Shown here in pieces: positions 1 to 64,000 of a DNA stretch of 64,000 nucleotides. Source of the DNA: a virus (taxonomy: Duplodnaviria; Caudoviricetes); the IMG/VR virus record IMGVR_UViG_3300021978_000001, positions 288,001-352,000 of that record; one strand, given 5' to 3'. How positions within the stretch are numbered: position 1 is the stretch's first letter; the number at the start of each line of letters is the position of its first letter. The position numbers and the translations under genes are program-made. Below the pieces are notes generated by a model. That model saw only the letters and a program-made list of their open reading frames with translations. It was not told the origin of the DNA and ran no database searches.

Positions 1-1202
1 CTCGGGAGCGTCACGCCCATGACGCGACGCAGGATGCTTTCACGTTCGTGTGGTGCGTAGCGATCCATCCAGTCTTCGGCGGTGATGGTCAGGTGCTCTG
101 TGCGGTATCGCCCCTCTTCGCGACACATGATGTGGATGCCACGCAACCAGTCTTCGCAGCGTCGGTGCGAGAAGTTGATGGGGAGGTGCTCGGTCTCTGC
201 CATTTCGCGAAGCTGCGTGCAGACTTTCATGACCAGCTTGAAGGGTTCTGTCGAGAACTTGGCGAGTTCGGGGAACTTGTCCAGGAGGATCTTCTCCTCT
301 TCCTTCGGAGTCATGTAGGGGTATTCGATGAACACGTTGAAGCGGTCGAGGATAGCATCATCCATCATCTGCACGGAATCATACGTGCCTGCATCATCGC
401 CACGTCCGCGCGAGTTTGCGGTCGCCACGATGAGCGTATCCGGGTGCATGGTGATGTCATCGCCAAGCTCCTGGACGTAAACCTTGCGCGCGTTACGGTC
501 GAGCGCGTGTCGAAACAGCTCGTGGTACGTCGAGGGCGCGCGGTCAATGTCATCGACCAGGATAACGACGCCACGACGCACACCATCCTTCCCCACGTGT
601 CCTTCGAGCGCCTTGAGGAGCTTACCAGGGACGAACGTGGTGATGTTTTGCTTGGTCTCGGGGTCAATTACAATCTCGCGCTGTCCGAGGAAGGTCGCAG
701 GGTCGAGGTCTTCACGCATTTCGACGTGCAGGAACTCGCGGTTGGTCCGGTGTGCAATCTCGCGCACCACGGTGGTCTTGCCTGTCCCCGCTGCGCCATA
801 GATGAAGGGTTGCATCTTGTACTTGATTCCACGCGCGATACGCATAGCAGCAGCGCCAGCCTTGCCTTGTGTGGGGAAGCAATACCCTGGTGTGCCGTGC
901 GCGGGACGCAGGAGAACATCACGGTTGACGTTTTCTGCGGGAATGAGCACGTCTCCGACCTTTGCATAGCCTTTTTGCGAGAGGGGAGCCTTGCGCTTGA
1001 CATCGAGCGCGTAGAAGGCTTCCCACACGTCAGGAGCGAACAGGTTGGTGTTCGCTCCGTGGCTTTCGAGATAGGCGGGGAGGTCTTCACGATCTATCTC
1101 ATCGAGCACACTGATACAGGTTTTGCCTGTATTGCCGTTGACGGCCAGGTCATTCTTGAAGTGGATGCGTGACCCGGTGGAGGTCTTGATGCGTCGTCCC
1201 AT
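1..1202 (-). CDS. MoxR/CobS/CbbQ-like AAA+ ATPase (3' end runs off window)
   Basis: Manually translated from ATG 1202 (MGRRIKTSTG...), open to the window edge. Walker A YGAAGTGKT, Walker B VILVDDIDRA, sensor ATANSRG, arginine-finger DAILDRF. Not in the ORF track. Confidence 0.85.
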   Translation of the reverse strand, partial: MGRRIKTSTGSRIHFKNDLAVNGNTGKTCISVLDEIDREDLPAYLESHGANTNLFAPDVWEAFYALDVKRKAPLSQKGYAKVGDVLIPAENVNRDVLLRPAHGTPGYCFPTQGKAGAAAMRIARGIKYKMQPFIYGAAGTGKTTVVREIAHRTNREFLHVEMREDLDPATFLGQREIVIDPETKQNITTFVPGKLLKALEGHVGKDGVRRGVVILVDDIDRAPSTYHELFRHALDRNARKVYVQELGDDITMHPDTLIVATANSRGRGDDAGTYDSVQMMDDAILDRFNVFIEYPYMTPKEEEKILLDKFPELAKFSTEPFKLVMKVCTQLREMAETEHLPINFSHRRCEDWLRGIHIMCREEGRYRTEHLTITAEDWMDRYAPHERESILRRVMGVTLP

Positions 1203-1247
1203 GATGTAACCTCATGTTGGTTGGTGTCGTCAATGTCGTACCAACAC

Positions 1248-1276
1248 GTGTTACCATAAAGAGCACCTAGCGTAAA
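1248..1276 (-). promoter_or_regulatory. Early-type promoter for the AAA+ gene
   Basis: TTTACG-17nt(ending TATGG)-TAACAC on minus strand; matches the repeated promoter consensus. Confidence 0.7.
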
Positions 1277-1352
1277 ACAAAAAACCCGCCAACCTTGGGG
1301 ACCTGGAGGGAGAGCCAGGACACCGAGGCGGCGGGTTCGGGCCGAACCACGT
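1276..1352 (-). terminator. Long nested hairpin / intrinsic terminator
   Basis: AACCCGCC/GGCGGGTT outer stem, inner CCTGG/CCAGG stem, U-run on minus strand; directly after stop of 1359..2351. Confidence 0.6.
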
Positions 1353-1358
1353 TTGTGA

Positions 1359-2351
1359 TCAGCGCATCTGGAGGTCCTGGAGGACCGATTCGATCTCGGG
1401 GTACATGCCGACCAGGATCTTGCGCAGGTTCTTGAGGCGGTTGTTAAACTTCACCTTGTTGGAGTTGCGCGTGTTGGTGTCGAGAGGTTCATCGAAACCG
1501 AGCGCTTGCCACAGGGGCATGCGTCCGCGTTGGCCTGTCTTGGGGTCCATCGCGTTGATCGTCACTTCGAGCAGTTCATTGGCGGTAGCAGCGGGATCTT
1601 GCATGTAGGCGTCGAAGATGTGTGCGTAGTCGTCATCACGCTTCTGCAACTTGTCTTGGATACGACGCACAAGGTCAGTCAAGACTGGGTTGCGGCGAGA
1701 CATGCTCATCCAGTTGCCCATCATGTCCTTCGTGATCCCGTCGAGCGTGAAGAGGCTCTCGAAGAGGCGCCCTTTGCCTGCGGCTTCGGGGTCTGCGTCG
1801 CCGCTATCGAAACCACTGTCCGGGTTCACGCGCACCATCTCGGTACGAAGCATGTTGTATGCTTTGTTTTGCGTGAACTTTCCGAGCGTGGCTTCCATAC
1901 GCGCCTTGTCATAACCTTCGCGCGCCCACGCTTCGATCTCTCCCAGGATATTGTTGCGCCAGTCCCCCGTTTCACGGATGGTGTTCACGCGCTTGCCTGC
2001 GAGCATGTCGGTAAACAGTTCAGCAACGAAGTCTTCCTGATCCATGGATTTGGGGACGTACTTGCGCGAGTTACGCACGATCACCTTCCCCCAATCGACC
2101 TTGGGTACGGGAGGGAGCCCATCCGCCTGGAGGCGGCGGTCAATGCCTTCTCGCTGAATCAGCGAGTTGATGGCTTGAGTCAGATCACGCGCTGAATAGG
2201 CGCGAATGTTGCGCGAGGCGCGACGTTCGATGTGCGCGGTGTCATGGAAGATACGCGCCATCGCAACAATCGCACGAAACTCCAGGGGGGTTGCGGATGC
2301 GTAAATGCTGCGTTGAGCGCTGCGCAGGTAACTTGCGAGGCGGTTGCTCAT
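1359..2351 (-). CDS. Divergent sigma-factor-like protein
   Basis: 330 aa; QEDFVAELFTDML and LGKFTQNKAYNMLR resemble sigma70 region 2; C-terminal KVKFNNRLKNLRKIL resembles end of region 4. Confidence 0.45.
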   Translation of the reverse strand: MSNRLASYLRSAQRSIYASATPLEFRAIVAMARIFHDTAHIERRASRNIRAYSARDLTQAINSLIQREGIDRRLQADGLPPVPKVDWGKVIVRNSRKYVPKSMDQEDFVAELFTDMLAGKRVNTIRETGDWRNNILGEIEAWAREGYDKARMEATLGKFTQNKAYNMLRTEMVRVNPDSGFDSGDADPEAAGKGRLFESLFTLDGITKDMMGNWMSMSRRNPVLTDLVRRIQDKLQKRDDDYAHIFDAYMQDPAATANELLEVTINAMDPKTGQRGRMPLWQALGFDEPLDTNTRNSNKVKFNNRLKNLRKILVGMYPEIESVLQDLQMR

Positions 2352-2375
2352 GGGTAAGCTCCAGGGTGTGTAGGT

Positions 2376-3077
2376 TCAATCGGCGGGGAGCCAATCGCGG
2401 GTCAGAGGGATACGTGCGTCGAGTTCGATGTGTCCGTGATCAATCGCGTAGATGAAGTCATTGAACCAGGCACAATAGCGGTCGATGCGTGTGGCGCCAT
2501 ACGCGATCAGGCGCCATGGGTTGTTGTCCGTCTTCCGTACTGAACCTGCGTTGTATGCCGAACAAATCAACACGGGATCACGCCCATACCGTTCGGTCTG
2601 GTGCGCCATGTATGCAGCACCCAACAGGATCGAGTAGAAAGAATCGAACAGGAGCGCGCGGTTGACCATGCCGGGATCGAGCAGGTAGTATTTCCTCGCC
2701 ATGCTTCGTGCGGTGGAGATCAACGTTTGCATCAATCCAGGAGATACACGATGTGGGGTCTGCTCGTCCGAGATATAACCTGGCTCTTCGCGCACCGATT
2801 GGGGGTCGTAATGTCCGTTCGAGAGGCGCCTGGCTTCGATCGGGATCATCGCGACGATCACGTCCGCAGGGACGTTCAGTTCGGCACAGGCATATTGGAT
2901 GTCCTCGCCAAAGTCCTCCCACAGTGTCATGACCGTGGTAGGTGTACCCTTGGTGCGGAAGTATCCCCGATCACGGGTTTCGATTCCCGTATCGGTGATG
3001 CGCCACTCCCTACCGCCATATCTGCTGTGCCATTCGTGCATCGTGAGTCTCGTGGGGTTTTTGTTTCTATAACCCAT
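2376..3077 (-). CDS. Lytic transglycosylase (SLT domain)
   Basis: Catalytic IPIEA, SPGLMQTL, SILLGAAYM, AYNAG motifs. Confidence 0.9.
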   Translation of the reverse strand: MGYRNKNPTRLTMHEWHSRYGGREWRITDTGIETRDRGYFRTKGTPTTVMTLWEDFGEDIQYACAELNVPADVIVAMIPIEARRLSNGHYDPQSVREEPGYISDEQTPHRVSPGLMQTLISTARSMARKYYLLDPGMVNRALLFDSFYSILLGAAYMAHQTERYGRDPVLICSAYNAGSVRKTDNNPWRLIAYGATRIDRYCAWFNDFIYAIDHGHIELDARIPLTRDWLPAD

Positions 3078-3120
3078 GTTCAAAGACGGTACCTATAAGC
3101 ACAATATCGGAGGGTAGACG

Positions 3121-3543
3121 ATGCACAACCTGGAACAGAACGACTCTTCTTTTGACACATACATCACTCTTGAGGAAGCACTCGCGCTCGCGCCCGAGCG
3201 GTTCGTGAACTCTCACCAGGTGCTCTTCTGGATACGAGATACGCTGATCAGGGATACACCCTTTCGTTACGCGGATGTATATCAGCTCGTGCGTGATCTG
3301 GACGAGCTGGCATCTGGAGGGTTCGAGTGGAGCGGGCATACCTTGCGCAAGACACTCTCCTGGTTCAAGAGGTCCGGGCATATCAAGGTGATGGATGACT
3401 ACCACAAAGACCCTTCACAGCATGTGTACATCTGGACTTTGTACTACCAAAGACGCCTGGATCACGTGAGATCACGGAAAAACCAGGTAGGCGATAGGGC
3501 GCATAGAGCCTGGAGAAGCGCGCTGTCGGGAGAGAAATCTTGA
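3121..3543 (+). CDS. Hypothetical protein, possible winged-helix DNA-binding
   Basis: RBS GGAGGG; helical pattern ending TLRKTLSWFKRSGHI. Confidence 0.6.
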   Translation: MHNLEQNDSSFDTYITLEEALALAPERFVNSHQVLFWIRDTLIRDTPFRYADVYQLVRDLDELASGGFEWSGHTLRKTLSWFKRSGHIKVMDDYHKDPSQHVYIWTLYYQRRLDHVRSRKNQVGDRAHRAWRSALSGEKS

Positions 3544-3551
3544 AGAAAGTT

Positions 3552-3580
3552 TTTACGCCCCTCATACCTTGTGGTATCGG
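3552..3580 (+). promoter_or_regulatory. Early-type promoter with conserved AAGTGTACG leader
   Basis: TTTACG-17-(TTGTGG)TATCGG then TAAGTGTACGGAACGA. Confidence 0.8.
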
Positions 3581-3637
3581 TAAGTGTACGGAACGAGAGA
3601 CGACAACAACCCGGCACGAAACAATATGAGGGACATC

Positions 3638-3958
3638 ATGACGAACCTTACCGCTACCGCTACCGATTGCACCAAAGTCAACTACTACTTCTCCTCCAAC
3701 AAGGGCCGCTACTCGTGGGAATGCGCCTGCGGCGAACTTCACCGCACCGCGCAGAGCGCGGTCAAGTGCTCCAAATGTCGCCAGTACGTGGCGGACGCCC
3801 CCCGCACCGCGACTCACGTCCTCTTCGGCGTGACGCTCTCCGCAGAGATGGTCCGCTACGGTCACGCTCTCATGGAAGAGCCTGTCCAGGTCTTCGCCTC
3901 GGAAGAGGCGTTCCGCGCGGCTCAGAAGAACGCCCACACCAACCAGCGCTTCGCCTGA
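3638..3958 (+). CDS. Hypothetical Cys-rich (Zn-binding?) protein
   Basis: CxC and CxxC motifs (ECACG, KCSKC); follows promoter and RBS GAGGGA. Confidence 0.75.
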   Translation: MTNLTATATDCTKVNYYFSSNKGRYSWECACGELHRTAQSAVKCSKCRQYVADAPRTATHVLFGVTLSAEMVRYGHALMEEPVQVFASEEAFRAAQKNAHTNQRFA

Positions 3959-4012
3959 ACGGCGGCGCTCCGCCCGAGCTTTCCACTCACGCTTTGATAC
4001 GAGGATAAGACC

Positions 4013-4300
4013 ATGACGGATTTTCAGACCACGCAAGAACTCGCCACGAAACTCTACAAAGCTGCCTCCTCGAACGTCCAACAGCGCGCGACGCGCTACT
4101 ACAAGGCGCACAAGGTCGAAGACCTCGAATTGAGCGAGGGCGTCTTGACCGCCAAGGTTCGCGGCCAGGAGTTGTACGAGGTGTCTGTGGACTTCAACAC
4201 GCGTAAGAGGCGCTGTACGTGCCCGGCCCATAAGTACCAGCGTGGTCAAGCCTGCAAGCACGTCCTCGCTGCACTCAAGCCCTTTCAGGAGGCGAACTGA
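4013..4300 (+). CDS. SWIM zinc-finger protein
   Basis: AKVRGQELYEV...CTCP...CKHVLA (CxC-x9-CKH). Confidence 0.9.
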   Translation: MTDFQTTQELATKLYKAASSNVQQRATRYYKAHKVEDLELSEGVLTAKVRGQELYEVSVDFNTRKRRCTCPAHKYQRGQACKHVLAALKPFQEAN

Positions 4301-4757
4301 GGTAGTCTTCTGCTAGAGAGCGAAGACGAGCCTTGAGCTGATTCACTTGGTAAAGGGTCATGTCCATACACTCGCAGATCTCGCTGCGAGTGTAGCCCAT
4401 GGCGAGCAAGACATAGACACGGCGCGGTTCGATGTCGTCGAGGTCCAGGGTCTCGCGCAGGTAGGTTTTGAAGGTGCGACCCTGGCCCTTGTGTGTGTGG
4501 AAGGTGTCTTGCAAAACATCTTCTGCTTCGGTGCGTTTCTGCGCGCCGTAGTAGCGCATGCGTGTCACCCACACGGAACGGCACACGCGATTGACGAATG
4601 CTGCGACCTCTCCGCGCTTGGGATCATACAGATGCTTGACCTCGACCAGACGCACCCAGATGTCTTGTGCCATGTCCTCGGGTTCCGAGTCCTTGGCGAG
4701 CCAGGATCGCATGGTTTGCGTGATCACGTCATGTTGTGCGGTGAGGTCGAGCATCAT
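4275..4757 (-). CDS. ECF-type RNA polymerase sigma factor
   Basis: EDMAQDIWVRL, YDPKRG, AFVNRVCR (region 2); GYTRSEICECMDMTLYQVNQLKARLR (region 4 HTH). Confidence 0.85.
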   Translation of the reverse strand: MMLDLTAQHDVITQTMRSWLAKDSEPEDMAQDIWVRLVEVKHLYDPKRGEVAAFVNRVCRSVWVTRMRYYGAQKRTEAEDVLQDTFHTHKGQGRTFKTYLRETLDLDDIEPRRVYVLLAMGYTRSEICECMDMTLYQVNQLKARLRSLAEDYLSSPPERA

Positions 4758-5257
4758 TCCACATTAGCCAGGTTCACGCAGGATGCTTTGCAGCGGTCCT
4801 CATTGCAGCTTTCGATACGAACCATCACGTCCATGTCTTGAACGTAGAACACACGACGATCCGGGTGGTTGGCCATGTCCAGGCGTCCGGTGAAGCGGCG
4901 CTCTTCTCCAAGCCTGTAACCCACATAGAGTGCATTGCCATCTTGCTTGTGGATGTCGATTTGAATCGCATCATCACAAGGCAAGGGTGCTTCGGTGCCT
5001 GTGATCTCGAAGCGTTCGAGCTTGGGGAAACTCGTCAGGCATCCATTGAGTGTGTCGGTCTTGTCGATGAGCGCTTCTTCGACTTCCGAGACATGCTTCT
5101 GACATGCAGCCAGGTCTTGACTCAAGTCGGGTCCTGCATCTGCCGTTGTTCCCTGATCAGCGCATGTGTCTGGACAGGAAAGGTCAGGCGTGTCTGGTGT
5201 GGTAGGTCGGCAAGCGCTCAGGCTCAGTAGCAGCGTGATCAGCAGTAGGTGCTTCAT
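4754..5257 (-). CDS. Lipoprotein
   Basis: MKHLLLITLLLSLSAC signal peptide with lipobox; Cys-rich mature part. Confidence 0.8.
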   Translation of the reverse strand: MKHLLLITLLLSLSACRPTTPDTPDLSCPDTCADQGTTADAGPDLSQDLAACQKHVSEVEEALIDKTDTLNGCLTSFPKLERFEITGTEAPLPCDDAIQIDIHKQDGNALYVGYRLGEERRFTGRLDMANHPDRRVFYVQDMDVMVRIESCNEDRCKASCVNLANVE

Positions 5258-5273
5258 GGTTCTCTCTTTGGTG

Positions 5274-5663
5274 TTAAAGGTCATACTTTGTACGTGTGGC
5301 GTCCCAGTACCATTGTTCACGAAGATCCTCGCCTATCACAGCGTAGACGCGGTTTAGATAATGCCTCATATCGTGAGGATCGTCAAGATCCAGGGGGCCA
5401 AACACCGCGCCGATCACCTGGACTTCGTTGGCATTCCAGTTCTCTGTGTAGCGGTAGTCCCTGGTGCGTCTCGTGCCGTCGAGCTTGATGGTGTAGCCAT
5501 ACCATGTCTCGATCTCGACAAAGGTCCTGGTGGGTGACCAGAGACCCAATACGAGATCCATGGTGCAAATGGAAGCGGTTCGTGGCCCGAACATGGTTTG
5601 CGCGCGCACCGCGACCACGAGATCGCCATGCAGGTAGCGTGAGCAAGGTACAATAAGAGGCAT
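5274..5663 (-). CDS. Hypothetical protein
   Basis: Part of minus-strand operon 6478 to 4275; start uncertain. Confidence 0.6.
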   Translation of the reverse strand: MPLIVPCSRYLHGDLVVAVRAQTMFGPRTASICTMDLVLGLWSPTRTFVEIETWYGYTIKLDGTRRTRDYRYTENWNANEVQVIGAVFGPLDLDDPHDMRHYLNRVYAVIGEDLREQWYWDATRTKYDL

Positions 5664-5726
5664 GGTCCCGGATCTCTCAAGTGAAGGGTCATGCACTTCC
5701 ACACAGAGACCAGGTTTTATCGAAAC

Positions 5727-6110
5727 TTAATTGCTTGTGAGGTACAACCGCGCCAGCAGATAGACGAGACCCGGCTCGATCTCAGGCAGCGTTCCTTCGC
5801 CTGTATAGAGAAAGAGCGCGCCACCATCACGCTTGAAGTGATGCTTGAGCTGGCGGCCTTTCTGGAGACCCCCTTGTATGGTCTTGCGCAAGGTTTCCTT
5901 GGTTTCGACGACCCACACACCGTGTTCGCTTTTCGGGATAGAGATCGCGATGCGCGTGGGATGTACTTCAGCAAGCTCTCCGCAAATCACGGTGGCTTTA
6001 TTGAGTATCATGGTATCCCGTAGCAAGTAGACAGGTTGACCCACCTCGATCTTCCTGCCATGCGTGATACGCTTGAAGTTGAAGTGGTAAGGGAGGTAGT
6101 TGATGAGCAT
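5727..6110 (-). CDS. Hypothetical protein (MLINY start)
   Basis: RBS GAGG; operon context. Confidence 0.7.
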   Translation of the reverse strand: MLINYLPYHFNFKRITHGRKIEVGQPVYLLRDTMILNKATVICGELAEVHPTRIAISIPKSEHGVWVVETKETLRKTIQGGLQKGRQLKHHFKRDGGALFLYTGEGTLPEIEPGLVYLLARLYLTSN

Positions 6111-6478
6111 AACATGGCCTCGGGTAGTGCAGGTGGGGTGAGGAAGAGCTGTTGATGGTTGAGCGGCAGCGCGATGGTTTCGAGGATCATGCGTTGAAAA
6201 CGCTCATCTGTCAGGATGAGATCGAGGATCGTTACATCTGCTGCGGTAAAGCATAACATCCTCATCGTGCGGACATCTGCCCAGTGTAGATACTTTATCC
6301 TGTGCTTCGTGACGAGTCCCAGCCAGGAGTCATCATGGTTGCAATACGCGGTCATCCATTGCGCCCCCTTTCGAGGGTCTGCATATACGAACGCCACGAG
6401 CATCCCATGCTTCGGAACATCTTCAGCGCTTCGCGTGATGATGACGCTTTCCAGATAGTGAAACGCATTGATGAGCAT
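6008..6478 (-). CDS. Hypothetical protein (MLINAF start)
   Basis: First gene after promoter 6535-6563; overlaps next gene by about 100 nt. Confidence 0.65.
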   Translation of the reverse strand: MLINAFHYLESVIITRSAEDVPKHGMLVAFVYADPRKGAQWMTAYCNHDDSWLGLVTKHRIKYLHWADVRTMRMLCFTAADVTILDLILTDERFQRMILETIALPLNHQQLFLTPPALPEAMLCSSTTSLTTSTSSVSRMAGRSRWVNLSTCYGIP

Positions 6479-6534
6479 GCACAAGCCCTTGAGTAATAGC
6501 CTTGTATTTTGGTCCCTTCGATACACTTCTCTCT

Positions 6535-6563
6535 TTAGTACCACAAGGAAGCACTCATGTCAA
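6535..6563 (-). promoter_or_regulatory. Early-type promoter
   Basis: TTGACA-17(ending TTGTGG)-TACTAA. Confidence 0.75.
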
Positions 6564-7138
6564 AAGTATCCCAAGCAAAGGTCGAAGAAATCCTGTCTGC
6601 AATCCAGGAAGCCAACCCCGAGTTCAAGTTCGTGGGTCGTGATCAGGAAGGATGGCATCGTCTGGATTGGCAGCTCTGGACGGTGTGGGTGGGATTGAAG
6701 ATCATGGGGCTCTTTAACCCCACGTTTGTCAAGCGTTGGAATGAACGCTACGTGGCGGTGACCTCGCGGCATATGCTGTTCCCCACAAAGCCCACAGACT
6801 TTTCTGATTTCCATCGCTACGTGACCTTGAGGCACGAGTACATCCATATCCGTGACCGGCAAAAACATCCCCTGTGGTTCCCGTTCAGCTATGTGATGGT
6901 GCTCCCCCTGGTATGGACCATGCGTTCCCACTGGGAGCTTCGAGGGTATACCGCGAACATGGTGGTCGAGTTCGAGGAACGTGGTCATGTCAGCGATGCG
7001 ACGCTCGACCATATCGAGAAGCAGTTTACGACAGACCGCTACCTGTGGATGTGGCCTTTCAAGAAGAGAGTGCGCGCTTGCCTCGAAGACTTGCGCCAGA
7101 AGGTCCTGTCTGGAGAGATCAGCGGACTTTATTTCTAA
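6557..7138 (+). CDS. HExxH (zincin-like) protein
   Basis: LRHEYIH followed by RSHWELRGY. Confidence 0.7.
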   Translation: MSKVSQAKVEEILSAIQEANPEFKFVGRDQEGWHRLDWQLWTVWVGLKIMGLFNPTFVKRWNERYVAVTSRHMLFPTKPTDFSDFHRYVTLRHEYIHIRDRQKHPLWFPFSYVMVLPLVWTMRSHWELRGYTANMVVEFEERGHVSDATLDHIEKQFTTDRYLWMWPFKKRVRACLEDLRQKVLSGEISGLYF

Positions 7139-7151
7139 AGCGCGGAATATC

Positions 7152-7180
7152 TTGACTTCTTGCGAGGCTTAGGGTACCAC
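7152..7180 (+). promoter_or_regulatory. Promoter of Ro60 gene
   Basis: TTGACT-17-TACCAC. Confidence 0.7.
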
Positions 7181-7188
7181 TGCACGCA

Positions 7189-7242
7189 ATGCAAACGACG
7201 TTACCTTGTTCGTGGTTGTCACGAGCTGCTGATCGTTTGCAT
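7189..7242 (+). ncRNA. Structured 5' leader RNA of Ro60 gene (candidate cis-regulatory or Ro ligand)
   Basis: Perfect 10-bp stem ATGCAAACGA/TCGTTTGCAT enclosing hairpin TCGTG-GTTGT-CACGA. Confidence 0.5.
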
Positions 7243-7264
7243 CCACACGAGTAGAGGTATCCTT

Positions 7265-8911
7265 ATGGATTATGGGAAGTATCTGGCGGACCGCAACAAC
7301 ACGCCACAGACGGAAGCGATCCCTGGCCGTGAAGCGGACATGGCCAAGAACAACGCGGGCGGGGTATCGTTTACGATTACGCCTTGGCAACAGCTCAACC
7401 GTTTCCTGATTCTCGGGAGCGAGGGTGGTTCGTACTACGCGACTGAGCGCACCATGACGCTCGACAACATCAAGTGTCTCCAGGAGTGCTTGAAGCTCGA
7501 TGGTGAGCGCGTCGTGCGTGAGGCTGTCGAGATCTCCAAGTCGGGACGCGCGGTCAAGAACGATGCTGCGATCTTCGCGCTGGCGATGGCCCTCAACCAT
7601 CGCGGCAAGGGGTACCAGTCGGGGCAGGACGCAGAAGTGGTGGTGCGCCGCGCTGCGCGTGAGGCGGTCCCTGAAGTGTGCCGCACGGGTACGCACCTCT
7701 TCCAGCTCGCGCAGTTCCTCAAGCCTTTCGGGACCTGGAGCAACGCGCAGCGTCGCGCCTTCGATAGCTGGTACCACGAGAAGTCGGAAGAGAACCTGGC
7801 TTACCAGCTCATCAAGTACCAGCAGCGCAACGGCTGGACGCACCGTGACATCTTGCGTCGTGCGCACACGGCACCTCGCAGCGAGACGCAAAATGCGCTC
7901 TTCCACTGGGCAGTGAAGGGTTGGGATGACATCGGCTCTGAGCCGCACCCCGATCCCGTCCTGTGCCGCGTGTGGGCGTTCGAGAAGGCCAAGCGTTCCG
8001 AGAGCGTCGCAGAGGTGGTCGAGTTGATCGACACTTACAACCTTCCGCGCGAGTGCATCCCTACCCAGATGCTCAATGACACCAAGATCTGGGAAGCGCT
8101 CTTGCAGAAGATGCCCATGACGGCGTTGATCCGTAACCTCGGGAAGATGTCGAGCCTCGGGATGTTGACGAACACGAATGAGAACACCAAGCTCATCGTC
8201 AACCGTCTCAACGATGAGGAGCGTCTCAAGCGTGCGCGCATTCACCCCATGAACGTGCTCAACGCGCTCAAGACGTACTCCTCGGGGCGCGGCTTCCGTG
8301 GCTCGAACACGTGGAACGTCGTGCCCAAGATCCTGGATGCGCTTGATGATGCGTTCTACAAGTCGTTTGACTTCGTGGAGCCCACGGGCAAGCGCATCTT
8401 GATCGGCGTGGATATTTCGGCGTCGATGACGATGAGCAAGGTGGCGGGTATGGCTGCGTTGACGCCTCGTGAGGCTGAAGCGGCGATGGCCATGACCATC
8501 ATGCGCACCGAGGAGAACTGGGAGGCGATGGCGTTCAGCACGAAGTTCACGCCGATGAAGCTCTCTCCCAAGCAGCGTCTCGATGATGTCTTGCGTGAGA
8601 TCGGCAGCTACCGTCATGGGGGCACGGATTGTTCGCTTCCCTTCACGTGGGCCAAGCAGAACAAGCGAGAGTTCGATGCCTTCATCGTGATGACGGACAA
8701 CGAGACCTATGCAGGGCGTCCTCACCCTTCGCAGGCGCTCAAGCAGTATCGCAAGGCGACGGGCATCCCTGCCCGTTCGGCGGTGCTCGCGTTCACTGCG
8801 ACGCGGTTCTCGATCGCGGACCCCGAGGATGCGGGCATGCTCGACATCACGGGATGTGACTCACAGGTGCCTCAACTCTTGAGCGCGTTCTTCCGTGGTG
8901 ACATGGGCTGA
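7265..8911 (+). CDS. rsr: Ro60/TROVE-domain RNA-binding protein with C-terminal vWA
   Basis: 548 aa; KNNAGGVSF, LNRFLILGSEGGSYY, CRTGTHLFQ, KYQQRNGWTHRDILR, MPMTALIRNLGKM, RIHPM; vWA MIDAS DISASM, GGTDCSLP, VMTDNET. Confidence 0.97.
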   Translation: MDYGKYLADRNNTPQTEAIPGREADMAKNNAGGVSFTITPWQQLNRFLILGSEGGSYYATERTMTLDNIKCLQECLKLDGERVVREAVEISKSGRAVKNDAAIFALAMALNHRGKGYQSGQDAEVVVRRAAREAVPEVCRTGTHLFQLAQFLKPFGTWSNAQRRAFDSWYHEKSEENLAYQLIKYQQRNGWTHRDILRRAHTAPRSETQNALFHWAVKGWDDIGSEPHPDPVLCRVWAFEKAKRSESVAEVVELIDTYNLPRECIPTQMLNDTKIWEALLQKMPMTALIRNLGKMSSLGMLTNTNENTKLIVNRLNDEERLKRARIHPMNVLNALKTYSSGRGFRGSNTWNVVPKILDALDDAFYKSFDFVEPTGKRILIGVDISASMTMSKVAGMAALTPREAEAAMAMTIMRTEENWEAMAFSTKFTPMKLSPKQRLDDVLREIGSYRHGGTDCSLPFTWAKQNKREFDAFIVMTDNETYAGRPHPSQALKQYRKATGIPARSAVLAFTATRFSIADPEDAGMLDITGCDSQVPQLLSAFFRGDMG

Positions 8912-8935
8912 TCGTTTTCCGAGAGTCGAGACCAC

Positions 8936-8975
8936 ACAGGGGTCTGGTATTTCCTAGCGAATACCAGACCCCTGT
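8936..8975. terminator. Perfect 16-bp hairpin after Ro60
   Basis: ACAGGGGTCTGGTATT-8nt-AATACCAGACCCCTGT; weak U-tract. Confidence 0.65.
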
Positions 8976-9048
8976 TGCGTTCATGGCGCCTATAAGCTAA
9001 GGTGATCACGGGCTTACTGACGAAAACGTATAACGAAGAGAGTCCCTT

Positions 9049-9678
9049 ATGCTGTTGAACTACTTCAAGTATCACAACATCCCCAAGTTGCCGGGGTTTC
9101 AAACCATTGACCCGCCTCGCAACAATGGCACGGGTCTTCGACTTACGTGTGAAGGGTATGAGGTTGAAGTGACTGTGGAGGTCGAGCGTGGAGAACCTGT
9201 TTTCCAGGGTGTTGTGCGTATGGACAATTACAACCTCGCGCTCTTTGACCGTGAGTTCATAAGCCCGGACCGTCGATGGGGACGCAATAAAGTCTTGCTG
9301 TGGTCTGGGATCTTGGAGACGAAGAACACAAAAGATGGGTTGGTCGAGGCATACACGAAAGCCTATGCTGCCCCTTTCCTGGCACTTCGTCAGAAGCTCA
9401 TGAAGGGTTGTGGACCGCGTGCGCCTTACGACCAATCTACCTGGCTCGAAGGTGCAAATTACACCACGAAGCGTCTCGATACGATACGCTTGCATGTAGG
9501 CTTTACTGTGTGGGGATGTCCTCTCCTCGCAGGCATTGACCCGCGCCGTTCCGACTTCTATGTTCGGGGACGCACGCATGAGGGTGAAGTCATCGAGGAG
9601 CGTTTCGATACCCCTTCGCTCGCTCTACAAGCGGTACAGCGCATGTTTCGTGATCATCGCATGGAAGGTCAGTTATGA
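9049..9678 (+). CDS. Hypothetical protein (MLLNYF start)
   Basis: Start of ATGA-coupled operon 9049-11316. Confidence 0.8.
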   Translation: MLLNYFKYHNIPKLPGFQTIDPPRNNGTGLRLTCEGYEVEVTVEVERGEPVFQGVVRMDNYNLALFDREFISPDRRWGRNKVLLWSGILETKNTKDGLVEAYTKAYAAPFLALRQKLMKGCGPRAPYDQSTWLEGANYTTKRLDTIRLHVGFTVWGCPLLAGIDPRRSDFYVRGRTHEGEVIEERFDTPSLALQAVQRMFRDHRMEGQL

Positions 9679-10130
9679 TTCAATCACTGTGGTACCTCGA
9701 TCGTCTGTTGTACCATGCACCACAGGGCCTACAACAGGTCGTGCGTGATCTGCGTGAGGTGCCGATCAAAATCTACGGCATGGACAAGAAGACTGTACAA
9801 TGGTGCCTGGGTATCTTGCTGAAGCCTGGAGAGCTAGGCCACGAACCTTCTCCCACAGATACCGATGGGCTCGTGCGTTTAAGATTTCAGTTGACGGCTT
9901 CTGCGGTGATTGGCGGGCACGTTGAATACTGGTGGTTCGATTGTCTCTGGAATATGTATCACGATGACGTCTCCTATTTGGTACAAGAGCCCTCTCAACA
10001 AAAGGTCTCTCGCGTCTCCGAGGCAGCATGGTTGATCAAGTTCAAGGAAGTGAAAGCGCGTCAAGTCCGTCGAGAGCAAGGGGATCTGAGTAGGGTGGAA
10101 GCCTTACTCAAAACTATTTGTGTGGAGTAA
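9675..10130 (+). CDS. Hypothetical protein
   Basis: ATGA overlap with upstream gene. Confidence 0.8.
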   Translation: MIQSLWYLDRLLYHAPQGLQQVVRDLREVPIKIYGMDKKTVQWCLGILLKPGELGHEPSPTDTDGLVRLRFQLTASAVIGGHVEYWWFDCLWNMYHDDVSYLVQEPSQQKVSRVSEAAWLIKFKEVKARQVRREQGDLSRVEALLKTICVE

Positions 10131-10132
10131 AC

Positions 10133-10840
10133 ATGCTCGAAAACAGCTTTCAGGGTAACATACACCAGTGGGTGCCCATGGCGGCATGGGAGGGGCTCAC
10201 AGTTTCCAATACTGTGGATCGTGTGCATTCTTACCACTGGCGCTACTTCGTGCCGATACAGCATTCTCCTCCAGCCTTTATCATGCTGGACAAACAAGGC
10301 ATCTCTTCACCCGTGATGCTCTCGGTGCATCTTGGCGCCTATGTCATGTTCTCTCAATCTGTAGACGGCGCTACCCACTTGTGGGATCTGATCGAGCGTT
10401 TGCGCGACGCCATGACTGACGCACAGGATTTGAGGCACGTGGAGATCGAAGGTTGGGCTGAGACCTTCACCTCATGCACCGTCGAGGAGAAAGAAGCGAC
10501 CGAGCCTACGTCGGCTCTTCATGCCGCAGGTCCGTACCCAGATAATGTTGTCCGCGTCCAACGTCGGCCAGATCATGAGGCGATCAGTCAGTGGCTTTCC
10601 GAGACGCTTACGCGATACTTTCGCCATGAGCTGCTCGGGCGACCGCTCAATGATGACAGCATGGTTGGTGAGCTTCAGCGCATCCTCACGTCAGCTTTTG
10701 TGGCCAAGGGATACCCTGGCGCTCGGGTGGACATCCAGGACGAGACCGTGGATGCGGAGCGTCGCCTGGAAGTCATCGTGTACCCGAATCGTTACATGAC
10801 TGGTGGCGAGATAACCATGCAGATGGTTTTGGGTCAATGA
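10133..10840 (+). CDS. Hypothetical protein (MLENSF start)
   Basis: RBS GGAG; operon. Confidence 0.8.
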   Translation: MLENSFQGNIHQWVPMAAWEGLTVSNTVDRVHSYHWRYFVPIQHSPPAFIMLDKQGISSPVMLSVHLGAYVMFSQSVDGATHLWDLIERLRDAMTDAQDLRHVEIEGWAETFTSCTVEEKEATEPTSALHAAGPYPDNVVRVQRRPDHEAISQWLSETLTRYFRHELLGRPLNDDSMVGELQRILTSAFVAKGYPGARVDIQDETVDAERRLEVIVYPNRYMTGGEITMQMVLGQ

Positions 10841-11316
10841 TTATCAACGCGTTCATTCTCGAAGCAGAAGATTTCCTGGAGTGGTGTAGCATCCCACCAG
10901 GCTTGTATCACCACGGAACCTACAGTTGGAGTGGTTTGGATCTTCGTGTGCGCTTTAACGCTTTGCCGGAAGAAAAGGGCTATCGGATACAACTGGAGCC
11001 CGTGGGATCGAACAGGCGTTCCTCAACGCATACGTTCGCGTCCCTGCATGCGGCGCGTCACTTTCTGGCAGATGCTTTGAAGCGCCTTTCCGGGGGCAAG
11101 GACCCCGTGGAAGCAGTCTTGAACGCGCATCGCAGACGTGATGATCAGGGACATCTCGATCAGTTTTGGGGGCAACTCGCCAGGGGAGGCAGTTCGGGGA
11201 GCGGGCTTATGCAGCAGACTCGGGAAGGAGGGTTCATGCAGCAAATCCAACGCATGCGTGATCAGGAGAACGCACGGTTCATGTCTGTCGTGGATCGCAT
11301 CTTCGACGAGGATTAG
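10837..11316 (+). CDS. Hypothetical protein (MIINAF start)
   Basis: ATGA overlap. Confidence 0.8.
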   Translation: MIINAFILEAEDFLEWCSIPPGLYHHGTYSWSGLDLRVRFNALPEEKGYRIQLEPVGSNRRSSTHTFASLHAARHFLADALKRLSGGKDPVEAVLNAHRRRDDQGHLDQFWGQLARGGSSGSGLMQQTREGGFMQQIQRMRDQENARFMSVVDRIFDED

Positions 11317-11603
11317 TTCAAGCAGGTTGTGCTTTGCGCGAAGTACAACGTTGCAAGCTCCACCTGGAAAGGGTCTTGAGACGTGAGCAGGGGGCCACAG
11401 AGCTTGTCTGTGTGCTTACAGAGGCGTTGGTACTCTTCGGGGGTCAACGCCTCTTCTGCATGCGTCAGGATTTGCATCAGATACAGGTGCGTGGCTTGAG
11501 CGTCGAGGATGCTTTGAGGCATGAAATCCACGCGCTGCGCGATACGGAAAAAAGTCTTGATTTGCGCCATGTAAGCGGGCAATAAGAAGGTCTGAGTCTG
11601 CAT
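11313..11603 (-). CDS. Hypothetical protein
   Basis: RBS AAGGA; fills gap, convergent with upstream operon. Confidence 0.6.
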   Translation of the reverse strand: MQTQTFLLPAYMAQIKTFFRIAQRVDFMPQSILDAQATHLYLMQILTHAEEALTPEEYQRLCKHTDKLCGPLLTSQDPFQVELATLYFAQSTTCLN

Positions 11604-11632
11604 GTCGGGTGTCCTTGATTTGAAGAGAGTTC

Positions 11633-11661
11633 TTAACGGCCAGGTCTTGTTGTGGTATCAA
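11633..11661 (+). promoter_or_regulatory. Early-type promoter with AAGTGTACG leader
   Basis: TTAACG-17(TTGTGG)-TATCAA, then CAAGTGTACGAC. Confidence 0.7.
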
Positions 11662-11711
11662 CAAGTGTACGACAAAGAATGTACCACAACTCCAAAGAAA
11701 GGAAAAAGACC

Positions 11712-12353
11712 ATGGGCATGCTATTTCACATTTACAAGGCCACAGACAAACATCCGGTGGTGGTCCTGGAGACCGCTACGCAACGCGAGAAGGATGATTT
11801 CTTTTCTCAAGACCCTCCCGAAGGGGTCGAACGTATCGGGGGGTGGTCAAGTCAGTACAACCCCAATGGCATCGAGAATATCCTGGAGCGGTCTATTGGC
11901 AAGACGATGAGAGAGTACATCGGTTACGAGGAAGGCAGGGAGTGGTACTCGGTGAACTGGAGACGTTTCGCAGAAACCCTGCAAAACTACATCGACCTCC
12001 TGGCCTTGCATGTGGTCGAGACGGACGGACGTGATGTGATGACTGTCGCGGTCCCCGAGAGCGCTCAGGTATCTGGAGAGCGTGAAGCCTTGGATACATT
12101 CGAGACCACGAACATCGAACAGGGTCGAAGTTACATCTCCTCGAATGCCATTTACACGCATGGCATGGATGTTTTGGGGGTGATGCTCAGTATGGAAGAT
12201 GGCGTGCCTCAGTTGCACATTCATCACCGGCGCCATGATTGGAGACTTCAGATCCACAAGCTGGAGAAGATCCTCAAACAAGTGGAAGAGGTGAGAGACT
12301 CGCACGACCCTGGAGATTACGCGTTGCGTATCTTGCACGTGAGCTTGCTCTGA
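11712..12353 (+). CDS. Hypothetical protein
   Basis: RBS AAGGA; after promoter. Confidence 0.8.
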   Translation: MGMLFHIYKATDKHPVVVLETATQREKDDFFSQDPPEGVERIGGWSSQYNPNGIENILERSIGKTMREYIGYEEGREWYSVNWRRFAETLQNYIDLLALHVVETDGRDVMTVAVPESAQVSGEREALDTFETTNIEQGRSYISSNAIYTHGMDVLGVMLSMEDGVPQLHIHHRRHDWRLQIHKLEKILKQVEEVRDSHDPGDYALRILHVSLL

Positions 12354-12410
12354 TAGCCTTGTATGGTGTACAAGTAGAGGGGAATCGCTTGACGCATACG
12401 GAGGCGTACC

Positions 12411-12845
12411 ATGTCCTTTGATCTGAACCCTTACATCAACTCACTCCCACAACGCCCCCTGCGCGGGGTGGCCCCCGAGATCGGGGAAACGGTCTGGGTG
12501 CGTATCCCGGGCCGTCGTCTCGTGTATGAATGCGAAGTCCTGGCTTATCGGGGCAACTCTATTCGCATGCAAAAGGTTGACGGTTCGATCCTGTTTGTGG
12601 ACCCCTCTTCCTGGGTCGTGTTATCCCGTCAGTGGCTCTCTGAGTTCCTCGGAATAGAAATCGAGGCGCCACCCAAGGTGTCGAGCGAACGCTTTACTCA
12701 AGACCTCACAGACGGTATCACGACGACTGCTACAGGGGTCGTGGGGAAAACTGTGGCACAGGATGAAGAACTCTTCGAGGACGTGAGCCTCGGCTCGGTG
12801 ACGAGCACGAAGCAGCTTCATTTCGATGATGATGACTTCGCTTGA
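12411..12845 (+). CDS. Hypothetical protein, SH3/KOW-like N-terminus, acidic tail
   Basis: RBS GGAGG; PEIGETVWVRIPG beta-rich start. Confidence 0.75.
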   Translation: MSFDLNPYINSLPQRPLRGVAPEIGETVWVRIPGRRLVYECEVLAYRGNSIRMQKVDGSILFVDPSSWVVLSRQWLSEFLGIEIEAPPKVSSERFTQDLTDGITTTATGVVGKTVAQDEELFEDVSLGSVTSTKQLHFDDDDFA

Positions 12846-12874
12846 TACCCTGACGTCTTGTATAGTGTAAAGAA

Positions 12875-12950
12875 AAAGCCCCTTACCTCTTGCCAGGTAC
12901 GGGGCTTTGGTGTATCCTCTCCGGTCAAGGGTAGCTTTCACCGGAGAGGA
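12875..12950 (+). promoter_or_regulatory. Two consecutive hairpins; the second sequesters the RBS of 12955
   Basis: AAAGCCCC/GGGGCTTT stem (12875-12908); TCCTCTCCGGT/ACCGGAGAGGA 11-bp stem (12915-12950) covers GGAGAGGAG. Confidence 0.6.
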
Positions 12951-12954
12951 GTAT

Positions 12955-14151
12955 ATGCATTACAGTATGTTGGTCGTGTTGCCGAGAGAGCAGTGGATGT
13001 TCTGTGAAAACCCTGATCTCGAATGGGATAGGGTCATTCATACGATGCTCGAAACCATGTTCGAGCCTTATCGTGAGAAATACTCAGAGGGGAGGGACCC
13101 CACGGACCCCCGTGTGAAGTTTACGCCTTGTGTGGAATCCAACCTGTCCTACAGATTGTACGGCACTGGGGAGTGTAACGAAGAAGAGCCTTTCTCGTGG
13201 GAGATCCCTTTTGTGGATGCGTTCGCTGCCTGGGAGCGTTCGGCGCGTGCGGGCGCCTCGCCCAGGGAGTACACGTTGTGTCAGTCTCTTATTCAATCGA
13301 AGTACCCTTCGTTCCCTGTGGAGAACATGACAGCGTGGGATTTTATCGCGTATCGCAATGACTATGATTGGCATGAACCGTGTGAGGAGCACCCCGAGGG
13401 CGCCTGGGGCTACTGGAGTAACCCGGAAGGATATTGGGATTGGTGGGTGATTGGTGGACGCTATTCGATGCAACTACCGACCAAGCCGAACGCGGTGTTC
13501 ACGAGTGAGACAAGTTCGGTTGCTTTGCGTCGTGATGTGGATCATTGCGCTATTGTAGAGCGGTGCGTGAGTTGGCAGAGCCAGTGCCTCGATGGCATGA
13601 AGCCTCATACATTGGACAGTCCTTATCATGTCCCCGATACGTTTGATGACACCTTGAACACGCTTGGGATTCCTGCGGTGAATCAGGCGAGGTGGGACAG
13701 GGCAAAGGAGTTGCACCAGTTACGGGAGAGCCTGAGCGTGCTTCGCATGTTGCTGTCCCATGTGCAGAATTACGCCGATGCACATGAGGTGACGATTGAC
13801 GAGCTGGATGCGCAGGTGTTTCCGTCTCTCACCGCTTTTCGCTCACATGTCGAGAAGGTTCGCCACTTGATCGACGGTGAGATGGATGACAGGTATGAGA
13901 AGGTAGCGCTCTTGTCGGAGGAATACCGCAAGCCTTTCCCTGACCTCTACTACAACAAGCCTACCCTCGATGACCTCGGGCGTGCGGAACACACCTGGTA
14001 CTATGATTTTTCATCCTATGGCGTCCTCGATTCCGAGGGGTGGCATACCTGGGAAGAGAGCGAACCACGAGAGAAGCGCGACGCCCTTCTCTCCGCACTC
14101 CTCGAAGGTGACCCCTACGATCTGTTGGTGTTGGTCGATTTTCACACTTAA
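12955..14151 (+). CDS. Conserved-type phage protein (NPxxxWDWWxIGGRY motif)
   Basis: YWSNPEGYWDWWVIGGRYS; C-terminal LVLVDFHT. Confidence 0.8.
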   Translation: MHYSMLVVLPREQWMFCENPDLEWDRVIHTMLETMFEPYREKYSEGRDPTDPRVKFTPCVESNLSYRLYGTGECNEEEPFSWEIPFVDAFAAWERSARAGASPREYTLCQSLIQSKYPSFPVENMTAWDFIAYRNDYDWHEPCEEHPEGAWGYWSNPEGYWDWWVIGGRYSMQLPTKPNAVFTSETSSVALRRDVDHCAIVERCVSWQSQCLDGMKPHTLDSPYHVPDTFDDTLNTLGIPAVNQARWDRAKELHQLRESLSVLRMLLSHVQNYADAHEVTIDELDAQVFPSLTAFRSHVEKVRHLIDGEMDDRYEKVALLSEEYRKPFPDLYYNKPTLDDLGRAEHTWYYDFSSYGVLDSEGWHTWEESEPREKRDALLSALLEGDPYDLLVLVDFHT

Positions 14152-14155
14152 TTTT

Positions 14156-14184
14156 TTTACGCCTTCAAGTTCATGTGGTACCTT
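14156..14184 (+). promoter_or_regulatory. Early-type promoter
   Basis: TTTACG-17(ATGTGG)-TACCTT. Confidence 0.75.
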
Positions 14185-14238
14185 CTTCTTGCAAGTGAAG
14201 AGAACAGCACAACCGCACGAAACCCCAGAGGATGTAAG

Positions 14239-14544
14239 ATGCATTTATTCAAACGTAACACGAGGACCAAGCGCATGCACACGGTGAGAGAGATCGAGGG
14301 CTGCGTTGTCGTTTGCGAACGTGTCAATGAACGCACGATGTACACCGTGTGGGAGCCTGGCAGCAGGGCAACACATTTTCAAACGCGTGTCGATGTGGAG
14401 GGGTCTGGGATGCTCGGTAGATTGGATGCGCGGCGTTATGCGCGCGCAGATGACGAACTCCATGCGTTGTGTCACGATTTGATTCAGCGCGCTTTCCCTG
14501 CGACTCAGACGGCCAGCAAGGTCAGGGGCGCACTCTACCTGTGA
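14239..14544 (+). CDS. Hypothetical protein
   Basis: RBS GAGGA. Confidence 0.7.
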   Translation: MHLFKRNTRTKRMHTVREIEGCVVVCERVNERTMYTVWEPGSRATHFQTRVDVEGSGMLGRLDARRYARADDELHALCHDLIQRAFPATQTASKVRGALYL

Positions 14545-14553
14545 GGCATCCTG

Positions 14554-14904
14554 ATGGATAAGCCAAGCCTGCAACGATACACCACCCTTCTCGACGAACT
14601 GCGATTGCGCCAAGAAGCGGGGCAAGAGCGCGTCAAGATCCGCGCGGATGAACTGGAGCTGCTTCTGACTTCCGCGCGAGAGATGCACATGCTCGTGCGC
14701 GAGATCGAGTTGGAGTTGTGGGCGAGCGTCCTCAATCGGGGATCACAAGAGCTGTCCGGCAAGGCTGGGGATATGCTCGATCGCATTCAGATGACCATGG
14801 GGCCTTTGCTCACCCTCTTCGAGGATCTCTCCAACGTCGAGGAGAGCTTGATGTCCACCACAGGCATTGGTGGCGGCGTTTCCGTGTACTCACCGGAAGA
14901 ATAA
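14554..14904 (+). CDS. Hypothetical coiled-coil protein
   Basis: Leu/Glu heptads; RBS GAGG. Confidence 0.75.
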   Translation: MDKPSLQRYTTLLDELRLRQEAGQERVKIRADELELLLTSAREMHMLVREIELELWASVLNRGSQELSGKAGDMLDRIQMTMGPLLTLFEDLSNVEESLMSTTGIGGGVSVYSPEE

Positions 14905-14906
14905 TC

Positions 14907-14935
14907 TTTACGCTTTACTCACCTTGGGGTATCAA
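14907..14935 (+). promoter_or_regulatory. Early-type promoter
   Basis: TTTACG-17-TATCAA. Confidence 0.7.
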
Positions 14936-14958
14936 TACCCAGACAAGGAGGCGAAGCG

Positions 14959-15228
14959 ATGAAACTCAACAAAACAGAACAACAGCTCCTCGATGAGCTT
15001 CGTGGCCGCGAGAGTGTGCAAGTGCTCGCGCTGGAGTGGTGGGGTACGTCCAAGGGTTCCCAGGGCAAGCGCATGGAAAAGGCTGCTCGTGCGCTCGTGT
15101 CAAAAGGCTTGGCGCGTGTCCTCGAAGAATACCCGAAGCATACCTGGACTGACAGAGGCGCACGAGGGCGTTGCTCGCATTACATGGAATGGGGATGCCG
15201 TCTGGAAGCGGTGGAGGTGGAGTCGTGA
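14959..15228 (+). CDS. Hypothetical protein
   Basis: RBS AAGGAGG. Confidence 0.8.
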   Translation: MKLNKTEQQLLDELRGRESVQVLALEWWGTSKGSQGKRMEKAARALVSKGLARVLEEYPKHTWTDRGARGRCSHYMEWGCRLEAVEVES

Positions 15229-15737
15229 TCAGCTATCGCATGAGTCAGATTGGAGAAGCGCTACCGCAGACGCATAGCTACCACGGCCCCTCTTGTGGGT
15301 ACAACATCTTTACAGGTGAACCTGATCCCTGGGAGGTATCCGAAGGCGCGCAGGTCTGGCGTGTAGCCTGGAACATTGCAGAATGTGCTCTGGGCTTCGA
15401 GATGGATGGCACCTATGGTCCAGGGGACGGGTACATGCATATCCTCATCATCGAATCCGACTACATCCACCCGACCCAACCGTGGGATTGCGTCAAGCCT
15501 GATGATGTCCAGGCATTGTACAGCGTGCCGACCGTTGCCTTTGTCGAATACGTCGAACATCTCTTGAGCGCAGCGGGTGTTATGCGCGATGAACCGGAGA
15601 ACTGTACGGCATACCTGGAAGAGCACGAGGACGTGCTTGCGTCCTGGTTGCACCAACATATGGTACCTGTGCCCGTGCGCTGGGTCGATACGTTGACGAA
15701 AGCCGCAGGAGCAGCGCAGATCAGGGTCCTTCCCTGA
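15225..15737 (+). CDS. Hypothetical protein
   Basis: GTGA overlap; RBS GGAGGTGG. Confidence 0.75.
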   Translation: MISYRMSQIGEALPQTHSYHGPSCGYNIFTGEPDPWEVSEGAQVWRVAWNIAECALGFEMDGTYGPGDGYMHILIIESDYIHPTQPWDCVKPDDVQALYSVPTVAFVEYVEHLLSAAGVMRDEPENCTAYLEEHEDVLASWLHQHMVPVPVRWVDTLTKAAGAAQIRVLP

Positions 15738-15754
15738 AAAAATCGCACTTTGCT

Positions 15755-15783
15755 TTTACGCCCCCTGCACCTTATGGTAACAA
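15755..15783 (+). promoter_or_regulatory. Early-type promoter with AGGTGTACG leader
   Basis: TTTACG-17(TTATGG)-TAACAA then TAGGTGTACGAACAAGACGACAACAC. Confidence 0.8.
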
Positions 15784-15828
15784 TAGGTGTACGAACAAGA
15801 CGACAACACAAAAGGCAAGGTGAGAGAC

Positions 15829-16644
15829 ATGACGAATTTCAAGAAAGATCAGCAAGTACGTTTCGGACGCAATAACGGACAACAAACGCTCGGCGTGATC
15901 GTGAAGGTGAATCGCACCACGGTCAAGGTGCGCCAACTCGAAGCGCGCGGTGTTCACAAGAACCACCCTATCGGGTCGGTCTGGAAAGTACCAAAGAGCC
16001 TGTGTACGCCTGTGGAGGCGGTGGAGAGCGCCAAAGCGGTCACCTCCAAGCCCACGATCAAGAGCACCCGCGTGGTCAAGAGCCGCAAGGATGTGGCCCT
16101 GGAGAGTCAGGAAAAGCTCGTCAATGCTTGTGACTTGAAGACGGTCCCAGGCTACCTCAAGGATTCGGCGCGCTACCTCGATGGCCATAGCCTCGACCGC
16201 TTCGGTCGCGAGATGGATTCCAGGCGCCAGAAGCTCTATGATGCAGAGCGTTTCGTGGACAAGGGAGACAGCTTCAAGACCATCGCGCAGTGTCAGCGCT
16301 ACATCGACCGCCTCACGAGCCTCCAGTGGTTCGTCCGTCGCTTCGGCAAGATGAACGTGAAGGTCGAAGCGACACAAGGCTTCCGCAAGTCCTACTGTCG
16401 CGGCAAAGGCGATGGCGCGTTGATTCGCATCCTCCCTGTCCACCAGAACCAACGCATCCTGATTCACGAACTCACCCATGCCCTGGTCCCCGCACCGCAC
16501 GCCAGTCACGGTCGCCTCTTCTGTCGAATCTACGCGGAGCTTGTACGCTTCGAGCTTGGAGAGGCAGCGTACAAAGACCTCATCGCGGAGTACCGCAAGC
16601 AGAACGTCAAGTACACCCCTCACAGGGAGCTTCAAGTCAAATGA
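15829..16644 (+). CDS. SH3-like domain plus SprT-like zinc metalloprotease domain
   Basis: N-terminal FKKDQQVRF...GVIVKVNRTTVKV; C-terminal LIHELTHAL...HGRLFCRIY. Confidence 0.8.
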   Translation: MTNFKKDQQVRFGRNNGQQTLGVIVKVNRTTVKVRQLEARGVHKNHPIGSVWKVPKSLCTPVEAVESAKAVTSKPTIKSTRVVKSRKDVALESQEKLVNACDLKTVPGYLKDSARYLDGHSLDRFGREMDSRRQKLYDAERFVDKGDSFKTIAQCQRYIDRLTSLQWFVRRFGKMNVKVEATQGFRKSYCRGKGDGALIRILPVHQNQRILIHELTHALVPAPHASHGRLFCRIYAELVRFELGEAAYKDLIAEYRKQNVKYTPHRELQVK

Positions 16645-16970
16645 TTCGAGCACTTTACCAGAAGTTGCGCTGTAAGTGTGGAGAGCATGCTTACAGCGCT
16701 TTTTGCAATGTCCTGGCTTTCCCGGGCGTCCAGGTGCGCGTGTGCGCGCATTGTGGGCTTCATAACGCTCAACTCAATTTCGGAAGCGCTGGAGGCTACT
16801 GGCGAGATGAGGAGATTGATATGTTGGAGATATACGAACTCAAGTGCTGGTTGATGTCTGGCTCGGAGCGTGATAGCTTTACACCCGAAGAATGGGAAGA
16901 TGCGTGCGCCATCCTTCGAGTGATGCACTCACGTTACAAGACACGCCAGAGACTTCGAGAGCTACCGTGA
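16641..16970 (+). CDS. Hypothetical Cys-containing protein
   Basis: ATGA overlap; CKC, CAHC. Confidence 0.7.
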   Translation: MIRALYQKLRCKCGEHAYSAFCNVLAFPGVQVRVCAHCGLHNAQLNFGSAGGYWRDEEIDMLEIYELKCWLMSGSERDSFTPEEWEDACAILRVMHSRYKTRQRLRELP

Positions 16971-17695
16971 GCCTTGACACGAGCCGTGTACTGATTTTGG
17001 GAGACATTCACGCAGATTGGGAGACCGCCAACATCCTCCTCGACCATATCCCGCGCACCGAGTATGACGAGATCATTCAGGTCGGGGATATGGGTGCCTG
17101 GATCGGTTACATCGCGCCCTGGATGCGTTCATTCGATTGTCGCACGCGTTGGGTCGATGGGAATCACGAACATCATCCCAGGATCTTGAAGCGTGATCAG
17201 CACTTCGGGGAGACGGCAGATACCCACTGGGTGCCGATGTGGCAAGCGTTCTTCGAGCAATGGGAGTACAAACCTCGGGGACACATCGAAGAGGGCATCC
17301 TGTTCATTGGTGGCGCGCGCTCCATTGATAAGCACGTGCGTATCAAAGGGCGGGACTGGTTCCCCGAGGAAAACATCCTGGCATCTCAACGCGAGTTCAT
17401 TCGATCCAACATCGCAGCTTACGGACCCGAGAACATCCACACGGTGATCGCGCATGATTGCCCCGAGTCCTTTCCCGTGCTCGATGCTGTGATCGCGCGC
17501 AATGGCGGCGCGGTGCTGGGCTATGATCCTAACCGTCCTTTCCTCCAGGAGATCTTCGAGGAAGTCAAACCCGAGCGCTGGTACTTCGGGCACTACCATA
17601 TCCCCTGGAAAGCCACGGTCAAAGGATGCGAAGCGCGTTGCGTATCGCTGGTGAATGACTGGGATTATGCCATCGTGGAGTTACCATGCTCGTGA
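16967..17695 (+). CDS. Calcineurin-like metallophosphoesterase
   Basis: GDIH, GDMG, GNHE, TVIAHDCP, YFGHYH. Confidence 0.92.
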   Translation: MSLDTSRVLILGDIHADWETANILLDHIPRTEYDEIIQVGDMGAWIGYIAPWMRSFDCRTRWVDGNHEHHPRILKRDQHFGETADTHWVPMWQAFFEQWEYKPRGHIEEGILFIGGARSIDKHVRIKGRDWFPEENILASQREFIRSNIAAYGPENIHTVIAHDCPESFPVLDAVIARNGGAVLGYDPNRPFLQEIFEEVKPERWYFGHYHIPWKATVKGCEARCVSLVNDWDYAIVELPCS

Positions 17696-18048
17696 ATCTC
17701 TTCCAACCCGTAGACTTCGAGCACGCGGTCGCGCTTCTGACCTTGCGTTTCGAGCAACTCGGGCACCTCGACGCCTTTCGTGAGATGTCACGTTCCGAGG
17801 CGATCGGTCATTCAGGTGGACGCACGATTCGTAATCTGTGGGGTCTCTGGCGCGACGGTAGCCCGTTGCGTGATCAAATGGTCGCGCAGTTCAAGCTCAC
17901 GCATGCGGATGACTTGAGCTTGCTTATTTTCGGTGCGTGCTGGGATGATGCTCAAGGGGTCCCCAGGCAGACCGAGCAAGACGTGCAAACCTGCGTCGAG
18001 CATTGGAAGACCATGGGCGTACCCCTGGAAGATTACTATCTTGTATAG
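17686..18048 (+). CDS. Hypothetical protein (MLVNLF start)
   Basis: RBS GGAG; overlap with upstream stop. Confidence 0.75.
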   Translation: MLVNLFQPVDFEHAVALLTLRFEQLGHLDAFREMSRSEAIGHSGGRTIRNLWGLWRDGSPLRDQMVAQFKLTHADDLSLLIFGACWDDAQGVPRQTEQDVQTCVEHWKTMGVPLEDYYLV

Positions 18049-18725
18049 ACGGCGTGGCCACTTTCCATGACTTCGGCCTCTGGCGCCGTGCTTGTGATCC
18101 AGGCGTGATACAAAGCTGACGCTCGCGCGCGCTGACGTGAACCTCCTTGCGGGGATTCTCCTGCACCCACAGCTTCCATATCTTCTTGTGAATACATGCC
18201 TGTTTTGCGCACGTGGTACTGATTGTGGTGTCTCGGGGCACTGTAGGCAGGCTTGCTCGCGGCGTCATCGAAACACGTTGCGATGCTGTACAAGTCACGG
18301 TGAGTTACGGGGATCTCCCAATGGCTCGTTTGATGTTCGTGATCCATACGCTTGACGTACACCAGGAAGGCTTGCCCTATCTCCCAGCCGATCGTGATCA
18401 CTCGTTCGGGATCACGGGTGTTTACCAACTCGATAGAGTCCCTGAGCGTACCCAGTTCTTCGAGACCCGGTATCGTGCGTCCGAACGCACCATTGAGGGG
18501 TTCCTTGGGCTGGAAGAATGCGTGTACGAAAAGCCAACGTAACTCAGGCAAGGCGCTGGGCTCGATCTCGAACCGTTCCTCGACCCGGGCCTTTCCCAGG
18601 TGGTTATATTGCAGATGAAAGCAAGGCCCCTGGCCGTTATCACATATACGCCACGACATGCCGCCATTATTGACGTGGAGGTAACATCCCCCTTCCTGGC
18701 TTCCCGCGTTCACTTTCGATTCCAT
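18036..18725 (-). CDS. Hypothetical protein
   Basis: RBS AAGGAG before MESKVN. Confidence 0.7.
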   Translation of the reverse strand: MESKVNAGSQEGGCYLHVNNGGMSWRICDNGQGPCFHLQYNHLGKARVEERFEIEPSALPELRWLFVHAFFQPKEPLNGAFGRTIPGLEELGTLRDSIELVNTRDPERVITIGWEIGQAFLVYVKRMDHEHQTSHWEIPVTHRDLYSIATCFDDAASKPAYSAPRHHNQYHVRKTGMYSQEDMEAVGAGESPQGGSRQRARASALYHAWITSTAPEAEVMESGHAVYTR

Positions 18726-18752
18726 GTCTGCTCCTTTTTTTCTGTCATTACT

Positions 18753-18781
18753 TTTACGGTCCCGCTCTCTTATGGTATAAG
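18753..18781 (+). promoter_or_regulatory. Early-type promoter
   Basis: TTTACG-17(TTATGG)-TATAAG. Confidence 0.8.
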
Positions 18782-18814
18782 ACCCTTGAGTCATTGTAGC
18801 ATGGAGGTTTTGGT

Positions 18815-20197
18815 ATGGCAAAGAAACGACGCAAGATGATGATGACGCCCGAGCGCTTTCGTGTGCTCTTTGGTAGAGCGCTCTCCCGTAGTATGGAGAT
18901 GTGCTTGCGCGCAGATCATCCCATGGACCCGGAGGCGCTCCAGGTGATGGCGGTGACCTCGTTGGTGCCCGCTCTGGAGGGCGCTAACCTGTATCCCACG
19001 ACCCTCTGGGGGAGTGAGTATGGTGACGTGATCAAGGAAGAGGTGCGCGCGTGGCTTCATATGATGTCTTACCCCATGGGTGAGGATGAGCTTCGCCTGG
19101 ATGAGCCCTTCGAGGGCTACGCCACGGGGCTCGAATGGGCAGCACACACGCTCGTGCTCAATGACCTGACGCGTCCCGAATGGATGCCACAACATGAGAG
19201 CGGTAGCGAAGTCGCGCGTGCATCGAATGTGATGTTTCTCGTGGGGCAGCTTATTTTTTTCGTGTCTGTGGCCATCGAACTCGCATGCTCCCTGGTGTAT
19301 CCGGGCGTGCGACGCCAGACGCCTGGACTCAAAGAAGAGGCGTTGCACTTCCTGACGTGTTGTCAAGCGCGCTTCATGGCTTCGCCTCAACTCTTGCTGT
19401 CACTGAGCGATGATCCTCTCGTCAGGCTCGCGTGCACGATGAACATGCCTATCGAGTCGATGGGGGATGTGGACGGCGCGACCGAGCGTTCTCTCATCAA
19501 GACCATCACAGGATTGATGGATACAGGCAACAATGCGTTCTGCTTCGACGCTGAGACCACGGATGTGTTCAAGCAGACCGATGTCATGGGCTTGCCTCTC
19601 GAAGACATCAAGATGCCGTACAGCTCGTTTCAAATCCATACGCCGGATGATGAGGTGTTCTTCTCGTGTTATGACCTCCCTGATGGGGCGAGCATCTGGC
19701 AAGTGCATGTTTTTGACAAGAGCTGTGTGACCTTGCGTTGGCTCCCCGAGTACAAGACGCTCGGGGACGCGTGGGAGGCGTTGATTCCTATCTATGGGCA
19801 GATGAACCTTGATGAAGAGGTTTCGGAGCCCGCGCTGCGCGCCATGCATCTTATCGTGAACCTTGCTCTCTACTTGACTACAACGGCCCCTGTGGTCAAA
19901 ACTAAGGGTAGGGTGTCGCGCAAGACATCGCGGGGAGCTTCGACCTCACGTCGCAAAGGACGCGAGGAGCTGGTCACCCTGACTTCACTCAAGCGAAGCG
20001 TCGAGCCTGTTGTGGCTTACGCCAGCGGAGTGAACCGAGGAACACCCAACGCGCACTGGGTGCGAGGACACTGGCGCGCGCAGCCTGTAGGCAAGCGTGG
20101 TTCGGGCCAGACCAAGCGCATCTGGATTCAACCCTACTTGCGAGGTGAAGGGGATCTCCCTGAGACGCGTAAGTACACCGACGTCAAAGAGGCATGA
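18815..20197 (+). CDS. Phage protein with C-terminal HWVRGHWR motif
   Basis: PNAHWVRGHWRAQ...KRIWIQPYLRG basic C-terminus; RBS GGAGG. Confidence 0.8.
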   Translation: MAKKRRKMMMTPERFRVLFGRALSRSMEMCLRADHPMDPEALQVMAVTSLVPALEGANLYPTTLWGSEYGDVIKEEVRAWLHMMSYPMGEDELRLDEPFEGYATGLEWAAHTLVLNDLTRPEWMPQHESGSEVARASNVMFLVGQLIFFVSVAIELACSLVYPGVRRQTPGLKEEALHFLTCCQARFMASPQLLLSLSDDPLVRLACTMNMPIESMGDVDGATERSLIKTITGLMDTGNNAFCFDAETTDVFKQTDVMGLPLEDIKMPYSSFQIHTPDDEVFFSCYDLPDGASIWQVHVFDKSCVTLRWLPEYKTLGDAWEALIPIYGQMNLDEEVSEPALRAMHLIVNLALYLTTTAPVVKTKGRVSRKTSRGASTSRRKGREELVTLTSLKRSVEPVVAYASGVNRGTPNAHWVRGHWRAQPVGKRGSGQTKRIWIQPYLRGEGDLPETRKYTDVKEA

Positions 20198-20210
20198 CGC
20201 AGGAGACATC

Positions 20211-20573
20211 ATGGTCGAGCAACTGGAATTGGAGCTGGAGATCTGCGAGGAAGAGCTAGACCTCGACTTCAACGCGCTCACTGCTTCTCTGAACGCGTCA
20301 GGTGTTCAAGTGGTAGGACAAGCTCCCTGTCGTTACGCGACCGTGCTTGTCGAGGTCCACTTTGAGTTTCACACTCCGGCGCCCGGTCAAGTCCGGTGCG
20401 TCGTGCTCGATTTGCAACGCGAGGGTGCCTCTTTATTGGCGCTCGGAAGTTGGAATGCGTGGGGCTTTTCAGACGTGGTGGCGTTGCCCTGGCTCAACGC
20501 ATGGGGCCAGCTTTTCGACTTGCAACGTGAGGAGATTCGCGCGCGTGTCCAGGATCACTACCTGTCTTGCTAA
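20211..20573 (+). CDS. Hypothetical protein
   Basis: RBS AGGAG. Confidence 0.75.
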   Translation: MVEQLELELEICEEELDLDFNALTASLNASGVQVVGQAPCRYATVLVEVHFEFHTPAPGQVRCVVLDLQREGASLLALGSWNAWGFSDVVALPWLNAWGQLFDLQREEIRARVQDHYLSC

Positions 20574-20579
20574 GTAGGT

Positions 20580-21173
20580 TCAGATCTCGAAGCGACCACC
20601 GAGCGCCTCTGCTTTCAACGCGAGTCGATCCATGAGACGAAGGTTGTTTGCCAGGTAAGAGGTGCTCATGCGTCCGTTGCTGTGCGAGATACGGCACCGG
20701 ACGTGTTCGTGCTGAGAAGCCCACTTCAAGAAATCATCGAAGCGTGGAGGTTCCTGGAAGGTCTTGATGTGGGGGTGTCTCGATTGTCTTCCGTAGATCT
20801 CCAACGCTGTGATATGCAGGTAGGGTCGGTCGAGCGTGATCGCACACTTCGCGCGCCATTCTCTCCCATGCATTTCGCCCGAGATCGAACTGCGCATAGC
20901 CAGACGCTCTACAAGCTCCTCTGCGGTCTCTGTAGGCGCCGTCGTGCATTGCCACACCCCTTTCCCTCGCGTCCACATTTCGCGGCTCTCGAAGTCTTCC
21001 AGGGCGCCCTCGCTCCCATCCTCGAATGGAAACGTGAACCCGTCGAGAATGGTCGTGTCAGAGGGCCAGGGATAGCCTTGCTTCCCCACCACATAGGCTG
21101 ATCGGCTGCGGTGATCACGCGGTGTGTGTCGAGCCAGGTAACGTTGTGCGACTGTGCGAGCTATCTTGTTCAC
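20580..21173 (-). CDS. Hypothetical protein with KIARTVAQRYL N-terminus
   Basis: RBS AGGAGG, GTG start; upstream GTTTATAG. Confidence 0.8.
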   Translation of the reverse strand: MNKIARTVAQRYLARHTPRDHRSRSAYVVGKQGYPWPSDTTILDGFTFPFEDGSEGALEDFESREMWTRGKGVWQCTTAPTETAEELVERLAMRSSISGEMHGREWRAKCAITLDRPYLHITALEIYGRQSRHPHIKTFQEPPRFDDFLKWASQHEHVRCRISHSNGRMSTSYLANNLRLMDRLALKAEALGGRFEI

Positions 21174-21196
21174 GGGTACCTCCTGACTTACAGGGC

Positions 21197-21205
21197 TCTA
21201 TAAAC
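21197..21205 (-). promoter_or_regulatory. Candidate late-promoter motif GYTTRTAS (also 3092-3100, 8989-8997, 25290-25298, 36882-36890)
   Basis: GTTTATAGA about 25 nt upstream of start; recurs upstream of isolated minus-strand genes. Confidence 0.45.
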
Positions 21206-21214
21206 GAATTAGTC

Positions 21215-21243
21215 TTGACGCCTTGCCTATAGTGTAGTACCAA
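21215..21243 (+). promoter_or_regulatory. Early-type promoter
   Basis: TTGACG-17-TACCAA. Confidence 0.6.
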
Positions 21244-21279
21244 GAGGAGAGCTGACCCTTAAACTGATGGAGGCTTATC

Positions 21280-21762
21280 ATGGGCATGGCAGCATATCGT
21301 AGATTATACACACCCCCGAACTGGGAACTCGAAGAGGGCACGCCTGAACAGCGTGAGTTGCGAGACAAGGCCAGGGCCTTGGGGTTGGATCTCAAAGGGC
21401 TCAAACCCCTCAAGGGTGCGCTTTGGGCCTATTCCAATAACACCTTGTCGCTTGGCTCGAACAAGTACCCCTTCTATGTGTCCAAGCATCAAGAGAAGCG
21501 CCCCGAGCCCTTTCGCGCGTTGGGGTACACCATGTGGGAGACGGAAGAACGCTACACGTTTTACGATGATGGGGAGACGCTCAGGAGCTTGAGCGAGTCC
21601 TTCCCTGGCCATCTTTTCATCCTGGAGACGCTCGACGAAGAGGGTGGACGCTACGTGGTGTATGCGCGTGACGGTCAAAGCGAAGTCGTGGCTGTGGAGA
21701 TGGCTTTCCCCTCGTCCACGCTTTGTGATACGATTGACCGGGCCTGGAAGCCCAGTCTTTAG
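21280..21762 (+). CDS. Hypothetical protein, paralog of 21799..22284
   Basis: YTPPNWE...TPEQRELRDKARALGLDL. Confidence 0.8.
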   Translation: MGMAAYRRLYTPPNWELEEGTPEQRELRDKARALGLDLKGLKPLKGALWAYSNNTLSLGSNKYPFYVSKHQEKRPEPFRALGYTMWETEERYTFYDDGETLRSLSESFPGHLFILETLDEEGGRYVVYARDGQSEVVAVEMAFPSSTLCDTIDRAWKPSL

Positions 21763-21798
21763 GTGTTATCAACGTCTTGTTTCGTATAAGGAGCGCTC

Positions 21799-22284
21799 AT
21801 GGGATACTACAGTCACTTTACGTTCTACATGCCCCCGGGTTGGGAGCCCGTCATGCTCACGCCTGAACAGCGTCAGTTGGCGCAAGAAGCGAAACGTCTC
21901 GGGCTCGACCTCGCGCATGACGAGGCGATCGGCGGGGAGCTTTGGAGTTTTGACCCGGCGGAAGAAGTTTTCCGCTTCGGAGGGTACGAGTTCTGGGAAC
22001 ATCGTCGGGGCTTTGATGAGAAGCTCAAGGCGCAAGGTTGGAGGTGTTGGTCTGCTGATGAACGGTTCAAGTTCTATCAGCACAAGAAAGCCTTCCTGGA
22101 GATGTCCAGGCACTACCGGGACCAGCTCATCATCGAAGAGGCGCTCACCGAAGAAAGCGGACGCTTCGTCAATTACTACTACAACGGGACGTGTGAGAGC
22201 TTCGTCGTCAAGATGACCTATCCTGTGCCTGAAAAGCTGGGCGTCGAGGGGGTTAACCTGGTGCCCTGGGAACCGTACAGGTGA
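21799..22284 (+). CDS. Hypothetical protein, paralog of 21280..21762
   Basis: YMPPGWE...TPEQRQLAQEAKRLGLDL. Confidence 0.8.
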   Translation: MGYYSHFTFYMPPGWEPVMLTPEQRQLAQEAKRLGLDLAHDEAIGGELWSFDPAEEVFRFGGYEFWEHRRGFDEKLKAQGWRCWSADERFKFYQHKKAFLEMSRHYRDQLIIEEALTEESGRFVNYYYNGTCESFVVKMTYPVPEKLGVEGVNLVPWEPYR

Positions 22285-22324
22285 CAAGAGTCACGGGTAC
22301 GAGACTCAAGATAACGAGAAGACC

Positions 22325-22495
22325 ATGATCTTGTACATATGTATCGGAGGCATCTGCTGTGTAGGCATCGCGCTCGCGACGCTCATTGCGTATGACCTGG
22401 GCAACAAGAAAGGTTATGCGGCAGGATATAGCCGTGGACTCGACCATGCGCAGGTCATCGCGAGCGCCATGACGCGAGCGCGGGATAACAAGTGA
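22325..22495 (+). CDS. Small membrane protein
   Basis: Manually found, 56 aa: MILYICIGGICCVGIALATLIAYDLGNKKGYAAGY... Confidence 0.6.
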   Translation: MILYICIGGICCVGIALATLIAYDLGNKKGYAAGYSRGLDHAQVIASAMTRARDNK

Positions 22496-22512
22496 CTCCG
22501 GGGATTTCGGAA

Positions 22513-22701
22513 ATGCTCATACACATCTTCGTACTTGTGGTGCTATGTGTTTGGGCTATGACGCTGTGGCGCGCCTACCGCTGGGGCTACAGGAAAGGGC
22601 GGATCGAACAACAAGACCGTGAGCTAAGACGGCGCAAGAGAGAACTCGAACGCTTGATTGACATGGTGCAACGTTTTCTTGTGACAGGAGAAGAGGAATG
22701 A
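22513..22701 (+). CDS. Small membrane protein
   Basis: N-terminal TM then basic coiled tail. Confidence 0.65.
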   Translation: MLIHIFVLVVLCVWAMTLWRAYRWGYRKGRIEQQDRELRRRKRELERLIDMVQRFLVTGEEE

Positions 22702-23027
22702 CAGATATACTCGTGCGTGTCCCGAAAAGAGAGGTCGAGCACTTCTGGGAACCGATTGGACCTGACCGTGTGGCATGGTGGACGCTTTCGCGCGCCCCCA
22801 AGGATTGCGGTGTGGGAGATACGATTTGGTTTCAGATCGAGGATGAGGTGGTCGCCAGCGCCAAGGTGACGTTCGTGGATACGGAAGAGCGGGAGTGTGA
22901 CTCCACAGGTCGCGCGTGGAACGGTGTGCACCTGGGCTGGGAGGGTGGCACCTTGAAAAAGCTCGATAAGCCGCGCACAGGTGAGAAGCTCACGCGCGGC
23001 TTCATGTACTACAACACGGACAAGTGA
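22698..23027 (+). CDS. ASCH/PUA-like protein
   Basis: WWTLSRAPKDCGVGDTIWF...VVASAKV pattern. Confidence 0.55.
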   Translation: MTDILVRVPKREVEHFWEPIGPDRVAWWTLSRAPKDCGVGDTIWFQIEDEVVASAKVTFVDTEERECDSTGRAWNGVHLGWEGGTLKKLDKPRTGEKLTRGFMYYNTDK

Positions 23028-23212
23028 TGCACAGTTTCATTGCCCTGGATTGGATCGCCATAGGCTTTCTTGTTGCCGCCACGCTACAGATCTCGAACAG
23101 CGTGAGACTCATCGCAAAAGCGCTCGGCATCTCGGAGACCTTACATAGGCTCACGTATGATCGTGAGCGCGAGCACTTGAGTCTCACAGACGGCACAGAC
23201 GGTACACCGTAA
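23024..23212 (+). CDS. Small membrane protein
   Basis: One TM helix; GTGA overlap. Confidence 0.6.
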   Translation: MMHSFIALDWIAIGFLVAATLQISNSVRLIAKALGISETLHRLTYDREREHLSLTDGTDGTP

Positions 23213-23223
23213 GGAGAAGCTCG

Positions 23224-23430
23224 ATGGAACTAATACTGCTTATCATCACCCTCACGGGTGCTATCACCGTCATCATGTTTGTCGTGCTCGTGGTCGCGCT
23301 GATTCGCGCGATGCTCACGGCTAACATCGAGTTTGCCCCTCCCTCAGAAGGGGAGGTTGCGCGCGCTCGCGCGTTGGAAGAGAAGCGCCGCAAGTTTCAA
23401 GAGGGGTCTGGTATCTCGGATGGCTCGTGA
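23224..23430 (+). CDS. Small membrane protein
   Basis: Long N-terminal TM; RBS AAGGAG. Confidence 0.7.
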   Translation: MELILLIITLTGAITVIMFVVLVVALIRAMLTANIEFAPPSEGEVARARALEEKRRKFQEGSGISDGS

Positions 23431-23750
23431 GAGTATCCGGGATGCACGACGCTGACATCCAGGTAGCCACCACCGCCATGGTAGTGGATGCCCCAGGCTC
23501 TTCGACCGTGTGGTTTTAGCTCGGGACCGTCGAGCCACACAGACTCATCCTGCAACGCATCCTTGAATGCCTCTACAAGCTCCGTAGGGCTCGATGCCTC
23601 TTCGGTCCAGGCCATGGCGAGGAAATCAGCGTCCTTCCCGAGAGAGCCGTGCAGCGCGAGCGCATAACCGTGTTGACGCGCCACGTAGATCAAGCGCGCG
23701 TACATCCACACGTAGGTGGGAGAGTTGGCCTTGGGTTTCTTCTCGGTCAC
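23397..23750 (-). CDS. Conserved-type phage protein (HGSL-x2-D-x-D; nucleotidyltransferase-like?)
   Basis: GYALALHGSLGKDADFLAMAW, KPHGRRAW. Confidence 0.7.
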   Translation of the reverse strand: MTEKKPKANSPTYVWMYARLIYVARQHGYALALHGSLGKDADFLAMAWTEEASSPTELVEAFKDALQDESVWLDGPELKPHGRRAWGIHYHGGGGYLDVSVVHPGYSHEPSEIPDPS

Positions 23751-23777
23751 GCTGAACTCCTATACTGCACGCTCGGG

Positions 23778-24344
23778 TCAATCGTTCAAGTGACGTGTCA
23801 GCCTGAGCAGGTGTGCGATGGGTTTTGTGATCAGATCTGCACGACGCGCCATGCGGTTGATCCGGTTGCTCTCCTGGGGAGAGAGTTTGTATTGTACCTT
23901 GATTGGCACTTCCAGGTCACGCTCCATTGTTCCTACGTGAGATGCCACGCTGACATCCATTGTGATGGTCCCCTCATAGGTGAGCAGATCACGCCCGATC
24001 TGGCGCGTGTTCAGCTTGAGCCTCACGGGTGTCCTCGGGTAGTAGAACTCACCCTCCATCATCTCTTCGAGCGCGTCCAGGGTATCTCCAGGGAAGCTGC
24101 GGTCCACACGCGTGTAGGATTCGAGCGCCTGTTGCATGATCCTTTTCGCGGCGGGGATGTCCACCTTGACGCTCAGGTTGCCTTTTGCTTCCCAGACCTC
24201 GGGCGCGCCATTGGTAAGGATGCGCGTGATCGTCGGTGGGATTCTCGGGGAGGTCTTGAGGTTGAGATCACGTTCGAGCACGACCCCAAAGAGCCTGACA
24301 GGGGCCTCTGCTTCAGTGACGTCTATGGTAAGGATATACTGCAT
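23778..24344 (-). CDS. Hypothetical protein
   Basis: RBS GAGG; co-oriented with 24350..25255. Confidence 0.75.
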   Translation of the reverse strand: MQYILTIDVTEAEAPVRLFGVVLERDLNLKTSPRIPPTITRILTNGAPEVWEAKGNLSVKVDIPAAKRIMQQALESYTRVDRSFPGDTLDALEEMMEGEFYYPRTPVRLKLNTRQIGRDLLTYEGTITMDVSVASHVGTMERDLEVPIKVQYKLSPQESNRINRMARRADLITKPIAHLLRLTRHLND

Positions 24345-24349
24345 GAGGC

Positions 24350-25255
24350 TTACCTCGCTTGCTTGAGGAGCCAGGACCACCAGGCTTTCGCGCCGCGTGA
24401 TCCAGGTCCCACAGTGATGTAACTGTAGTCCTCATCGTTTTCTGCTTCGAGGAGATGGGGCTCTCGTGTGAGGATGTTTTTGAGATAGGGCAACAGCTCG
24501 TTCACGCGCATCTCTTCGAGGCTCTGGTAGAGCTTCTTGAGAACGCGTTGCTTCTGCTTGCGGTCAAGGTTCTTGCCCATGCTCTTGAACAGCTTGGTGT
24601 CGGATTGAGACAGGTATGCGTTCAAGGGCGCGCGTCCCTCGAAGATGCCGTCCAGGTTGAAGCTGTCGATGGCCAGGACTTCCGGGGCATAAAACAGGAT
24701 GTCATTCAACGAACCTCGCCCCACCCGCGCGAACTTGAGCTGTTCTTCGATGGCCAGGATCAGGGCACGGTGAGCCGAGCTTACTGCCTGGCTGATCATG
24801 GCACTGATTTCGTAGTCCGTGCTGATGTACTCTTGCCTGGACCCAGGGCCTCCTCGGAAATGCAAGGCCCCTTCCTTTTCATCGAGGAAGTGGGTGATCT
24901 CGTGTACCAGTCTTGACGCGATGCTCGGATCACGTGGCGTGTCCGGGTCTTCGAGCTGCTCGGGCTTGATCTTGATGTGGATCTTGTTCTGGCCGATCTC
25001 GTAATACCCTTGACTCGGGCGGTCGAGCTTGGTCCTGAATTGAATGATCAGGTACGTGTGGTCAGGGAACTCGGGTAAGACCTTCTCGACACGTAGAGTG
25101 ATCTGCACCAGTTTCTCCCCACGAAAGCGTCGGGTTGCCCAAGGTTGCTTGAGCAAGTACGCGTAGAGTAGCCGCGCTTTCCGTTGCCTTTCGCGTGCAG
25201 GTGCGCCTGCTCGACGTTCTAGGCAGTAAAAGGCAGCGACACGTTTATATAGCAT
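24350..25255 (-). CDS. HExxH metallopeptidase-like protein with KRVAAFY N-terminus
   Basis: LVHEITHFLD...YISTDYEISA; upstream GTTTATAC. Confidence 0.75.
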   Translation of the reverse strand: MLYKRVAAFYCLERRAGAPARERQRKARLLYAYLLKQPWATRRFRGEKLVQITLRVEKVLPEFPDHTYLIIQFRTKLDRPSQGYYEIGQNKIHIKIKPEQLEDPDTPRDPSIASRLVHEITHFLDEKEGALHFRGGPGSRQEYISTDYEISAMISQAVSSAHRALILAIEEQLKFARVGRGSLNDILFYAPEVLAIDSFNLDGIFEGRAPLNAYLSQSDTKLFKSMGKNLDRKQKQRVLKKLYQSLEEMRVNELLPYLKNILTREPHLLEAENDEDYSYITVGPGSRGAKAWWSWLLKQAR

Positions 25256-25301
25256 GATGGCCTCACAGGTTAGCTTCCAGAGATCATGCTGTATAAACCG
25301 A

Positions 25302-25661
25302 TCATTCCTCCACAGGGAGCACCGGGTTGATCTGCTCACCGCCCGAACCTTCACCACTCACGTTTTTGCATTCCTTGCACCAGGATTGCCAGTATGCCTT
25401 GCCGCGCTTTTTCATCACGCGCACACCAAAGTGTAGCATCAAGGCATCGGTGCCTTGCGCTTCGAGCATGCAGTTCGGGCACGCGTGCGTCATGGTTTCC
25501 CACAGGTCCAGTGCCATGACCTCTTCGAGCGCTTGCTCTTGTGGAATCTTGAAGCGGTTTGCGAGCGCGTTCGCGAACGTGTCTGCCTTGTCTTTGGTGA
25601 CGTTGACGTGACTGTGGAGCCACTTGGTGGCCCATACGATGCGGTCTTGCTTCGTGCTCAT
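25302..25661 (-). CDS. Zn-ribbon protein
   Basis: CPNC...FGVR...QSWCKEC; RBS AGGAGG; own promoter 25708-25737 (TTTACA-18-TAAAAG). Confidence 0.8.
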   Translation of the reverse strand: MSTKQDRIVWATKWLHSHVNVTKDKADTFANALANRFKIPQEQALEEVMALDLWETMTHACPNCMLEAQGTDALMLHFGVRVMKKRGKAYWQSWCKECKNVSGEGSGGEQINPVLPVEE

Positions 25662-25915
25662 GTTATCCTCCTACTTCCATAACCAGGGGGTCGTCAATAC
25701 TCCACTCCTTTTACCACAAGGGTAGGCTAGGTGTAAAGTAAAACTGTAAAAATAAGCAGTACAGTGGGGGTTGGTTTCGTGGCGAGGCTTTGTATCTCTA
25801 CTTTGATATACTCTGACATTTATGTCACTGTTTTGCATACAAGCCTTGAGCACGGCACAGATACCGAGGTGTAGAAAGCGAAACAGGTCTTAAAGTCTTT
25901 TAGAAGGCTTTTCTT

Positions 25916-25944
25916 TTTACACATAACCTGTCTTATGGTAACAG
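25916..25944 (+). promoter_or_regulatory. Early-type promoter
   Basis: TTTACA-17(TTATGG)-TAACAG with A/C-rich leader. Confidence 0.75.
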
Positions 25945-26009
25945 TAATCGTAACTAGCCAGCACGACACGACACGATACACCACAGTACGGAAGACAAGG
26001 AAGGACATC

Positions 26010-26396
26010 ATGACGGAAGCAATCTATGTTGGTACGACCCCCGCAGGCGTCATCTGGAATTGGTACGGTAGAGGGGAGTTGGAGACGATGCGCGAACGCT
26101 TCGAGGTGGTGTGTCGCCAACAGCGCGCCGCCAAGCTCGTAGGCCGCGTGATCATGCACCGATGCTTCAACAAGCATCGCCGTGGTGTGGTTGTGGCGCG
26201 CTCGAAGGACGGGCACGAGGTGCTCGTGAAGATGAACATCTCGATGTACAACGGAAAGTACCGTGAGACACGGTACTTTGTTGCTGCCACCGACGATCCC
26301 AGGTGGTTGCAGTACCAGGGTGTGGTTTTCAACGTGGAAATGCTTCGTTCCTACAAGGAAGGCGAGCTTCCCCTGAAGTGGCAAGACCGCTTGTGA
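26010..26396 (+). CDS. Hypothetical protein
   Basis: RBS AAGGAAGGA. Confidence 0.8.
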   Translation: MTEAIYVGTTPAGVIWNWYGRGELETMRERFEVVCRQQRAAKLVGRVIMHRCFNKHRRGVVVARSKDGHEVLVKMNISMYNGKYRETRYFVAATDDPRWLQYQGVVFNVEMLRSYKEGELPLKWQDRL

Positions 26397-26436
26397 GCCT
26401 CTACGTGTCCTCTCGAAGAAAAGACCTCACTTTCCT

Positions 26437-26465
26437 TTTACGGTAGTGGGGTCTTCTGGTATCAG
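26437..26465 (+). promoter_or_regulatory. Early-type promoter with AAGTGTACG leader
   Basis: TTTACG-17-TATCAG then TAAGTGTACGGTACGA. Confidence 0.8.
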
Positions 26466-26509
26466 TAAGTGTACGGTACGAGATACGACAACGAGACGAG
26501 AGGGATACC

Positions 26510-26989
26510 ATGCAAGACTATGATTACGACATGCCCGAGATTATCCGCAGCTCCAAGCATACCGCACGCAAGGACCACACAGACAAGTGTGAGTGCTGCA
26601 AGGGCCGCATCCTCAAGGGCCAGACGTACACCCTCGAAGTCGGGCTTGACATCCACGGGGATTTCTTCACCTCGAAAACCCACGTCGGGCGTTGCCACCT
26701 GCGCTACTGGGGCATCACTGAGGGCGAGGTGCTCGGTGAGGTTCGCAGCGCAGAAGCCAAGCCCTACATCACCGAGTACACCCGCAGCGACCTTCGCGAG
26801 AAGGCGGAAGCGGTCGAAGACCCCGAGCGTCGTGCCAGCCTCAAGGCACGCATCGCCAAAATCAAAACGGTCTGGGAATGTCCACACACAGGGTGTATGA
26901 TGTACGATGACCGCACGCCGGTGGACCCTGAGAGGTTCAAGAAGGCTGTGGAACGTATGCGCGCTCAGGACGCCGCGATGGGCTGGTGA
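26510..26989 (+). CDS. Hypothetical Cys/His Zn-binding protein
   Basis: ARKDHTDKCECCKGRI...HVGRC. Confidence 0.8.
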   Translation: MQDYDYDMPEIIRSSKHTARKDHTDKCECCKGRILKGQTYTLEVGLDIHGDFFTSKTHVGRCHLRYWGITEGEVLGEVRSAEAKPYITEYTRSDLREKAEAVEDPERRASLKARIAKIKTVWECPHTGCMMYDDRTPVDPERFKKAVERMRAQDAAMGW

Positions 26990-27047
26990 ACCTGTCCACA
27001 CATAGGCGAGATGCTTCGAGCGCGCTTTTCATAAGGGAGGTGCGCTC

Positions 27048-27476
27048 GTGATCGTTGGAACCAAATCATGCAACTGGACTTTAAACCATAACCGGCTCGA
27101 ACTCGGGAGAGACGCAGACAATGTGCGCCGCTCACTCGATTTCCCGGCGAGTTTGATCACGACAGTGCCCGTGGTCGAAACGTCGATCCGTCTCACGGAC
27201 AAGGGCGTGGTGTGGTCTCAGGGGCACATGGTCCTGACCATGCGTTGGGGCGGTGCGCTCTCGAACAAGCTCTTGATGTGCTTGCAGGATGAGGGCGAGG
27301 TGTTCAAGGTGCGCAACGGTAAGATTCATGGGAGGTGGTCGTTTACGATCATCCGTGGCCGTCAACTTCAAATCATCCCCGTGAAGGCTTCGGTTACCTA
27401 TACCGAGTGCGAGCCTTACCGAGACAGCCTCATTCAGTGGTACAAGGATAACTATAACGCGGAGGAGACAGAATGA
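27048..27476 (+). CDS. Hypothetical protein, paralog of 27473..27916
   Basis: MIVGTKSCNW ... CEPYRDSL. Confidence 0.8.
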   Translation: MIVGTKSCNWTLNHNRLELGRDADNVRRSLDFPASLITTVPVVETSIRLTDKGVVWSQGHMVLTMRWGGALSNKLLMCLQDEGEVFKVRNGKIHGRWSFTIIRGRQLQIIPVKASVTYTECEPYRDSLIQWYKDNYNAEETE

Positions 27477-27916
27477 TTGTAGGAACAAAGGCATGTAGCT
27501 GGAAGCTCGATAGGTGGTCCCACCTTGGCAAGCGATGGCGCAAGGATGGGTTCGATGCGGTTAATTTCATGGATTCGAGGCTCACGGCGATCCCTATCAT
27601 CCAGGGGTCGGTGACGTTCCTGGACGCGCGCCCCTGGATGAAATTCAATGATGGACATGATGACTGGACGATCCCTGTGCAAGATTCTTTCTGCAATGAC
27701 GTCCTGGCCGCGCTGTGTTCGAGCAAGGGCGATTACACCTTACGCTCAGGCGCCGTACACGGGCTGTGGGGGCTTCGCAAGAACGGAACCGTAATCGTGC
27801 TCACCCTCCCGCATCTTATCCCTGGTAGCGTGGACTGGGAGCCTTGCGCGCCCTACCGAGAAACGCTCTGCACGTTCCTCGAAAACCACGGCGCTGATAC
27901 GCGGATCACAAAATAG
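27473..27916 (+). CDS. Hypothetical protein, paralog of 27048..27476
   Basis: MIVGTKACSW ... CAPYRETL. Confidence 0.8.
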   Translation: MIVGTKACSWKLDRWSHLGKRWRKDGFDAVNFMDSRLTAIPIIQGSVTFLDARPWMKFNDGHDDWTIPVQDSFCNDVLAALCSSKGDYTLRSGAVHGLWGLRKNGTVIVLTLPHLIPGSVDWEPCAPYRETLCTFLENHGADTRITK

Positions 27917-27929
27917 TTGTGAGAAAGTT

Positions 27930-27958
27930 TTTACGCCCCCTAATCCTTGAGGTATCGG
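27930..27958 (+). promoter_or_regulatory. Early-type promoter with AAGTGTACG leader
   Basis: TTTACG-17-TATCGG then TAAGTGTACGGAACGACAACAC. Confidence 0.8.
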
Positions 27959-27999
27959 TAAGTGTACGGAACGACAACACAGACTGATACGACACGAGA

Positions 28000-28407
28000 G
28001 TGACGACCGCAGATACCTACCCACGCCGCTACTCCGCAAAGTACGAAGAAACCAAGGGCTTGAGCAACAAAGAGCTTGCAAAGCTCGTCCGCAAGGACAT
28101 CAAGGCTGCGATCAAGGCAGGCGATCTCCCCAAGATCAAGACCAGCGTGCGCAGCAGGTCGGGCGCGATTGATTGTGAGATTAAGGAAGTCCCCTTCGAT
28201 GTCTTCAGGTACCCTACCGAAGACGAGGTGAAGTGGGAGAACCGCAACCCCAAGTGGCGCAACGTCATGACGGACGAAGCCAAGCGCGTCAGGAACTTCG
28301 TCGAAGCCTTGCGTAACGCTTACAACTTCAACGGCTCGGATGCGCAGAGAGATTACTTTGACCTGCGTTACTACGGGGGCACGCAGTACAGCACGGGCCT
28401 CAAGTGA
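28000..28407 (+). CDS. LPD29-like (large polyvalent protein-associated) protein
   Basis: KLVRKDIK...KTSVRS...AYNFNGSDAQRDYFDLRYY pattern. Confidence 0.65.
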   Translation: MTTADTYPRRYSAKYEETKGLSNKELAKLVRKDIKAAIKAGDLPKIKTSVRSRSGAIDCEIKEVPFDVFRYPTEDEVKWENRNPKWRNVMTDEAKRVRNFVEALRNAYNFNGSDAQRDYFDLRYYGGTQYSTGLK

Positions 28408-28474
28408 CCCTTGCCTGGGTCTCCTGAACCCTGTATCCTCGTGAGGGAACCTGAACCCCTCGCGAGGATTTTTT

Positions 28475-28726
28475 ATGGGCAAGAAGAACCGACGCAAGAA
28501 ACACAACAAGTATGCCGAGCACTCCAAGACAAGCCACTGGACGCGCAACCCGCGCGGGTCTCGTGCTTCGGATTGTACCAAGAAGGGGCGCTATCCCACG
28601 CACAGGATCGCTCAGGAGCGTATCCAACGCTACCGTGACAAGAAGGGGGTCGAGCTGACCACCTACCATTGTCATGTGTGCCAGGGTTGGCACCTGACCA
28701 GTGCCAAGAATCAGCCCCAGGAGTAG
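28475..28726 (+). CDS. Small basic Zn-binding phage protein
   Basis: CTKKGRYPT...YHCHVCQGWHLT. Confidence 0.8.
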   Translation: MGKKNRRKKHNKYAEHSKTSHWTRNPRGSRASDCTKKGRYPTHRIAQERIQRYRDKKGVELTTYHCHVCQGWHLTSAKNQPQE

Positions 28727-28789
28727 CGGCTCAGGTGTGATTTAGCCTGGAGTTGTGAGAAAAGTCTGTTTTCTCGATGCCTTCTTAAC

Positions 28790-28828
28790 CGCATGATCAC
28801 TGCACTTGCAGGAGGTCATGCGTTTTTT
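28790..28828 (+). terminator. Intrinsic terminator
   Basis: CGCATGATC/GGTCATGCG stem plus T-run. Confidence 0.7.
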
Positions 28829-28851
28829 CGTGCTTTTTTTGTGTGATTGTT

Positions 28852-28880
28852 TTTACGGTCTAGGTACCTTGTGGTATCAG
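28852..28880 (+). promoter_or_regulatory. Early-type promoter with AAGTGTACG leader
   Basis: TTTACG-17-TATCAG then TAAGTGTACGGAACGAAAGACGACAACAC. Confidence 0.8.
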
Positions 28881-28940
28881 TAAGTGTACGGAACGAAAGA
28901 CGACAACACACCACGGCACGAAAGATAAGGAAGTGATACC

Positions 28941-29351
28941 ATGACGAAAGCAATCAACGCCGCAGAAGCCAAGCACATCGCAACCCAAGACACTCGCAAA
29001 GATTTCATCGCTTGCTGGACCCACGCGAACCCCACGGACTGCCGAGAGAAGATCTCGACCCTGTATGACATGCTCGTCAAGAACTGGCCCGAGATCACAC
29101 GCGGCGGGCACCGTGGCCAGGTGGGTCGCATGAAGCCCTGGGAGACGATCGTCCACACCTGCCCATGCTGCGGAATGCAGGCACAAGGCTTGGCAGACAT
29201 CAAAGAGCACTTCGGTCTTCGCTACTACAGCGCTCGCGGCAAAACTTACCTCCAGAGCTACTGCCGAACCTGTCGCCGTGAAGGCACCGAGCAAACCGGC
29301 GCCAAGTATGTCCGAATCAACCCCGAGGTCCGCGCTGGCTTCACGAACTGA
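28941..29351 (+). CDS. Zn-ribbon protein, related to 25302..25661
   Basis: CPCC...HFGLR...QSYCRTC. Confidence 0.8.
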   Translation: MTKAINAAEAKHIATQDTRKDFIACWTHANPTDCREKISTLYDMLVKNWPEITRGGHRGQVGRMKPWETIVHTCPCCGMQAQGLADIKEHFGLRYYSARGKTYLQSYCRTCRREGTEQTGAKYVRINPEVRAGFTN

Positions 29352-29370
29352 GCCTAGCGTCCCTTCCTCA

Positions 29371-29403
29371 AGCCTCGCCTCTCTCAGAAGGGCGAGGTTT
29401 TTT
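29371..29403 (+). terminator. Intrinsic terminator
   Basis: CCTCGCC/GGCGAGG stem plus TTTTTT. Confidence 0.75.
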
Positions 29404-29405
29404 CA

Positions 29406-29434
29406 TTTACGGTATATGTGCTTTGTGGTAACAA
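29406..29434 (+). promoter_or_regulatory. Early-type promoter
   Basis: TTTACG-17-TAACAA. Confidence 0.75.
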
Positions 29435-29484
29435 GAGCTGTACGCTGACGACACACACAGACGACACACACAGAAGAGGATACG

Positions 29485-29832
29485 ATGAAACGATTGACCT
29501 ACACGCTCAAGACCAACCAATACCATGACGACATCATCCTCGATGGTTATCAAGCGTCGGAACACTTCGGGGTCCACAAGAACAACCGAGGGTGGACCCT
29601 CACGCACCTCGCGTCGGGGCAGCGCGTGGCGTTCGGTAAGACGCGCAAGAGCTGCCAGGAGCTTGCGCAAGCGCTCGAACCCTACGTGGTCGAGGCTCAT
29701 GCAAAGGTCGAGGCACAGGGGAGCCTGGAGGCGCTGTTCGATGATAGCGAGCTGCTCAAGACTTTCCAGGACGCGTTCATGACCGAAGAGACGCGCGCGA
29801 TTATCGCCGCGCACAAGAAAGCCAACGGATAA
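29485..29832 (+). CDS. Hypothetical protein
   Basis: RBS GAGGA; WTLTHLASG motif. Confidence 0.8.
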   Translation: MKRLTYTLKTNQYHDDIILDGYQASEHFGVHKNNRGWTLTHLASGQRVAFGKTRKSCQELAQALEPYVVEAHAKVEAQGSLEALFDDSELLKTFQDAFMTEETRAIIAAHKKANG

Positions 29833-29885
29833 TGCGCAACGCACGCGCAACACGAACACGCGCAACACAAAAGAGGAGTAGACGC

Positions 29886-30203
29886 ATGTACGACAATGAA
29901 ACGCTCGCAGAGGAAGCCAACAACGTGGCGGAGTATGCCGAACTTGGCACGGGCTGGTGGCTCGAAGTCAAGGATACCGAGAACCCCGCTCACGCGCGCG
30001 TAGAGCGCTACCACTACAACCCTGAAACCATGGAGCGCCTCGCTCTTGTCGAGGACTTCCTCGTGGACCGTGCGTACTTTCACGGCAACATGAAACGACT
30101 CCCGGATGGTTGCACGGTCGAGCAGATGGTGCGAGCATGCGCGTTGAGCCATCCCGATGTGATGGGTATCAGTGATGCGCTTCCACGTCGAGCACAGCCA
30201 TGA
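29886..30203 (+). CDS. Hypothetical protein
   Basis: RBS GAGGAG. Confidence 0.75.
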   Translation: MYDNETLAEEANNVAEYAELGTGWWLEVKDTENPAHARVERYHYNPETMERLALVEDFLVDRAYFHGNMKRLPDGCTVEQMVRACALSHPDVMGISDALPRRAQP

Positions 30204-30742
30204 ATCCTCTTCACCCTGTATTGTTTCTGGACGTGGATGGTGTGCTTAACACGCGCACGTACCTGTACGAACAGAAGCTCAAGCTCGATATGCCTGACGC
30301 TCTTCCCGCGCCTCCCTTTTCGCATCGTATCGACTTCGAGATGGACCCTGCGCGTGTGGCTGTGCTCAACCGCATCTTCGACGCTGTGCCGAATCTCCAG
30401 CTCGTGTACTCGACGTTCTGGCGAGGTATCGACAAGGTAGGTGAGGCGGGTATCACGCGCGCGCTGGATAGCCATGGCTTCCGCTACACCGAGCGTTGCA
30501 TCGGTATCACGCCCACGCGCAAGACCGAAGACGGGCGCCCGCAAGAGATCGCGAACTGGTTCGTGGATAACCCGACCTTTTCCGGCTGGGCTATCGTGGT
30601 CGATGATTGCCAGGGGATCGCGGCCTTTGCGGTTCGTTCGGATCGTCCGTTCTTCCCCGTCGTGACCAGCATGGATGCAGGCGGACTTACCGATGCTCAT
30701 GTGGATCGTCTCCTCGAAGACATCAAGGCTTTGTTACCATGA
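30200..30742 (+). CDS. HAD-superfamily protein, Swiss-army-knife RNA-repair type (HAD_SAK-like)
   Basis: VLFLDVDGVLN, VYSTFWR, RPQEIANW, IVVDD. Confidence 0.85.
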   Translation: MNPLHPVLFLDVDGVLNTRTYLYEQKLKLDMPDALPAPPFSHRIDFEMDPARVAVLNRIFDAVPNLQLVYSTFWRGIDKVGEAGITRALDSHGFRYTERCIGITPTRKTEDGRPQEIANWFVDNPTFSGWAIVVDDCQGIAAFAVRSDRPFFPVVTSMDAGGLTDAHVDRLLEDIKALLP

Positions 30743-31584
30743 CCGAGTTTCTCCCCCGTTCGCTGTATCATGACCCGCGCTTGTGGTGGTTCATTCTCCC
30801 GGAGGGGAGCCGTTACGAAACCACCCAGGCGCTCGCGGAAACGATTCACCCTGCGCACGTGATCCCGGTATGTCGGGTGCTGGGTCAGAAGGTTCATGTG
30901 CGTCCAGGGTCCTCGCAGTTTATGGACGTGGTGCATCGCGGCGCCCCGGATAGACTCGCAGACCTCGCTACATGGTTCGAGGCGTCACAAAAGACGCGTT
31001 CTTATGAGGTCGAGTATGTCGAGTACAACTTCGAGCTGAACACGATCCTGGTCAGGGAGAGCCAGGAGCAGCTTGACATAAGAAAAATTCGCCTCCTGGG
31101 AGATCCTGACGAGCAGGAGCGGTTCACGTTTAAACATCACAACGGTGACTTTTGGTACGCTGTGAATGGTGATAGCAGTCGCTCCAGGGTGTATTACGTG
31201 TGTTACGAGTCCTACCTCGGTCCCGTGAAGCTGGGCTCTATCAAAGAAGGCCGCACCGATGCCTGGGATGCCGTAGAGGGTGACCCCCTTTATGCAGGGA
31301 TATTCGGGCGCCCACACGACTTCTTGCGTTGTGAGTGTTGCAAGGGCAAGCTCACCTATTACGAGCGCCAGTTCTCGGTGAATCATTGGGTACGGACTTT
31401 CGAGGATCGGGACGCCCCTGGACGCCCCTGGAAACAAAACATGGAGGTCTGGCGCCTACACTGGGCAACGTGCTTGAAGTGTCACCCCTGGCGCGGGAGC
31501 TTGACGTTATGTGGAAACGATGGTATGGAAGGGGCTATCACGCTCGCAGGGTCGGGCAACTTGACACTTATGGAGGACACATGA
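30739..31584 (+). CDS. Hypothetical protein with C-terminal CxxC pairs
   Basis: ATGA overlap; CECC ... CLKC. Confidence 0.75.
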   Translation: MTEFLPRSLYHDPRLWWFILPEGSRYETTQALAETIHPAHVIPVCRVLGQKVHVRPGSSQFMDVVHRGAPDRLADLATWFEASQKTRSYEVEYVEYNFELNTILVRESQEQLDIRKIRLLGDPDEQERFTFKHHNGDFWYAVNGDSSRSRVYYVCYESYLGPVKLGSIKEGRTDAWDAVEGDPLYAGIFGRPHDFLRCECCKGKLTYYERQFSVNHWVRTFEDRDAPGRPWKQNMEVWRLHWATCLKCHPWRGSLTLCGNDGMEGAITLAGSGNLTLMEDT

Positions 31585-31979
31585 CGGGCTTGGCGATACT
31601 TGTGGGGCACTTGGTTGGGGATTACTTGTGGCAAAACGATTGGATGGCCAATCGAAAGGTCTACAAGAAGGATGATCCCTTGACACACTCACGGCTTCCC
31701 TGTCTCGTGCATGTGTTCCTCTACACGTTGGCAACAGCCCTGGCGGTAGAAGTGACCAACGCACTGCTGGGCAACGAAGCATGGCCCTGGTGGGCGTGGG
31801 CGATCATCGCGGGGACGCACTATCCCATGGATCGCTATCGGCTCGCCGCGCGGTATATGGACTTCGCAGGGCAACGCAAGTTCAGGGAAAACCTCGGGCC
31901 TTGGTCTCTCTTCATCGTGGATAATTCGATCCACATCGTGACATCATGGGCGGTCGCCCTCGCTGCCCTGGCATCTTGA
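31581..31979 (+). CDS. DUF3307-like membrane protein
   Basis: HLVGDYLWQNDWMA, LVHVFLY, THYPMD, DNSIH. Confidence 0.85.
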   Translation: MTGLAILVGHLVGDYLWQNDWMANRKVYKKDDPLTHSRLPCLVHVFLYTLATALAVEVTNALLGNEAWPWWAWAIIAGTHYPMDRYRLAARYMDFAGQRKFRENLGPWSLFIVDNSIHIVTSWAVALAALAS

Positions 31980-31986
31980 GGTTCCG

Positions 31987-32826
31987 ATGCCCTTGATCAA
32001 CCTGTTCAAAGATTATGGCGCGGACGCGGACTTCGCGAAACTGCATCGGTTGATTCAGGAAGCTGCGCACGAGCAACGCCAGAATGAAAGGCTTACTCAG
32101 GAGGAAGAGAGAGCTTCGGCCCTCGCAGCACGTGATGCGCTCGCGCGGGAGGTCGCAGAGCGCCCTCTTGTCGTGCGTCCGCCTGATGTGGGTGCTTTGG
32201 GTGTCGAGGCTTCGGACGAGATGGTGGATGCTGCTTCGAGCGAGGGAACCTGGGAAGATCTTGGGAACCTGGAGCAAGGTATCCCGAGGGATGCAGATCT
32301 GGCGCGTCAGCCTGCCCCTGAACCGTTGACTCTGGATAACGTAGGCATGTTCCTCGATACAGACGTGGACGCCTTGCGCACAGATGAGGGCATGCACATC
32401 CCCACCTGGGATGAGGATGACACGGATGAAGAGAGTGATGCGCTCGAAGAGGGCTCTGAAGTAGTGCCTGCTTCCAGTGATTCCACGAGTCGCTCCGTCT
32501 CACCCCTGATTCAAATCCGAAACATGAACACTGTCGATGACATCCATCGCGACACCCCCGCCTGGGAAGCGGGGTACACCATGGGCCTTCGAGACATGCT
32601 TGTCAGGTCCGAAAATTCCTACAGTAATGCTCTCTTCAAGAAACACTACTTCTTTATGTATGCGTTGATCATTTGGATCATGATGATGGCCGGGGATCTT
32701 TGTGATGAGCGCCCGACGTCCACAGAGATCGCCAATGAAAGTGTGCACCATCACGTGCATCATGCCGCACAGGAAGCCTTGATAGAGAGTCTGCGCTCGG
32801 GAGGTTCGCATGCCGTTGATCCATGA
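31987..32826 (+). CDS. Acidic protein with C-terminal TM
   Basis: MPLINLF start; D/E-rich; FFMYALIIWIMMM. Confidence 0.75.
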   Translation: MPLINLFKDYGADADFAKLHRLIQEAAHEQRQNERLTQEEERASALAARDALAREVAERPLVVRPPDVGALGVEASDEMVDAASSEGTWEDLGNLEQGIPRDADLARQPAPEPLTLDNVGMFLDTDVDALRTDEGMHIPTWDEDDTDEESDALEEGSEVVPASSDSTSRSVSPLIQIRNMNTVDDIHRDTPAWEAGYTMGLRDMLVRSENSYSNALFKKHYFFMYALIIWIMMMAGDLCDERPTSTEIANESVHHHVHHAAQEALIESLRSGGSHAVDP

Positions 32827-33193
32827 ATGGGTGAACCCCGAGGAAGCGGAAGAGGAAGCGGTACAGCCCTCGGAGCCGGTTACCCTGGTGGACTTCGATT
32901 CGCTTCGGAAAGAAGGTTACCAAGAGGGTTTCGCCGCAGGAGAAGAACGCGCCGCGCAAGAACTCGGTTCAGCTTTTACACACGCGATGTGGATGTGGTT
33001 TCTCGTGGGTTGTGGTGTAGGCTTGATTTTTGGCGCAGGTTGTTTGATGTCTGTGATCGAGGATAAGACGTTGACCATGGGTCCGATCCAGGCTCCGCCC
33101 GTCGTGGCGGCAGAGGAAGCAAGCGGTCTTATTCATGGTGCAGTAGAAGAAGCCTTGAGCCGTACCCCGCACCGCTTGCCCCGAGAGGAATGA
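32810..33193 (+). CDS. Membrane protein
   Basis: MPLIHEW start; EGYQEGF; TM WMWFLVGCGVGLIFG. Confidence 0.75.
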   Translation: MPLIHEWVNPEEAEEEAVQPSEPVTLVDFDSLRKEGYQEGFAAGEERAAQELGSAFTHAMWMWFLVGCGVGLIFGAGCLMSVIEDKTLTMGPIQAPPVVAAEEASGLIHGAVEEALSRTPHRLPREE

Positions 33194-33194
33194 C

Positions 33195-34022
33195 GTGCTG
33201 ATCAATGACATGCACAGAGGGTTGCCCGAAGAGGCGCGAGAAGAAAAACCCGAAGAGGCGCGCGAGGCAGGCTGGAGCTTTACCGAGCGGCAATCTCCAG
33301 GCAGCTTCGCGGCGAGACAGGCTGCATTGAGTCGCATGGGGCGTGTGGCGGATTCCCTCGATCAATCACGCGCCCGGCTCGAACGCTCCCGCGAGCGTCT
33401 CTCTCATCCTCTTCATCCGCTCTTCCTGCTAGAGAGTCCCGCGCCGCGCTTGGCAGAACCCCTGGAGACCGTCGAAAGGTTCCCGCCAGGTCCACCCATG
33501 CGTCGCTTGTCTGACGACTTGCCCGATGATCTCCCTGTGATCCCCTCGGGCGTTTCTTCGACATCGACGTTGGAGAACACCAATGTCGATCTCGCTCGTA
33601 TGCTTCAGACCATTGGGGTGTCTTCGGATGACTTCGCGCAGGCATTGTGGAATCAGGAGAGCGTTGTGCTAGGCCGCGTAAACGCGAACGATGATGGTGA
33701 GGATGATACCAGGGGCGAGGGTAGCAGCGAAGATGACATCTTTGCTCCTGTAGAGTCCTTGCGTGACCCACATGCTCTCGATGACATCTTCGATCCCCCA
33801 AGCGCAGAAGAACAGCAACGTCAGCTCGCGCTGACCAATGCACGCATTCAAGAGGAACTGCGAGAGGCGCGCGAGGCACTACGAGTCGCAGCTCAGATGG
33901 TCGAGCACAACGAGCAAGAGGCCCTGGGGTATCAACGTGCACTGTGGGTCCTCGGACTCTTTTGGCTCTTCGTGTTCGGGCTCTCGGTGTGTAGCTTATG
34001 CCTCTCGATCGCCGCGCTTTGA
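33195..34022 (+). CDS. Acidic coiled-coil protein with C-terminal TM
   Basis: MLINDM start; LWVLGLFWLFVFGLSV anchor. Confidence 0.75.
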   Translation: MLINDMHRGLPEEAREEKPEEAREAGWSFTERQSPGSFAARQAALSRMGRVADSLDQSRARLERSRERLSHPLHPLFLLESPAPRLAEPLETVERFPPGPPMRRLSDDLPDDLPVIPSGVSSTSTLENTNVDLARMLQTIGVSSDDFAQALWNQESVVLGRVNANDDGEDDTRGEGSSEDDIFAPVESLRDPHALDDIFDPPSAEEQQRQLALTNARIQEELREAREALRVAAQMVEHNEQEALGYQRALWVLGLFWLFVFGLSVCSLCLSIAAL

Positions 34023-34052
34023 TTCAACCGCGTTAGCCCAAAGGAGGCACGC

Positions 34053-34556
34053 ATGTACGCGAATGATGGCACGTTACCTTTCGACCCCTGTGAAGCCTGC
34101 AATGGCAAGGGAAAGTATATCGGCTTTAGCGTGATCGAGAACCCATGCAAGAGCTGTAGAGGTTTGGGGATCTCCGCCAACTCCGAGCGACCGGGCTTGT
34201 ATACCTGTAACCTTCTACGGCTCATCGAGCTGTACTGGGGACAGAATGATCCTCGTTGCACGGTGAAGGTGGTTCACAAGCGGGATTCCCCTTCTGCCAA
34301 CCGTCAATGGCGCCATATAAAGAACCTCGCAATAAACCATGGCGTCAGCGAAAGAGCGCCCTGGTGGTTTCAAGCCACCCATGCCAATGGTACCACGGTT
34401 CGGACGGAAGATTTCCCTCTGGAGCCAGTGGCGCTTCCCTATGAGGAAAACCTCTTACGCATGTGCGAGGGTAGCGCGCAGACGCGCGCGGCATTGAACA
34501 AACGCATCGAGCGCGTACTCGCGCGCAAAGCTCCCGTCGAGTCTCTCTTCACTTGA
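34053..34556 (+). CDS. Protein with CxxCxGxG Zn finger
   Basis: CEACNGKG ... CKSCRGLG. Confidence 0.75.
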   Translation: MYANDGTLPFDPCEACNGKGKYIGFSVIENPCKSCRGLGISANSERPGLYTCNLLRLIELYWGQNDPRCTVKVVHKRDSPSANRQWRHIKNLAINHGVSERAPWWFQATHANGTTVRTEDFPLEPVALPYEENLLRMCEGSAQTRAALNKRIERVLARKAPVESLFT

Positions 34557-34560
34557 CATT

Positions 34561-34670
34561 TTTAGGCAGAAAATCCGACATTTTCTGTGCAGGCTGGATT
34601 GGGCTTTTTTGCCTGATCACGTGACGCTGTGCGGTTAAGCGCGCGGTTCTGGGAAGTCATGGCAAGGCTT
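34561..34670. repeat. 110-bp non-coding element, copy A
   Basis: Ungapped match to 48327-48436; core AAAAT-NCGAC-ATTTT and GTTAAGCG.GCGGTTCTGGGAAGT. Confidence 0.85.
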
Positions 34671-34690
34671 CCCTTTTTTGTGGGAAAGTT

Positions 34691-34719
34691 TTTACGCCCC
34701 CTGGACCTTGTGGTATCAG
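34691..34719 (+). promoter_or_regulatory. Early-type promoter with AGGTGTACG leader
   Basis: TTTACG-17-TATCAG then TAGGTGTACGG. Confidence 0.8.
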
Positions 34720-34774
34720 TAGGTGTACGGACAAGATGACAACACAACGGCACGAGACGATAGAGAGGGATGAG

Positions 34775-35077
34775 ATGGTTTCCAACAAAGATCCGCGAGG
34801 CTTGTTCAAAAAGTACGCCAACGAGATCATCGAGCTTTCCAAAGAGAAGGATTTTCCGGTGCCTATCGACCTTCGCCTGTCGAAGCAAGACATCCTCGCT
34901 CGAATCGAGGGGATGGCACCCTGGGATTGCGTGGATTTTGTGATCGCTCATGTGAATGAGATTCACGCATGCGCTCCAGTGACCGAGGAAGATCGTTACT
35001 GCGAGCCCGAGCCAGACGACATCGACGCGGAAGCCTACTACGCGATGCATCGCGGCGGCGATTACTGGAACTTCTGA
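34775..35077 (+). CDS. Hypothetical protein
   Basis: RBS GAGGGA; alternative start 34736. Confidence 0.75.
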   Translation: MVSNKDPRGLFKKYANEIIELSKEKDFPVPIDLRLSKQDILARIEGMAPWDCVDFVIAHVNEIHACAPVTEEDRYCEPEPDDIDAEAYYAMHRGGDYWNF

Positions 35078-35101
35078 CCTGACCCCCAAGAGGAGACTGA
35101 C

Positions 35102-35566
35102 ATGTTGCAACATCAATACGAGCAAGAGAAGCGCGCCATCGAGAACGGATACTGCTGCAACAAGGGTTGCACGGGTCGTTGGATTCTCTCGGACTTCGAT
35201 ACCTGGCACTCCTGCAATCACGGAAACCCTGGCCCCCACCCTCATGAGCTGGAAGCGCGCTTCGAGGCAGAAGAGTACGATAAGAACGTCGCACCCTGGC
35301 GCGAGCGCTTCAAGAAGGCAGGTACCCAGCTCATGAGGCTCGGGTTCACCTCGAAGCAGGTGGGAGAGTTCGCTCGCTCCCTGGATTCAGAGCAGCAGAC
35401 GAGGTTGCTCGAAAACTACCGCCAGACCTACCCCGAGATCTTTGCCGAACCGCTGCCCGTGTACATGACCTGGACGCCCATCATCCAGACTCTCTACATC
35501 GAAGAGATGGCGCGTGATGAAACGCTTCGCCTCTCCTGGACCCTGGATGATTTCTGGGCTCACTGA
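35102..35566 (+). CDS. Hypothetical protein
   Basis: RBS GAGGAG; CxxxxCxGxWxxSxxDxWHxC motif. Confidence 0.8.
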   Translation: MLQHQYEQEKRAIENGYCCNKGCTGRWILSDFDTWHSCNHGNPGPHPHELEARFEAEEYDKNVAPWRERFKKAGTQLMRLGFTSKQVGEFARSLDSEQQTRLLENYRQTYPEIFAEPLPVYMTWTPIIQTLYIEEMARDETLRLSWTLDDFWAH

Positions 35567-35588
35567 GGCGCACACGAAGTCAGCCTTT

Positions 35589-35618
35589 GAAACCCCTCGC
35601 CCAAAAGCGAGGGGTTTC
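35589..35618. terminator. Bidirectional terminator hairpin
   Basis: GAAACCCCTCGC/GCGAGGGGTTTC between convergent genes. Confidence 0.75.
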
Positions 35619-35630
35619 TCGCGTCTGGGG

Positions 35631-35981
35631 TCACACGAACCCGAGGTGCGCGAAGACAGAGACCTTCTCGGTCTCCCCCGTCTCAGGGTTCACGCGCTCC
35701 TGCGACTGGCGCAGGCTGAACGCGTAGACGGGTGTCACGCCTATGGAGAGCAACGCCTCGTGCAAGGGATGCATCAGGAAGGGGGCACCACCGAGCATGG
35801 CGCTCTCGTGGCCCACAGCGAGCTGTGCGAGCGCTTCGGCGCGCTCACGAACCTCATCAGAGGTAGGAAGCTCGGTGAAGGACAGCAACGCCTGGACTGC
35901 TGACTTGTCGGAAGGCTCCACGACACCGGCGTCACGCTGCGCGGCGCTGGTGGGGTGTTGGGTGAGATTCAAGGTCGTCAT
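35631..35981 (-). CDS. Csx20-like protein (candidate cOA ring nuclease / type III anti-CRISPR)
   Basis: LNLTQH...Q..AG; AMLGGAPFL; GVTPVYAFSLR; EKVSVFAHLGF. Order and spacing match my recollection of Csx20 (LFSHxLTxxQ; LIQGDFG; GxxPVYATTxR; KxSxFKHVRF). RBS AGGAG. Confidence 0.6.
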   Translation of the reverse strand: MTTLNLTQHPTSAAQRDAGVVEPSDKSAVQALLSFTELPTSDEVRERAEALAQLAVGHESAMLGGAPFLMHPLHEALLSIGVTPVYAFSLRQSQERVNPETGETEKVSVFAHLGFV

Positions 35982-36073
35982 ATTCTACTCCTGTACACAT
36001 CGACGCTGGCCAATCCAACGTCGTTCATATGGCAGGAGAGATGTGCGTTGCGCGGCGCTGACACTTCACACAA

Positions 36074-36108
36074 AAAAGCCCTCGATGTTTCACACACCGA
36101 GGGCTTTT
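36074..36108 (-). terminator. Intrinsic terminator
   Basis: AAAAGCCCTCG/CGAGGGCTTTT. Confidence 0.75.
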
Positions 36109-36130
36109 AGGGGGGGAGGGGTAGAGAGGC

Positions 36131-36832
36131 TTAGAAGCCTGCGTGCGCCTCGATGAGAGGCAAGAGGGCGCTGCGGAACTCGGGGCGTGCGAACGCGAGA
36201 CGGATCAATGCCTCACCGAGCTTGAGGTTGCGCTTCTTGGCGTAGTTCTTCGCGATGTCGGAGATCGAAGGCTTCTTGCTCGGGTTGGCGGGAGGATGCT
36301 TGACGTACATCTTGAGCGCCTTGTCGAACTCCTTGCTCATCAGGGCGTTGACCTCATCCTTGTCGATCAGCTCGTCGCGTGTCTTGTCCTTCTTGACCTC
36401 GCGCCAGAACGTCATCTTGTCCTTGTCCGAGGGCTTCTTGTATTTCTTCTGGAGCTGTTGCAGTTCCTTCCCGGAATCATCCTTGTCCGAAGAGCTGTCA
36501 CCACCATCACCCTTCCACTTGTCGAAGAGCTTCTGGAAGAATCCCTTGCCCTCATCCGTGCTCGGGAGCGACTTGATCTTGACCTCATCCGAGCGACCCT
36601 TCGGGTTGGGGTTCTTGACCTTCTGATCACCCACTTCTTCGAGGAACTTCTTGACATCCTTGCCACCCTTGTCCGCGCGCTTGAGCCAGGTGTAAGGCTC
36701 GACGTAAGCGCGGCGGTGTTGAAGCTGCGCGTGCGCTTGACGGATGTCGTCTTCGATCAGGGGCATCAAGTGGGGTCGCAGCTCGCGATGGGTAAAGGCG
36801 AGCTTGATGGTTTCATCACGGAGCGTGCTCAT
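36131..36832 (-). CDS. Lys-rich protein bracketed by two LIRLAF-x3-PE-x-R-x2-LLPLI repeats
   Basis: N-terminal TIKLAFTHRELRPHLMPLI, C-terminal LIRLAFARPEFRSALLPLI. Confidence 0.85.
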   Translation of the reverse strand: MSTLRDETIKLAFTHRELRPHLMPLIEDDIRQAHAQLQHRRAYVEPYTWLKRADKGGKDVKKFLEEVGDQKVKNPNPKGRSDEVKIKSLPSTDEGKGFFQKLFDKWKGDGGDSSSDKDDSGKELQQLQKKYKKPSDKDKMTFWREVKKDKTRDELIDKDEVNALMSKEFDKALKMYVKHPPANPSKKPSISDIAKNYAKKRNLKLGEALIRLAFARPEFRSALLPLIEAHAGF

Positions 36833-36912
36833 GGTTTCTCTTCCTTGGGTGAGTAGGTGGACACACATACACCATCTGTGAGCTACAAACACATTATGCA
36901 ACGCGAGACCTC

Positions 36913-36941
36913 TTTACGAGAACGCTTCAATGTGGTAAAAC
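36913..36941 (+). promoter_or_regulatory. Early-type promoter
   Basis: TTTACG-17(ATGTGG)-TAAAAC. Confidence 0.7.
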
Positions 36942-36979
36942 CCGCTTGAGTACCATTACAGAAACTCGAAGAGGTTAAC

Positions 36980-37417
36980 ATGACATACATCAACGCCGAA
37001 GAACTGCTCGACACGCTCAAGGGTACAACACAAATGAGCAAGAGCGCCTGGGACTCCCTCGAAACCACGATCCCTACCGTCAAGGTGGACATCGTGGGAG
37101 GACGCTTCGATGTCACCGCGCGCGAATGCCATATCTCCACGTCTCACCCGGAGTCGAAGCAACGCGAGAAGTTTGGTTTGAGTTGCCAGGGGTATCTGAT
37201 CCAGGTGTCCTCGGGGAACGTGATCATCTTCGTGCCGAAAGAGCACATCACCAGCGTGGACTCTGGTGAAGGCCATGCCGCGAGCGTGCTGCAAAGGCAC
37301 TACCGCAACACATGCGCGACCAACATCTACAACCAGTGGGACCGCAGCCGGAAAGCCTGGGAGAAACACAAAAGCATGCTTGCAGAACTCAAGCGCGACG
37401 ACCAGAAATCCTCCTGA
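36980..37417 (+). CDS. Hypothetical protein
   Basis: RBS GAGG. Confidence 0.8.
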   Translation: MTYINAEELLDTLKGTTQMSKSAWDSLETTIPTVKVDIVGGRFDVTARECHISTSHPESKQREKFGLSCQGYLIQVSSGNVIIFVPKEHITSVDSGEGHAASVLQRHYRNTCATNIYNQWDRSRKAWEKHKSMLAELKRDDQKSS

Positions 37418-37422
37418 TAGGT

Positions 37423-37451
37423 TTTACGCCCTGACCCCTTTGTGGTATATG
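37423..37451 (+). promoter_or_regulatory. Early-type promoter with AGGTGTACG leader
   Basis: TTTACG-17-TATATG then AAGGTGTACGAC. Confidence 0.8.
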
Positions 37452-37533
37452 AAGGTGTACGACATCACGACCACAACCTCACTATCGAATTGACCGAGGC
37501 AGGCATTGCCCTGGCGCGCGAGGAAGGCGAAGC

Positions 37534-37875
37534 ATGAAGTTCAACTTGAAAAGAGCGTGTAGCGAGTGTCCGTTTCGCAAAGAGAACGGTTACCTCGAAC
37601 GTGGGCGCGCGCGTGAGATCGCGCATGCGTTGCAAAACGATGGCAGCTTTACCTGTCACAAGACCCTCGACTACACGAGCGGCAAGCCAGGAGAGACCCA
37701 GAAGAGCGCGTTCTGCGCGGGCGCCCTGAGCGTCATGGAGAACGAAGGTTCGACGTTCGCGAACGTGCTCATCCGCCTCGCCGCGATGGGCATGGGGTAC
37801 GACCCTGACGCCTTGCTCGATCGAGAGGAGTGCTTCGAGAGCATGGAAGCCTTCATCCTCGGGCATGGGAGTTGA
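37534..37875 (+). CDS. Cys/His Zn-binding protein (DUF6283-like)
   Basis: CSECPFR ... FTCHKT ... CAGAL. Confidence 0.75.
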   Translation: MKFNLKRACSECPFRKENGYLERGRAREIAHALQNDGSFTCHKTLDYTSGKPGETQKSAFCAGALSVMENEGSTFANVLIRLAAMGMGYDPDALLDREECFESMEAFILGHGS

Positions 37876-37877
37876 GT

Positions 37878-38864
37878 ATGCAAGACAACGAACGCTTTGG
37901 TGAGGTGCGGAGTGCGTTCGCGCAGCGACCTCGGGATGAGGAAGAGGCATTGAGGCAGTGGGAGCTATATTGCGAGCATTGTCTCGGTGATCACGAGCCC
38001 ACGCATATAAGCCAGTACATCATGGATTGTCTCTTTCACTCGGAGAAGACCTCTCTTTTCCACCGAGAGACGCCCCTGTCTGGGTGGGCTCACGAGTTGG
38101 GTATCCGTCTCGGGTATGCGGAAGGACGTTTTGACGCGTGCGTACCCATCCCAGGCCGTCTACCCCGACAGAAACACGCGCATGCTGTTTGCCTCGCTGA
38201 ACGCTTTTTGCAGGCGGTCGCGGTGGCTGCCTGTCATCTTACCTGGCGCCAAAAGTCGAGGGTGCGCGCTTATCCCCCTTACTTCTTTTATCGCGTCCTC
38301 TTGCCTGGGTGGGAGTTTGGTTTCGGTCGCGAGATGCTGGAGGTGTTGCCCGTTCAACCCCCGCGTCGCAGCTACAGGGGTGTGGATTGGCCAAGGGGCA
38401 TGCCCGTCTTGCAGACCGATCAATACTATAGCCAGTTTCTCTCGCGCGCCTTTCTTGCGTCACAGCGCGCGCAACTGAACCTCAACCTGGACCCCCTCGG
38501 TGAACTCTTCCAACGTTTGTGCGCGGATCTAGGGATGTTGCTGTATCTCGTGGGGATCAACCCCACCCGCATCGAGAAGCTGTATGGTGATCTGATTTAC
38601 CTCGCACAAGAAGTGGCCTTTCGCTATGCGGACCCAGGTAGCATCTTCAAAACTTTCTACTACCCACATGAGGAGGTCGAGCAGACGCAGGAGCTAAACG
38701 CTCCCGCCCATAACCGGGAACCTCAACACAGAATCCTCCCCGAGTATGAACCCAACCTTCGCATGTGGGAGTACGCGGTCAATCCTTTCGAGATGCAGAA
38801 GATCTTCGACGAGACGCTCGAAGACTTTGGCAGCTCAGAGCTTTGGGGAAGGATGCTGATTTAA
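37878..38864 (+). CDS. FGEVRS-motif family protein
   Basis: RFGEVRSAF...QWELYC...QYIMDCL. Confidence 0.8.
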   Translation: MQDNERFGEVRSAFAQRPRDEEEALRQWELYCEHCLGDHEPTHISQYIMDCLFHSEKTSLFHRETPLSGWAHELGIRLGYAEGRFDACVPIPGRLPRQKHAHAVCLAERFLQAVAVAACHLTWRQKSRVRAYPPYFFYRVLLPGWEFGFGREMLEVLPVQPPRRSYRGVDWPRGMPVLQTDQYYSQFLSRAFLASQRAQLNLNLDPLGELFQRLCADLGMLLYLVGINPTRIEKLYGDLIYLAQEVAFRYADPGSIFKTFYYPHEEVEQTQELNAPAHNREPQHRILPEYEPNLRMWEYAVNPFEMQKIFDETLEDFGSSELWGRMLI

Positions 38865-39763
38865 AGGTACAGCTCGGGGTGCCACCTTGGATTGAGAGGT
38901 TCTTCATGTTGGGTCATGGGACGTGGGGTGTTGAGCCCGAGGTCGTATAGACGACGTGCCAGCTCATCCTGGGAGATGCTTTTCTCATCGCCGTCCTCAT
39001 ACACGAAGAGAACGTCGGGAGGATAGAAGCCGGAGATGATCACCTTTTCGCCGTCAAACCTCGTGGGCTCGTGTGAGAGCCACGCGCCATCATGAGAAAA
39101 CCTGTCATCGTGATAATTCCAGGTACCCTTCCAGGGGAGATCGAGCCCCATGCTGTGCAAGATGGAGAGGAAACCACGCTTGCGCTTGTCGCGTGGGTTG
39201 TGGGACTGTTCATCGAACCGTGCATGCGAGCATGTGTAGGACGGGAACACGCTTGTCCAGCCCATGTGTAGGGTCCAGGCGCCCTGGACAGTCTTGATCT
39301 GGGCATGCATCCTCTCGCCTGTGGGAGCACTCAGGGTTCGGCCATGGCGGATGAAGTCGGAGATCCATGCCGCGCCCTTGATGTGCTCTCTAAGGAACGT
39401 GACAGGCATTCTATGTCCTATGCCCGTGATGGCCCGGCGATAAAGGCAGTGGCAGATGTAATCATGCACCGGCCCTTCCATGGGAAACTCCGCAGAGACA
39501 GGCACGTTCAAGATGTGATAGCGTGTGTGGTCGTCTAACACCTCGTTATACCAGATGTCCTTGCTCAAGATCTGCCTCGCAGACGTCACCCACCCGAGCA
39601 AGTGCCAGGCTTGGTGTTTTGTAATCGTCCGCATGATCTCCTGTTGCGCGACCTGAGCCTGGTCGGGAGACATTTCTCCCGTGAGGAGCCATAGCCTGCG
39701 CACGTTATCCCCATACCAGAAGCGCGCCATCATGCTGCGCCATTCGCCTGTCCCAAACATCAC
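38861..39763 (-). CDS. Hypothetical protein, distantly FGEVRS-like start
   Basis: GTGEWRSMM; RBS GGAGGA; promoter 39787-39815 TTGACG-17-TACGAG. Confidence 0.8.
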   Translation of the reverse strand: MMFGTGEWRSMMARFWYGDNVRRLWLLTGEMSPDQAQVAQQEIMRTITKHQAWHLLGWVTSARQILSKDIWYNEVLDDHTRYHILNVPVSAEFPMEGPVHDYICHCLYRRAITGIGHRMPVTFLREHIKGAAWISDFIRHGRTLSAPTGERMHAQIKTVQGAWTLHMGWTSVFPSYTCSHARFDEQSHNPRDKRKRGFLSILHSMGLDLPWKGTWNYHDDRFSHDGAWLSHEPTRFDGEKVIISGFYPPDVLFVYEDGDEKSISQDELARRLYDLGLNTPRPMTQHEEPLNPRWHPELYL

Positions 39764-39882
39764 TTCCTCCTTTTGTGCTTCACCTCTCGTACCACATCTA
39801 CAGGGTATCCGTCAAGTCTTCTCGAACGCTTTACGGAGTTTTCACGTAAAGAGAAAGGAAGGCCATGTTGTGAGGTAAGGCA

Positions 39883-40923
39883 ATGATTCAAAACTTGAAC
39901 TTCGGAGATGTCCGCTCGTTGATGGCGGGGCCTCCACGAAATCCAGATCACGCAGAGCAACAATGGGAAGTGCTGCTTTATTTGATGCGCCATCCCGAGC
40001 GAGAAACCAACGGAGACATCGCCAACATGCGTATGTATGTTGAGGGACGCGCGTCGAGGATCAGCTCTGAGTGTCGAACCCTGGAAGACTGGGCAACGCT
40101 TCTGGTGAACCAGGGATTGTCTCTTGGAGCTGCGCTGTATCAGAGCTGGCGCTACACACCGCGCGAGCGTTACCTGACCTTCGAGATGGCCGATCACAAT
40201 CCGGCGCGCATCGAAAACTACCTGGAGCCTCCCCGGGATTTCAAGCTGCTCGCCACGCTCGATAGGCGCACGGTCGATCAGCAAGCCATCGGCGCGGCCT
40301 TGCGGAGCGCGATCTTCGATCAGCTCTACCTGTATGCGCGTGAGCAGAAGTGGGAGGAGCGCCACCGCCGCCTCTCCAAATACCCTGGGAGCGACGAAGA
40401 ACGCGCGAGCCAGCGAAAGGTCATCGAGGCGCAGGCGCTAAGGATGCACCAGCTCGTCTGGATCATGACTCGGATCACGTATCGCACCGAGGTCAACAGG
40501 CAGACCCACATCGAACACCTCACCTATCCGTTTCATGCGTCTGATGTGCTCGGGTCGCAGACTGCTGCTCGATCGGACTATCTGCGGGTCGTCAAGAACC
40601 AGATCGAGAAGTCCTGGTATCAGCACAATACCTTGGTGAATCAAGATGCGTCCCGGTACCTCTATGACACGACCCTGGACGCTGGCGAGGACGTACCGAA
40701 CTACGGGCACCTCTCGGGGCAAATGCTCCTGGCTTGCGTGCTGGCAGATATATGGCCTGTGATCCGGGATGATTGGATGGTAAGCATGGCGAAGGGACTG
40801 CCTCCTATCGAGGCATTGGATGCGCATTACGTGCAGCATGAAGCGCTGATCACGCAAGCCCTTGAGCGCTTCTACAACAACAAGCCAGGCGAGGAAGACC
40901 TCGACCTGGACATCGAATGGTAA
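39883..40923 (+). CDS. FGDVRS-motif family protein
   Basis: NFGDVRSLM...QQWEVLLYL...MYV. Confidence 0.8.
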   Translation: MIQNLNFGDVRSLMAGPPRNPDHAEQQWEVLLYLMRHPERETNGDIANMRMYVEGRASRISSECRTLEDWATLLVNQGLSLGAALYQSWRYTPRERYLTFEMADHNPARIENYLEPPRDFKLLATLDRRTVDQQAIGAALRSAIFDQLYLYAREQKWEERHRRLSKYPGSDEERASQRKVIEAQALRMHQLVWIMTRITYRTEVNRQTHIEHLTYPFHASDVLGSQTAARSDYLRVVKNQIEKSWYQHNTLVNQDASRYLYDTTLDAGEDVPNYGHLSGQMLLACVLADIWPVIRDDWMVSMAKGLPPIEALDAHYVQHEALITQALERFYNNKPGEEDLDLDIEW

Positions 40924-40933
40924 AGGTGATCGT

Positions 40934-42091
40934 ATGACAGATCCAACAAACAATCCTGTGCAACCGCCCGCCAACGAACAAGAGACTCGCGAGAAGTGGG
41001 TGGCTCTGATGACACGCCTCACGCAAGATCACGTGAGGCCCTATTCGGAAGGCATGTACTCCCAACTCGAACCCGAGAGCTGGGTCAAGGCTGCGCTCAG
41101 TCACGGTATGTCTCCGGGCTTCGCGTTTATGGTGGCATGGGTCAAGTTTAAACCCGTGATCACGAGCGACATCCTCGACCCTCTCTTCGCGTGTGAAGGA
41201 CCTCTCGACGGACGCGTGATACGCGAGATGCTCGTGCGCGAGATGCACCAGGCATTGCATCGCAGGATGTACGTTGTCGAGGACATGCAGGAAGCGCTCG
41301 CAATCGCGAATCTCACATGCAAGCTCGCAGGTGTCGATGTCCCTGCGGACCCGGAGGTGAACTTCGCACCGTATTTCGAGGAGGAATACAAGACATGGCC
41401 GCGCGAAGTCTTCAAGGAGATCAGTGCGTTTGTCCAGCGAAGCATCCCCGCACCTGTCGAGGAACCTGCCTACGGGCAAATGGGCGCCCTGTTTCTCCAG
41501 GCGAACGGGAGCCGGGTGAGCTTTCAGAATGCAATTTCGTCGATGCCTGAAGGTGTGCAGGGTCCTCTCCTCGAAGCCTGGGATCATTGGGTCGCACACC
41601 AGGCGGCGCGGAAAGAGATGGAGCGCCAGCCTCGCTACGCTGAAGAACCCCCTGTGTTCGAGCCGGAGAACAAGGCGCTCGTGATGGAACAAAACATCAC
41701 GCACGACTGGTGCCTTGCCAAGGTCGAGCACGCCCTCGTCGAAGGGTTCGAGTCAGCGCGCATCGAACATTCCTCTACCGATTGGATCGACACGCTACCT
41801 TCGAGCGCAGAACAGGAGTGGGACGTGGCTGCGCTTCTGGGAGAAGCCTTTATGATGCCAGCGGTCAGCTTCTTGTGGGAAACATTTACAGCAGCTTTCA
41901 TGCAAAACATCCTGGCGCGTGTGTCGTTCGAGGAAGCGATCCCGGCGCTGGACTTCGACGGCGCGCTCCAGTGTCTCTATAATCAACTGGCTGTCTTGAA
42001 CGCCTCAGAACTGGAGCCCCAGTCTAAGGTGGGGACCTACGGGGAGTACATCACGACGCTCACCGAGCTTTGGGAAGGGACACAGGTATGA
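40934..42091 (+). CDS. Hypothetical helical protein
   Basis: RBS AAGGTG; operon. Confidence 0.8.
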   Translation: MTDPTNNPVQPPANEQETREKWVALMTRLTQDHVRPYSEGMYSQLEPESWVKAALSHGMSPGFAFMVAWVKFKPVITSDILDPLFACEGPLDGRVIREMLVREMHQALHRRMYVVEDMQEALAIANLTCKLAGVDVPADPEVNFAPYFEEEYKTWPREVFKEISAFVQRSIPAPVEEPAYGQMGALFLQANGSRVSFQNAISSMPEGVQGPLLEAWDHWVAHQAARKEMERQPRYAEEPPVFEPENKALVMEQNITHDWCLAKVEHALVEGFESARIEHSSTDWIDTLPSSAEQEWDVAALLGEAFMMPAVSFLWETFTAAFMQNILARVSFEEAIPALDFDGALQCLYNQLAVLNASELEPQSKVGTYGEYITTLTELWEGTQV

Positions 42092-42645
42092 TCGAAGAGC
42101 ATCGCGAACTCCTGGAGCGCCTGATCACGCATGTGTCAGAGCACCCTGTCGGGGAGCACAAGATCCCGATCACGGGGACGCTCCCTGTGACCCGGAGCGC
42201 TTTCGTGCCTCTATCCGAAACAGATAGGTATGACACGGACAGGGCAGCGCGCGCGTCCCTGGCGCATTTGCTCTACGCGTATGTCGCGACCTTGCCTCAA
42301 GACCTCGATGAGCAACGCCACCGGGCAATCTATACGCTCGCGGCCTTGTTGCATCCGATCACAGGGACAGGTGCGCTCGACTCCTTGCCTCCCCGACGCA
42401 TTCAGCTCGACGCTAACATCGAGGCGCTCGATGCTCTCCCGCATGCGAAGACCTCGGTCGCGTGGCGAAACACAGCCGAGATCGTCGAGAGCATGCGCAG
42501 GCATTACAGCGAGGAGGATTTCGACCCACGCTACGTGTACGCCCTGGCGCACGCGTTCGACGCCGCCTACCAAAAGCCCTCGCGTGATCTCCTGGAGCTG
42601 GCACAATATCGCTATATGCAACGTTGTGACCCAGGACGTACTTGA
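42088..42645 (+). CDS. Hypothetical helical protein
   Basis: ATGA overlap. Confidence 0.75.
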   Translation: MIEEHRELLERLITHVSEHPVGEHKIPITGTLPVTRSAFVPLSETDRYDTDRAARASLAHLLYAYVATLPQDLDEQRHRAIYTLAALLHPITGTGALDSLPPRRIQLDANIEALDALPHAKTSVAWRNTAEIVESMRRHYSEEDFDPRYVYALAHAFDAAYQKPSRDLLELAQYRYMQRCDPGRT

Positions 42646-42671
42646 CACGCTGTCCTACCTTGTGGTAACAC
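42642..42671 (+). promoter_or_regulatory. Early-type promoter
   Basis: TTGACA-18(TTGTGG)-TAACAC. Confidence 0.75.
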
Positions 42672-42710
42672 AACCTCTGTTGAACTGAACCATGACAGAG
42701 GTGTGTTACC

Positions 42711-42896
42711 ATGTCCGAACTTCCATCTACATTCTTTGGGAATGACATCGAAACCGATGGCGTCTTCGTGATACTTCGCCGTCTGGTTCTTCCGGTGTCG
42801 GAAACTACCAAGGAAGAGCGTGACGCAGGTAAAATCGAGATCGTCGAGCATTACGTCGGTGCGGTTCGTAAGGCGTTTCAGACCGCTGGCTTGTGA
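42711..42896 (+). CDS. Small hypothetical protein
   Basis: RBS GAGGTG. Confidence 0.65.
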   Translation: MSELPSTFFGNDIETDGVFVILRRLVLPVSETTKEERDAGKIEIVEHYVGAVRKAFQTAGL

Positions 42897-42911
42897 CGAA
42901 GGGGCTGACTC

Positions 42912-43229
42912 ATGGGACGTTTGCATCCCGATGTCGAGGTCGATGGGGTTTATGTCACCCTCACGAACCTGACACGTATGGGCATGGGGCCTGTGACCCT
43001 GTGCATTCCAGGTGGAAAGCCTCCAATCCTCAACATTGATTATTGGGATGGCCCCTGCATGCTCCTGTATCCTTTCCCCGATACACGAACGGTCTACGTG
43101 TACGGGCTGCCCGAAATCGACGAAGAGGGCAACCCCTATAGCAAAGAAGAACTAGACGCGGCGTGCGAGAAATACGCTTACGCTGTGCGTATCGCAATTC
43201 AAGAAGCCGGGCTTTGGCGGCGCGGCTAA
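42912..43229 (+). CDS. Hypothetical protein
   Basis: RBS AAGGGG. Confidence 0.75.
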   Translation: MGRLHPDVEVDGVYVTLTNLTRMGMGPVTLCIPGGKPPILNIDYWDGPCMLLYPFPDTRTVYVYGLPEIDEEGNPYSKEELDAACEKYAYAVRIAIQEAGLWRRG

Positions 43230-43258
43230 ACAAAACCCTGGATACAAGAGAGAACCTT

Positions 43259-43873
43259 ATGCATCTGGCACATATCAAGAAAGCACTCGAAGAGGGCACC
43301 ACGGTCGGCATCCTCCACTGCATTCGCTTCAGCAACCTCGAACGCCCCGAGCATGACCTCCCCACGGACCCCCTCGTCTTGACCTGGCCCTGTCCCGCCA
43401 AGATCAAGGAGATCAACCCGTGCCTCAAGCTCGAACCCACGCACCACGATGGAATCTATCAGTATTACAACATCGTCGAGACCGAGGAACCTCAATCGGG
43501 ATGGCATCTTGTCGAGATGCCATGTTGGGTAGACCTCGACGGTCAGCTCGTGACGTCCGAGGTGATCGCTCCCTCGAAAGATATTCGAGAATGGACCTTC
43601 GAGTATGCTTCAAAATGGGAGCGCAAGCATGACATGTTGCTCGACCGCCTCACGAATCATGCGAAGCGCGCGAACGCCAAGGTGCTCGAAGCTGAACTCG
43701 AAGCCTACGAGGAGGAAAACGCGGACGCGATCGAGGCGATGGGCGAGCATTTCTTCGAGGGAGCGGATACCGTGATCGACAAGGGTACGCTCGCGCACCT
43801 GTTGTCTCTGGTCCACGCGGACGCGACGCGGTTTGCACGATTGACCCTGGGTGAGGTATTGTGGAAACCCTGA
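43259..43873 (+). CDS. Hypothetical protein
   Basis: Operon context upstream of pyrB. Confidence 0.75.
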   Translation: MHLAHIKKALEEGTTVGILHCIRFSNLERPEHDLPTDPLVLTWPCPAKIKEINPCLKLEPTHHDGIYQYYNIVETEEPQSGWHLVEMPCWVDLDGQLVTSEVIAPSKDIREWTFEYASKWERKHDMLLDRLTNHAKRANAKVLEAELEAYEEENADAIEAMGEHFFEGADTVIDKGTLAHLLSLVHADATRFARLTLGEVLWKP

Positions 43874-43913
43874 ACGGTACAGACATCACGAAGACGAAGA
43901 AAGGAAGACGACC

Positions 43914-44972
43914 ATGACTCGACTGATTTCCACTGCCAATGTCCGCAACGCTGTCCTCGATCTCCTGTACAGCGAGCGTTCGACACGTATCCCGAAGTTC
44001 ACGTTCCGCTCGCAGCAGACCTTGCCTCCAGGTAAGCGCTCGAACAACGACCCGAAGTACGTGATCCTCGTGTTCGAGGAGCCGTCCACGCGGACGCACA
44101 AGAGCTTCGAGGTCGCGGCGCGCGCCGAAGGGTGTGAAGTCCTTTCGGTCGGAGGCGGCAGCTCTCTCCTCAAGGGTGAGAGCATGATCGACACCATCGA
44201 GAACCTCATCTCCATTGTGGGCTCCTCGAACGTGGTGGCGGTCGTGACGCGCACCAGGCTCAGGGAGGACCGAACAGAACTCTTGACAAGGTTGGGGATG
44301 TTCTACCCGCAAATTTTTTTCATCAACGCAGGCGATTCAGATGGCCATCACCCGACCCAGGCGCTCGGGGATGCGCTCGCGCTCGCGCGTGCATGGGATG
44401 AGCAGGGAACCCGGACCCGTGAGGAGATCTTTGCGGGTAAGGTCGTGACCCTCATCGGGGATGTGGAAGCCTCCAGGGTCGCGCGCAGCGTTTACGAGCT
44501 GTTCACGCGCCTCGGAATCACGGTCGCCTTCGGTCAAGTCGCCAAGCAAGACATCCGGGGCACCTTCCCAGGTGCCAGGATCTTTGAAACCCGTGATGAA
44601 GCCCTGGAGCAGAGTGACGCGATCATGTGTTTGCGCTACCAGGCCAACCGGATGCGTCCGGGCACGTCCGAGCTGACCGAGGAACTCATGTTTCCTCAGT
44701 GGCGTATCCACGCGCGCGACCTCGAAGACTCTCCCGACCTCTTGCTCATGCACCCTGGCCCCGTGATGTGGGCGGATCGACCCTCACAAGACCTGATGAT
44801 TATGGAACAGGGGCAGGGTTATCGCGACGGTTGGCTTTCTCATGACTTGCGTGATCATGACCAGTGCATCGTACTCGATCAAGCGCGCGCCTGTGCTGAT
44901 GTCCGGCGTATGCTGCTTGCCATGTGCCACCCCAACCACGCATACAACACGCTCATTCAGGCTTGGGGCTGA
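43914..44972 (+). CDS. pyrB: Aspartate carbamoyltransferase catalytic subunit
   Basis: FEEPSTRTHKSFE, SSLLKGESMIDT, INAGD...HPTQAL, GDVEASRVARS, LRYQANR, LMHPGP. Confidence 0.9.
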   Translation: MTRLISTANVRNAVLDLLYSERSTRIPKFTFRSQQTLPPGKRSNNDPKYVILVFEEPSTRTHKSFEVAARAEGCEVLSVGGGSSLLKGESMIDTIENLISIVGSSNVVAVVTRTRLREDRTELLTRLGMFYPQIFFINAGDSDGHHPTQALGDALALARAWDEQGTRTREEIFAGKVVTLIGDVEASRVARSVYELFTRLGITVAFGQVAKQDIRGTFPGARIFETRDEALEQSDAIMCLRYQANRMRPGTSELTEELMFPQWRIHARDLEDSPDLLLMHPGPVMWADRPSQDLMIMEQGQGYRDGWLSHDLRDHDQCIVLDQARACADVRRMLLAMCHPNHAYNTLIQAWG

Positions 44973-44981
44973 AAGATTCTC

Positions 44982-45010
44982 TTTACGCCGGGCTTCTGGT
45001 AGGGTATACA
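44982..45010 (+). promoter_or_regulatory. Early-type promoter
   Basis: TTTACG-17-TATACA then GAAGTGTACC. Confidence 0.7.
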
Positions 45011-45047
45011 CAGAAGTGTACCACGAATGCGACCAGGAGAAGAGGGA

Positions 45048-45581
45048 ATGGGAAGTATGTACGATCAGAGTGAACGGTTTTGCTTGAGCGGCGAGGGCGA
45101 GGAACATCACCACGCCTTCGCCGCGTTGCGGAGCGCCCTGCACCATACAAAAGAAGTCCCGGCTTACACGGTCGAGAACACACCCGCGTGGCTTCGAGGG
45201 CGCTTGACCAAGACAAAGCGCATGCGAGAGCTGGAAGAGTGGCTTCACTGCTATAAGATCGAAGACCCCGAGACCCTGAGCTACATCTTCGCACAGGTGA
45301 GCGCCGAAGAGTTGCTCTCGGTCGTGACCTGGACAGATGAAAGTGATGGCTTGATGACAGGTCGTGCGTATGAGAACGCGCTCAAGTATAGCCTCGATGG
45401 TGTGTTCACGTTACGGCTCGGGGCTACTGTGCTCGCGTCCTTTCCTGCGGTTGAATGGCATCGTATGCTCACGCAAGCGCGCTCGGAAACCTCGGCTCTT
45501 CCTCCCTACCTCGATGGGTACCCCTTGCGAGAGGTCGCGATGATGGTGCTCGAACGCGAGACACGAGAGAAGGTCGCATGA
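45048..45581 (+). CDS. Hypothetical protein
   Basis: RBS GAGGGA. Confidence 0.75.
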   Translation: MGSMYDQSERFCLSGEGEEHHHAFAALRSALHHTKEVPAYTVENTPAWLRGRLTKTKRMRELEEWLHCYKIEDPETLSYIFAQVSAEELLSVVTWTDESDGLMTGRAYENALKYSLDGVFTLRLGATVLASFPAVEWHRMLTQARSETSALPPYLDGYPLREVAMMVLERETREKVA

Positions 45582-46474
45582 CAGAAGGTCAAAGCAACAG
45601 CGTGGACTTCGGGGAGGTTCGGAGCGCGGTACATACGCCGTATGACCCTGATGACGAAGGTCTCGACCCCTTGTTCGAGGCCCTGACCCTTCCTCGTACC
45701 TCGTGCACGTGGAACACCTTTCCCCATTGGGACTACATCTACCGTTCGGTCTCGTGGGACCGCCTGTGTCAAGCCTTGCGCTGGACGTATCAGACGCGCG
45801 AGGAGGCTCAGGTCACGCGCGAGGAGGCTCAGGTCACGCGCGAGGAGGCTCAGGTCACGCACTCGGACAGCTTCGGGACATGGTTCAAGTGGGTCGAGTA
45901 CGTTTTGATGGTCGAACCCATGAAGTATCGACACACAGACCCGGACGGGTTCCTCGCGTTGCGCCTCGGTTCCTTCGTGCTGGAGGTGACCTCACCGCTC
46001 GGGCTCCACCATAGGTGGATCGACCACATGTTCTCGCGCGCTGAATGGGAGTTCTCGTTGCGCCTGTTCACCAAAGGTGGGGCAGACTCGAAAGAGTTTG
46101 CCGGACTCGTGGGTGAGATCAAGCGCGCGTACTTCAAGGCTTACCGCTCCAAGCTGCATGGAGATCGCTACTTCCACGTGAACGTGCATCGCATGCGAAA
46201 TCGCCTGGAGATGTTGCGAGACTTTACCCAGGAGCGCTTCGACAAGAACGCTTATGGCCGCGCGACCTTTCTGTTCGAGGCGTGCATGGAAGCGCTCGAT
46301 TGTCTTGACGGTGACCCCAGACCCCACCTCAAGCGCCCGAACATCCGCAATAACCTCGAAGCCTTTACCCACATCTACACCATGGCCCACAAGGGAGTCC
46401 GCGAGCTTCGCCTCAAGCAAGAGATCGAGATGAAAGGGTATGCGTTGCAGGGAGACACCTTGCGCAAGACTTGA
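45578..46474 (+). CDS. FGEVRS-motif family protein with TREEAQV x3 insertion
   Basis: DFGEVRSAVH; 21-nt unit x3 at 45794-45860. Confidence 0.8.
   Translation: MTEGQSNSVDFGEVRSAVHTPYDPDDEGLDPLFEALTLPRTSCTWNTFPHWDYIYRSVSWDRLCQALRWTYQTREEAQVTREEAQVTREEAQVTHSDSFGTWFKWVEYVLMVEPMKYRHTDPDGFLALRLGSFVLEVTSPLGLHHRWIDHMFSRAEWEFSLRLFTKGGADSKEFAGLVGEIKRAYFKAYRSKLHGDRYFHVNVHRMRNRLEMLRDFTQERFDKNAYGRATFLFEACMEALDCLDGDPRPHLKRPNIRNNLEAFTHIYTMAHKGVRELRLKQEIEMKGYALQGDTLRKT
45794..45860 (+). repeat. 21-nt tandem repeat x3 (in frame)
   Basis: ACGCGCGAGGAGGCTCAGGTC x3. Confidence 0.95.
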
Positions 46475-46509
46475 GTTTCTCGCTTGAGTTTCTCGCTTGA
46501 GTTTCTCGC
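46471..46509. repeat. 13-nt tandem repeat x3 abutting a -35 box
   Basis: TTGAGTTTCTCGC x3 then TTGACG. Confidence 0.95.
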
Positions 46510-46539
46510 TTGACGCAAGGCTTGGCTTTGTGGTACCAA
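46510..46539 (+). promoter_or_regulatory. Early-type promoter
   Basis: TTGACG-18(TTGTGG)-TACCAA. Confidence 0.75.
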
Positions 46540-46590
46540 GGCTCAGACGCACACGAACGATCGAGATAACACGTACTCAAGGAGAGTGAG

Positions 46591-47145
46591 ATGAGCGTAG
46601 TGACGGACGTGGATACCCTGAGCACCTGGAGCTTTACCAAGCTCGCGACCCTGTTCCATAGGCAACGGCGAAACTTCGACATGAATCGAGAGCGGTACCT
46701 CGAACTGGACCCGGATGCTACCTGGGAGAAGGCTGGTGGGGAGGTCGAAGAGTTATCTGAGAATGCCCGGGGCTTCCAGCAACACGAGATCCTCTTGTTT
46801 CAAGGGAACACCTGGTACGCGTGGCTCGAACGCCACAGGGGTGAGATCGCCGCGCCTTCCGAAGATACCCTCGAAGAAAGCAGGCGCGGGAATGGGGGGC
46901 CGTTGATCGCGATGTTCCTCGCGAAGTTCATGCAAGTGCTGTTGGATGAACACGGGCCAGAGGCCGATCTGGAGGATCAGGAGGATGTGGAGGCTTTGTA
47001 TGTCTGGATCGGTCTGCACATGATCCCTGTACCTCCCGAGTACGCAGGCGGTGATTGGGCGCTGATCTCGGGCGAGCAGATCTTTCGGTTCAACTTCGGT
47101 GGTCTCGTTTCGAGACCTTCGGATGACAGCGAAGGCGAGGCATGA
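46591..47145 (+). CDS. Acidic hypothetical protein
   Basis: RBS AAGGAG. Confidence 0.8.
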   Translation: MSVVTDVDTLSTWSFTKLATLFHRQRRNFDMNRERYLELDPDATWEKAGGEVEELSENARGFQQHEILLFQGNTWYAWLERHRGEIAAPSEDTLEESRRGNGGPLIAMFLAKFMQVLLDEHGPEADLEDQEDVEALYVWIGLHMIPVPPEYAGGDWALISGEQIFRFNFGGLVSRPSDDSEGEA

Positions 47146-47702
47146 GCTTCGAGCATTTCACGACAGGGTTGAACTCGATCTCCTGGGGAGATCTGCGCGC
47201 CATGGTCCACAGCGAAGCCCGGGGATCAGAAGATGCCTTGCTCAAGCTCCCTGGCTTTAGCTTGAGCAAGGAGCAGTTCCACTACGTGTTCGCCAACGTC
47301 ACCATCGAAAGGCTCACGGGGTTCTTGAAGTGGCAGTATCAGGACGGTACCTCCTTGTGTGATCTGCCTTTCGATGGGCAACTGTATACGGACGTGAGCC
47401 TCGTGTGGGGGAACAACCGCGTACTGCGCTTTGACAATGTGGTCCCGGTCTATCTCATGTGCCATGACGCGACGCGGCAACCCCACAAGAGGTTCCAGGG
47501 CCTCCAGGACATGCGTGAGACGCTCGCCAGGTCCGAGGAGGACCCCCAGGGTGCCACTCGGCTGGTGACGTTTATCTCCTATGTCCACCTGGCCTCTCTT
47601 ATCCTCCCCGGGGTCGATCAGCTTCGCCAAGCAACGCGCGAAGTCTTGCGCCTGTGGGCTGCGGATAACGAGGTCTCTTTCCGTGTGTGTGATCATGAGT
47701 GA
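47142..47702 (+). CDS. WGDLRA-variant of the FGEVRS family
   Basis: SWGDLRAMVH...FHYVFANV. Confidence 0.75.
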   Translation: MSFEHFTTGLNSISWGDLRAMVHSEARGSEDALLKLPGFSLSKEQFHYVFANVTIERLTGFLKWQYQDGTSLCDLPFDGQLYTDVSLVWGNNRVLRFDNVVPVYLMCHDATRQPHKRFQGLQDMRETLARSEEDPQGATRLVTFISYVHLASLILPGVDQLRQATREVLRLWAADNEVSFRVCDHE

Positions 47703-48312
47703 TGTGTTGGATCGTAGCACTGTGTTGGATCGTATCTCGTACTGGCACCCCCTGGACGTGGACTTCGAGGCTTACGTCCAGGAGAACATGATGTGGGTCT
47801 CTACCGAGGATGACAAGGGGCAGTGTGTCTGGCTCGACCGCTTCGAGTACCCGACCCTCACGCATCGTTCCCTTGACGAGTATGCGGAGCGCGTCGATCA
47901 AAGCATGTGGGAGTTGTGGGTACAGCTTACCGAGCCTGACCTCTTCAATCATGAGTGCGTGAGGTTTATCCTCGATATTGGTCCAAGGGATGCGGTGGGA
48001 TACGAGAAGACCCTGTACCTGGCGCCACGTGCTGCCCCTTTGGGAGATCCCACGCTCATCAAGCGCCTGGACTTTACACGCTGGAAGCGCGTGATCTGGC
48101 AATACTGGGACGTGGTGATGGAAGGTCGTGATTGGGACAAGCGCATCTTGAAGGCGTGGTACTCGCTCTGCTTCACGAGTCCCAAGGTCGTGTCCGTTGA
48201 CCTGGCTTACATCCTGGAGTACCCCGAGGAGCAGGAGGGGTATTGTGATGCCCAGGCGCAGTCGTGGGGTGACCTGAGTTGGGCACGCGCGCCATACCAA
48301 CGGCGCGCCTGA
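47695..48312 (+). CDS. Hypothetical Trp/Tyr-rich protein
   Basis: Overlap with upstream stop. Confidence 0.75.
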   Translation: MSDVLDRSTVLDRISYWHPLDVDFEAYVQENMMWVSTEDDKGQCVWLDRFEYPTLTHRSLDEYAERVDQSMWELWVQLTEPDLFNHECVRFILDIGPRDAVGYEKTLYLAPRAAPLGDPTLIKRLDFTRWKRVIWQYWDVVMEGRDWDKRILKAWYSLCFTSPKVVSVDLAYILEYPEEQEGYCDAQAQSWGDLSWARAPYQRRA

Positions 48313-48326
48313 TTACGCCCCCTATT

Positions 48327-48436
48327 TTTAGGCAAAAAATGCGACATTTTCCGTGTAGACTAGATTCGCGATTTTTGCCCCAGGCGGACGGGCCGGGGAG
48401 TTAAGCGAGCGGTTCTGGGAAGTTACGGCAAGGCTC
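48327..48436. repeat. 110-bp non-coding element, copy B
   Basis: Ungapped match to 34561-34670. Confidence 0.85.
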
Positions 48437-48705
48437 AAAATCGCTCTTTTGTTCTCGGGGCCAGACGCAGCGCTGACTGAGATCTGTGCCCACACACTCG
48501 ATCGTTTCCTGTGAGAGAACGGCTGGGGTGCGCTGAAGGTAGGGTGAAGGGGATAAAGAGGCGAGCACGCTCGACGGTGGAATGCGGTCGAGCGTAACGT
48601 CGGACCCGGGGTTTTATCCGAACATCTCCCAGGCGACTCACGCGTGGTGGGAGTCTAAAGGTGTTTCCCTATCAGAAACAATACACCTCTTTTTCCTGCT
48701 TTTGT

Positions 48706-48734
48706 TTGACGTGACCAGATGCCTGTGGTAGGAG
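48706..48734 (+). promoter_or_regulatory. Early-type promoter
   Basis: TTGACG-17(CTGTGG)-TAGGAG. Confidence 0.6.
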
Positions 48735-48843
48735 ATGAAACCTGAAAGCGTGAGGCACAAGCGTGAGGCACAAGCGTGAGCTACCCACAACGATACCCAG
48801 AGACACCACACCTACAGACACCACACAAGAGGCGAGACTCGAC

Positions 48844-49641
48844 ATGGGATTGATCAACGACTTCATCCGCCCTGGCGCGGAACACGAAACCATCACACAC
48901 CACTGGCCTTCGATGAACGAGGATGAGAAGAAGGCGTACATGACGTGGCGCCTCGGGATGGTCACGGTCCGTTGTAGCGCATTCATCATGGGGATCATCG
49001 TGCTCACGGCGCCCTACTGCAACGAAACCCAGACCCGGGAAAACATCACCAAGGCGCAGATCGAACAGCCCACGCCTTACGAAGCGTACACGCTGGCCTG
49101 GACACAAGCCAGCAAGACTTGCCTGGTGCAATGCCTCGATCGTGTCCCCGAGTCGCAACGTCAAACCTGCGTCCCGGACTGCGCGCAGCTCGTCAAAGGC
49201 TTCCCGCCTTACCTCTCCGGTCAGCAGCGCTCCGGTCAGCAGGGGACAAGCGAGCGTGCGCGTCGAGAGGATAGCCTGAGAGACAATCAGGGAGACAGCG
49301 CCTCAAGCACATCGAGCACGGAGACATCGAGCACGGAGACACCAGACACAGAGATCAAGCCCGAGAGTGCCCGCGCCGCCTCACCCCTCTCTCTTGGGTG
49401 GGTAGGTGACCTCTTGCAGCGAGGCTCTACCCTGGAACGCAAGAGCCCAGCAGTGAGTCCAGCAGTGAGTCCAGCAGTGAGTCCAGCAGTGAGTCCAGCA
49501 GTGAGTCCAGAAGCCCTGCGATACGAACTCAGGTATGACCCGCTCTTCCCGTACCGAGCGATTCGAGACACCTTCCCTGAGCACCCTACTGGAGATCTTC
49601 CCGAACCCCACGGCCCTCTCGCACCGTACACGGCACCCTGA
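48844..49641 (+). CDS. Membrane-anchored protein with 4-Cys domain and low-complexity SPAV tail
   Basis: MGLINDF start; TM CSAFIMGIIVLTA; CxxxC-x10-CxxxC; SPAV x5. Confidence 0.65.
   Translation: MGLINDFIRPGAEHETITHHWPSMNEDEKKAYMTWRLGMVTVRCSAFIMGIIVLTAPYCNETQTRENITKAQIEQPTPYEAYTLAWTQASKTCLVQCLDRVPESQRQTCVPDCAQLVKGFPPYLSGQQRSGQQGTSERARREDSLRDNQGDSASSTSSTETSSTETPDTEIKPESARAASPLSLGWVGDLLQRGSTLERKSPAVSPAVSPAVSPAVSPAVSPEALRYELRYDPLFPYRAIRDTFPEHPTGDLPEPHGPLAPYTAP
49447..49510 (+). repeat. 12-nt tandem repeat x5
   Basis: CCAGCAGTGAGT x5, no spacers. Confidence 0.95.
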
Positions 49642-50368
49642 GCCTCTCCAGGGTGAAAGGCAGCCTACCCCTCATAGGCATGCAAGAACGTGGACCAGGG
49701 GCGCTCTGGTGAGCTGTCAGGGCACAGGACGCGCCAGGGCGCATACCCCCTGAAAGACATGAAAAACTTTTTCGTGAGAATTTTCTTCGGTTTTTGGACT
49801 CGACTCGGGCGTGGGCTTGGGATATGCCCTTTTCTGGAAACCCGCATAGAATCAGGACTTGAGTAAGGTCGGGCTCCTGGTGGAGAGAAGGAAAGGGTAA
49901 CGATAACGACCACACCAGACCCACCTCGCTCCGCTCGGTCTCGGTAGGGTTTACCCTCATCCCGACCCTCTATGTTGACCCCCTGTCCCACGATTCCCGT
50001 GATCTCATGCGGGTTTCCGGCTTTCTTGCCTTTCTATCCCTGGCGTGATCACGTCTCCCCACACGTGAGCAAACAGGTATCGTCTCCCTCTTATCTCTGC
50101 CGTTGTATCTCCTCTCTCCCTCCCTTCATGGGTGCTCGTATGTACCCCTGTCTGTCCTGTATGTCACTCCCTGTGTCGAGAGACACCACATGCCCAACCC
50201 ATGGAAATCCACTGTAAAGAATACCGAAAAAACCCCCGAAAAACCCCGAGTAATTATGCACGCTTTCCGACAGAAGACATGACTTTACAGCCAGGGACGT
50301 TCTGTGGTACACGTGATGTAGCTTGTATGGGGCATGGCTTGTATGGGACGCCTGTAGGAGGTACGAGT

Positions 50369-51136
50369 ATGAAGATCCATGCGGATACGAAGATCCATGC
50401 GGACTTTGAAGAGGCATGCATGCACGTGGTCAAGCGTATGCGTGGCAGTGAAGAAGAGAGGTACTCTCAAGGGGGCACGCGTCGAGGCCAGGAGATGGCC
50501 GCAGGGGATTGGCGTCTTCGACCCTGGACGCCATTAGCAGGAACGAAAGGACTCCTGATGAACACGCTTGTCCTGTCCCATGCGACAACGAATCATTCTG
50601 GTATTCAATCCCATGGTATCTCTCAATACCGCGTGATGGGAACGCCTATCAGTCTGGTGAATGGTCGAGACGCGTACTGGGTCGATTGGTACATCGACGT
50701 GAACCTGACTCTTCACCCCTCGAATCTTCCGGGCTATCTCGACACGCGACATGTGAGCGAGTTCCTGGGGGTCGAATACTTCGAGGACAGATGGAACGGG
50801 TGGGCCTATGCGTTGGATGCACCGATGGCGTGGTATGCGGAGGTCTCGGACAAGCGTGCATTGTTCATCTGGGGAGGATACGACGGTCAAGGGTATGACG
50901 AGGGTGTCAAGCGTTACATCGAGGAGATGTTCTCAGGAGTGGTATTGGAAGGACCGAGGACACGGGTACCTTTGAGCGACTCTGTAGACCTCGTGTTGTA
51001 CGCGCACCCTGACATTTTACCGTCGTTGCATGTTCGACCGTCGTTGACGAGTGCAGGGGATACCGAGCGTATCCTGAGTGCCTTGCGACGTGGGAGAGAG
51101 TTGCAAGAGCTTTTGGTGAGAATCACCGCATCGTGA
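50369..51136 (+). CDS. Paralog family A member (HPDILP...ALRRGKELQE C-terminus)
   Basis: RBS AGGAGG at 50356; alternative start 50558. Confidence 0.75.
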   Translation: MKIHADTKIHADFEEACMHVVKRMRGSEEERYSQGGTRRGQEMAAGDWRLRPWTPLAGTKGLLMNTLVLSHATTNHSGIQSHGISQYRVMGTPISLVNGRDAYWVDWYIDVNLTLHPSNLPGYLDTRHVSEFLGVEYFEDRWNGWAYALDAPMAWYAEVSDKRALFIWGGYDGQGYDEGVKRYIEEMFSGVVLEGPRTRVPLSDSVDLVLYAHPDILPSLHVRPSLTSAGDTERILSALRRGRELQELLVRITAS

Positions 51137-51170
51137 GAATCACCGCATCTATCAAGACAGGGAGAAAGGC

Positions 51171-51923
51171 ATGAGCAAGATATACAGGAACCGAAGAGAG
51201 ATGATCGAGGGGCACCTCGAAGGCTTCCCTGTGGAGGGAGGTAGAAGAGGATGGGAGAGCCCGGATGGGGTCAAGTACCTTGGCTGCGCGTGTGAGCTAT
51301 CGTTCTGGTCGGGTAAGCTCGACGAGGGGGTCTTTCAAGCCTCGGGTGAGGTCGCATTGTTTGGTCATGAGGTCAAGGCGCGTCGTCCTCTCTTGAACAG
51401 TGAGGTCAAAGGAGAGGAGGCAAGGGTCTTCTGGGTCGATGGCCGTTACCAGCCTCGACAGAGGGGCGCTCCTGAGCGTCGAACGAAGTATGGTCGTGAG
51501 GTCCGTGATCAGGGCATTGTGGGAAACTTCGAGGAGATGCGTGAGGTATCGAACGTGTTCGATCCCCATATCGTCATGGAGAGCTTGTGGAACGAGCCTG
51601 TGATGTGGCGAGAGGAGACGCGTCAGGGGGAATGTGTCTTCGTGTATCAGGGCTCGAACTACCCGCAATGGAGCGAGGAGGTCCTGGAACTCGCGCGCGA
51701 GCATGGAGCGGTCGATAACCGTGGGAAGACGCTCGAAATCACCTTGAGCGAGACGTATCCCGGGATCAAGCTCAGGGTGTACAACCACCCCGACATCTTG
51801 CCAGGTCTCCAGCTCCAGGCGTGGAGTAGGAGTGATGCATGCACGCTTGAGATCGAGAAGGTCCTGTGGCGAGGAAAAGCGCTTCAAGAGGCTTTTGCTC
51901 AGATGTTGAGCGAGGAGACATGA
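51171..51923 (+). CDS. Paralog family A member
   Basis: LRVYNHPDILPGL...LWRGKALQE. Confidence 0.8.
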   Translation: MSKIYRNRREMIEGHLEGFPVEGGRRGWESPDGVKYLGCACELSFWSGKLDEGVFQASGEVALFGHEVKARRPLLNSEVKGEEARVFWVDGRYQPRQRGAPERRTKYGREVRDQGIVGNFEEMREVSNVFDPHIVMESLWNEPVMWREETRQGECVFVYQGSNYPQWSEEVLELAREHGAVDNRGKTLEITLSETYPGIKLRVYNHPDILPGLQLQAWSRSDACTLEIEKVLWRGKALQEAFAQMLSEET

Positions 51924-51960
51924 TTTACGAGACGTTCGAGGATCGGGTAGAAGGAAAGGT

Positions 51961-52581
51961 ATGAGGATTTACGAGAGCTTTGAAGCCGCGACCGTGGAGT
52001 TAAGCTGGACGTGTGAGATGGACGCATGGGTCGCGACGCCGTTCGGGGATTACTTCCGTGGAATCAGGACACAGGTCACGTGGGGGTATGTCCAGGATGG
52101 CATCCTCGGGGTCCGTCATTTCGACGTGTTGGGTATCCCTGTGCGTCTGGTGACAGGACAGCTCGGGTACTGGACACGTTGGACCCTGGATGCTCTCCCG
52201 GTCACGTTGGAGACGGCGCGCTTGTTGCGAGCGCCGTTTGGGTGGAAGGTCGATGGCATGGGTGGCGAACGTGATGTCGTGATCATGTGGGGAGGCTTCG
52301 ATGGTGAGTATCATCCCGAGGTCCTCGCGCACATGCGTGATCTCGAAGCGCAGATAGACAGGTTCGGGATGCGCGGCGCGGAGATCGGACCACAGGGCGC
52401 CACGGTTCTTTTCGGGCACAACGTTCGCTTGCATGTCTACCCTTCCTCGCGAGTCTTGCCGATGTTGCGCGTCAAGTGGGAGATGGGAACCGTTCAGGAG
52501 AGCGAGGGAGCCTTACGAGCCTTACGACGCGGGAAAGAGTTGCAAGAGCTTTATACGAGGATGATGACGTCATCATCATGA
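51961..52581 (+). CDS. Paralog family A member
   Basis: IMWGGFDG...ALRRGKELQELYTRMM. Confidence 0.8.
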   Translation: MRIYESFEAATVELSWTCEMDAWVATPFGDYFRGIRTQVTWGYVQDGILGVRHFDVLGIPVRLVTGQLGYWTRWTLDALPVTLETARLLRAPFGWKVDGMGGERDVVIMWGGFDGEYHPEVLAHMRDLEAQIDRFGMRGAEIGPQGATVLFGHNVRLHVYPSSRVLPMLRVKWEMGTVQESEGALRALRRGKELQELYTRMMTSSS

Positions 52582-52601
52582 TGACGTCGAGGAGAAGAGG
52601 G

Positions 52602-53237
52602 ATGCACGTTTTCATGAGCTACATGCAGATGATCGAATGGTACCAGCGGGGGTCTTTTGAGAATCCCGTGCGCACGGCCATGTGGAACCCGATCAAGTGG
52701 TATCGTAAGGGCCACCTCTTGACCGGGAGCCTGGAGGTCGAATGCCGTGAACACGGCGTCTACGTCCTGAATATCGTCTGCGAGCGGGTCGAGCTACGTG
52801 ATGGTCGTGATGCTTGGTGGGGCGTCTGGAGCATGTATGGGTACCCGTTCATGCCCGCCATGGAAGCGAGCGTGGGAGAAGAGACCTGGTGGCAAGCCTT
52901 CAAGCCGATCTTGACGCCCTCGTGCCTCTGGGAAGAGGACAGGCGCGACGAGAAGAAGCGCATCTTGTGGCCAGGGTATGGCGGCCAGGGGTATGGTGTG
53001 GAGATCGAGAGGCACGTCGAGGAAGTCTTGGGGCACAAGCTCGAAGGGTTATACACGCCTATCCAGCTCCACGCAGGCGTGATCTTGCAGCTCTACGCGC
53101 ACCCTGACGTCCTCCCCGCTGTTCATGTCGATCGCCGTGCGTTCTCTGCACACGAGACCGAGAAGATGATCGCCGCCTTGCGACGTGCCAAGGAGCTTCA
53201 GGAGCTTTATACAAGGATGATGAGCCGCGCTGAGTAA
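52602..53237 (+). CDS. Paralog family A member
   Basis: LYAHPDVLP...ALRRAKELQELYTRMM; start approximate. Confidence 0.8.
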   Translation: MHVFMSYMQMIEWYQRGSFENPVRTAMWNPIKWYRKGHLLTGSLEVECREHGVYVLNIVCERVELRDGRDAWWGVWSMYGYPFMPAMEASVGEETWWQAFKPILTPSCLWEEDRRDEKKRILWPGYGGQGYGVEIERHVEEVLGHKLEGLYTPIQLHAGVILQLYAHPDVLPAVHVDRRAFSAHETEKMIAALRRAKELQELYTRMMSRAE

Positions 53238-53244
53238 AAGAGTT

Positions 53245-53273
53245 TTTACGGTGGCGTGCCCTTGTGGTATCGG
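53245..53273 (+). promoter_or_regulatory. Early-type promoter
   Basis: TTTACG-17-TATCGG then TACGTGTAG. Confidence 0.8.
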
Positions 53274-53309
53274 TACGTGTAGATGACACTTACGATACAG
53301 GAGGACACG

Positions 53310-53891
53310 ATGGACATCTTGGAGCTGGCAGACAAAGCGACGAACTACGACGTCACGATGGAGATCGAGTATATCGGTGAAGGCATGCGCCTCATCTACA
53401 CGACTCGTGATGGTGCGGTCGTGACGTATGAGGTCATAACGCATGAGGAGCGAAACCTGCTTGGCCTGCGCCGCGTCAATTTGCGTTGTAAGGATGACGA
53501 CGATGGGACCCTTTTTTGCGTCGGGATGGATCTGGACATCGTGGAGACGGTGACCTACAAGGGGCGCGCGTGGCAATACATCGGCGTCCTGGACAGTCTC
53601 CCGGATTACAGGGAGGAAGACCCCTTCGACATCGCGTGGTTGGATACCGTCGAGCGTGTCCAACAGCACGCGGATCAGTGGGGGCATCCCTGGGAGATTG
53701 GCCGCTACAACATCATGAGCATCCTCATCCCTGGGGGGTCGATCCGGTTGAATGTGTGGCGACGCACGGGGGTCTTTTACGAGGCGGACGAGAAGTGTTC
53801 GTTTCGCGAGGTCGAGGAGATCGAAGCGCACATCACCGCGCTTCGTAAAGGCAAGGCCGCTTACGAGCTATACAAGCGAACGTGCTTTTGA
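53310..53891 (+). CDS. Distant family A member
   Basis: C-terminal ALRKGKAAYELYKR. Confidence 0.8.
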   Translation: MDILELADKATNYDVTMEIEYIGEGMRLIYTTRDGAVVTYEVITHEERNLLGLRRVNLRCKDDDDGTLFCVGMDLDIVETVTYKGRAWQYIGVLDSLPDYREEDPFDIAWLDTVERVQQHADQWGHPWEIGRYNIMSILIPGGSIRLNVWRRTGVFYEADEKCSFREVEEIEAHITALRKGKAAYELYKRTCF

Positions 53892-53964
53892 TACGCTTCT
53901 CTCCTGTGACCTTCAACTCGAACAGGTCTTACGACAAAAGGTCTTACGACAGGAGATAAGCATC

Positions 53965-54612
53965 ATGGGCCGTACCATCAGCACCAAGCACGAGATCAGG
54001 AAACGCCAGATCACAGAGGACGTTCACATCGAGGATCACACGGAGGTCCGGGAGGTTCTCGAAGACCGCGTGCTCAAGACCAAGCGGAAGCCACTCAAGC
54101 GTGAAGCGGTCCACAAGGATGGCATGCGTTGTGAGATCCGTGAGGAGTACGACAAAGCCACGTCGCAGTCACGCTGGAAGGTCAGCGAACCTTGTGATCC
54201 GTTCTTCTTGACGGATTGGGATCACCAACCCCCCGGTGACTGGCGCGGTACAGGCGAGTTCAAGCCCGCGTATAACGCCATTTCTGCTGCGTTCGCCAGG
54301 AAGATCGAAGAGAGGGGGTGGGAAGCCCATGCGAGCGTGGCGGGCGTGACGTGTGAGCGCGTCTTCGAGGAAGCGGAAGAGGGGACGCGCGTGAAGTTCA
54401 CGATCGAGCCTTTCGTGAAGGCTCATGGTGGTGTGGGGTGTGAGGTGTGGTGGGCGGACTTGTATCTCTACTACGATGAGATCTACTCCGAGGAGTACAC
54501 GCTCGACATGATCCAGGAGAAGCGTCGTATCCTCGGTGAGATCGAGGAGATGTATACGTTTCTCCTCGATCACCTTGAGGAATACAAGGCGGCTTTACTT
54601 GACGCGTCATGA
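53965..54612 (+). CDS. Hypothetical protein
   Basis: RBS AGGAG. Confidence 0.75.
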   Translation: MGRTISTKHEIRKRQITEDVHIEDHTEVREVLEDRVLKTKRKPLKREAVHKDGMRCEIREEYDKATSQSRWKVSEPCDPFFLTDWDHQPPGDWRGTGEFKPAYNAISAAFARKIEERGWEAHASVAGVTCERVFEEAEEGTRVKFTIEPFVKAHGGVGCEVWWADLYLYYDEIYSEEYTLDMIQEKRRILGEIEEMYTFLLDHLEEYKAALLDAS

Positions 54613-54618
54613 CACGTT

Positions 54619-55461
54619 GTGCTATCCCTCGGGAGGGCCACGTTAACCTCTACGAGAAGACCGTTCTTGACTCACGAGACACCACAATCATTGGAGCACG
54701 CGCTTCAAGCACTTGTCGAGGCTTACACGACCTTTGGCGTGGCATCGTATACCCTCGGGCATGAGACACCTCTGGATGTGTGCGTTTCGACGGAATCTCT
54801 CAAGAGGAGCCCGGACAACAAGGGTTGGAGGTTGGTGGTCGAGCATGTGTTCTGCCCCGAGTTCCCTCAAGGCGTGGAGCCCGAGACCTGGATCAGTCTG
54901 GCCCTGGCGCGTGATCGCGGTGATGTCTTCCCTCATGTCAAGCATTTTATCGATGATTACAACGCGAACCTCACCCCGTTGGAGCGTGAAGAGGCGCTGG
55001 CCTTGATCGTGACCGCGAACACCTTGTTGGGTGGTCGTGTCGTGACTCATGAGGAGAAGAGGTATCGTATCCTGTCGCTGGATATGCCCACGCTCGTTTG
55101 GGGCGCGCAAGAGCGCATGCGCCTGGAAGGTTTCCTGTCACATCTCGTGCGCCCTTACCGTGCGTGGCAACACGACCACTGTGACCTCTGGTGGTATCCT
55201 CTCAACGGCTCCAGAACGCATGAAGGGGGCTTACGCGTAAGCCTCGTGGGGTCCGCCCTTGTACGCGAGCTGCATACCGTGGCGCGCGCCCTGGAGATCC
55301 TCACGCATAAGTACGCGTGGTTGCCGTGGCGTGCGATGCCAGGGGAACGGTCCCTACAGAGCATCCCGACCTGGACCCCGGGACCCGAGCAGTTGCGCGC
55401 GTACCTTATCAAACAGCGCGAACGTGCCTGGGAGGCACGTCGTATCCGTCCCTGGAGATAA
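54619..55461 (+). CDS. Hypothetical protein
   Basis: Start uncertain (overlaps a promoter-like site at 54599). Confidence 0.7.
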   Translation: MLSLGRATLTSTRRPFLTHETPQSLEHALQALVEAYTTFGVASYTLGHETPLDVCVSTESLKRSPDNKGWRLVVEHVFCPEFPQGVEPETWISLALARDRGDVFPHVKHFIDDYNANLTPLEREEALALIVTANTLLGGRVVTHEEKRYRILSLDMPTLVWGAQERMRLEGFLSHLVRPYRAWQHDHCDLWWYPLNGSRTHEGGLRVSLVGSALVRELHTVARALEILTHKYAWLPWRAMPGERSLQSIPTWTPGPEQLRAYLIKQRERAWEARRIRPWR

Positions 55462-55464
55462 CAC

Positions 55465-56061
55465 ATGAAGGTCTACTCCCCCGAGGGTTACGCGGTCTCC
55501 CAACTCCCTGACCGACTGGAGCACTACTTCCAGGGCGTCCTCGATGTCCAGACACGAGCGTACTACATCCTCGAACCCGATTACATCTATCGACGTGCCC
55601 GTTGGGTCGAATACATCTCTGGTCGTGGCGTCAGCGCGCCAGTGCAGCGAGACACAGACGTGTTTCGTTTCCTGGAAAACATGCGCGTGTCGTATGGAAG
55701 CTCGGGAGAGGAGATCGAGGTCAGGGGGTTTGGCCCGCCCTTTGACAGGCGAATCGACCACATCATGCGTGATCAGCTCGGCTTGACCTCTGACCCCGTG
55801 GCAGAGGACTTTTGGCCAAAGTCCAGGAGCTATAAAGGGGAGATCGAGGGGGTGTCCTTCGAGATCATCAATGTGATTTGGGAAGACGTCCCCTTGCAGC
55901 TCAAGCTCCCCGAGTTCAAGACTTGCCACCCCGAAGAGGTCGAGGCACAGCTCGGGGTGTATCGCCGTATCCAGGCGCTCTTTCACACGGCCACGAGGCT
56001 CGCAAAGAAACCCGTGCTCAAGCGGTCCGAGGTTATCGATGTCCTCGGTGTGAGGCTTTAA
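55465..56061 (+). CDS. Hypothetical protein
   Basis: RBS GGAG. Confidence 0.8.
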   Translation: MKVYSPEGYAVSQLPDRLEHYFQGVLDVQTRAYYILEPDYIYRRARWVEYISGRGVSAPVQRDTDVFRFLENMRVSYGSSGEEIEVRGFGPPFDRRIDHIMRDQLGLTSDPVAEDFWPKSRSYKGEIEGVSFEIINVIWEDVPLQLKLPEFKTCHPEEVEAQLGVYRRIQALFHTATRLAKKPVLKRSEVIDVLGVRL

Positions 56062-56063
56062 TC

Positions 56064-56092
56064 TTTACGGTGTGAATCTCTTGTGGTACATA
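56064..56092 (+). promoter_or_regulatory. Early-type promoter
   Basis: TTTACG-17-TACATA. Confidence 0.75.
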
Positions 56093-56133
56093 CCAGGTGT
56101 TGATGAAGGAACACACCACGAGGAGACCACACC

Positions 56134-56919
56134 ATGAAGATCCCTACCGAACCGATCGCGCTCACAGAACTGCTCGACCTCTTGAAGAGCGGTCTCACCG
56201 AAGAGAACGCACGCTACACCATTTGGGAGAAAGATGACGGGACGTTGCGCTTCGATTTTCAAATGGGGCTTCCTCTTGAAGGCGGTCGTTGGAGCATCCA
56301 GCCCAAGCAATACTGGGATGTGGTGGAAGGGGAGACCTGGATCTCGCTGCGCCTCATGGGTTCTGTCAGCGATGCGCATTACATCTACAACCATCAACGT
56401 AGCTTCAAGGTGCACTCCTTAAAGTACAGTGAGCGTGCCATGATGAGGAAGTTCACGCATGCGATTCATGCGGTCCTGTGCGAGCGTCCCATCAAGCACA
56501 CGGTCAATGGTGAAGAGCGCATCTTCCGCATCATCCCATTCGACACCGAGCGCGTGACGTCCCAGGCGCATGATGCGCTGCATGACCTCGGGTTCGAGCA
56601 GGTGGAGTACCACCCGCATGGCCCTCGTTGGCAGCATGACCTCGGGGAGATCTGCTTGCGTCCGCTCGGTGCAGGCGTGCAGATCGAGGTGAAGCCTGGG
56701 GTCAATGTCGTGGAAGCGACCATGTTGCTCTCCCGAGCGCGTGAGGTCTTGACCACCGAGACGTATGCCATAAGCGCGGGGCCAGAGGCAACACGCATGT
56801 CTTGTGCATGGTGTGTGGATAGCCTCGATGTCTGGAGAAAGAAGGTCGAGCAGGAGGCAGACTCGCGCGCCTGGAAAGCGAGCCTTCGTAATGACCGTCA
56901 AAAGAGGGTGAGCTTGTGA
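56134..56919 (+). CDS. Hypothetical protein
   Basis: RBS GAGGAG. Confidence 0.8.
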   Translation: MKIPTEPIALTELLDLLKSGLTEENARYTIWEKDDGTLRFDFQMGLPLEGGRWSIQPKQYWDVVEGETWISLRLMGSVSDAHYIYNHQRSFKVHSLKYSERAMMRKFTHAIHAVLCERPIKHTVNGEERIFRIIPFDTERVTSQAHDALHDLGFEQVEYHPHGPRWQHDLGEICLRPLGAGVQIEVKPGVNVVEATMLLSRAREVLTTETYAISAGPEATRMSCAWCVDSLDVWRKKVEQEADSRAWKASLRNDRQKRVSL

Positions 56920-57527
56920 TTCAGGGTATCGACGAACTGTGCAACAGGATCGCGGCGGGTCACACGGGGATCGAGGTCGCACGTCTCGCCAAAGGCGTGC
57001 GTATCGGGAATCAGATCTTCAACCTCCAACCCGATCCGTATAGTCTCTGTGTTCGCCTGAGCATGTCTTATGGCGTACCGACCACGCCTCTGGCGGTCGA
57101 ACAACTTTGCCAGGGCGCGGGGCATTACTTGCTCGGGTTTATGGAGGAACGCCTCGCTCATGAGGTTCAGCCCGGGGATGTGCGTACTTTTATCGGGCTC
57201 GGGCCACAGGTACCGGACCCTGAAGGCCACGCGTTCCTCACAGAGCTTGGGTTCAAGAAGACGGGTTTTACAGGATGGGCGACCGAGTACACGCTCGGTG
57301 AGAAGTATGCGTGGGCCACGCTCGTGCTCCCCTGGCACAAGGGCGCCTCCATTCTCATCAAAATGGACGAGGTGACGTTCGCGTCTTCTCCGGCAATGCG
57401 ATCCTACCTCGAAAGCATGCGTCGCGTCTGCGAGCTGTGTGAGCTGTGTGAGCGCACCTTGGGGCGCCCTGTCGGTGTGGGTGGGCGTGCAATGGCGTCA
57501 GGTTTGCACACTGGAGAGGAAGAATGA
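56916..57527 (+). CDS. Hypothetical protein
   Basis: GTGA overlap. Confidence 0.75.
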   Translation: MIQGIDELCNRIAAGHTGIEVARLAKGVRIGNQIFNLQPDPYSLCVRLSMSYGVPTTPLAVEQLCQGAGHYLLGFMEERLAHEVQPGDVRTFIGLGPQVPDPEGHAFLTELGFKKTGFTGWATEYTLGEKYAWATLVLPWHKGASILIKMDEVTFASSPAMRSYLESMRRVCELCELCERTLGRPVGVGGRAMASGLHTGEEE

Positions 57528-57712
57528 CGGACAATGAGGAACTCATCGGGACCTTCGAGAGCTGTGAAGCGTTCGAGGACCACCTCGCGCGCGTCCTCGG
57601 GATGGCGCCGATGGAACACGGGTCGTTTTACGTGCGCGGCAACCACCATGACTCGAACGGATTATTTCTTGACGCTATTTACAGCTTGTGGTACATCATG
57701 GTAGACGAGTGA
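57524..57712 (+). CDS. Small hypothetical protein (possible truncated remnant)
   Basis: ATGA overlap; 3' end contains promoter 57669-57697. Confidence 0.5.
   Translation: MTDNEELIGTFESCEAFEDHLARVLGMAPMEHGSFYVRGNHHDSNGLFLDAIYSLWYIMVDE
57669..57697 (+). promoter_or_regulatory. Early-type promoter
   Basis: TTGACG-17-TACATC. Confidence 0.7.
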
Positions 57713-57736
57713 TTGAACTCCAAAGAGGCATGACAG

Positions 57737-58456
57737 ATGCGTGAAGAGACCACAAAGAAGATCCTGGACCAAACGTGCGAGGCGCTGCGTGCAGCGGGAT
57801 ACGACGTGAGCATGGGGCAAGATGCATGGGGCTACATCAATGGCTTGCGTGTCATTATTGGCGAGAGGCTCAGATTCTTCTACTTGGAGCGCAAGTATGC
57901 AGGCGACATGTGCATTGCGCGGTGGAACGGTGGGGCTATCAGTTATACCAGCCCCGGGCATTGTGGCGAGGCGCTTCGTGAGTATCTCTCGGATGACCAG
58001 AGCATCCTCGACCACTTCCCCTGGATCGAGACGTATGAAGATCTCCCGGTCAAGACCGAGCAGGGGGTCGAGCTGGTCAAGGATGGTGTCGAGGTCTTCG
58101 TGCATGTCGATGATGATCCCTGGCATGAGGAGGCGCTCGGGACCCTTCTGCGTCTCTTCCCACAGGTGACCTTGGCCCCACGAGGCCAAGGAGGGGGTGA
58201 TGCCATTACAATGTGGTACCAGAAGATCCATGTCGCCCCGACTGAACGGACTCTGCCCTGTACGATTCTTCTCCCGAGGTTCCGCGCGCTTGATTGGAGA
58301 TTGGAAGTTGGCCAGCATCGGAGCTTTGTTTCACCGGATGAGATGGAAGCGCACGCCCTGAAGTTTCGGGGCTTGAAAGAGCTGTATGCGACGATGCAGC
58401 GCGCGACCACGGGCCTCGACCTTCCGCGCGTTCCTGATACCTTGAGAGCGTCATGA
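57737..58456 (+). CDS. Hypothetical protein (distant family A C-terminus)
   Basis: EMEAHALKFRGLKELYATMQR. Confidence 0.8.
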   Translation: MREETTKKILDQTCEALRAAGYDVSMGQDAWGYINGLRVIIGERLRFFYLERKYAGDMCIARWNGGAISYTSPGHCGEALREYLSDDQSILDHFPWIETYEDLPVKTEQGVELVKDGVEVFVHVDDDPWHEEALGTLLRLFPQVTLAPRGQGGGDAITMWYQKIHVAPTERTLPCTILLPRFRALDWRLEVGQHRSFVSPDEMEAHALKFRGLKELYATMQRATTGLDLPRVPDTLRAS

Positions 58457-58536
58457 CCTAACATCGGGCGCTACAGGCGCTTGAAAGACCACTACATCAC
58501 CATGCAACGTTCGGTACGCTAACCTGGAGCTTTACC

Positions 58537-59085
58537 ATGCTCGTGAATCAATTCCCCTGGCAACTGATCTCTGCGACGTACCGTGCCGTGGAGCGAGAAG
58601 AGACCGGAGACAATACTTACGGCGTTCGCGCGTCCTGGGTATATCATCCGTGTGGATCAGAAGACGAGCACATCTTCGCGGTCATGCTGTTGCTCGACGA
58701 CGATGCGTTCGAGGTGCTAAAGGTCGTCCTGGAGTACAAGGCACCGGGCGGGGACTTTCTTCGATGCTTCGAGGACGCGCGGAGTCATCGAGACGCACTT
58801 TCGGTAAGTGTCTCGTATAGGCTATACAAAGAGGTCGGGCGTACTCATTTCGACCTCACCCAAGCGAAAGATGACGTTGTTGCGAACCTCTTCTATTCGG
58901 AAGCCGTGAAGTATCACTCGCATTGGCAACCGCCGTCAGGGGATGAGATCCCTTCGACGCTCTTCGAGTTGTTCGGTACCTTCGTCGAACAGGAAGATCG
59001 AAGAATATCCGAAGAACGAGCCGCGTGGTGGGCGGAGTATCGCAAGAACATTATATACAATGGCCGTCGCTTGGGAGAGGATTGA
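58537..59085 (+). CDS. Paralog family B member (MLVNQF)
   Basis: Beta-rich N-terminus W-x-Y/F; tandem with next three genes. Confidence 0.8.
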   Translation: MLVNQFPWQLISATYRAVEREETGDNTYGVRASWVYHPCGSEDEHIFAVMLLLDDDAFEVLKVVLEYKAPGGDFLRCFEDARSHRDALSVSVSYRLYKEVGRTHFDLTQAKDDVVANLFYSEAVKYHSHWQPPSGDEIPSTLFELFGTFVEQEDRRISEERAAWWAEYRKNIIYNGRRLGED

Positions 59086-59102
59086 GACATAAGGAGAAGA
59101 CC

Positions 59103-59603
59103 ATGCTCGAAAACATGTTCAAGTGGCAAGCAGGTGAGGTCAGTGTATCCCCTGCGTTGAAAGACGATGGAAACAACAACTTCGAGGGGGTCCATGCTCG
59201 TTGGAAGTTTCGACCTTTCGGGGAAGACACCGAGTATCAATTCGGGTTCACCTTGCTTTCGGGTGATGTGTTCTCGGACAAGCATGCCGCGCTCTTCCTC
59301 CTCTATCTCGAACCGGGCGAGGAGAACTACCGTCAGTGCTACCATGAGGTCAAGCCCATGGGAGAGCTTCCCTGGCTCAAGGAAGCACACGCGTTCCTTG
59401 TGACGTGTGACGCAGGTAAGAGCGAGAGCGCATCCCTGGAGCGCATCAAGGAGTTCCCCTCGCTCATGTCTCACGTCTACCGTCTCGCGTTCGCAAACCT
59501 TCCTTACTGGCGCTCGAAGCCTGGCAACGGCATCGACCGTGAAGCCTTCAAGGTATTCCAGGAGCACATCGAGACGTGTTACCGAAAGCATATCGAAGCG
59601 TGA
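59103..59603 (+). CDS. Paralog family B member (MLENMF)
   Basis: RBS AAGGAG; VHARWKF. Confidence 0.8.
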   Translation: MLENMFKWQAGEVSVSPALKDDGNNNFEGVHARWKFRPFGEDTEYQFGFTLLSGDVFSDKHAALFLLYLEPGEENYRQCYHEVKPMGELPWLKEAHAFLVTCDAGKSESASLERIKEFPSLMSHVYRLAFANLPYWRSKPGNGIDREAFKVFQEHIETCYRKHIEA

Positions 59604-59625
59604 TCAGGCACGCCCGCGTTTCCTC

Positions 59626-59654
59626 TTTACATATCTTCCCTCCTGTGGTAGCTT
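59626..59654 (+). promoter_or_regulatory. Early-type promoter
   Basis: TTTACA-17-TAGCTT. Confidence 0.7.
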
Positions 59655-59689
59655 TCTTCTCGTGACAGATTTTCCCGAGGTGTGGAGAG

Positions 59690-60214
59690 ATGTTAATCAA
59701 TATGTTTCGAGTGCTCCTGGCGCGCGATCAGGCGAAGTTGCCCTGGCGCTTCAATCACTTCCAGGTACGCACGGGGGGCGAGAAGCTCTCTTTCTATTGG
59801 ATGTTCGAGGTCGTCGGGCTTCGAGATGCACACGCGGACCCGGGGAGCAACCCTGCATCCTGTGCGCATGTGCTCTTTGATGTGACCTTCGAGGTGTGCC
59901 CCGAGCAAGCAGCGCAGAAAGGCATCTTCCATATCGGATTCAAGCCTCTGGACGCGCCAGAACCCCTGCTCCTGTGTAGCAAGCAAGAGAGCTTGATGAC
60001 CTTGCTCGCGCCCGAGCACCCGTTCATGGTACTTGTCCAGGCGATTTCGACATCCACACAAGAGAACCACCCGGACCTCGAATCCATGGCACAGACGGTC
60101 ATGGCTCCCTATGCTTCTCTGTGGGTGCAACACAACCCACAGAGCGAGATTTGCCGGTTGTTCGCCCAATACCTTCTCGACGCATACCCTGATGAATCGC
60201 TTGAAGACGAGTAG
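59690..60214 (+). CDS. Paralog family B member (MLINMF)
   Basis: LSFYWMF...CAHVLF. Confidence 0.8.
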   Translation: MLINMFRVLLARDQAKLPWRFNHFQVRTGGEKLSFYWMFEVVGLRDAHADPGSNPASCAHVLFDVTFEVCPEQAAQKGIFHIGFKPLDAPEPLLLCSKQESLMTLLAPEHPFMVLVQAISTSTQENHPDLESMAQTVMAPYASLWVQHNPQSEICRLFAQYLLDAYPDESLEDE

Positions 60215-60217
60215 ACC

Positions 60218-60814
60218 ATGTTGATCAATCACTTCAGCCTCCCCACGCTCTCCCTCGGTTATATCGAGGGGTGGCACCTGTATGACTTCTATGTCGAGCG
60301 TGTGGAATCTCCCCCGACCGTGCACCTGGTTTGGCAGTTCGCGTATCGTAATGGTGAAGACAAGGCGAGGCGTGATGAAAACGGCACGGGGCCAGAGTGC
60401 TACGCGCATTTCGACATGATCTACTACACGGGAGAGGTGGGTCTCTCTTCTCGCGGGGTTGACTTGACCTGGGTGTACTCAGGGCCGGAGGTCGAGAAGC
60501 CTGTAATCGCCAAGGACCCACACAGAGAGCGTCGGAAGATCCTCGATCCCTGGGAGATGGGGGACATTTACAAGGGCGTGGGTGCGTATGAAAGAGGCAT
60601 CCAAGAAGGGTTACCGTCTCATGAGATTCGCGCGCTCCTCGATGATCTCGAAGAGTCTGCGCGTGTTATTGCACGTCGCTACCTTGACGTCTGGCGCTCG
60701 GTGGAGCCCTTCCCGACCGTATTGTTCATGATGTACTTGAAGGGAAGCAAGGTGTACGATGCGCTCATGCAGGTTCGCTTTCCCCGAGAAGAGCATTTAC
60801 GAGAGGAACCTTGA
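60218..60814 (+). CDS. Paralog family B member (MLINHF)
   Basis: VHLVWQF...CYAHF. Confidence 0.8.
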   Translation: MLINHFSLPTLSLGYIEGWHLYDFYVERVESPPTVHLVWQFAYRNGEDKARRDENGTGPECYAHFDMIYYTGEVGLSSRGVDLTWVYSGPEVEKPVIAKDPHRERRKILDPWEMGDIYKGVGAYERGIQEGLPSHEIRALLDDLEESARVIARRYLDVWRSVEPFPTVLFMMYLKGSKVYDALMQVRFPREEHLREEP

Positions 60815-61575
60815 TGAGTGTGTTTGTCGAGACGGAAGAGGATCTGGAGATCGCGCTCCTCGGGGAACCCTACAAGCCTCTCCACAGCGGGGAAGAGGAA
60901 TGGCGCCTCTGGTATGACGAAATGGGGGAGGTTGTCAAGACTTATCGCGTGCAGTGGGAGTCTCCTGCATCTGATTGGTGGTGGATTGACGTGCACCAGA
61001 CTGGGCTCTACCTCATGCACCCCGAGCATGGCGAGGTGCATGTGTTGGACCTGCGCTTGCGTCACAGGAGTGGAGCTGTGTGGAGATCGCTCGAAGCATT
61101 CGAGCGATGGTATGAGACGGACCGTGAGTTACTCGTCCGCTCGGACTTGATCGCGTTCCTGCGGCCTTTGATTTCGATGGATCTCACATACAAGGATGGG
61201 ATGGGAGACCTCTTCCACTTCCCTGGGTGGGCGCGTCACACGTTGGCGCCTGATGCGAAGGCAGTGATCAAACGCGCGGGGTTTCAGAACACCCTCACGA
61301 GTACACGGGAAGCCGTCTTCCAGTTCAAGTGCACGAGCGGTGGGGTATCGCATGCGTCGGACTCCTTGCTCGTCATCCCGCTGTTCCCCTGTTATGTGCG
61401 TGAGAGACAAGCCTCGTGGCGTTGTGTGGGCGTGGATAACGCCAGGGTAAGCCTGACCACCGAGCGCAAGTTTATTGACGCCTGGGAGCTTCTGGAGCGT
61501 ACAGTGTTCAAGACCGAGTACCTTGTGACCGAGCATCACTTTGACTGGGGTGATCGGGTCGAGGGAGTAGGATGA
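60811..61575 (+). CDS. Paralog family C member
   Basis: DLFHFPGW, LVIPL, ERKFIDAWELLERTVF. Confidence 0.8.
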   Translation: MMSVFVETEEDLEIALLGEPYKPLHSGEEEWRLWYDEMGEVVKTYRVQWESPASDWWWIDVHQTGLYLMHPEHGEVHVLDLRLRHRSGAVWRSLEAFERWYETDRELLVRSDLIAFLRPLISMDLTYKDGMGDLFHFPGWARHTLAPDAKAVIKRAGFQNTLTSTREAVFQFKCTSGGVSHASDSLLVIPLFPCYVRERQASWRCVGVDNARVSLTTERKFIDAWELLERTVFKTEYLVTEHHFDWGDRVEGVG

Positions 61576-62264
61576 TGAGTGAATTGATCGTATGTGAGAA
61601 TGACCAGGAGCTTTACGATGCCTGGCTGGGAGCCATCGGTGAAGGCGGGGAGTGTCGGGTTGTGCGGCATAATCCTTCCGTTTATCCGACGTTCCTCACG
61701 TTCTTGCAGGGAGAGACTACTGAATGGGTGGCTCGGTTGTCTATGGGTGTGCACAAACGTCGGCATGCTCTGGGGAACCCAAAACACATGATGATGACTC
61801 TCTGTGCTCGGGACTGCGGTAGCAGTTCTCGAAACAAGTGGGCTTTCCAATACAGGTACAGGGATCACGAGGACCTGCCCGGTATTCTGGAGAAGATCGA
61901 GGGATGGGACCAAATGGACCTGCTGTTCAGGTTGGATGGGGAGCTGTTTCACTTCCCAGGATGGCGTCCCCTGGAGTTGGCGGAGGAAGCGAAGCGTGTC
62001 CTGGAAAGACACGGCGTGCTCACGGGCAACCCACACTCGCCCAACATGTACTCGACCATGGATTGGACCTTGGACGATGCACACTGCAACTCGACCCTGG
62101 TGATACCCCTTCATGCGTGTTACCCGAGGTACCGTAGGATCAACGGAGAGATGGCATCGGTCGAAGAGTCGCGTGCTGCGCTGGCGTCCGAGCGTCGTTT
62201 CCTGGATACCTGGGAGCTTCTGGAGCGCACGGTCTTTAACAAGCCCTACCTGATACCAAAATAG
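61572..62264 (+). CDS. Paralog family C member
   Basis: ELFHFPGW, LVIPL, ERRFLDTWELLERTVF. Confidence 0.8.
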   Translation: MMSELIVCENDQELYDAWLGAIGEGGECRVVRHNPSVYPTFLTFLQGETTEWVARLSMGVHKRRHALGNPKHMMMTLCARDCGSSSRNKWAFQYRYRDHEDLPGILEKIEGWDQMDLLFRLDGELFHFPGWRPLELAEEAKRVLERHGVLTGNPHSPNMYSTMDWTLDDAHCNSTLVIPLHACYPRYRRINGEMASVEESRAALASERRFLDTWELLERTVFNKPYLIPK

Positions 62265-62306
62265 GCATGACCTTCCTCGCCTTGGGGTGCTCTATCCAAT
62301 TACATC

Positions 62307-62335
62307 TTTACACGTCTTCCTTGTTGTGGTAGCTC
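62307..62335 (+). promoter_or_regulatory. Early-type promoter
   Basis: TTTACA-17-TAGCTC. Confidence 0.7.
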
Positions 62336-62356
62336 TAGTCTCAAGCAACGGAGGAT

Positions 62357-63076
62357 GTGATGCTGTACGACAACTTTAACGCGTTCGTAGCCGCGCTCGG
62401 GGAACACTTGCGTACCGAGGTGCGCGTATCGACGTCGGGCAACTATACGTCGATGACCCTACAAGAGCTGACCTTTCCTGAGTTTTACTTGCGGATGGTC
62501 TTGCATAGCAGGGTACCGCCCGGGTCTCCCCTGAACCATCACGTGACGTATGGGCGAGACTGTGAGCCTGTCGTCGCTTTGGTGGGTGCTCTGGATGGTC
62601 CTGTGTACGAGCATGTCGAGAGCTGTCTTACGCGCTTGAAGCAAGATGGGTACACAGATCGCGCGCTCGAACTCGTTAAAAAGCTCCAGGAATTTGCGGG
62701 CGATTGGACGCACCGCGAAAGGTTGTCTACTCGTGTGTTTCCGGGTTACCGTCAGTTTCGTATGACCGACCATGCGCGAAGACTGATGTGCGAGGCGGGC
62801 TTTGTCGAATGCACATACAGTGGGGGAGGATACGTCAACACCCCCGACCCCACGTCCACGTCCTGGACTCTGTGGCGCTTTCAGGAAACCTCGAATGTAC
62901 TCAATGTCTGGCATTACGCGGGCTTCGAGGAGTCTCAAGTCAGCTCGGAAGCTGCCCCGAGGTATTTCGATCGTGCCTACTTGCAGAAGCAACGACGCTT
63001 CATGGATGCCTGGGAGCTTGTGAGACGCTCGGTGTTTTCCGGGGATTATCTTGAGGAGGTCCTTGATGGACTATGA
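62357..63076 (+). CDS. Paralog family C member
   Basis: RVFPGY, QRRFMDAWELVRRSVF. Confidence 0.8.
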   Translation: MMLYDNFNAFVAALGEHLRTEVRVSTSGNYTSMTLQELTFPEFYLRMVLHSRVPPGSPLNHHVTYGRDCEPVVALVGALDGPVYEHVESCLTRLKQDGYTDRALELVKKLQEFAGDWTHRERLSTRVFPGYRQFRMTDHARRLMCEAGFVECTYSGGGYVNTPDPTSTSWTLWRFQETSNVLNVWHYAGFEESQVSSEAAPRYFDRAYLQKQRRFMDAWELVRRSVFSGDYLEEVLDGL

Positions 63077-63401
63077 GACCATCGAAGCCCACGTGAAATT
63101 CATCGTGCATTCCTCGACAGAGGCTTCTTCTCCGAGCCAGCAAGAGAGGTACATTCAGAGTGTGCTCATGCGTCTCTTGTACAACATGCTGGGGTACGCC
63201 AGGGCGCTTGCAGCGTTGTCTCATGCGGAGAATGCGGAACCAGAGACCCTTGCTTTGGCGGAAGACCTCAAGGCTGTCCTCGTGCGTTATGGGGTGCCGA
63301 AAGATGAGACGCAGCTCATGTACCTCCAGGGTGATCTCATCGAGTTGATTCATGAACACGAGCAGAGGAACACGCCGTGCATCCCCACGATTATACCTTG
63401 A
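63066..63401 (+). CDS. Hypothetical helical protein
   Basis: RBS GAGGAGG. Confidence 0.75.
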   Translation: MDYETIEAHVKFIVHSSTEASSPSQQERYIQSVLMRLLYNMLGYARALAALSHAENAEPETLALAEDLKAVLVRYGVPKDETQLMYLQGDLIELIHEHEQRNTPCIPTIIP

Positions 63402-63423
63402 TCCTTCGTAGGACGTTTTTTCG

Positions 63424-63517
63424 GGTCGCAGGTCCGCTAGAGTTCGGACACGGGAAATTCGTGCGCTCGGCACGATACCAACGCCCTTTTCCGTGTCTCG
63501 ACCTGACGTCTGAGACC
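63424..63517 (+). ncRNA. Candidate Y-RNA-like structured ncRNA
   Basis: CAGGTC(63429-34)/GACCTG(63500-05) with bulged C63435; GACACGGGAAA/TTTTCCGTGTC; TCGTGC/GCACGA; lies in about 450 nt with no convincing ORF. Confidence 0.4.
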
Positions 63518-63854
63518 TATGTGTCGCCTCATGGGATTCTCATGGGCGCGGGCTCGGGTACGTGGGGGTGGAGCTACAGGATACACCTGTACTTGAACAC
63601 GCGTCTCAAGATCGCGCGATGGCATGTGCATGGGCAGGGTGGCTTGCACGTTCCGTTCGCGGCTTGGGTGGGCAGGGTAAGCGAGCCCTTGTTGGCTCTG
63701 TTCCCTAATGATACCTGGGATACTTCACCGCTCTACCTCTCGTATGGGCACCCCGAGCACACGTATCGCGTGGTGGGTGAGACCCTCCCTGCGCATCGTC
63801 AGGAGCGGTTGGAGTACATCCATCGCGTCCTGGTGGAATATCTCGGTTTTTCTT

Positions 63855-63883
63855 TTTACGACAAGCATAACTTGTGGTATCGT
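63855..63883 (+). promoter_or_regulatory. Early-type promoter
   Basis: TTTACG-17-TATCGT. Confidence 0.75.
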
Positions 63884-63904
63884 CGTTATGTACGTGATGG
63901 GTTC

Positions 63905-64000
63905 ATGTTGCATGTCCCGGAGACGGTGGAAGCCGCGCTCAAGGTGACACACGCGTTCCCCCTGTACAATACAGACGATTTCGAGAGGGCGATCGACGCG
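63905..64000 (+). CDS. Hypothetical protein (5' part, runs off window)
   Basis: MLHVPETVEAALKV... open to edge, after promoter. Confidence 0.5.
   Translation, partial: MLHVPETVEAALKVTHAFPLYNTDDFERAIDA

Follow-up and report, generated by a model that had tools for sequence, protein, structure and literature searches.

A 116-aa protein encoded by a phage with a 437-kb genome is a relative of Csx20, and our analysis favors, at a probability of about 0.55, the reading that it is a cA4 ring nuclease which would blunt type III CRISPR signalling, that is, an anti-CRISPR. This reading is preferred because of the homology, the location in a phage, the stand-alone gene in a genome free of type III genes, and the conservation of residues likely to form the ligand site. 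From these, together with the confidently predicted fold and dimer, we infer the ligand, the catalysis, and the anti-CRISPR role.

An earlier note on this DNA had proposed a Csx20-fold ring-nuclease anti-CRISPR in the phage. Homology, phage location, and the stand-alone position of the gene speak for this proposal, but its claim to be new had to be given up: Csx20 has already been reported from phages (PMC12409355), and a counter-defence role has already been suggested (PMC13551039). Likewise, Csx20 had been described as an accessory protein merely proposed to act on cOA, although Csx20 as well as Csx16 have been shown to be cA4 ring nucleases (PMC12409355).

The gene and its genomic surroundings

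The window analyzed here is a stretch of 64,000 nucleotides corresponding to bases 288001-352000 of a phage record of 437,490 bp with direct terminal repeats. Features of the Csx20-like gene and its surroundings are listed in Table 1. The ORF, its AGGAG RBS, and both flanking hairpins had been described before, and they were recovered from the ORF listing, by reading of the sequence, and by folding, respectively; the four motifs named in the earlier note were located at residues 4-15, 62-69, 81-91, and 105-115 of the protein. A database search yielded 24 homologs with E-values down to 4e-67, and a profile search of 1.84 billion representatives yielded at least 2,565 clusters (50% identity) at E ≤ 1e-3. 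Therefore, judged by sequence, the ORF is a real gene and no chance ORF.

Table 1. Coordinates of the features discussed; positions refer to the window unless marked as genome positions.
Feature	Position	Strand	Remarks
Csx20-like coding sequence	35631..35981	-	116 aa, ATG start, TGA stop; from the ORF listing
RBS AGGAG	35988..35992	-	6 nt 5' of the ATG; seen in the minus-strand sequence
GC-rich hairpin, 13 bp	35589..35618		Likely two-way terminator, between convergent genes
Hairpin, 15 bp, followed by a U-run	36074..36108	-	Terminator of the minus-strand gene 36131-36901
CRISPR arrays	genome about 13289-31183, 110461-110706, 405622-408641		Outside the window
Cas6e	genome 17075-17713		TIGR01907, 95.5 bits; outside the window

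The 13-bp hairpin, which separates the Csx20-like gene from the convergent plus-strand gene 35102-35566, gave folding energies of -27.3 kcal/mol (minus strand, z -4.3) and -26.1 kcal/mol (plus strand, z -3.7), and a short U tail (UUUC) was present on both strands. For the 15-bp hairpin, a value of -24.7 kcal/mol (z -5.9) was obtained, with the U-run located on the minus strand. A simple terminator scanner called neither of the two hairpins, which do not conform to its rules for loop and T-run. As the Csx20-like gene is flanked by these two strong hairpins, it constitutes a monocistronic transcription unit of its own; the 15-bp terminator ends the gene upstream, and a separate promoter is therefore needed within 35993-36073. 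Scanning of positions 35000-37000 for sigma-70-like promoters returned none. The heptamer TGTGGTA occurs 26 times in the window as compared to 4.3 expected occurrences, mostly on the plus strand and just 5' of genes (e.g., at 34709, 36931, and 37441), and probably serves as a promoter element of the phage; none of its copies lies upstream of the Csx20-like gene.

Ten neighboring ORFs were essentially without family matches, and none of them matched a cas gene. The only neighbor assigned to a family is 37534-37875 on the plus strand, which matched phrog_5443 (E 3.5e-19) and, weakly, DUF6283, both of unknown function. Next to the Csx20-like gene, neither an RHH or HTH regulator of the aca type nor a known acr gene was found. 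When the 12 kb surrounding the gene were compared with cultured phages by megablast, no match was obtained. Among sequencing runs containing this DNA, a hydrothermal-vent metagenome ranked best and may represent the source sample; none of the runs listed was of RNA.

The phage genome contains 33 tRNA genes. As called by ARAGORN, one of them (genome position 120038-120110, minus strand) has the anticodon CTA and would decode the stop codon TAG; since the Csx20-like gene ends with TGA, its reading frame is unaffected. Searches of the whole 437-kb genome with the Cas10 models Csm1 and Cmr2 and with the AcrIII-1 model PF08960 were negative.

The phage carries at least 10 dispersed CRISPR arrays with a type I-E-like repeat, a period of 61 nt, and 4-7 repeats each. 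The presence of Cas6e and of these many arrays raises the question whether the Csx20-like protein belongs, as an accessory protein, to the CRISPR-Cas system encoded by the phage itself, the more so as PADLOC associates Csx20 with both type I and type III loci and two canonical Csx20 genes sit in type I-B loci together with Cas1, Cas2, Cas3, and Cas8b. However, such a role is very improbable because the gene is located about 300 kb from Cas6e and the arrays and because type I-E systems neither make nor use cOA; furthermore, the genome is devoid of Cas10, and most relatives of the gene reside in phages that show no sign of cas genes.

Homology to Csx20, predicted fold, and conserved residues

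The single protein matched the NCBIfam Csx20 model NF040559 with an E-value of 8.7e-4 and 19.7 bits, through its C-terminal residues 75-115 only, and the match to the PADLOC Csx20 model was weak (E 0.0019) and likewise confined to the C-terminus. NF040559 is an equivalog model with a curated cut-off of 70 bits, which the Csx20-like protein fails and which canonical genes exceed with 138-166 bits. The protein is therefore a divergent relative and no Csx20 equivalog. A Pfam scan with a copy of Pfam that lacks PF27247 assigned no family to the protein; PHROGs gave a match at chance level only (E 0.28), and searches of the PDB by sequence, both with the single protein and with the family profile, returned nothing meaningful.

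All 24 homologs carry a precomputed assignment to PF27247, which is on record for a protein 99% identical to the Csx20-like protein (P0001) and for 23/23 others. This family is named MJ1673 in the ESM Atlas, and the NCBIfam Csx20 model indeed scored above its cut-off in M. jannaschii, which fits the name. Each of the 24 family members matched the NCBIfam model as well (best E 1.2e-9). No Csx20 was detected with this model in 301 genomes of the phylum to which a cyanobacterial MAG belongs.

A canonical set of 20 bona fide Csx20 genes (138-166 bits) was collected from 401 genomes of one Bacillota-type phylum. In a reciprocal search, the family HMM found 16 of the 20 canonical loci, and alignment of the 24-homolog profile with these 16 sequences by hhalign extended over 120 columns, that is, the full length, with a probability of 96.5% and an E-value of 7.9e-10. 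The protein is thus a genuine, though distant, full-length relative of Csx20 as judged by profile comparison, and the Csx20 motifs that the earlier note had cited agree with the real Csx20 sequences retrieved.

The canonical consensus reads F-S-H-x-L-T-x-x-Q, Q-G-D-F-G-A-T, P-I-Y-A-T-T-x-R...E, and F-K-H-x-R-F; the corresponding motifs in the family of the phage protein are N-L-T-Q-H-P-x-T-x-x-Q, G-G-A-P, P-V-Y-A-F-S-x-R...E, and F-x-H-x-G-F. Positions aligned by hhalign comprise H9, S/T12, Q15, G-A, P-x-Y-A, S/T89, R91, E95, F110, and H112. Neither the Asp of canonical Q-G-D-F-G nor the Arg of H-x-R-F is retained in the phage protein. Among 118 clade members, conservation was 99% for H9, 100% for Q15, 99% for S/T89, 99% for R91, 98% for E/D95, 97% for K106, and 93% for H112, values which are inflated at residues 5-10 and 64-67 by the retrieval patterns and unbiased elsewhere.

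AlphaFold2 prediction with the 24-sequence alignment gave a pLDDT of 94.7 and a pTM of 0.81; the predicted fold is a small alpha/beta domain with a long beta-hairpin at its end. A fold search of the ESM Atlas placed the model in PF27247/MJ1673 clusters (TM 0.81-0.83). Foldseek returned no PDB match at E ≤ 0.001; the best PDB fold matches were racemase-type and other generic Rossmann-like domains, and structural scores for minimal CARF ring nucleases did not exceed those of unrelated Rossmann-like domains.

A homodimer model that included AMP reached an ipSAE of 0.78 as compared to 0.00 for the best control; of the proteins solved as pairs, 20 of 30 attain the ipSAE mark applied, and of those solved as single chains, one of 23. 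Three dimer runs agreed in 100% of the contacts with a pLDDT of at least 89. Modelling therefore supports a homodimer. In the prediction, residues 63-75 and 84-90 make up the interface, with the two invariant G-G-A-P loops lying side by side on the axis. The model, the conserved residues, and the tandem forms described below suggest that a nucleotide pocket is located on the dimer axis and uses His/Arg/Ser/Glu chemistry, which would fit the metal-independent cleavage of cA4 demonstrated for canonical Csx20, an enzyme that also cleaves cA3 at high concentration of the protein (PMC12409355; Hoikkala et al. 2025). A Csx20 catalytic residue defined by mutagenesis was not found in the literature consulted, and we therefore refer to the active site as putatively conserved.

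The same residues bear on the question whether the protein may bind cA4 or cA3 as a sponge, with very slow turnover or none, as reported for Csx15. This related small protein of the CARF type sponges cA4 well and has very slow nuclease activity (PMC13148439), phage sponges are common for other nucleotide signals, and the canonical GDFG Asp is absent from the phage protein. We nevertheless consider a sponge quite unlikely, as the two His, the Arg, and the Glu common to active Csx20 are kept at 93-100%; moreover, the authors of the Csx15 study argue that the amounts of cOA made by type III systems are too large for sponging to be effective, and Csx15 was not found in phages (PMC13148439).

Relatives on mobile elements and canonical Csx20 loci

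The survey of homologs in phages and in cas loci, suggested previously as a check, was carried out and revealed a mostly viral clade. A scan seeded with sequence patterns retrieved 130 relatives from IMG/VR and 39 from 185,579 species genomes, counts that apply to each collection and are not normalized to its size; many of the 39 are located on short MAG contigs. ESM Atlas clusters of the family were 81-82% viral. In a quick maximum-likelihood tree of 16 canonical sequences, the phage protein, and 117 relatives, a very long, fully supported branch separates the canonical sequences from all others. Within this second clade, sequences from viral contigs and from genome contigs are intermixed over many phyla, including Saccharimonadota, Bacteroidota, Pseudomonadota, Verrucomicrobiota, Cyanobacteriota, Synergistota, and Acidobacteriota as well as an archaeon; one viral sequence is identical to a genome sequence.

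Clustering of the neighbors of 119 clade loci produced no cluster present in more than 10 loci, hence there is no fixed partner gene. The commonest neighbors encode an SNF2 helicase, the large terminase, ParB, and a Dam methylase. A Cas1 match was obtained in only 2/119 loci, and single-sequence searches of the clade loci for Cas2, Cas3, Cas6, Cas8b, and Csx1 gave no match. The two loci with a Cas1 homolog, both from Akkermansia MAGs (L106:8900-9256 and L120:3459-3815), are also the sole clade members with CRISPR-like arrays in their flanks; here, a cas locus could have recaptured the gene.

Tandem duplications account for about 19 of the best 149 representatives. Commonly, only one half of such a protein keeps both N-L-T-Q-H and G-G-A-P, which is expected if the unit works as a dimer and the tandem form presents its ligand site as a pseudo-dimer. 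Two- and three-domain tandem forms were seen in P0025-P0043 and others. Additionally, 32 single-domain forms possess N-terminal extensions of 65-245 aa, and the five that were scanned had no Pfam match. Across ten family members with a fusion or tandem architecture, no extra domain exceeded the threshold of a Pfam family.

When 50,697 cultured phages were searched by tblastn, two matches were obtained, namely Pasteurella phage Pm86 and Rhodothermus phage RM378 (gene Rm378p002, 39% identity). The csx20-like ORF of Pm86 (L002:309-509) is 44.8% identical over the C-terminal half and displays the clade motifs GGAP, PVYAFS-x-R-E, and F-K-H-x-G; it is followed by an RHH gene (L002:484-699, PF01402, E 1.5e-5) and by a Csy2-like gene. 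This ORF comprises the C-terminal half only, lies near the end of a linear record, and overlaps the RHH gene; neither is annotated in the deposited record. In a 2026 paper, operons of P. multocida under the RHH regulator Aca14 were reported to contain csx20 homologs, adjoining AcrIF6 and Cas5-IF homologs, and co-option of Csx20 by phages for counter-defence was suggested (PMC13551039). Since the layout in Pm86 resembles the published acr-aca14 locus, the P. multocida homolog probably belongs to the same clade as the phage gene. A published assay of a Csx20 from a phage or mobile element was not found in the literature.

Distant relatives also occur on plasmids. By tblastn (E ≤ 1), 82 plasmid records matched, 73 of which are conjugative. 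Relatives with 26-31% identity were found on pCAR1 (IncP replicon, MOBH; L148:6980-7339) and Rts1 (IncT; L149:6989-7369), in both cases directly 5' of a conserved gene set encoding a MoxR ATPase, DUF3150, and a VWA protein. The N-terminal His is absent from both, pCAR1 reading N-L-T-K-F and Rts1 N-L-T-T-Y; from their sequences, they look like a separate sub-family, which is possibly non-catalytic.

Canonical Csx20 genes were inspected as controls. Array detection proved a weak control at these loci (arrays in 1/7) and was replaced by cas-gene annotation. Apart from those in type I-B loci, sampled canonical genes were located beside Csx1 with CRISPR arrays or were fused to a TM1812/DxTHG CARF protein. 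In four to five related Bacillota genomes (L150, L151, L153, L154, and partly L156), an above-threshold Csx20 gene adjoins spoVAD, RecD2, and a GGDEF-EAL gene. As these genes are without cas neighbors, canonical Csx20 is not always linked to CRISPR, and together with the plasmid relatives that lack the N-terminal His they indicate that the fold is not tied to one role.

Such loci have to be weighed with regard to a function outside defence, for instance in nucleotide or RNA-end metabolism or in regulation, with nothing but an ancestral Rossmann-like fold in common with Csx20. The racemase-type and generic Rossmann-like matches in the PDB, the spoVAD/RecD2/GGDEF-EAL neighborhoods, and the conserved MoxR-DUF3150-VWA backbone module of the plasmids would be compatible with a function of this kind. 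However, the full-length profile homology covers the shared polar motif residues, placement in phages is scattered and variable as is typical of accessory counter-defence genes, the Pm86 member sits in the acr-aca14-like locus, and canonical members occur next to Csx1 or as fusions with CARF proteins; a non-defence function is therefore rather unlikely.

Concerning the signal that is recognized, the low Csx20 score and the very long branch imply that substrate or activity may have changed. Cas10 scored above the cut-off in two of five clade-bearing genomes examined for type III status, and the hosts of the clade span many phyla. Together with the great distance from canonical Csx20, the cleavage of cA3 by Csx20 itself, and the example of Crn4, which shows that broad specificity is possible in small ring nucleases, these findings leave some room for another nucleotide signal (cA3 or other CBASS products, cA6, or decoys of the Panoptes type) and hence for an activity that is not specifically directed against type III systems. 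This is unlikely, considering that all cellular ring nucleases of the Csx16/Csx20 group assayed so far prefer cA4 (PMC12409355). In a broader and still doubtful interpretation, the clade might represent a large, barely studied family of phage counter-defence proteins, the activity of which has perhaps diverged from that of Csx20 (another cyclic oligonucleotide, broad specificity, or a sponge) and which would act beside the phage's own type I-E CRISPR.

Proposed mode of action and comparison with known systems

As a cA4 ring nuclease, the Csx20-like protein would be expressed from its own promoter during infection. By analogy with Csx20 assayed in vitro, its dimer would bind cA4, and perhaps cA3, in a pocket on the two-fold axis, made up of the N-L-T-Q-H loop that follows strand 1 and of the G-G-A-P loop. 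Ring cleavage would be metal-independent and would rely on the conserved H9, S89, R91, E95, and H112. The second messenger produced by the type III CRISPR-Cas10 complex of the host would thus be removed and effectors activated by cA4, e.g., Csx1 and Can2, would be kept off. In effect, a strategy of the AcrIII-1 type would be carried out by a different fold. The location on a mobile element, a 437-kb virus, and the 130 relatives on viral contigs provide the context for counter-defence.

If active, the protein would place a giant marine phage among the viruses able to disarm type III signalling, in this case with a borrowed enzyme of the Csx20 type and not with AcrIII-1. The gene itself is a routine gain in annotation and introduces no new principle; useful additions are the size of the clade, its viral bias, and a set of conserved residues for mutation. 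Among 28,114 genomes of cultured phages, Csx20 was reported in four and AcrIII-1 in 36 (PMC12409355), and our tblastn search of cultured phages gave 2/50,697. The survey suggests that the divergent clade is far commoner in uncultured phages than such counts imply.

Among known systems, Crn1 (Sso2081) and other minimal CARF ring nucleases are not linked by sequence to the phage protein, which shows no sequence similarity to any solved chain. Crn4 offers a local resemblance, as T-x-H within N-L-T-Q-H is reminiscent of the T13/H15 described for that enzyme; a Crn4 chain from the PDB was absent from both the sequence and the fold lists, and this absence does not exclude Crn4. The proposed mode of action is shared with AcrIII-1/Crn2 (DUF1874, PF08960), a small phage homodimer that destroys cA4 and thereby counteracts type III effectors, but the latter belongs to another family: the phage protein has no Pfam match and the genome no PF08960.

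Canonical Csx20 and the phage protein both fall into the class of about 120 aa, show profile homology over their full length, and contain four motifs in the same order with a shared set of His, Thr/Ser, Gln, Gly-Ala, Pro-x-Tyr-Ala, Ser/Thr-x-Arg, Glu, and Phe-x-His; a dimer was modelled for the former (PMC12409355) and is predicted for the latter. In contrast to canonical Csx20, the phage protein has neither the GDFG Asp nor the HxRF Arg, scores 19.7 against 70 bits, and is set apart by a long branch; its genome is without Cas10, and its gene is without Csx1 or a CARF fusion. The csx20 homologs of the Pasteurella acr-aca14 loci differ in another respect, namely in their RHH/HTH neighbor and acr genes, both missing beside the gene of this 437-kb phage with its own type I-E system. 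Nevertheless, they probably have in common with it the clade motifs, which are seen in Pm86, and they share the proposed co-option of a cas gene for counter-defence.
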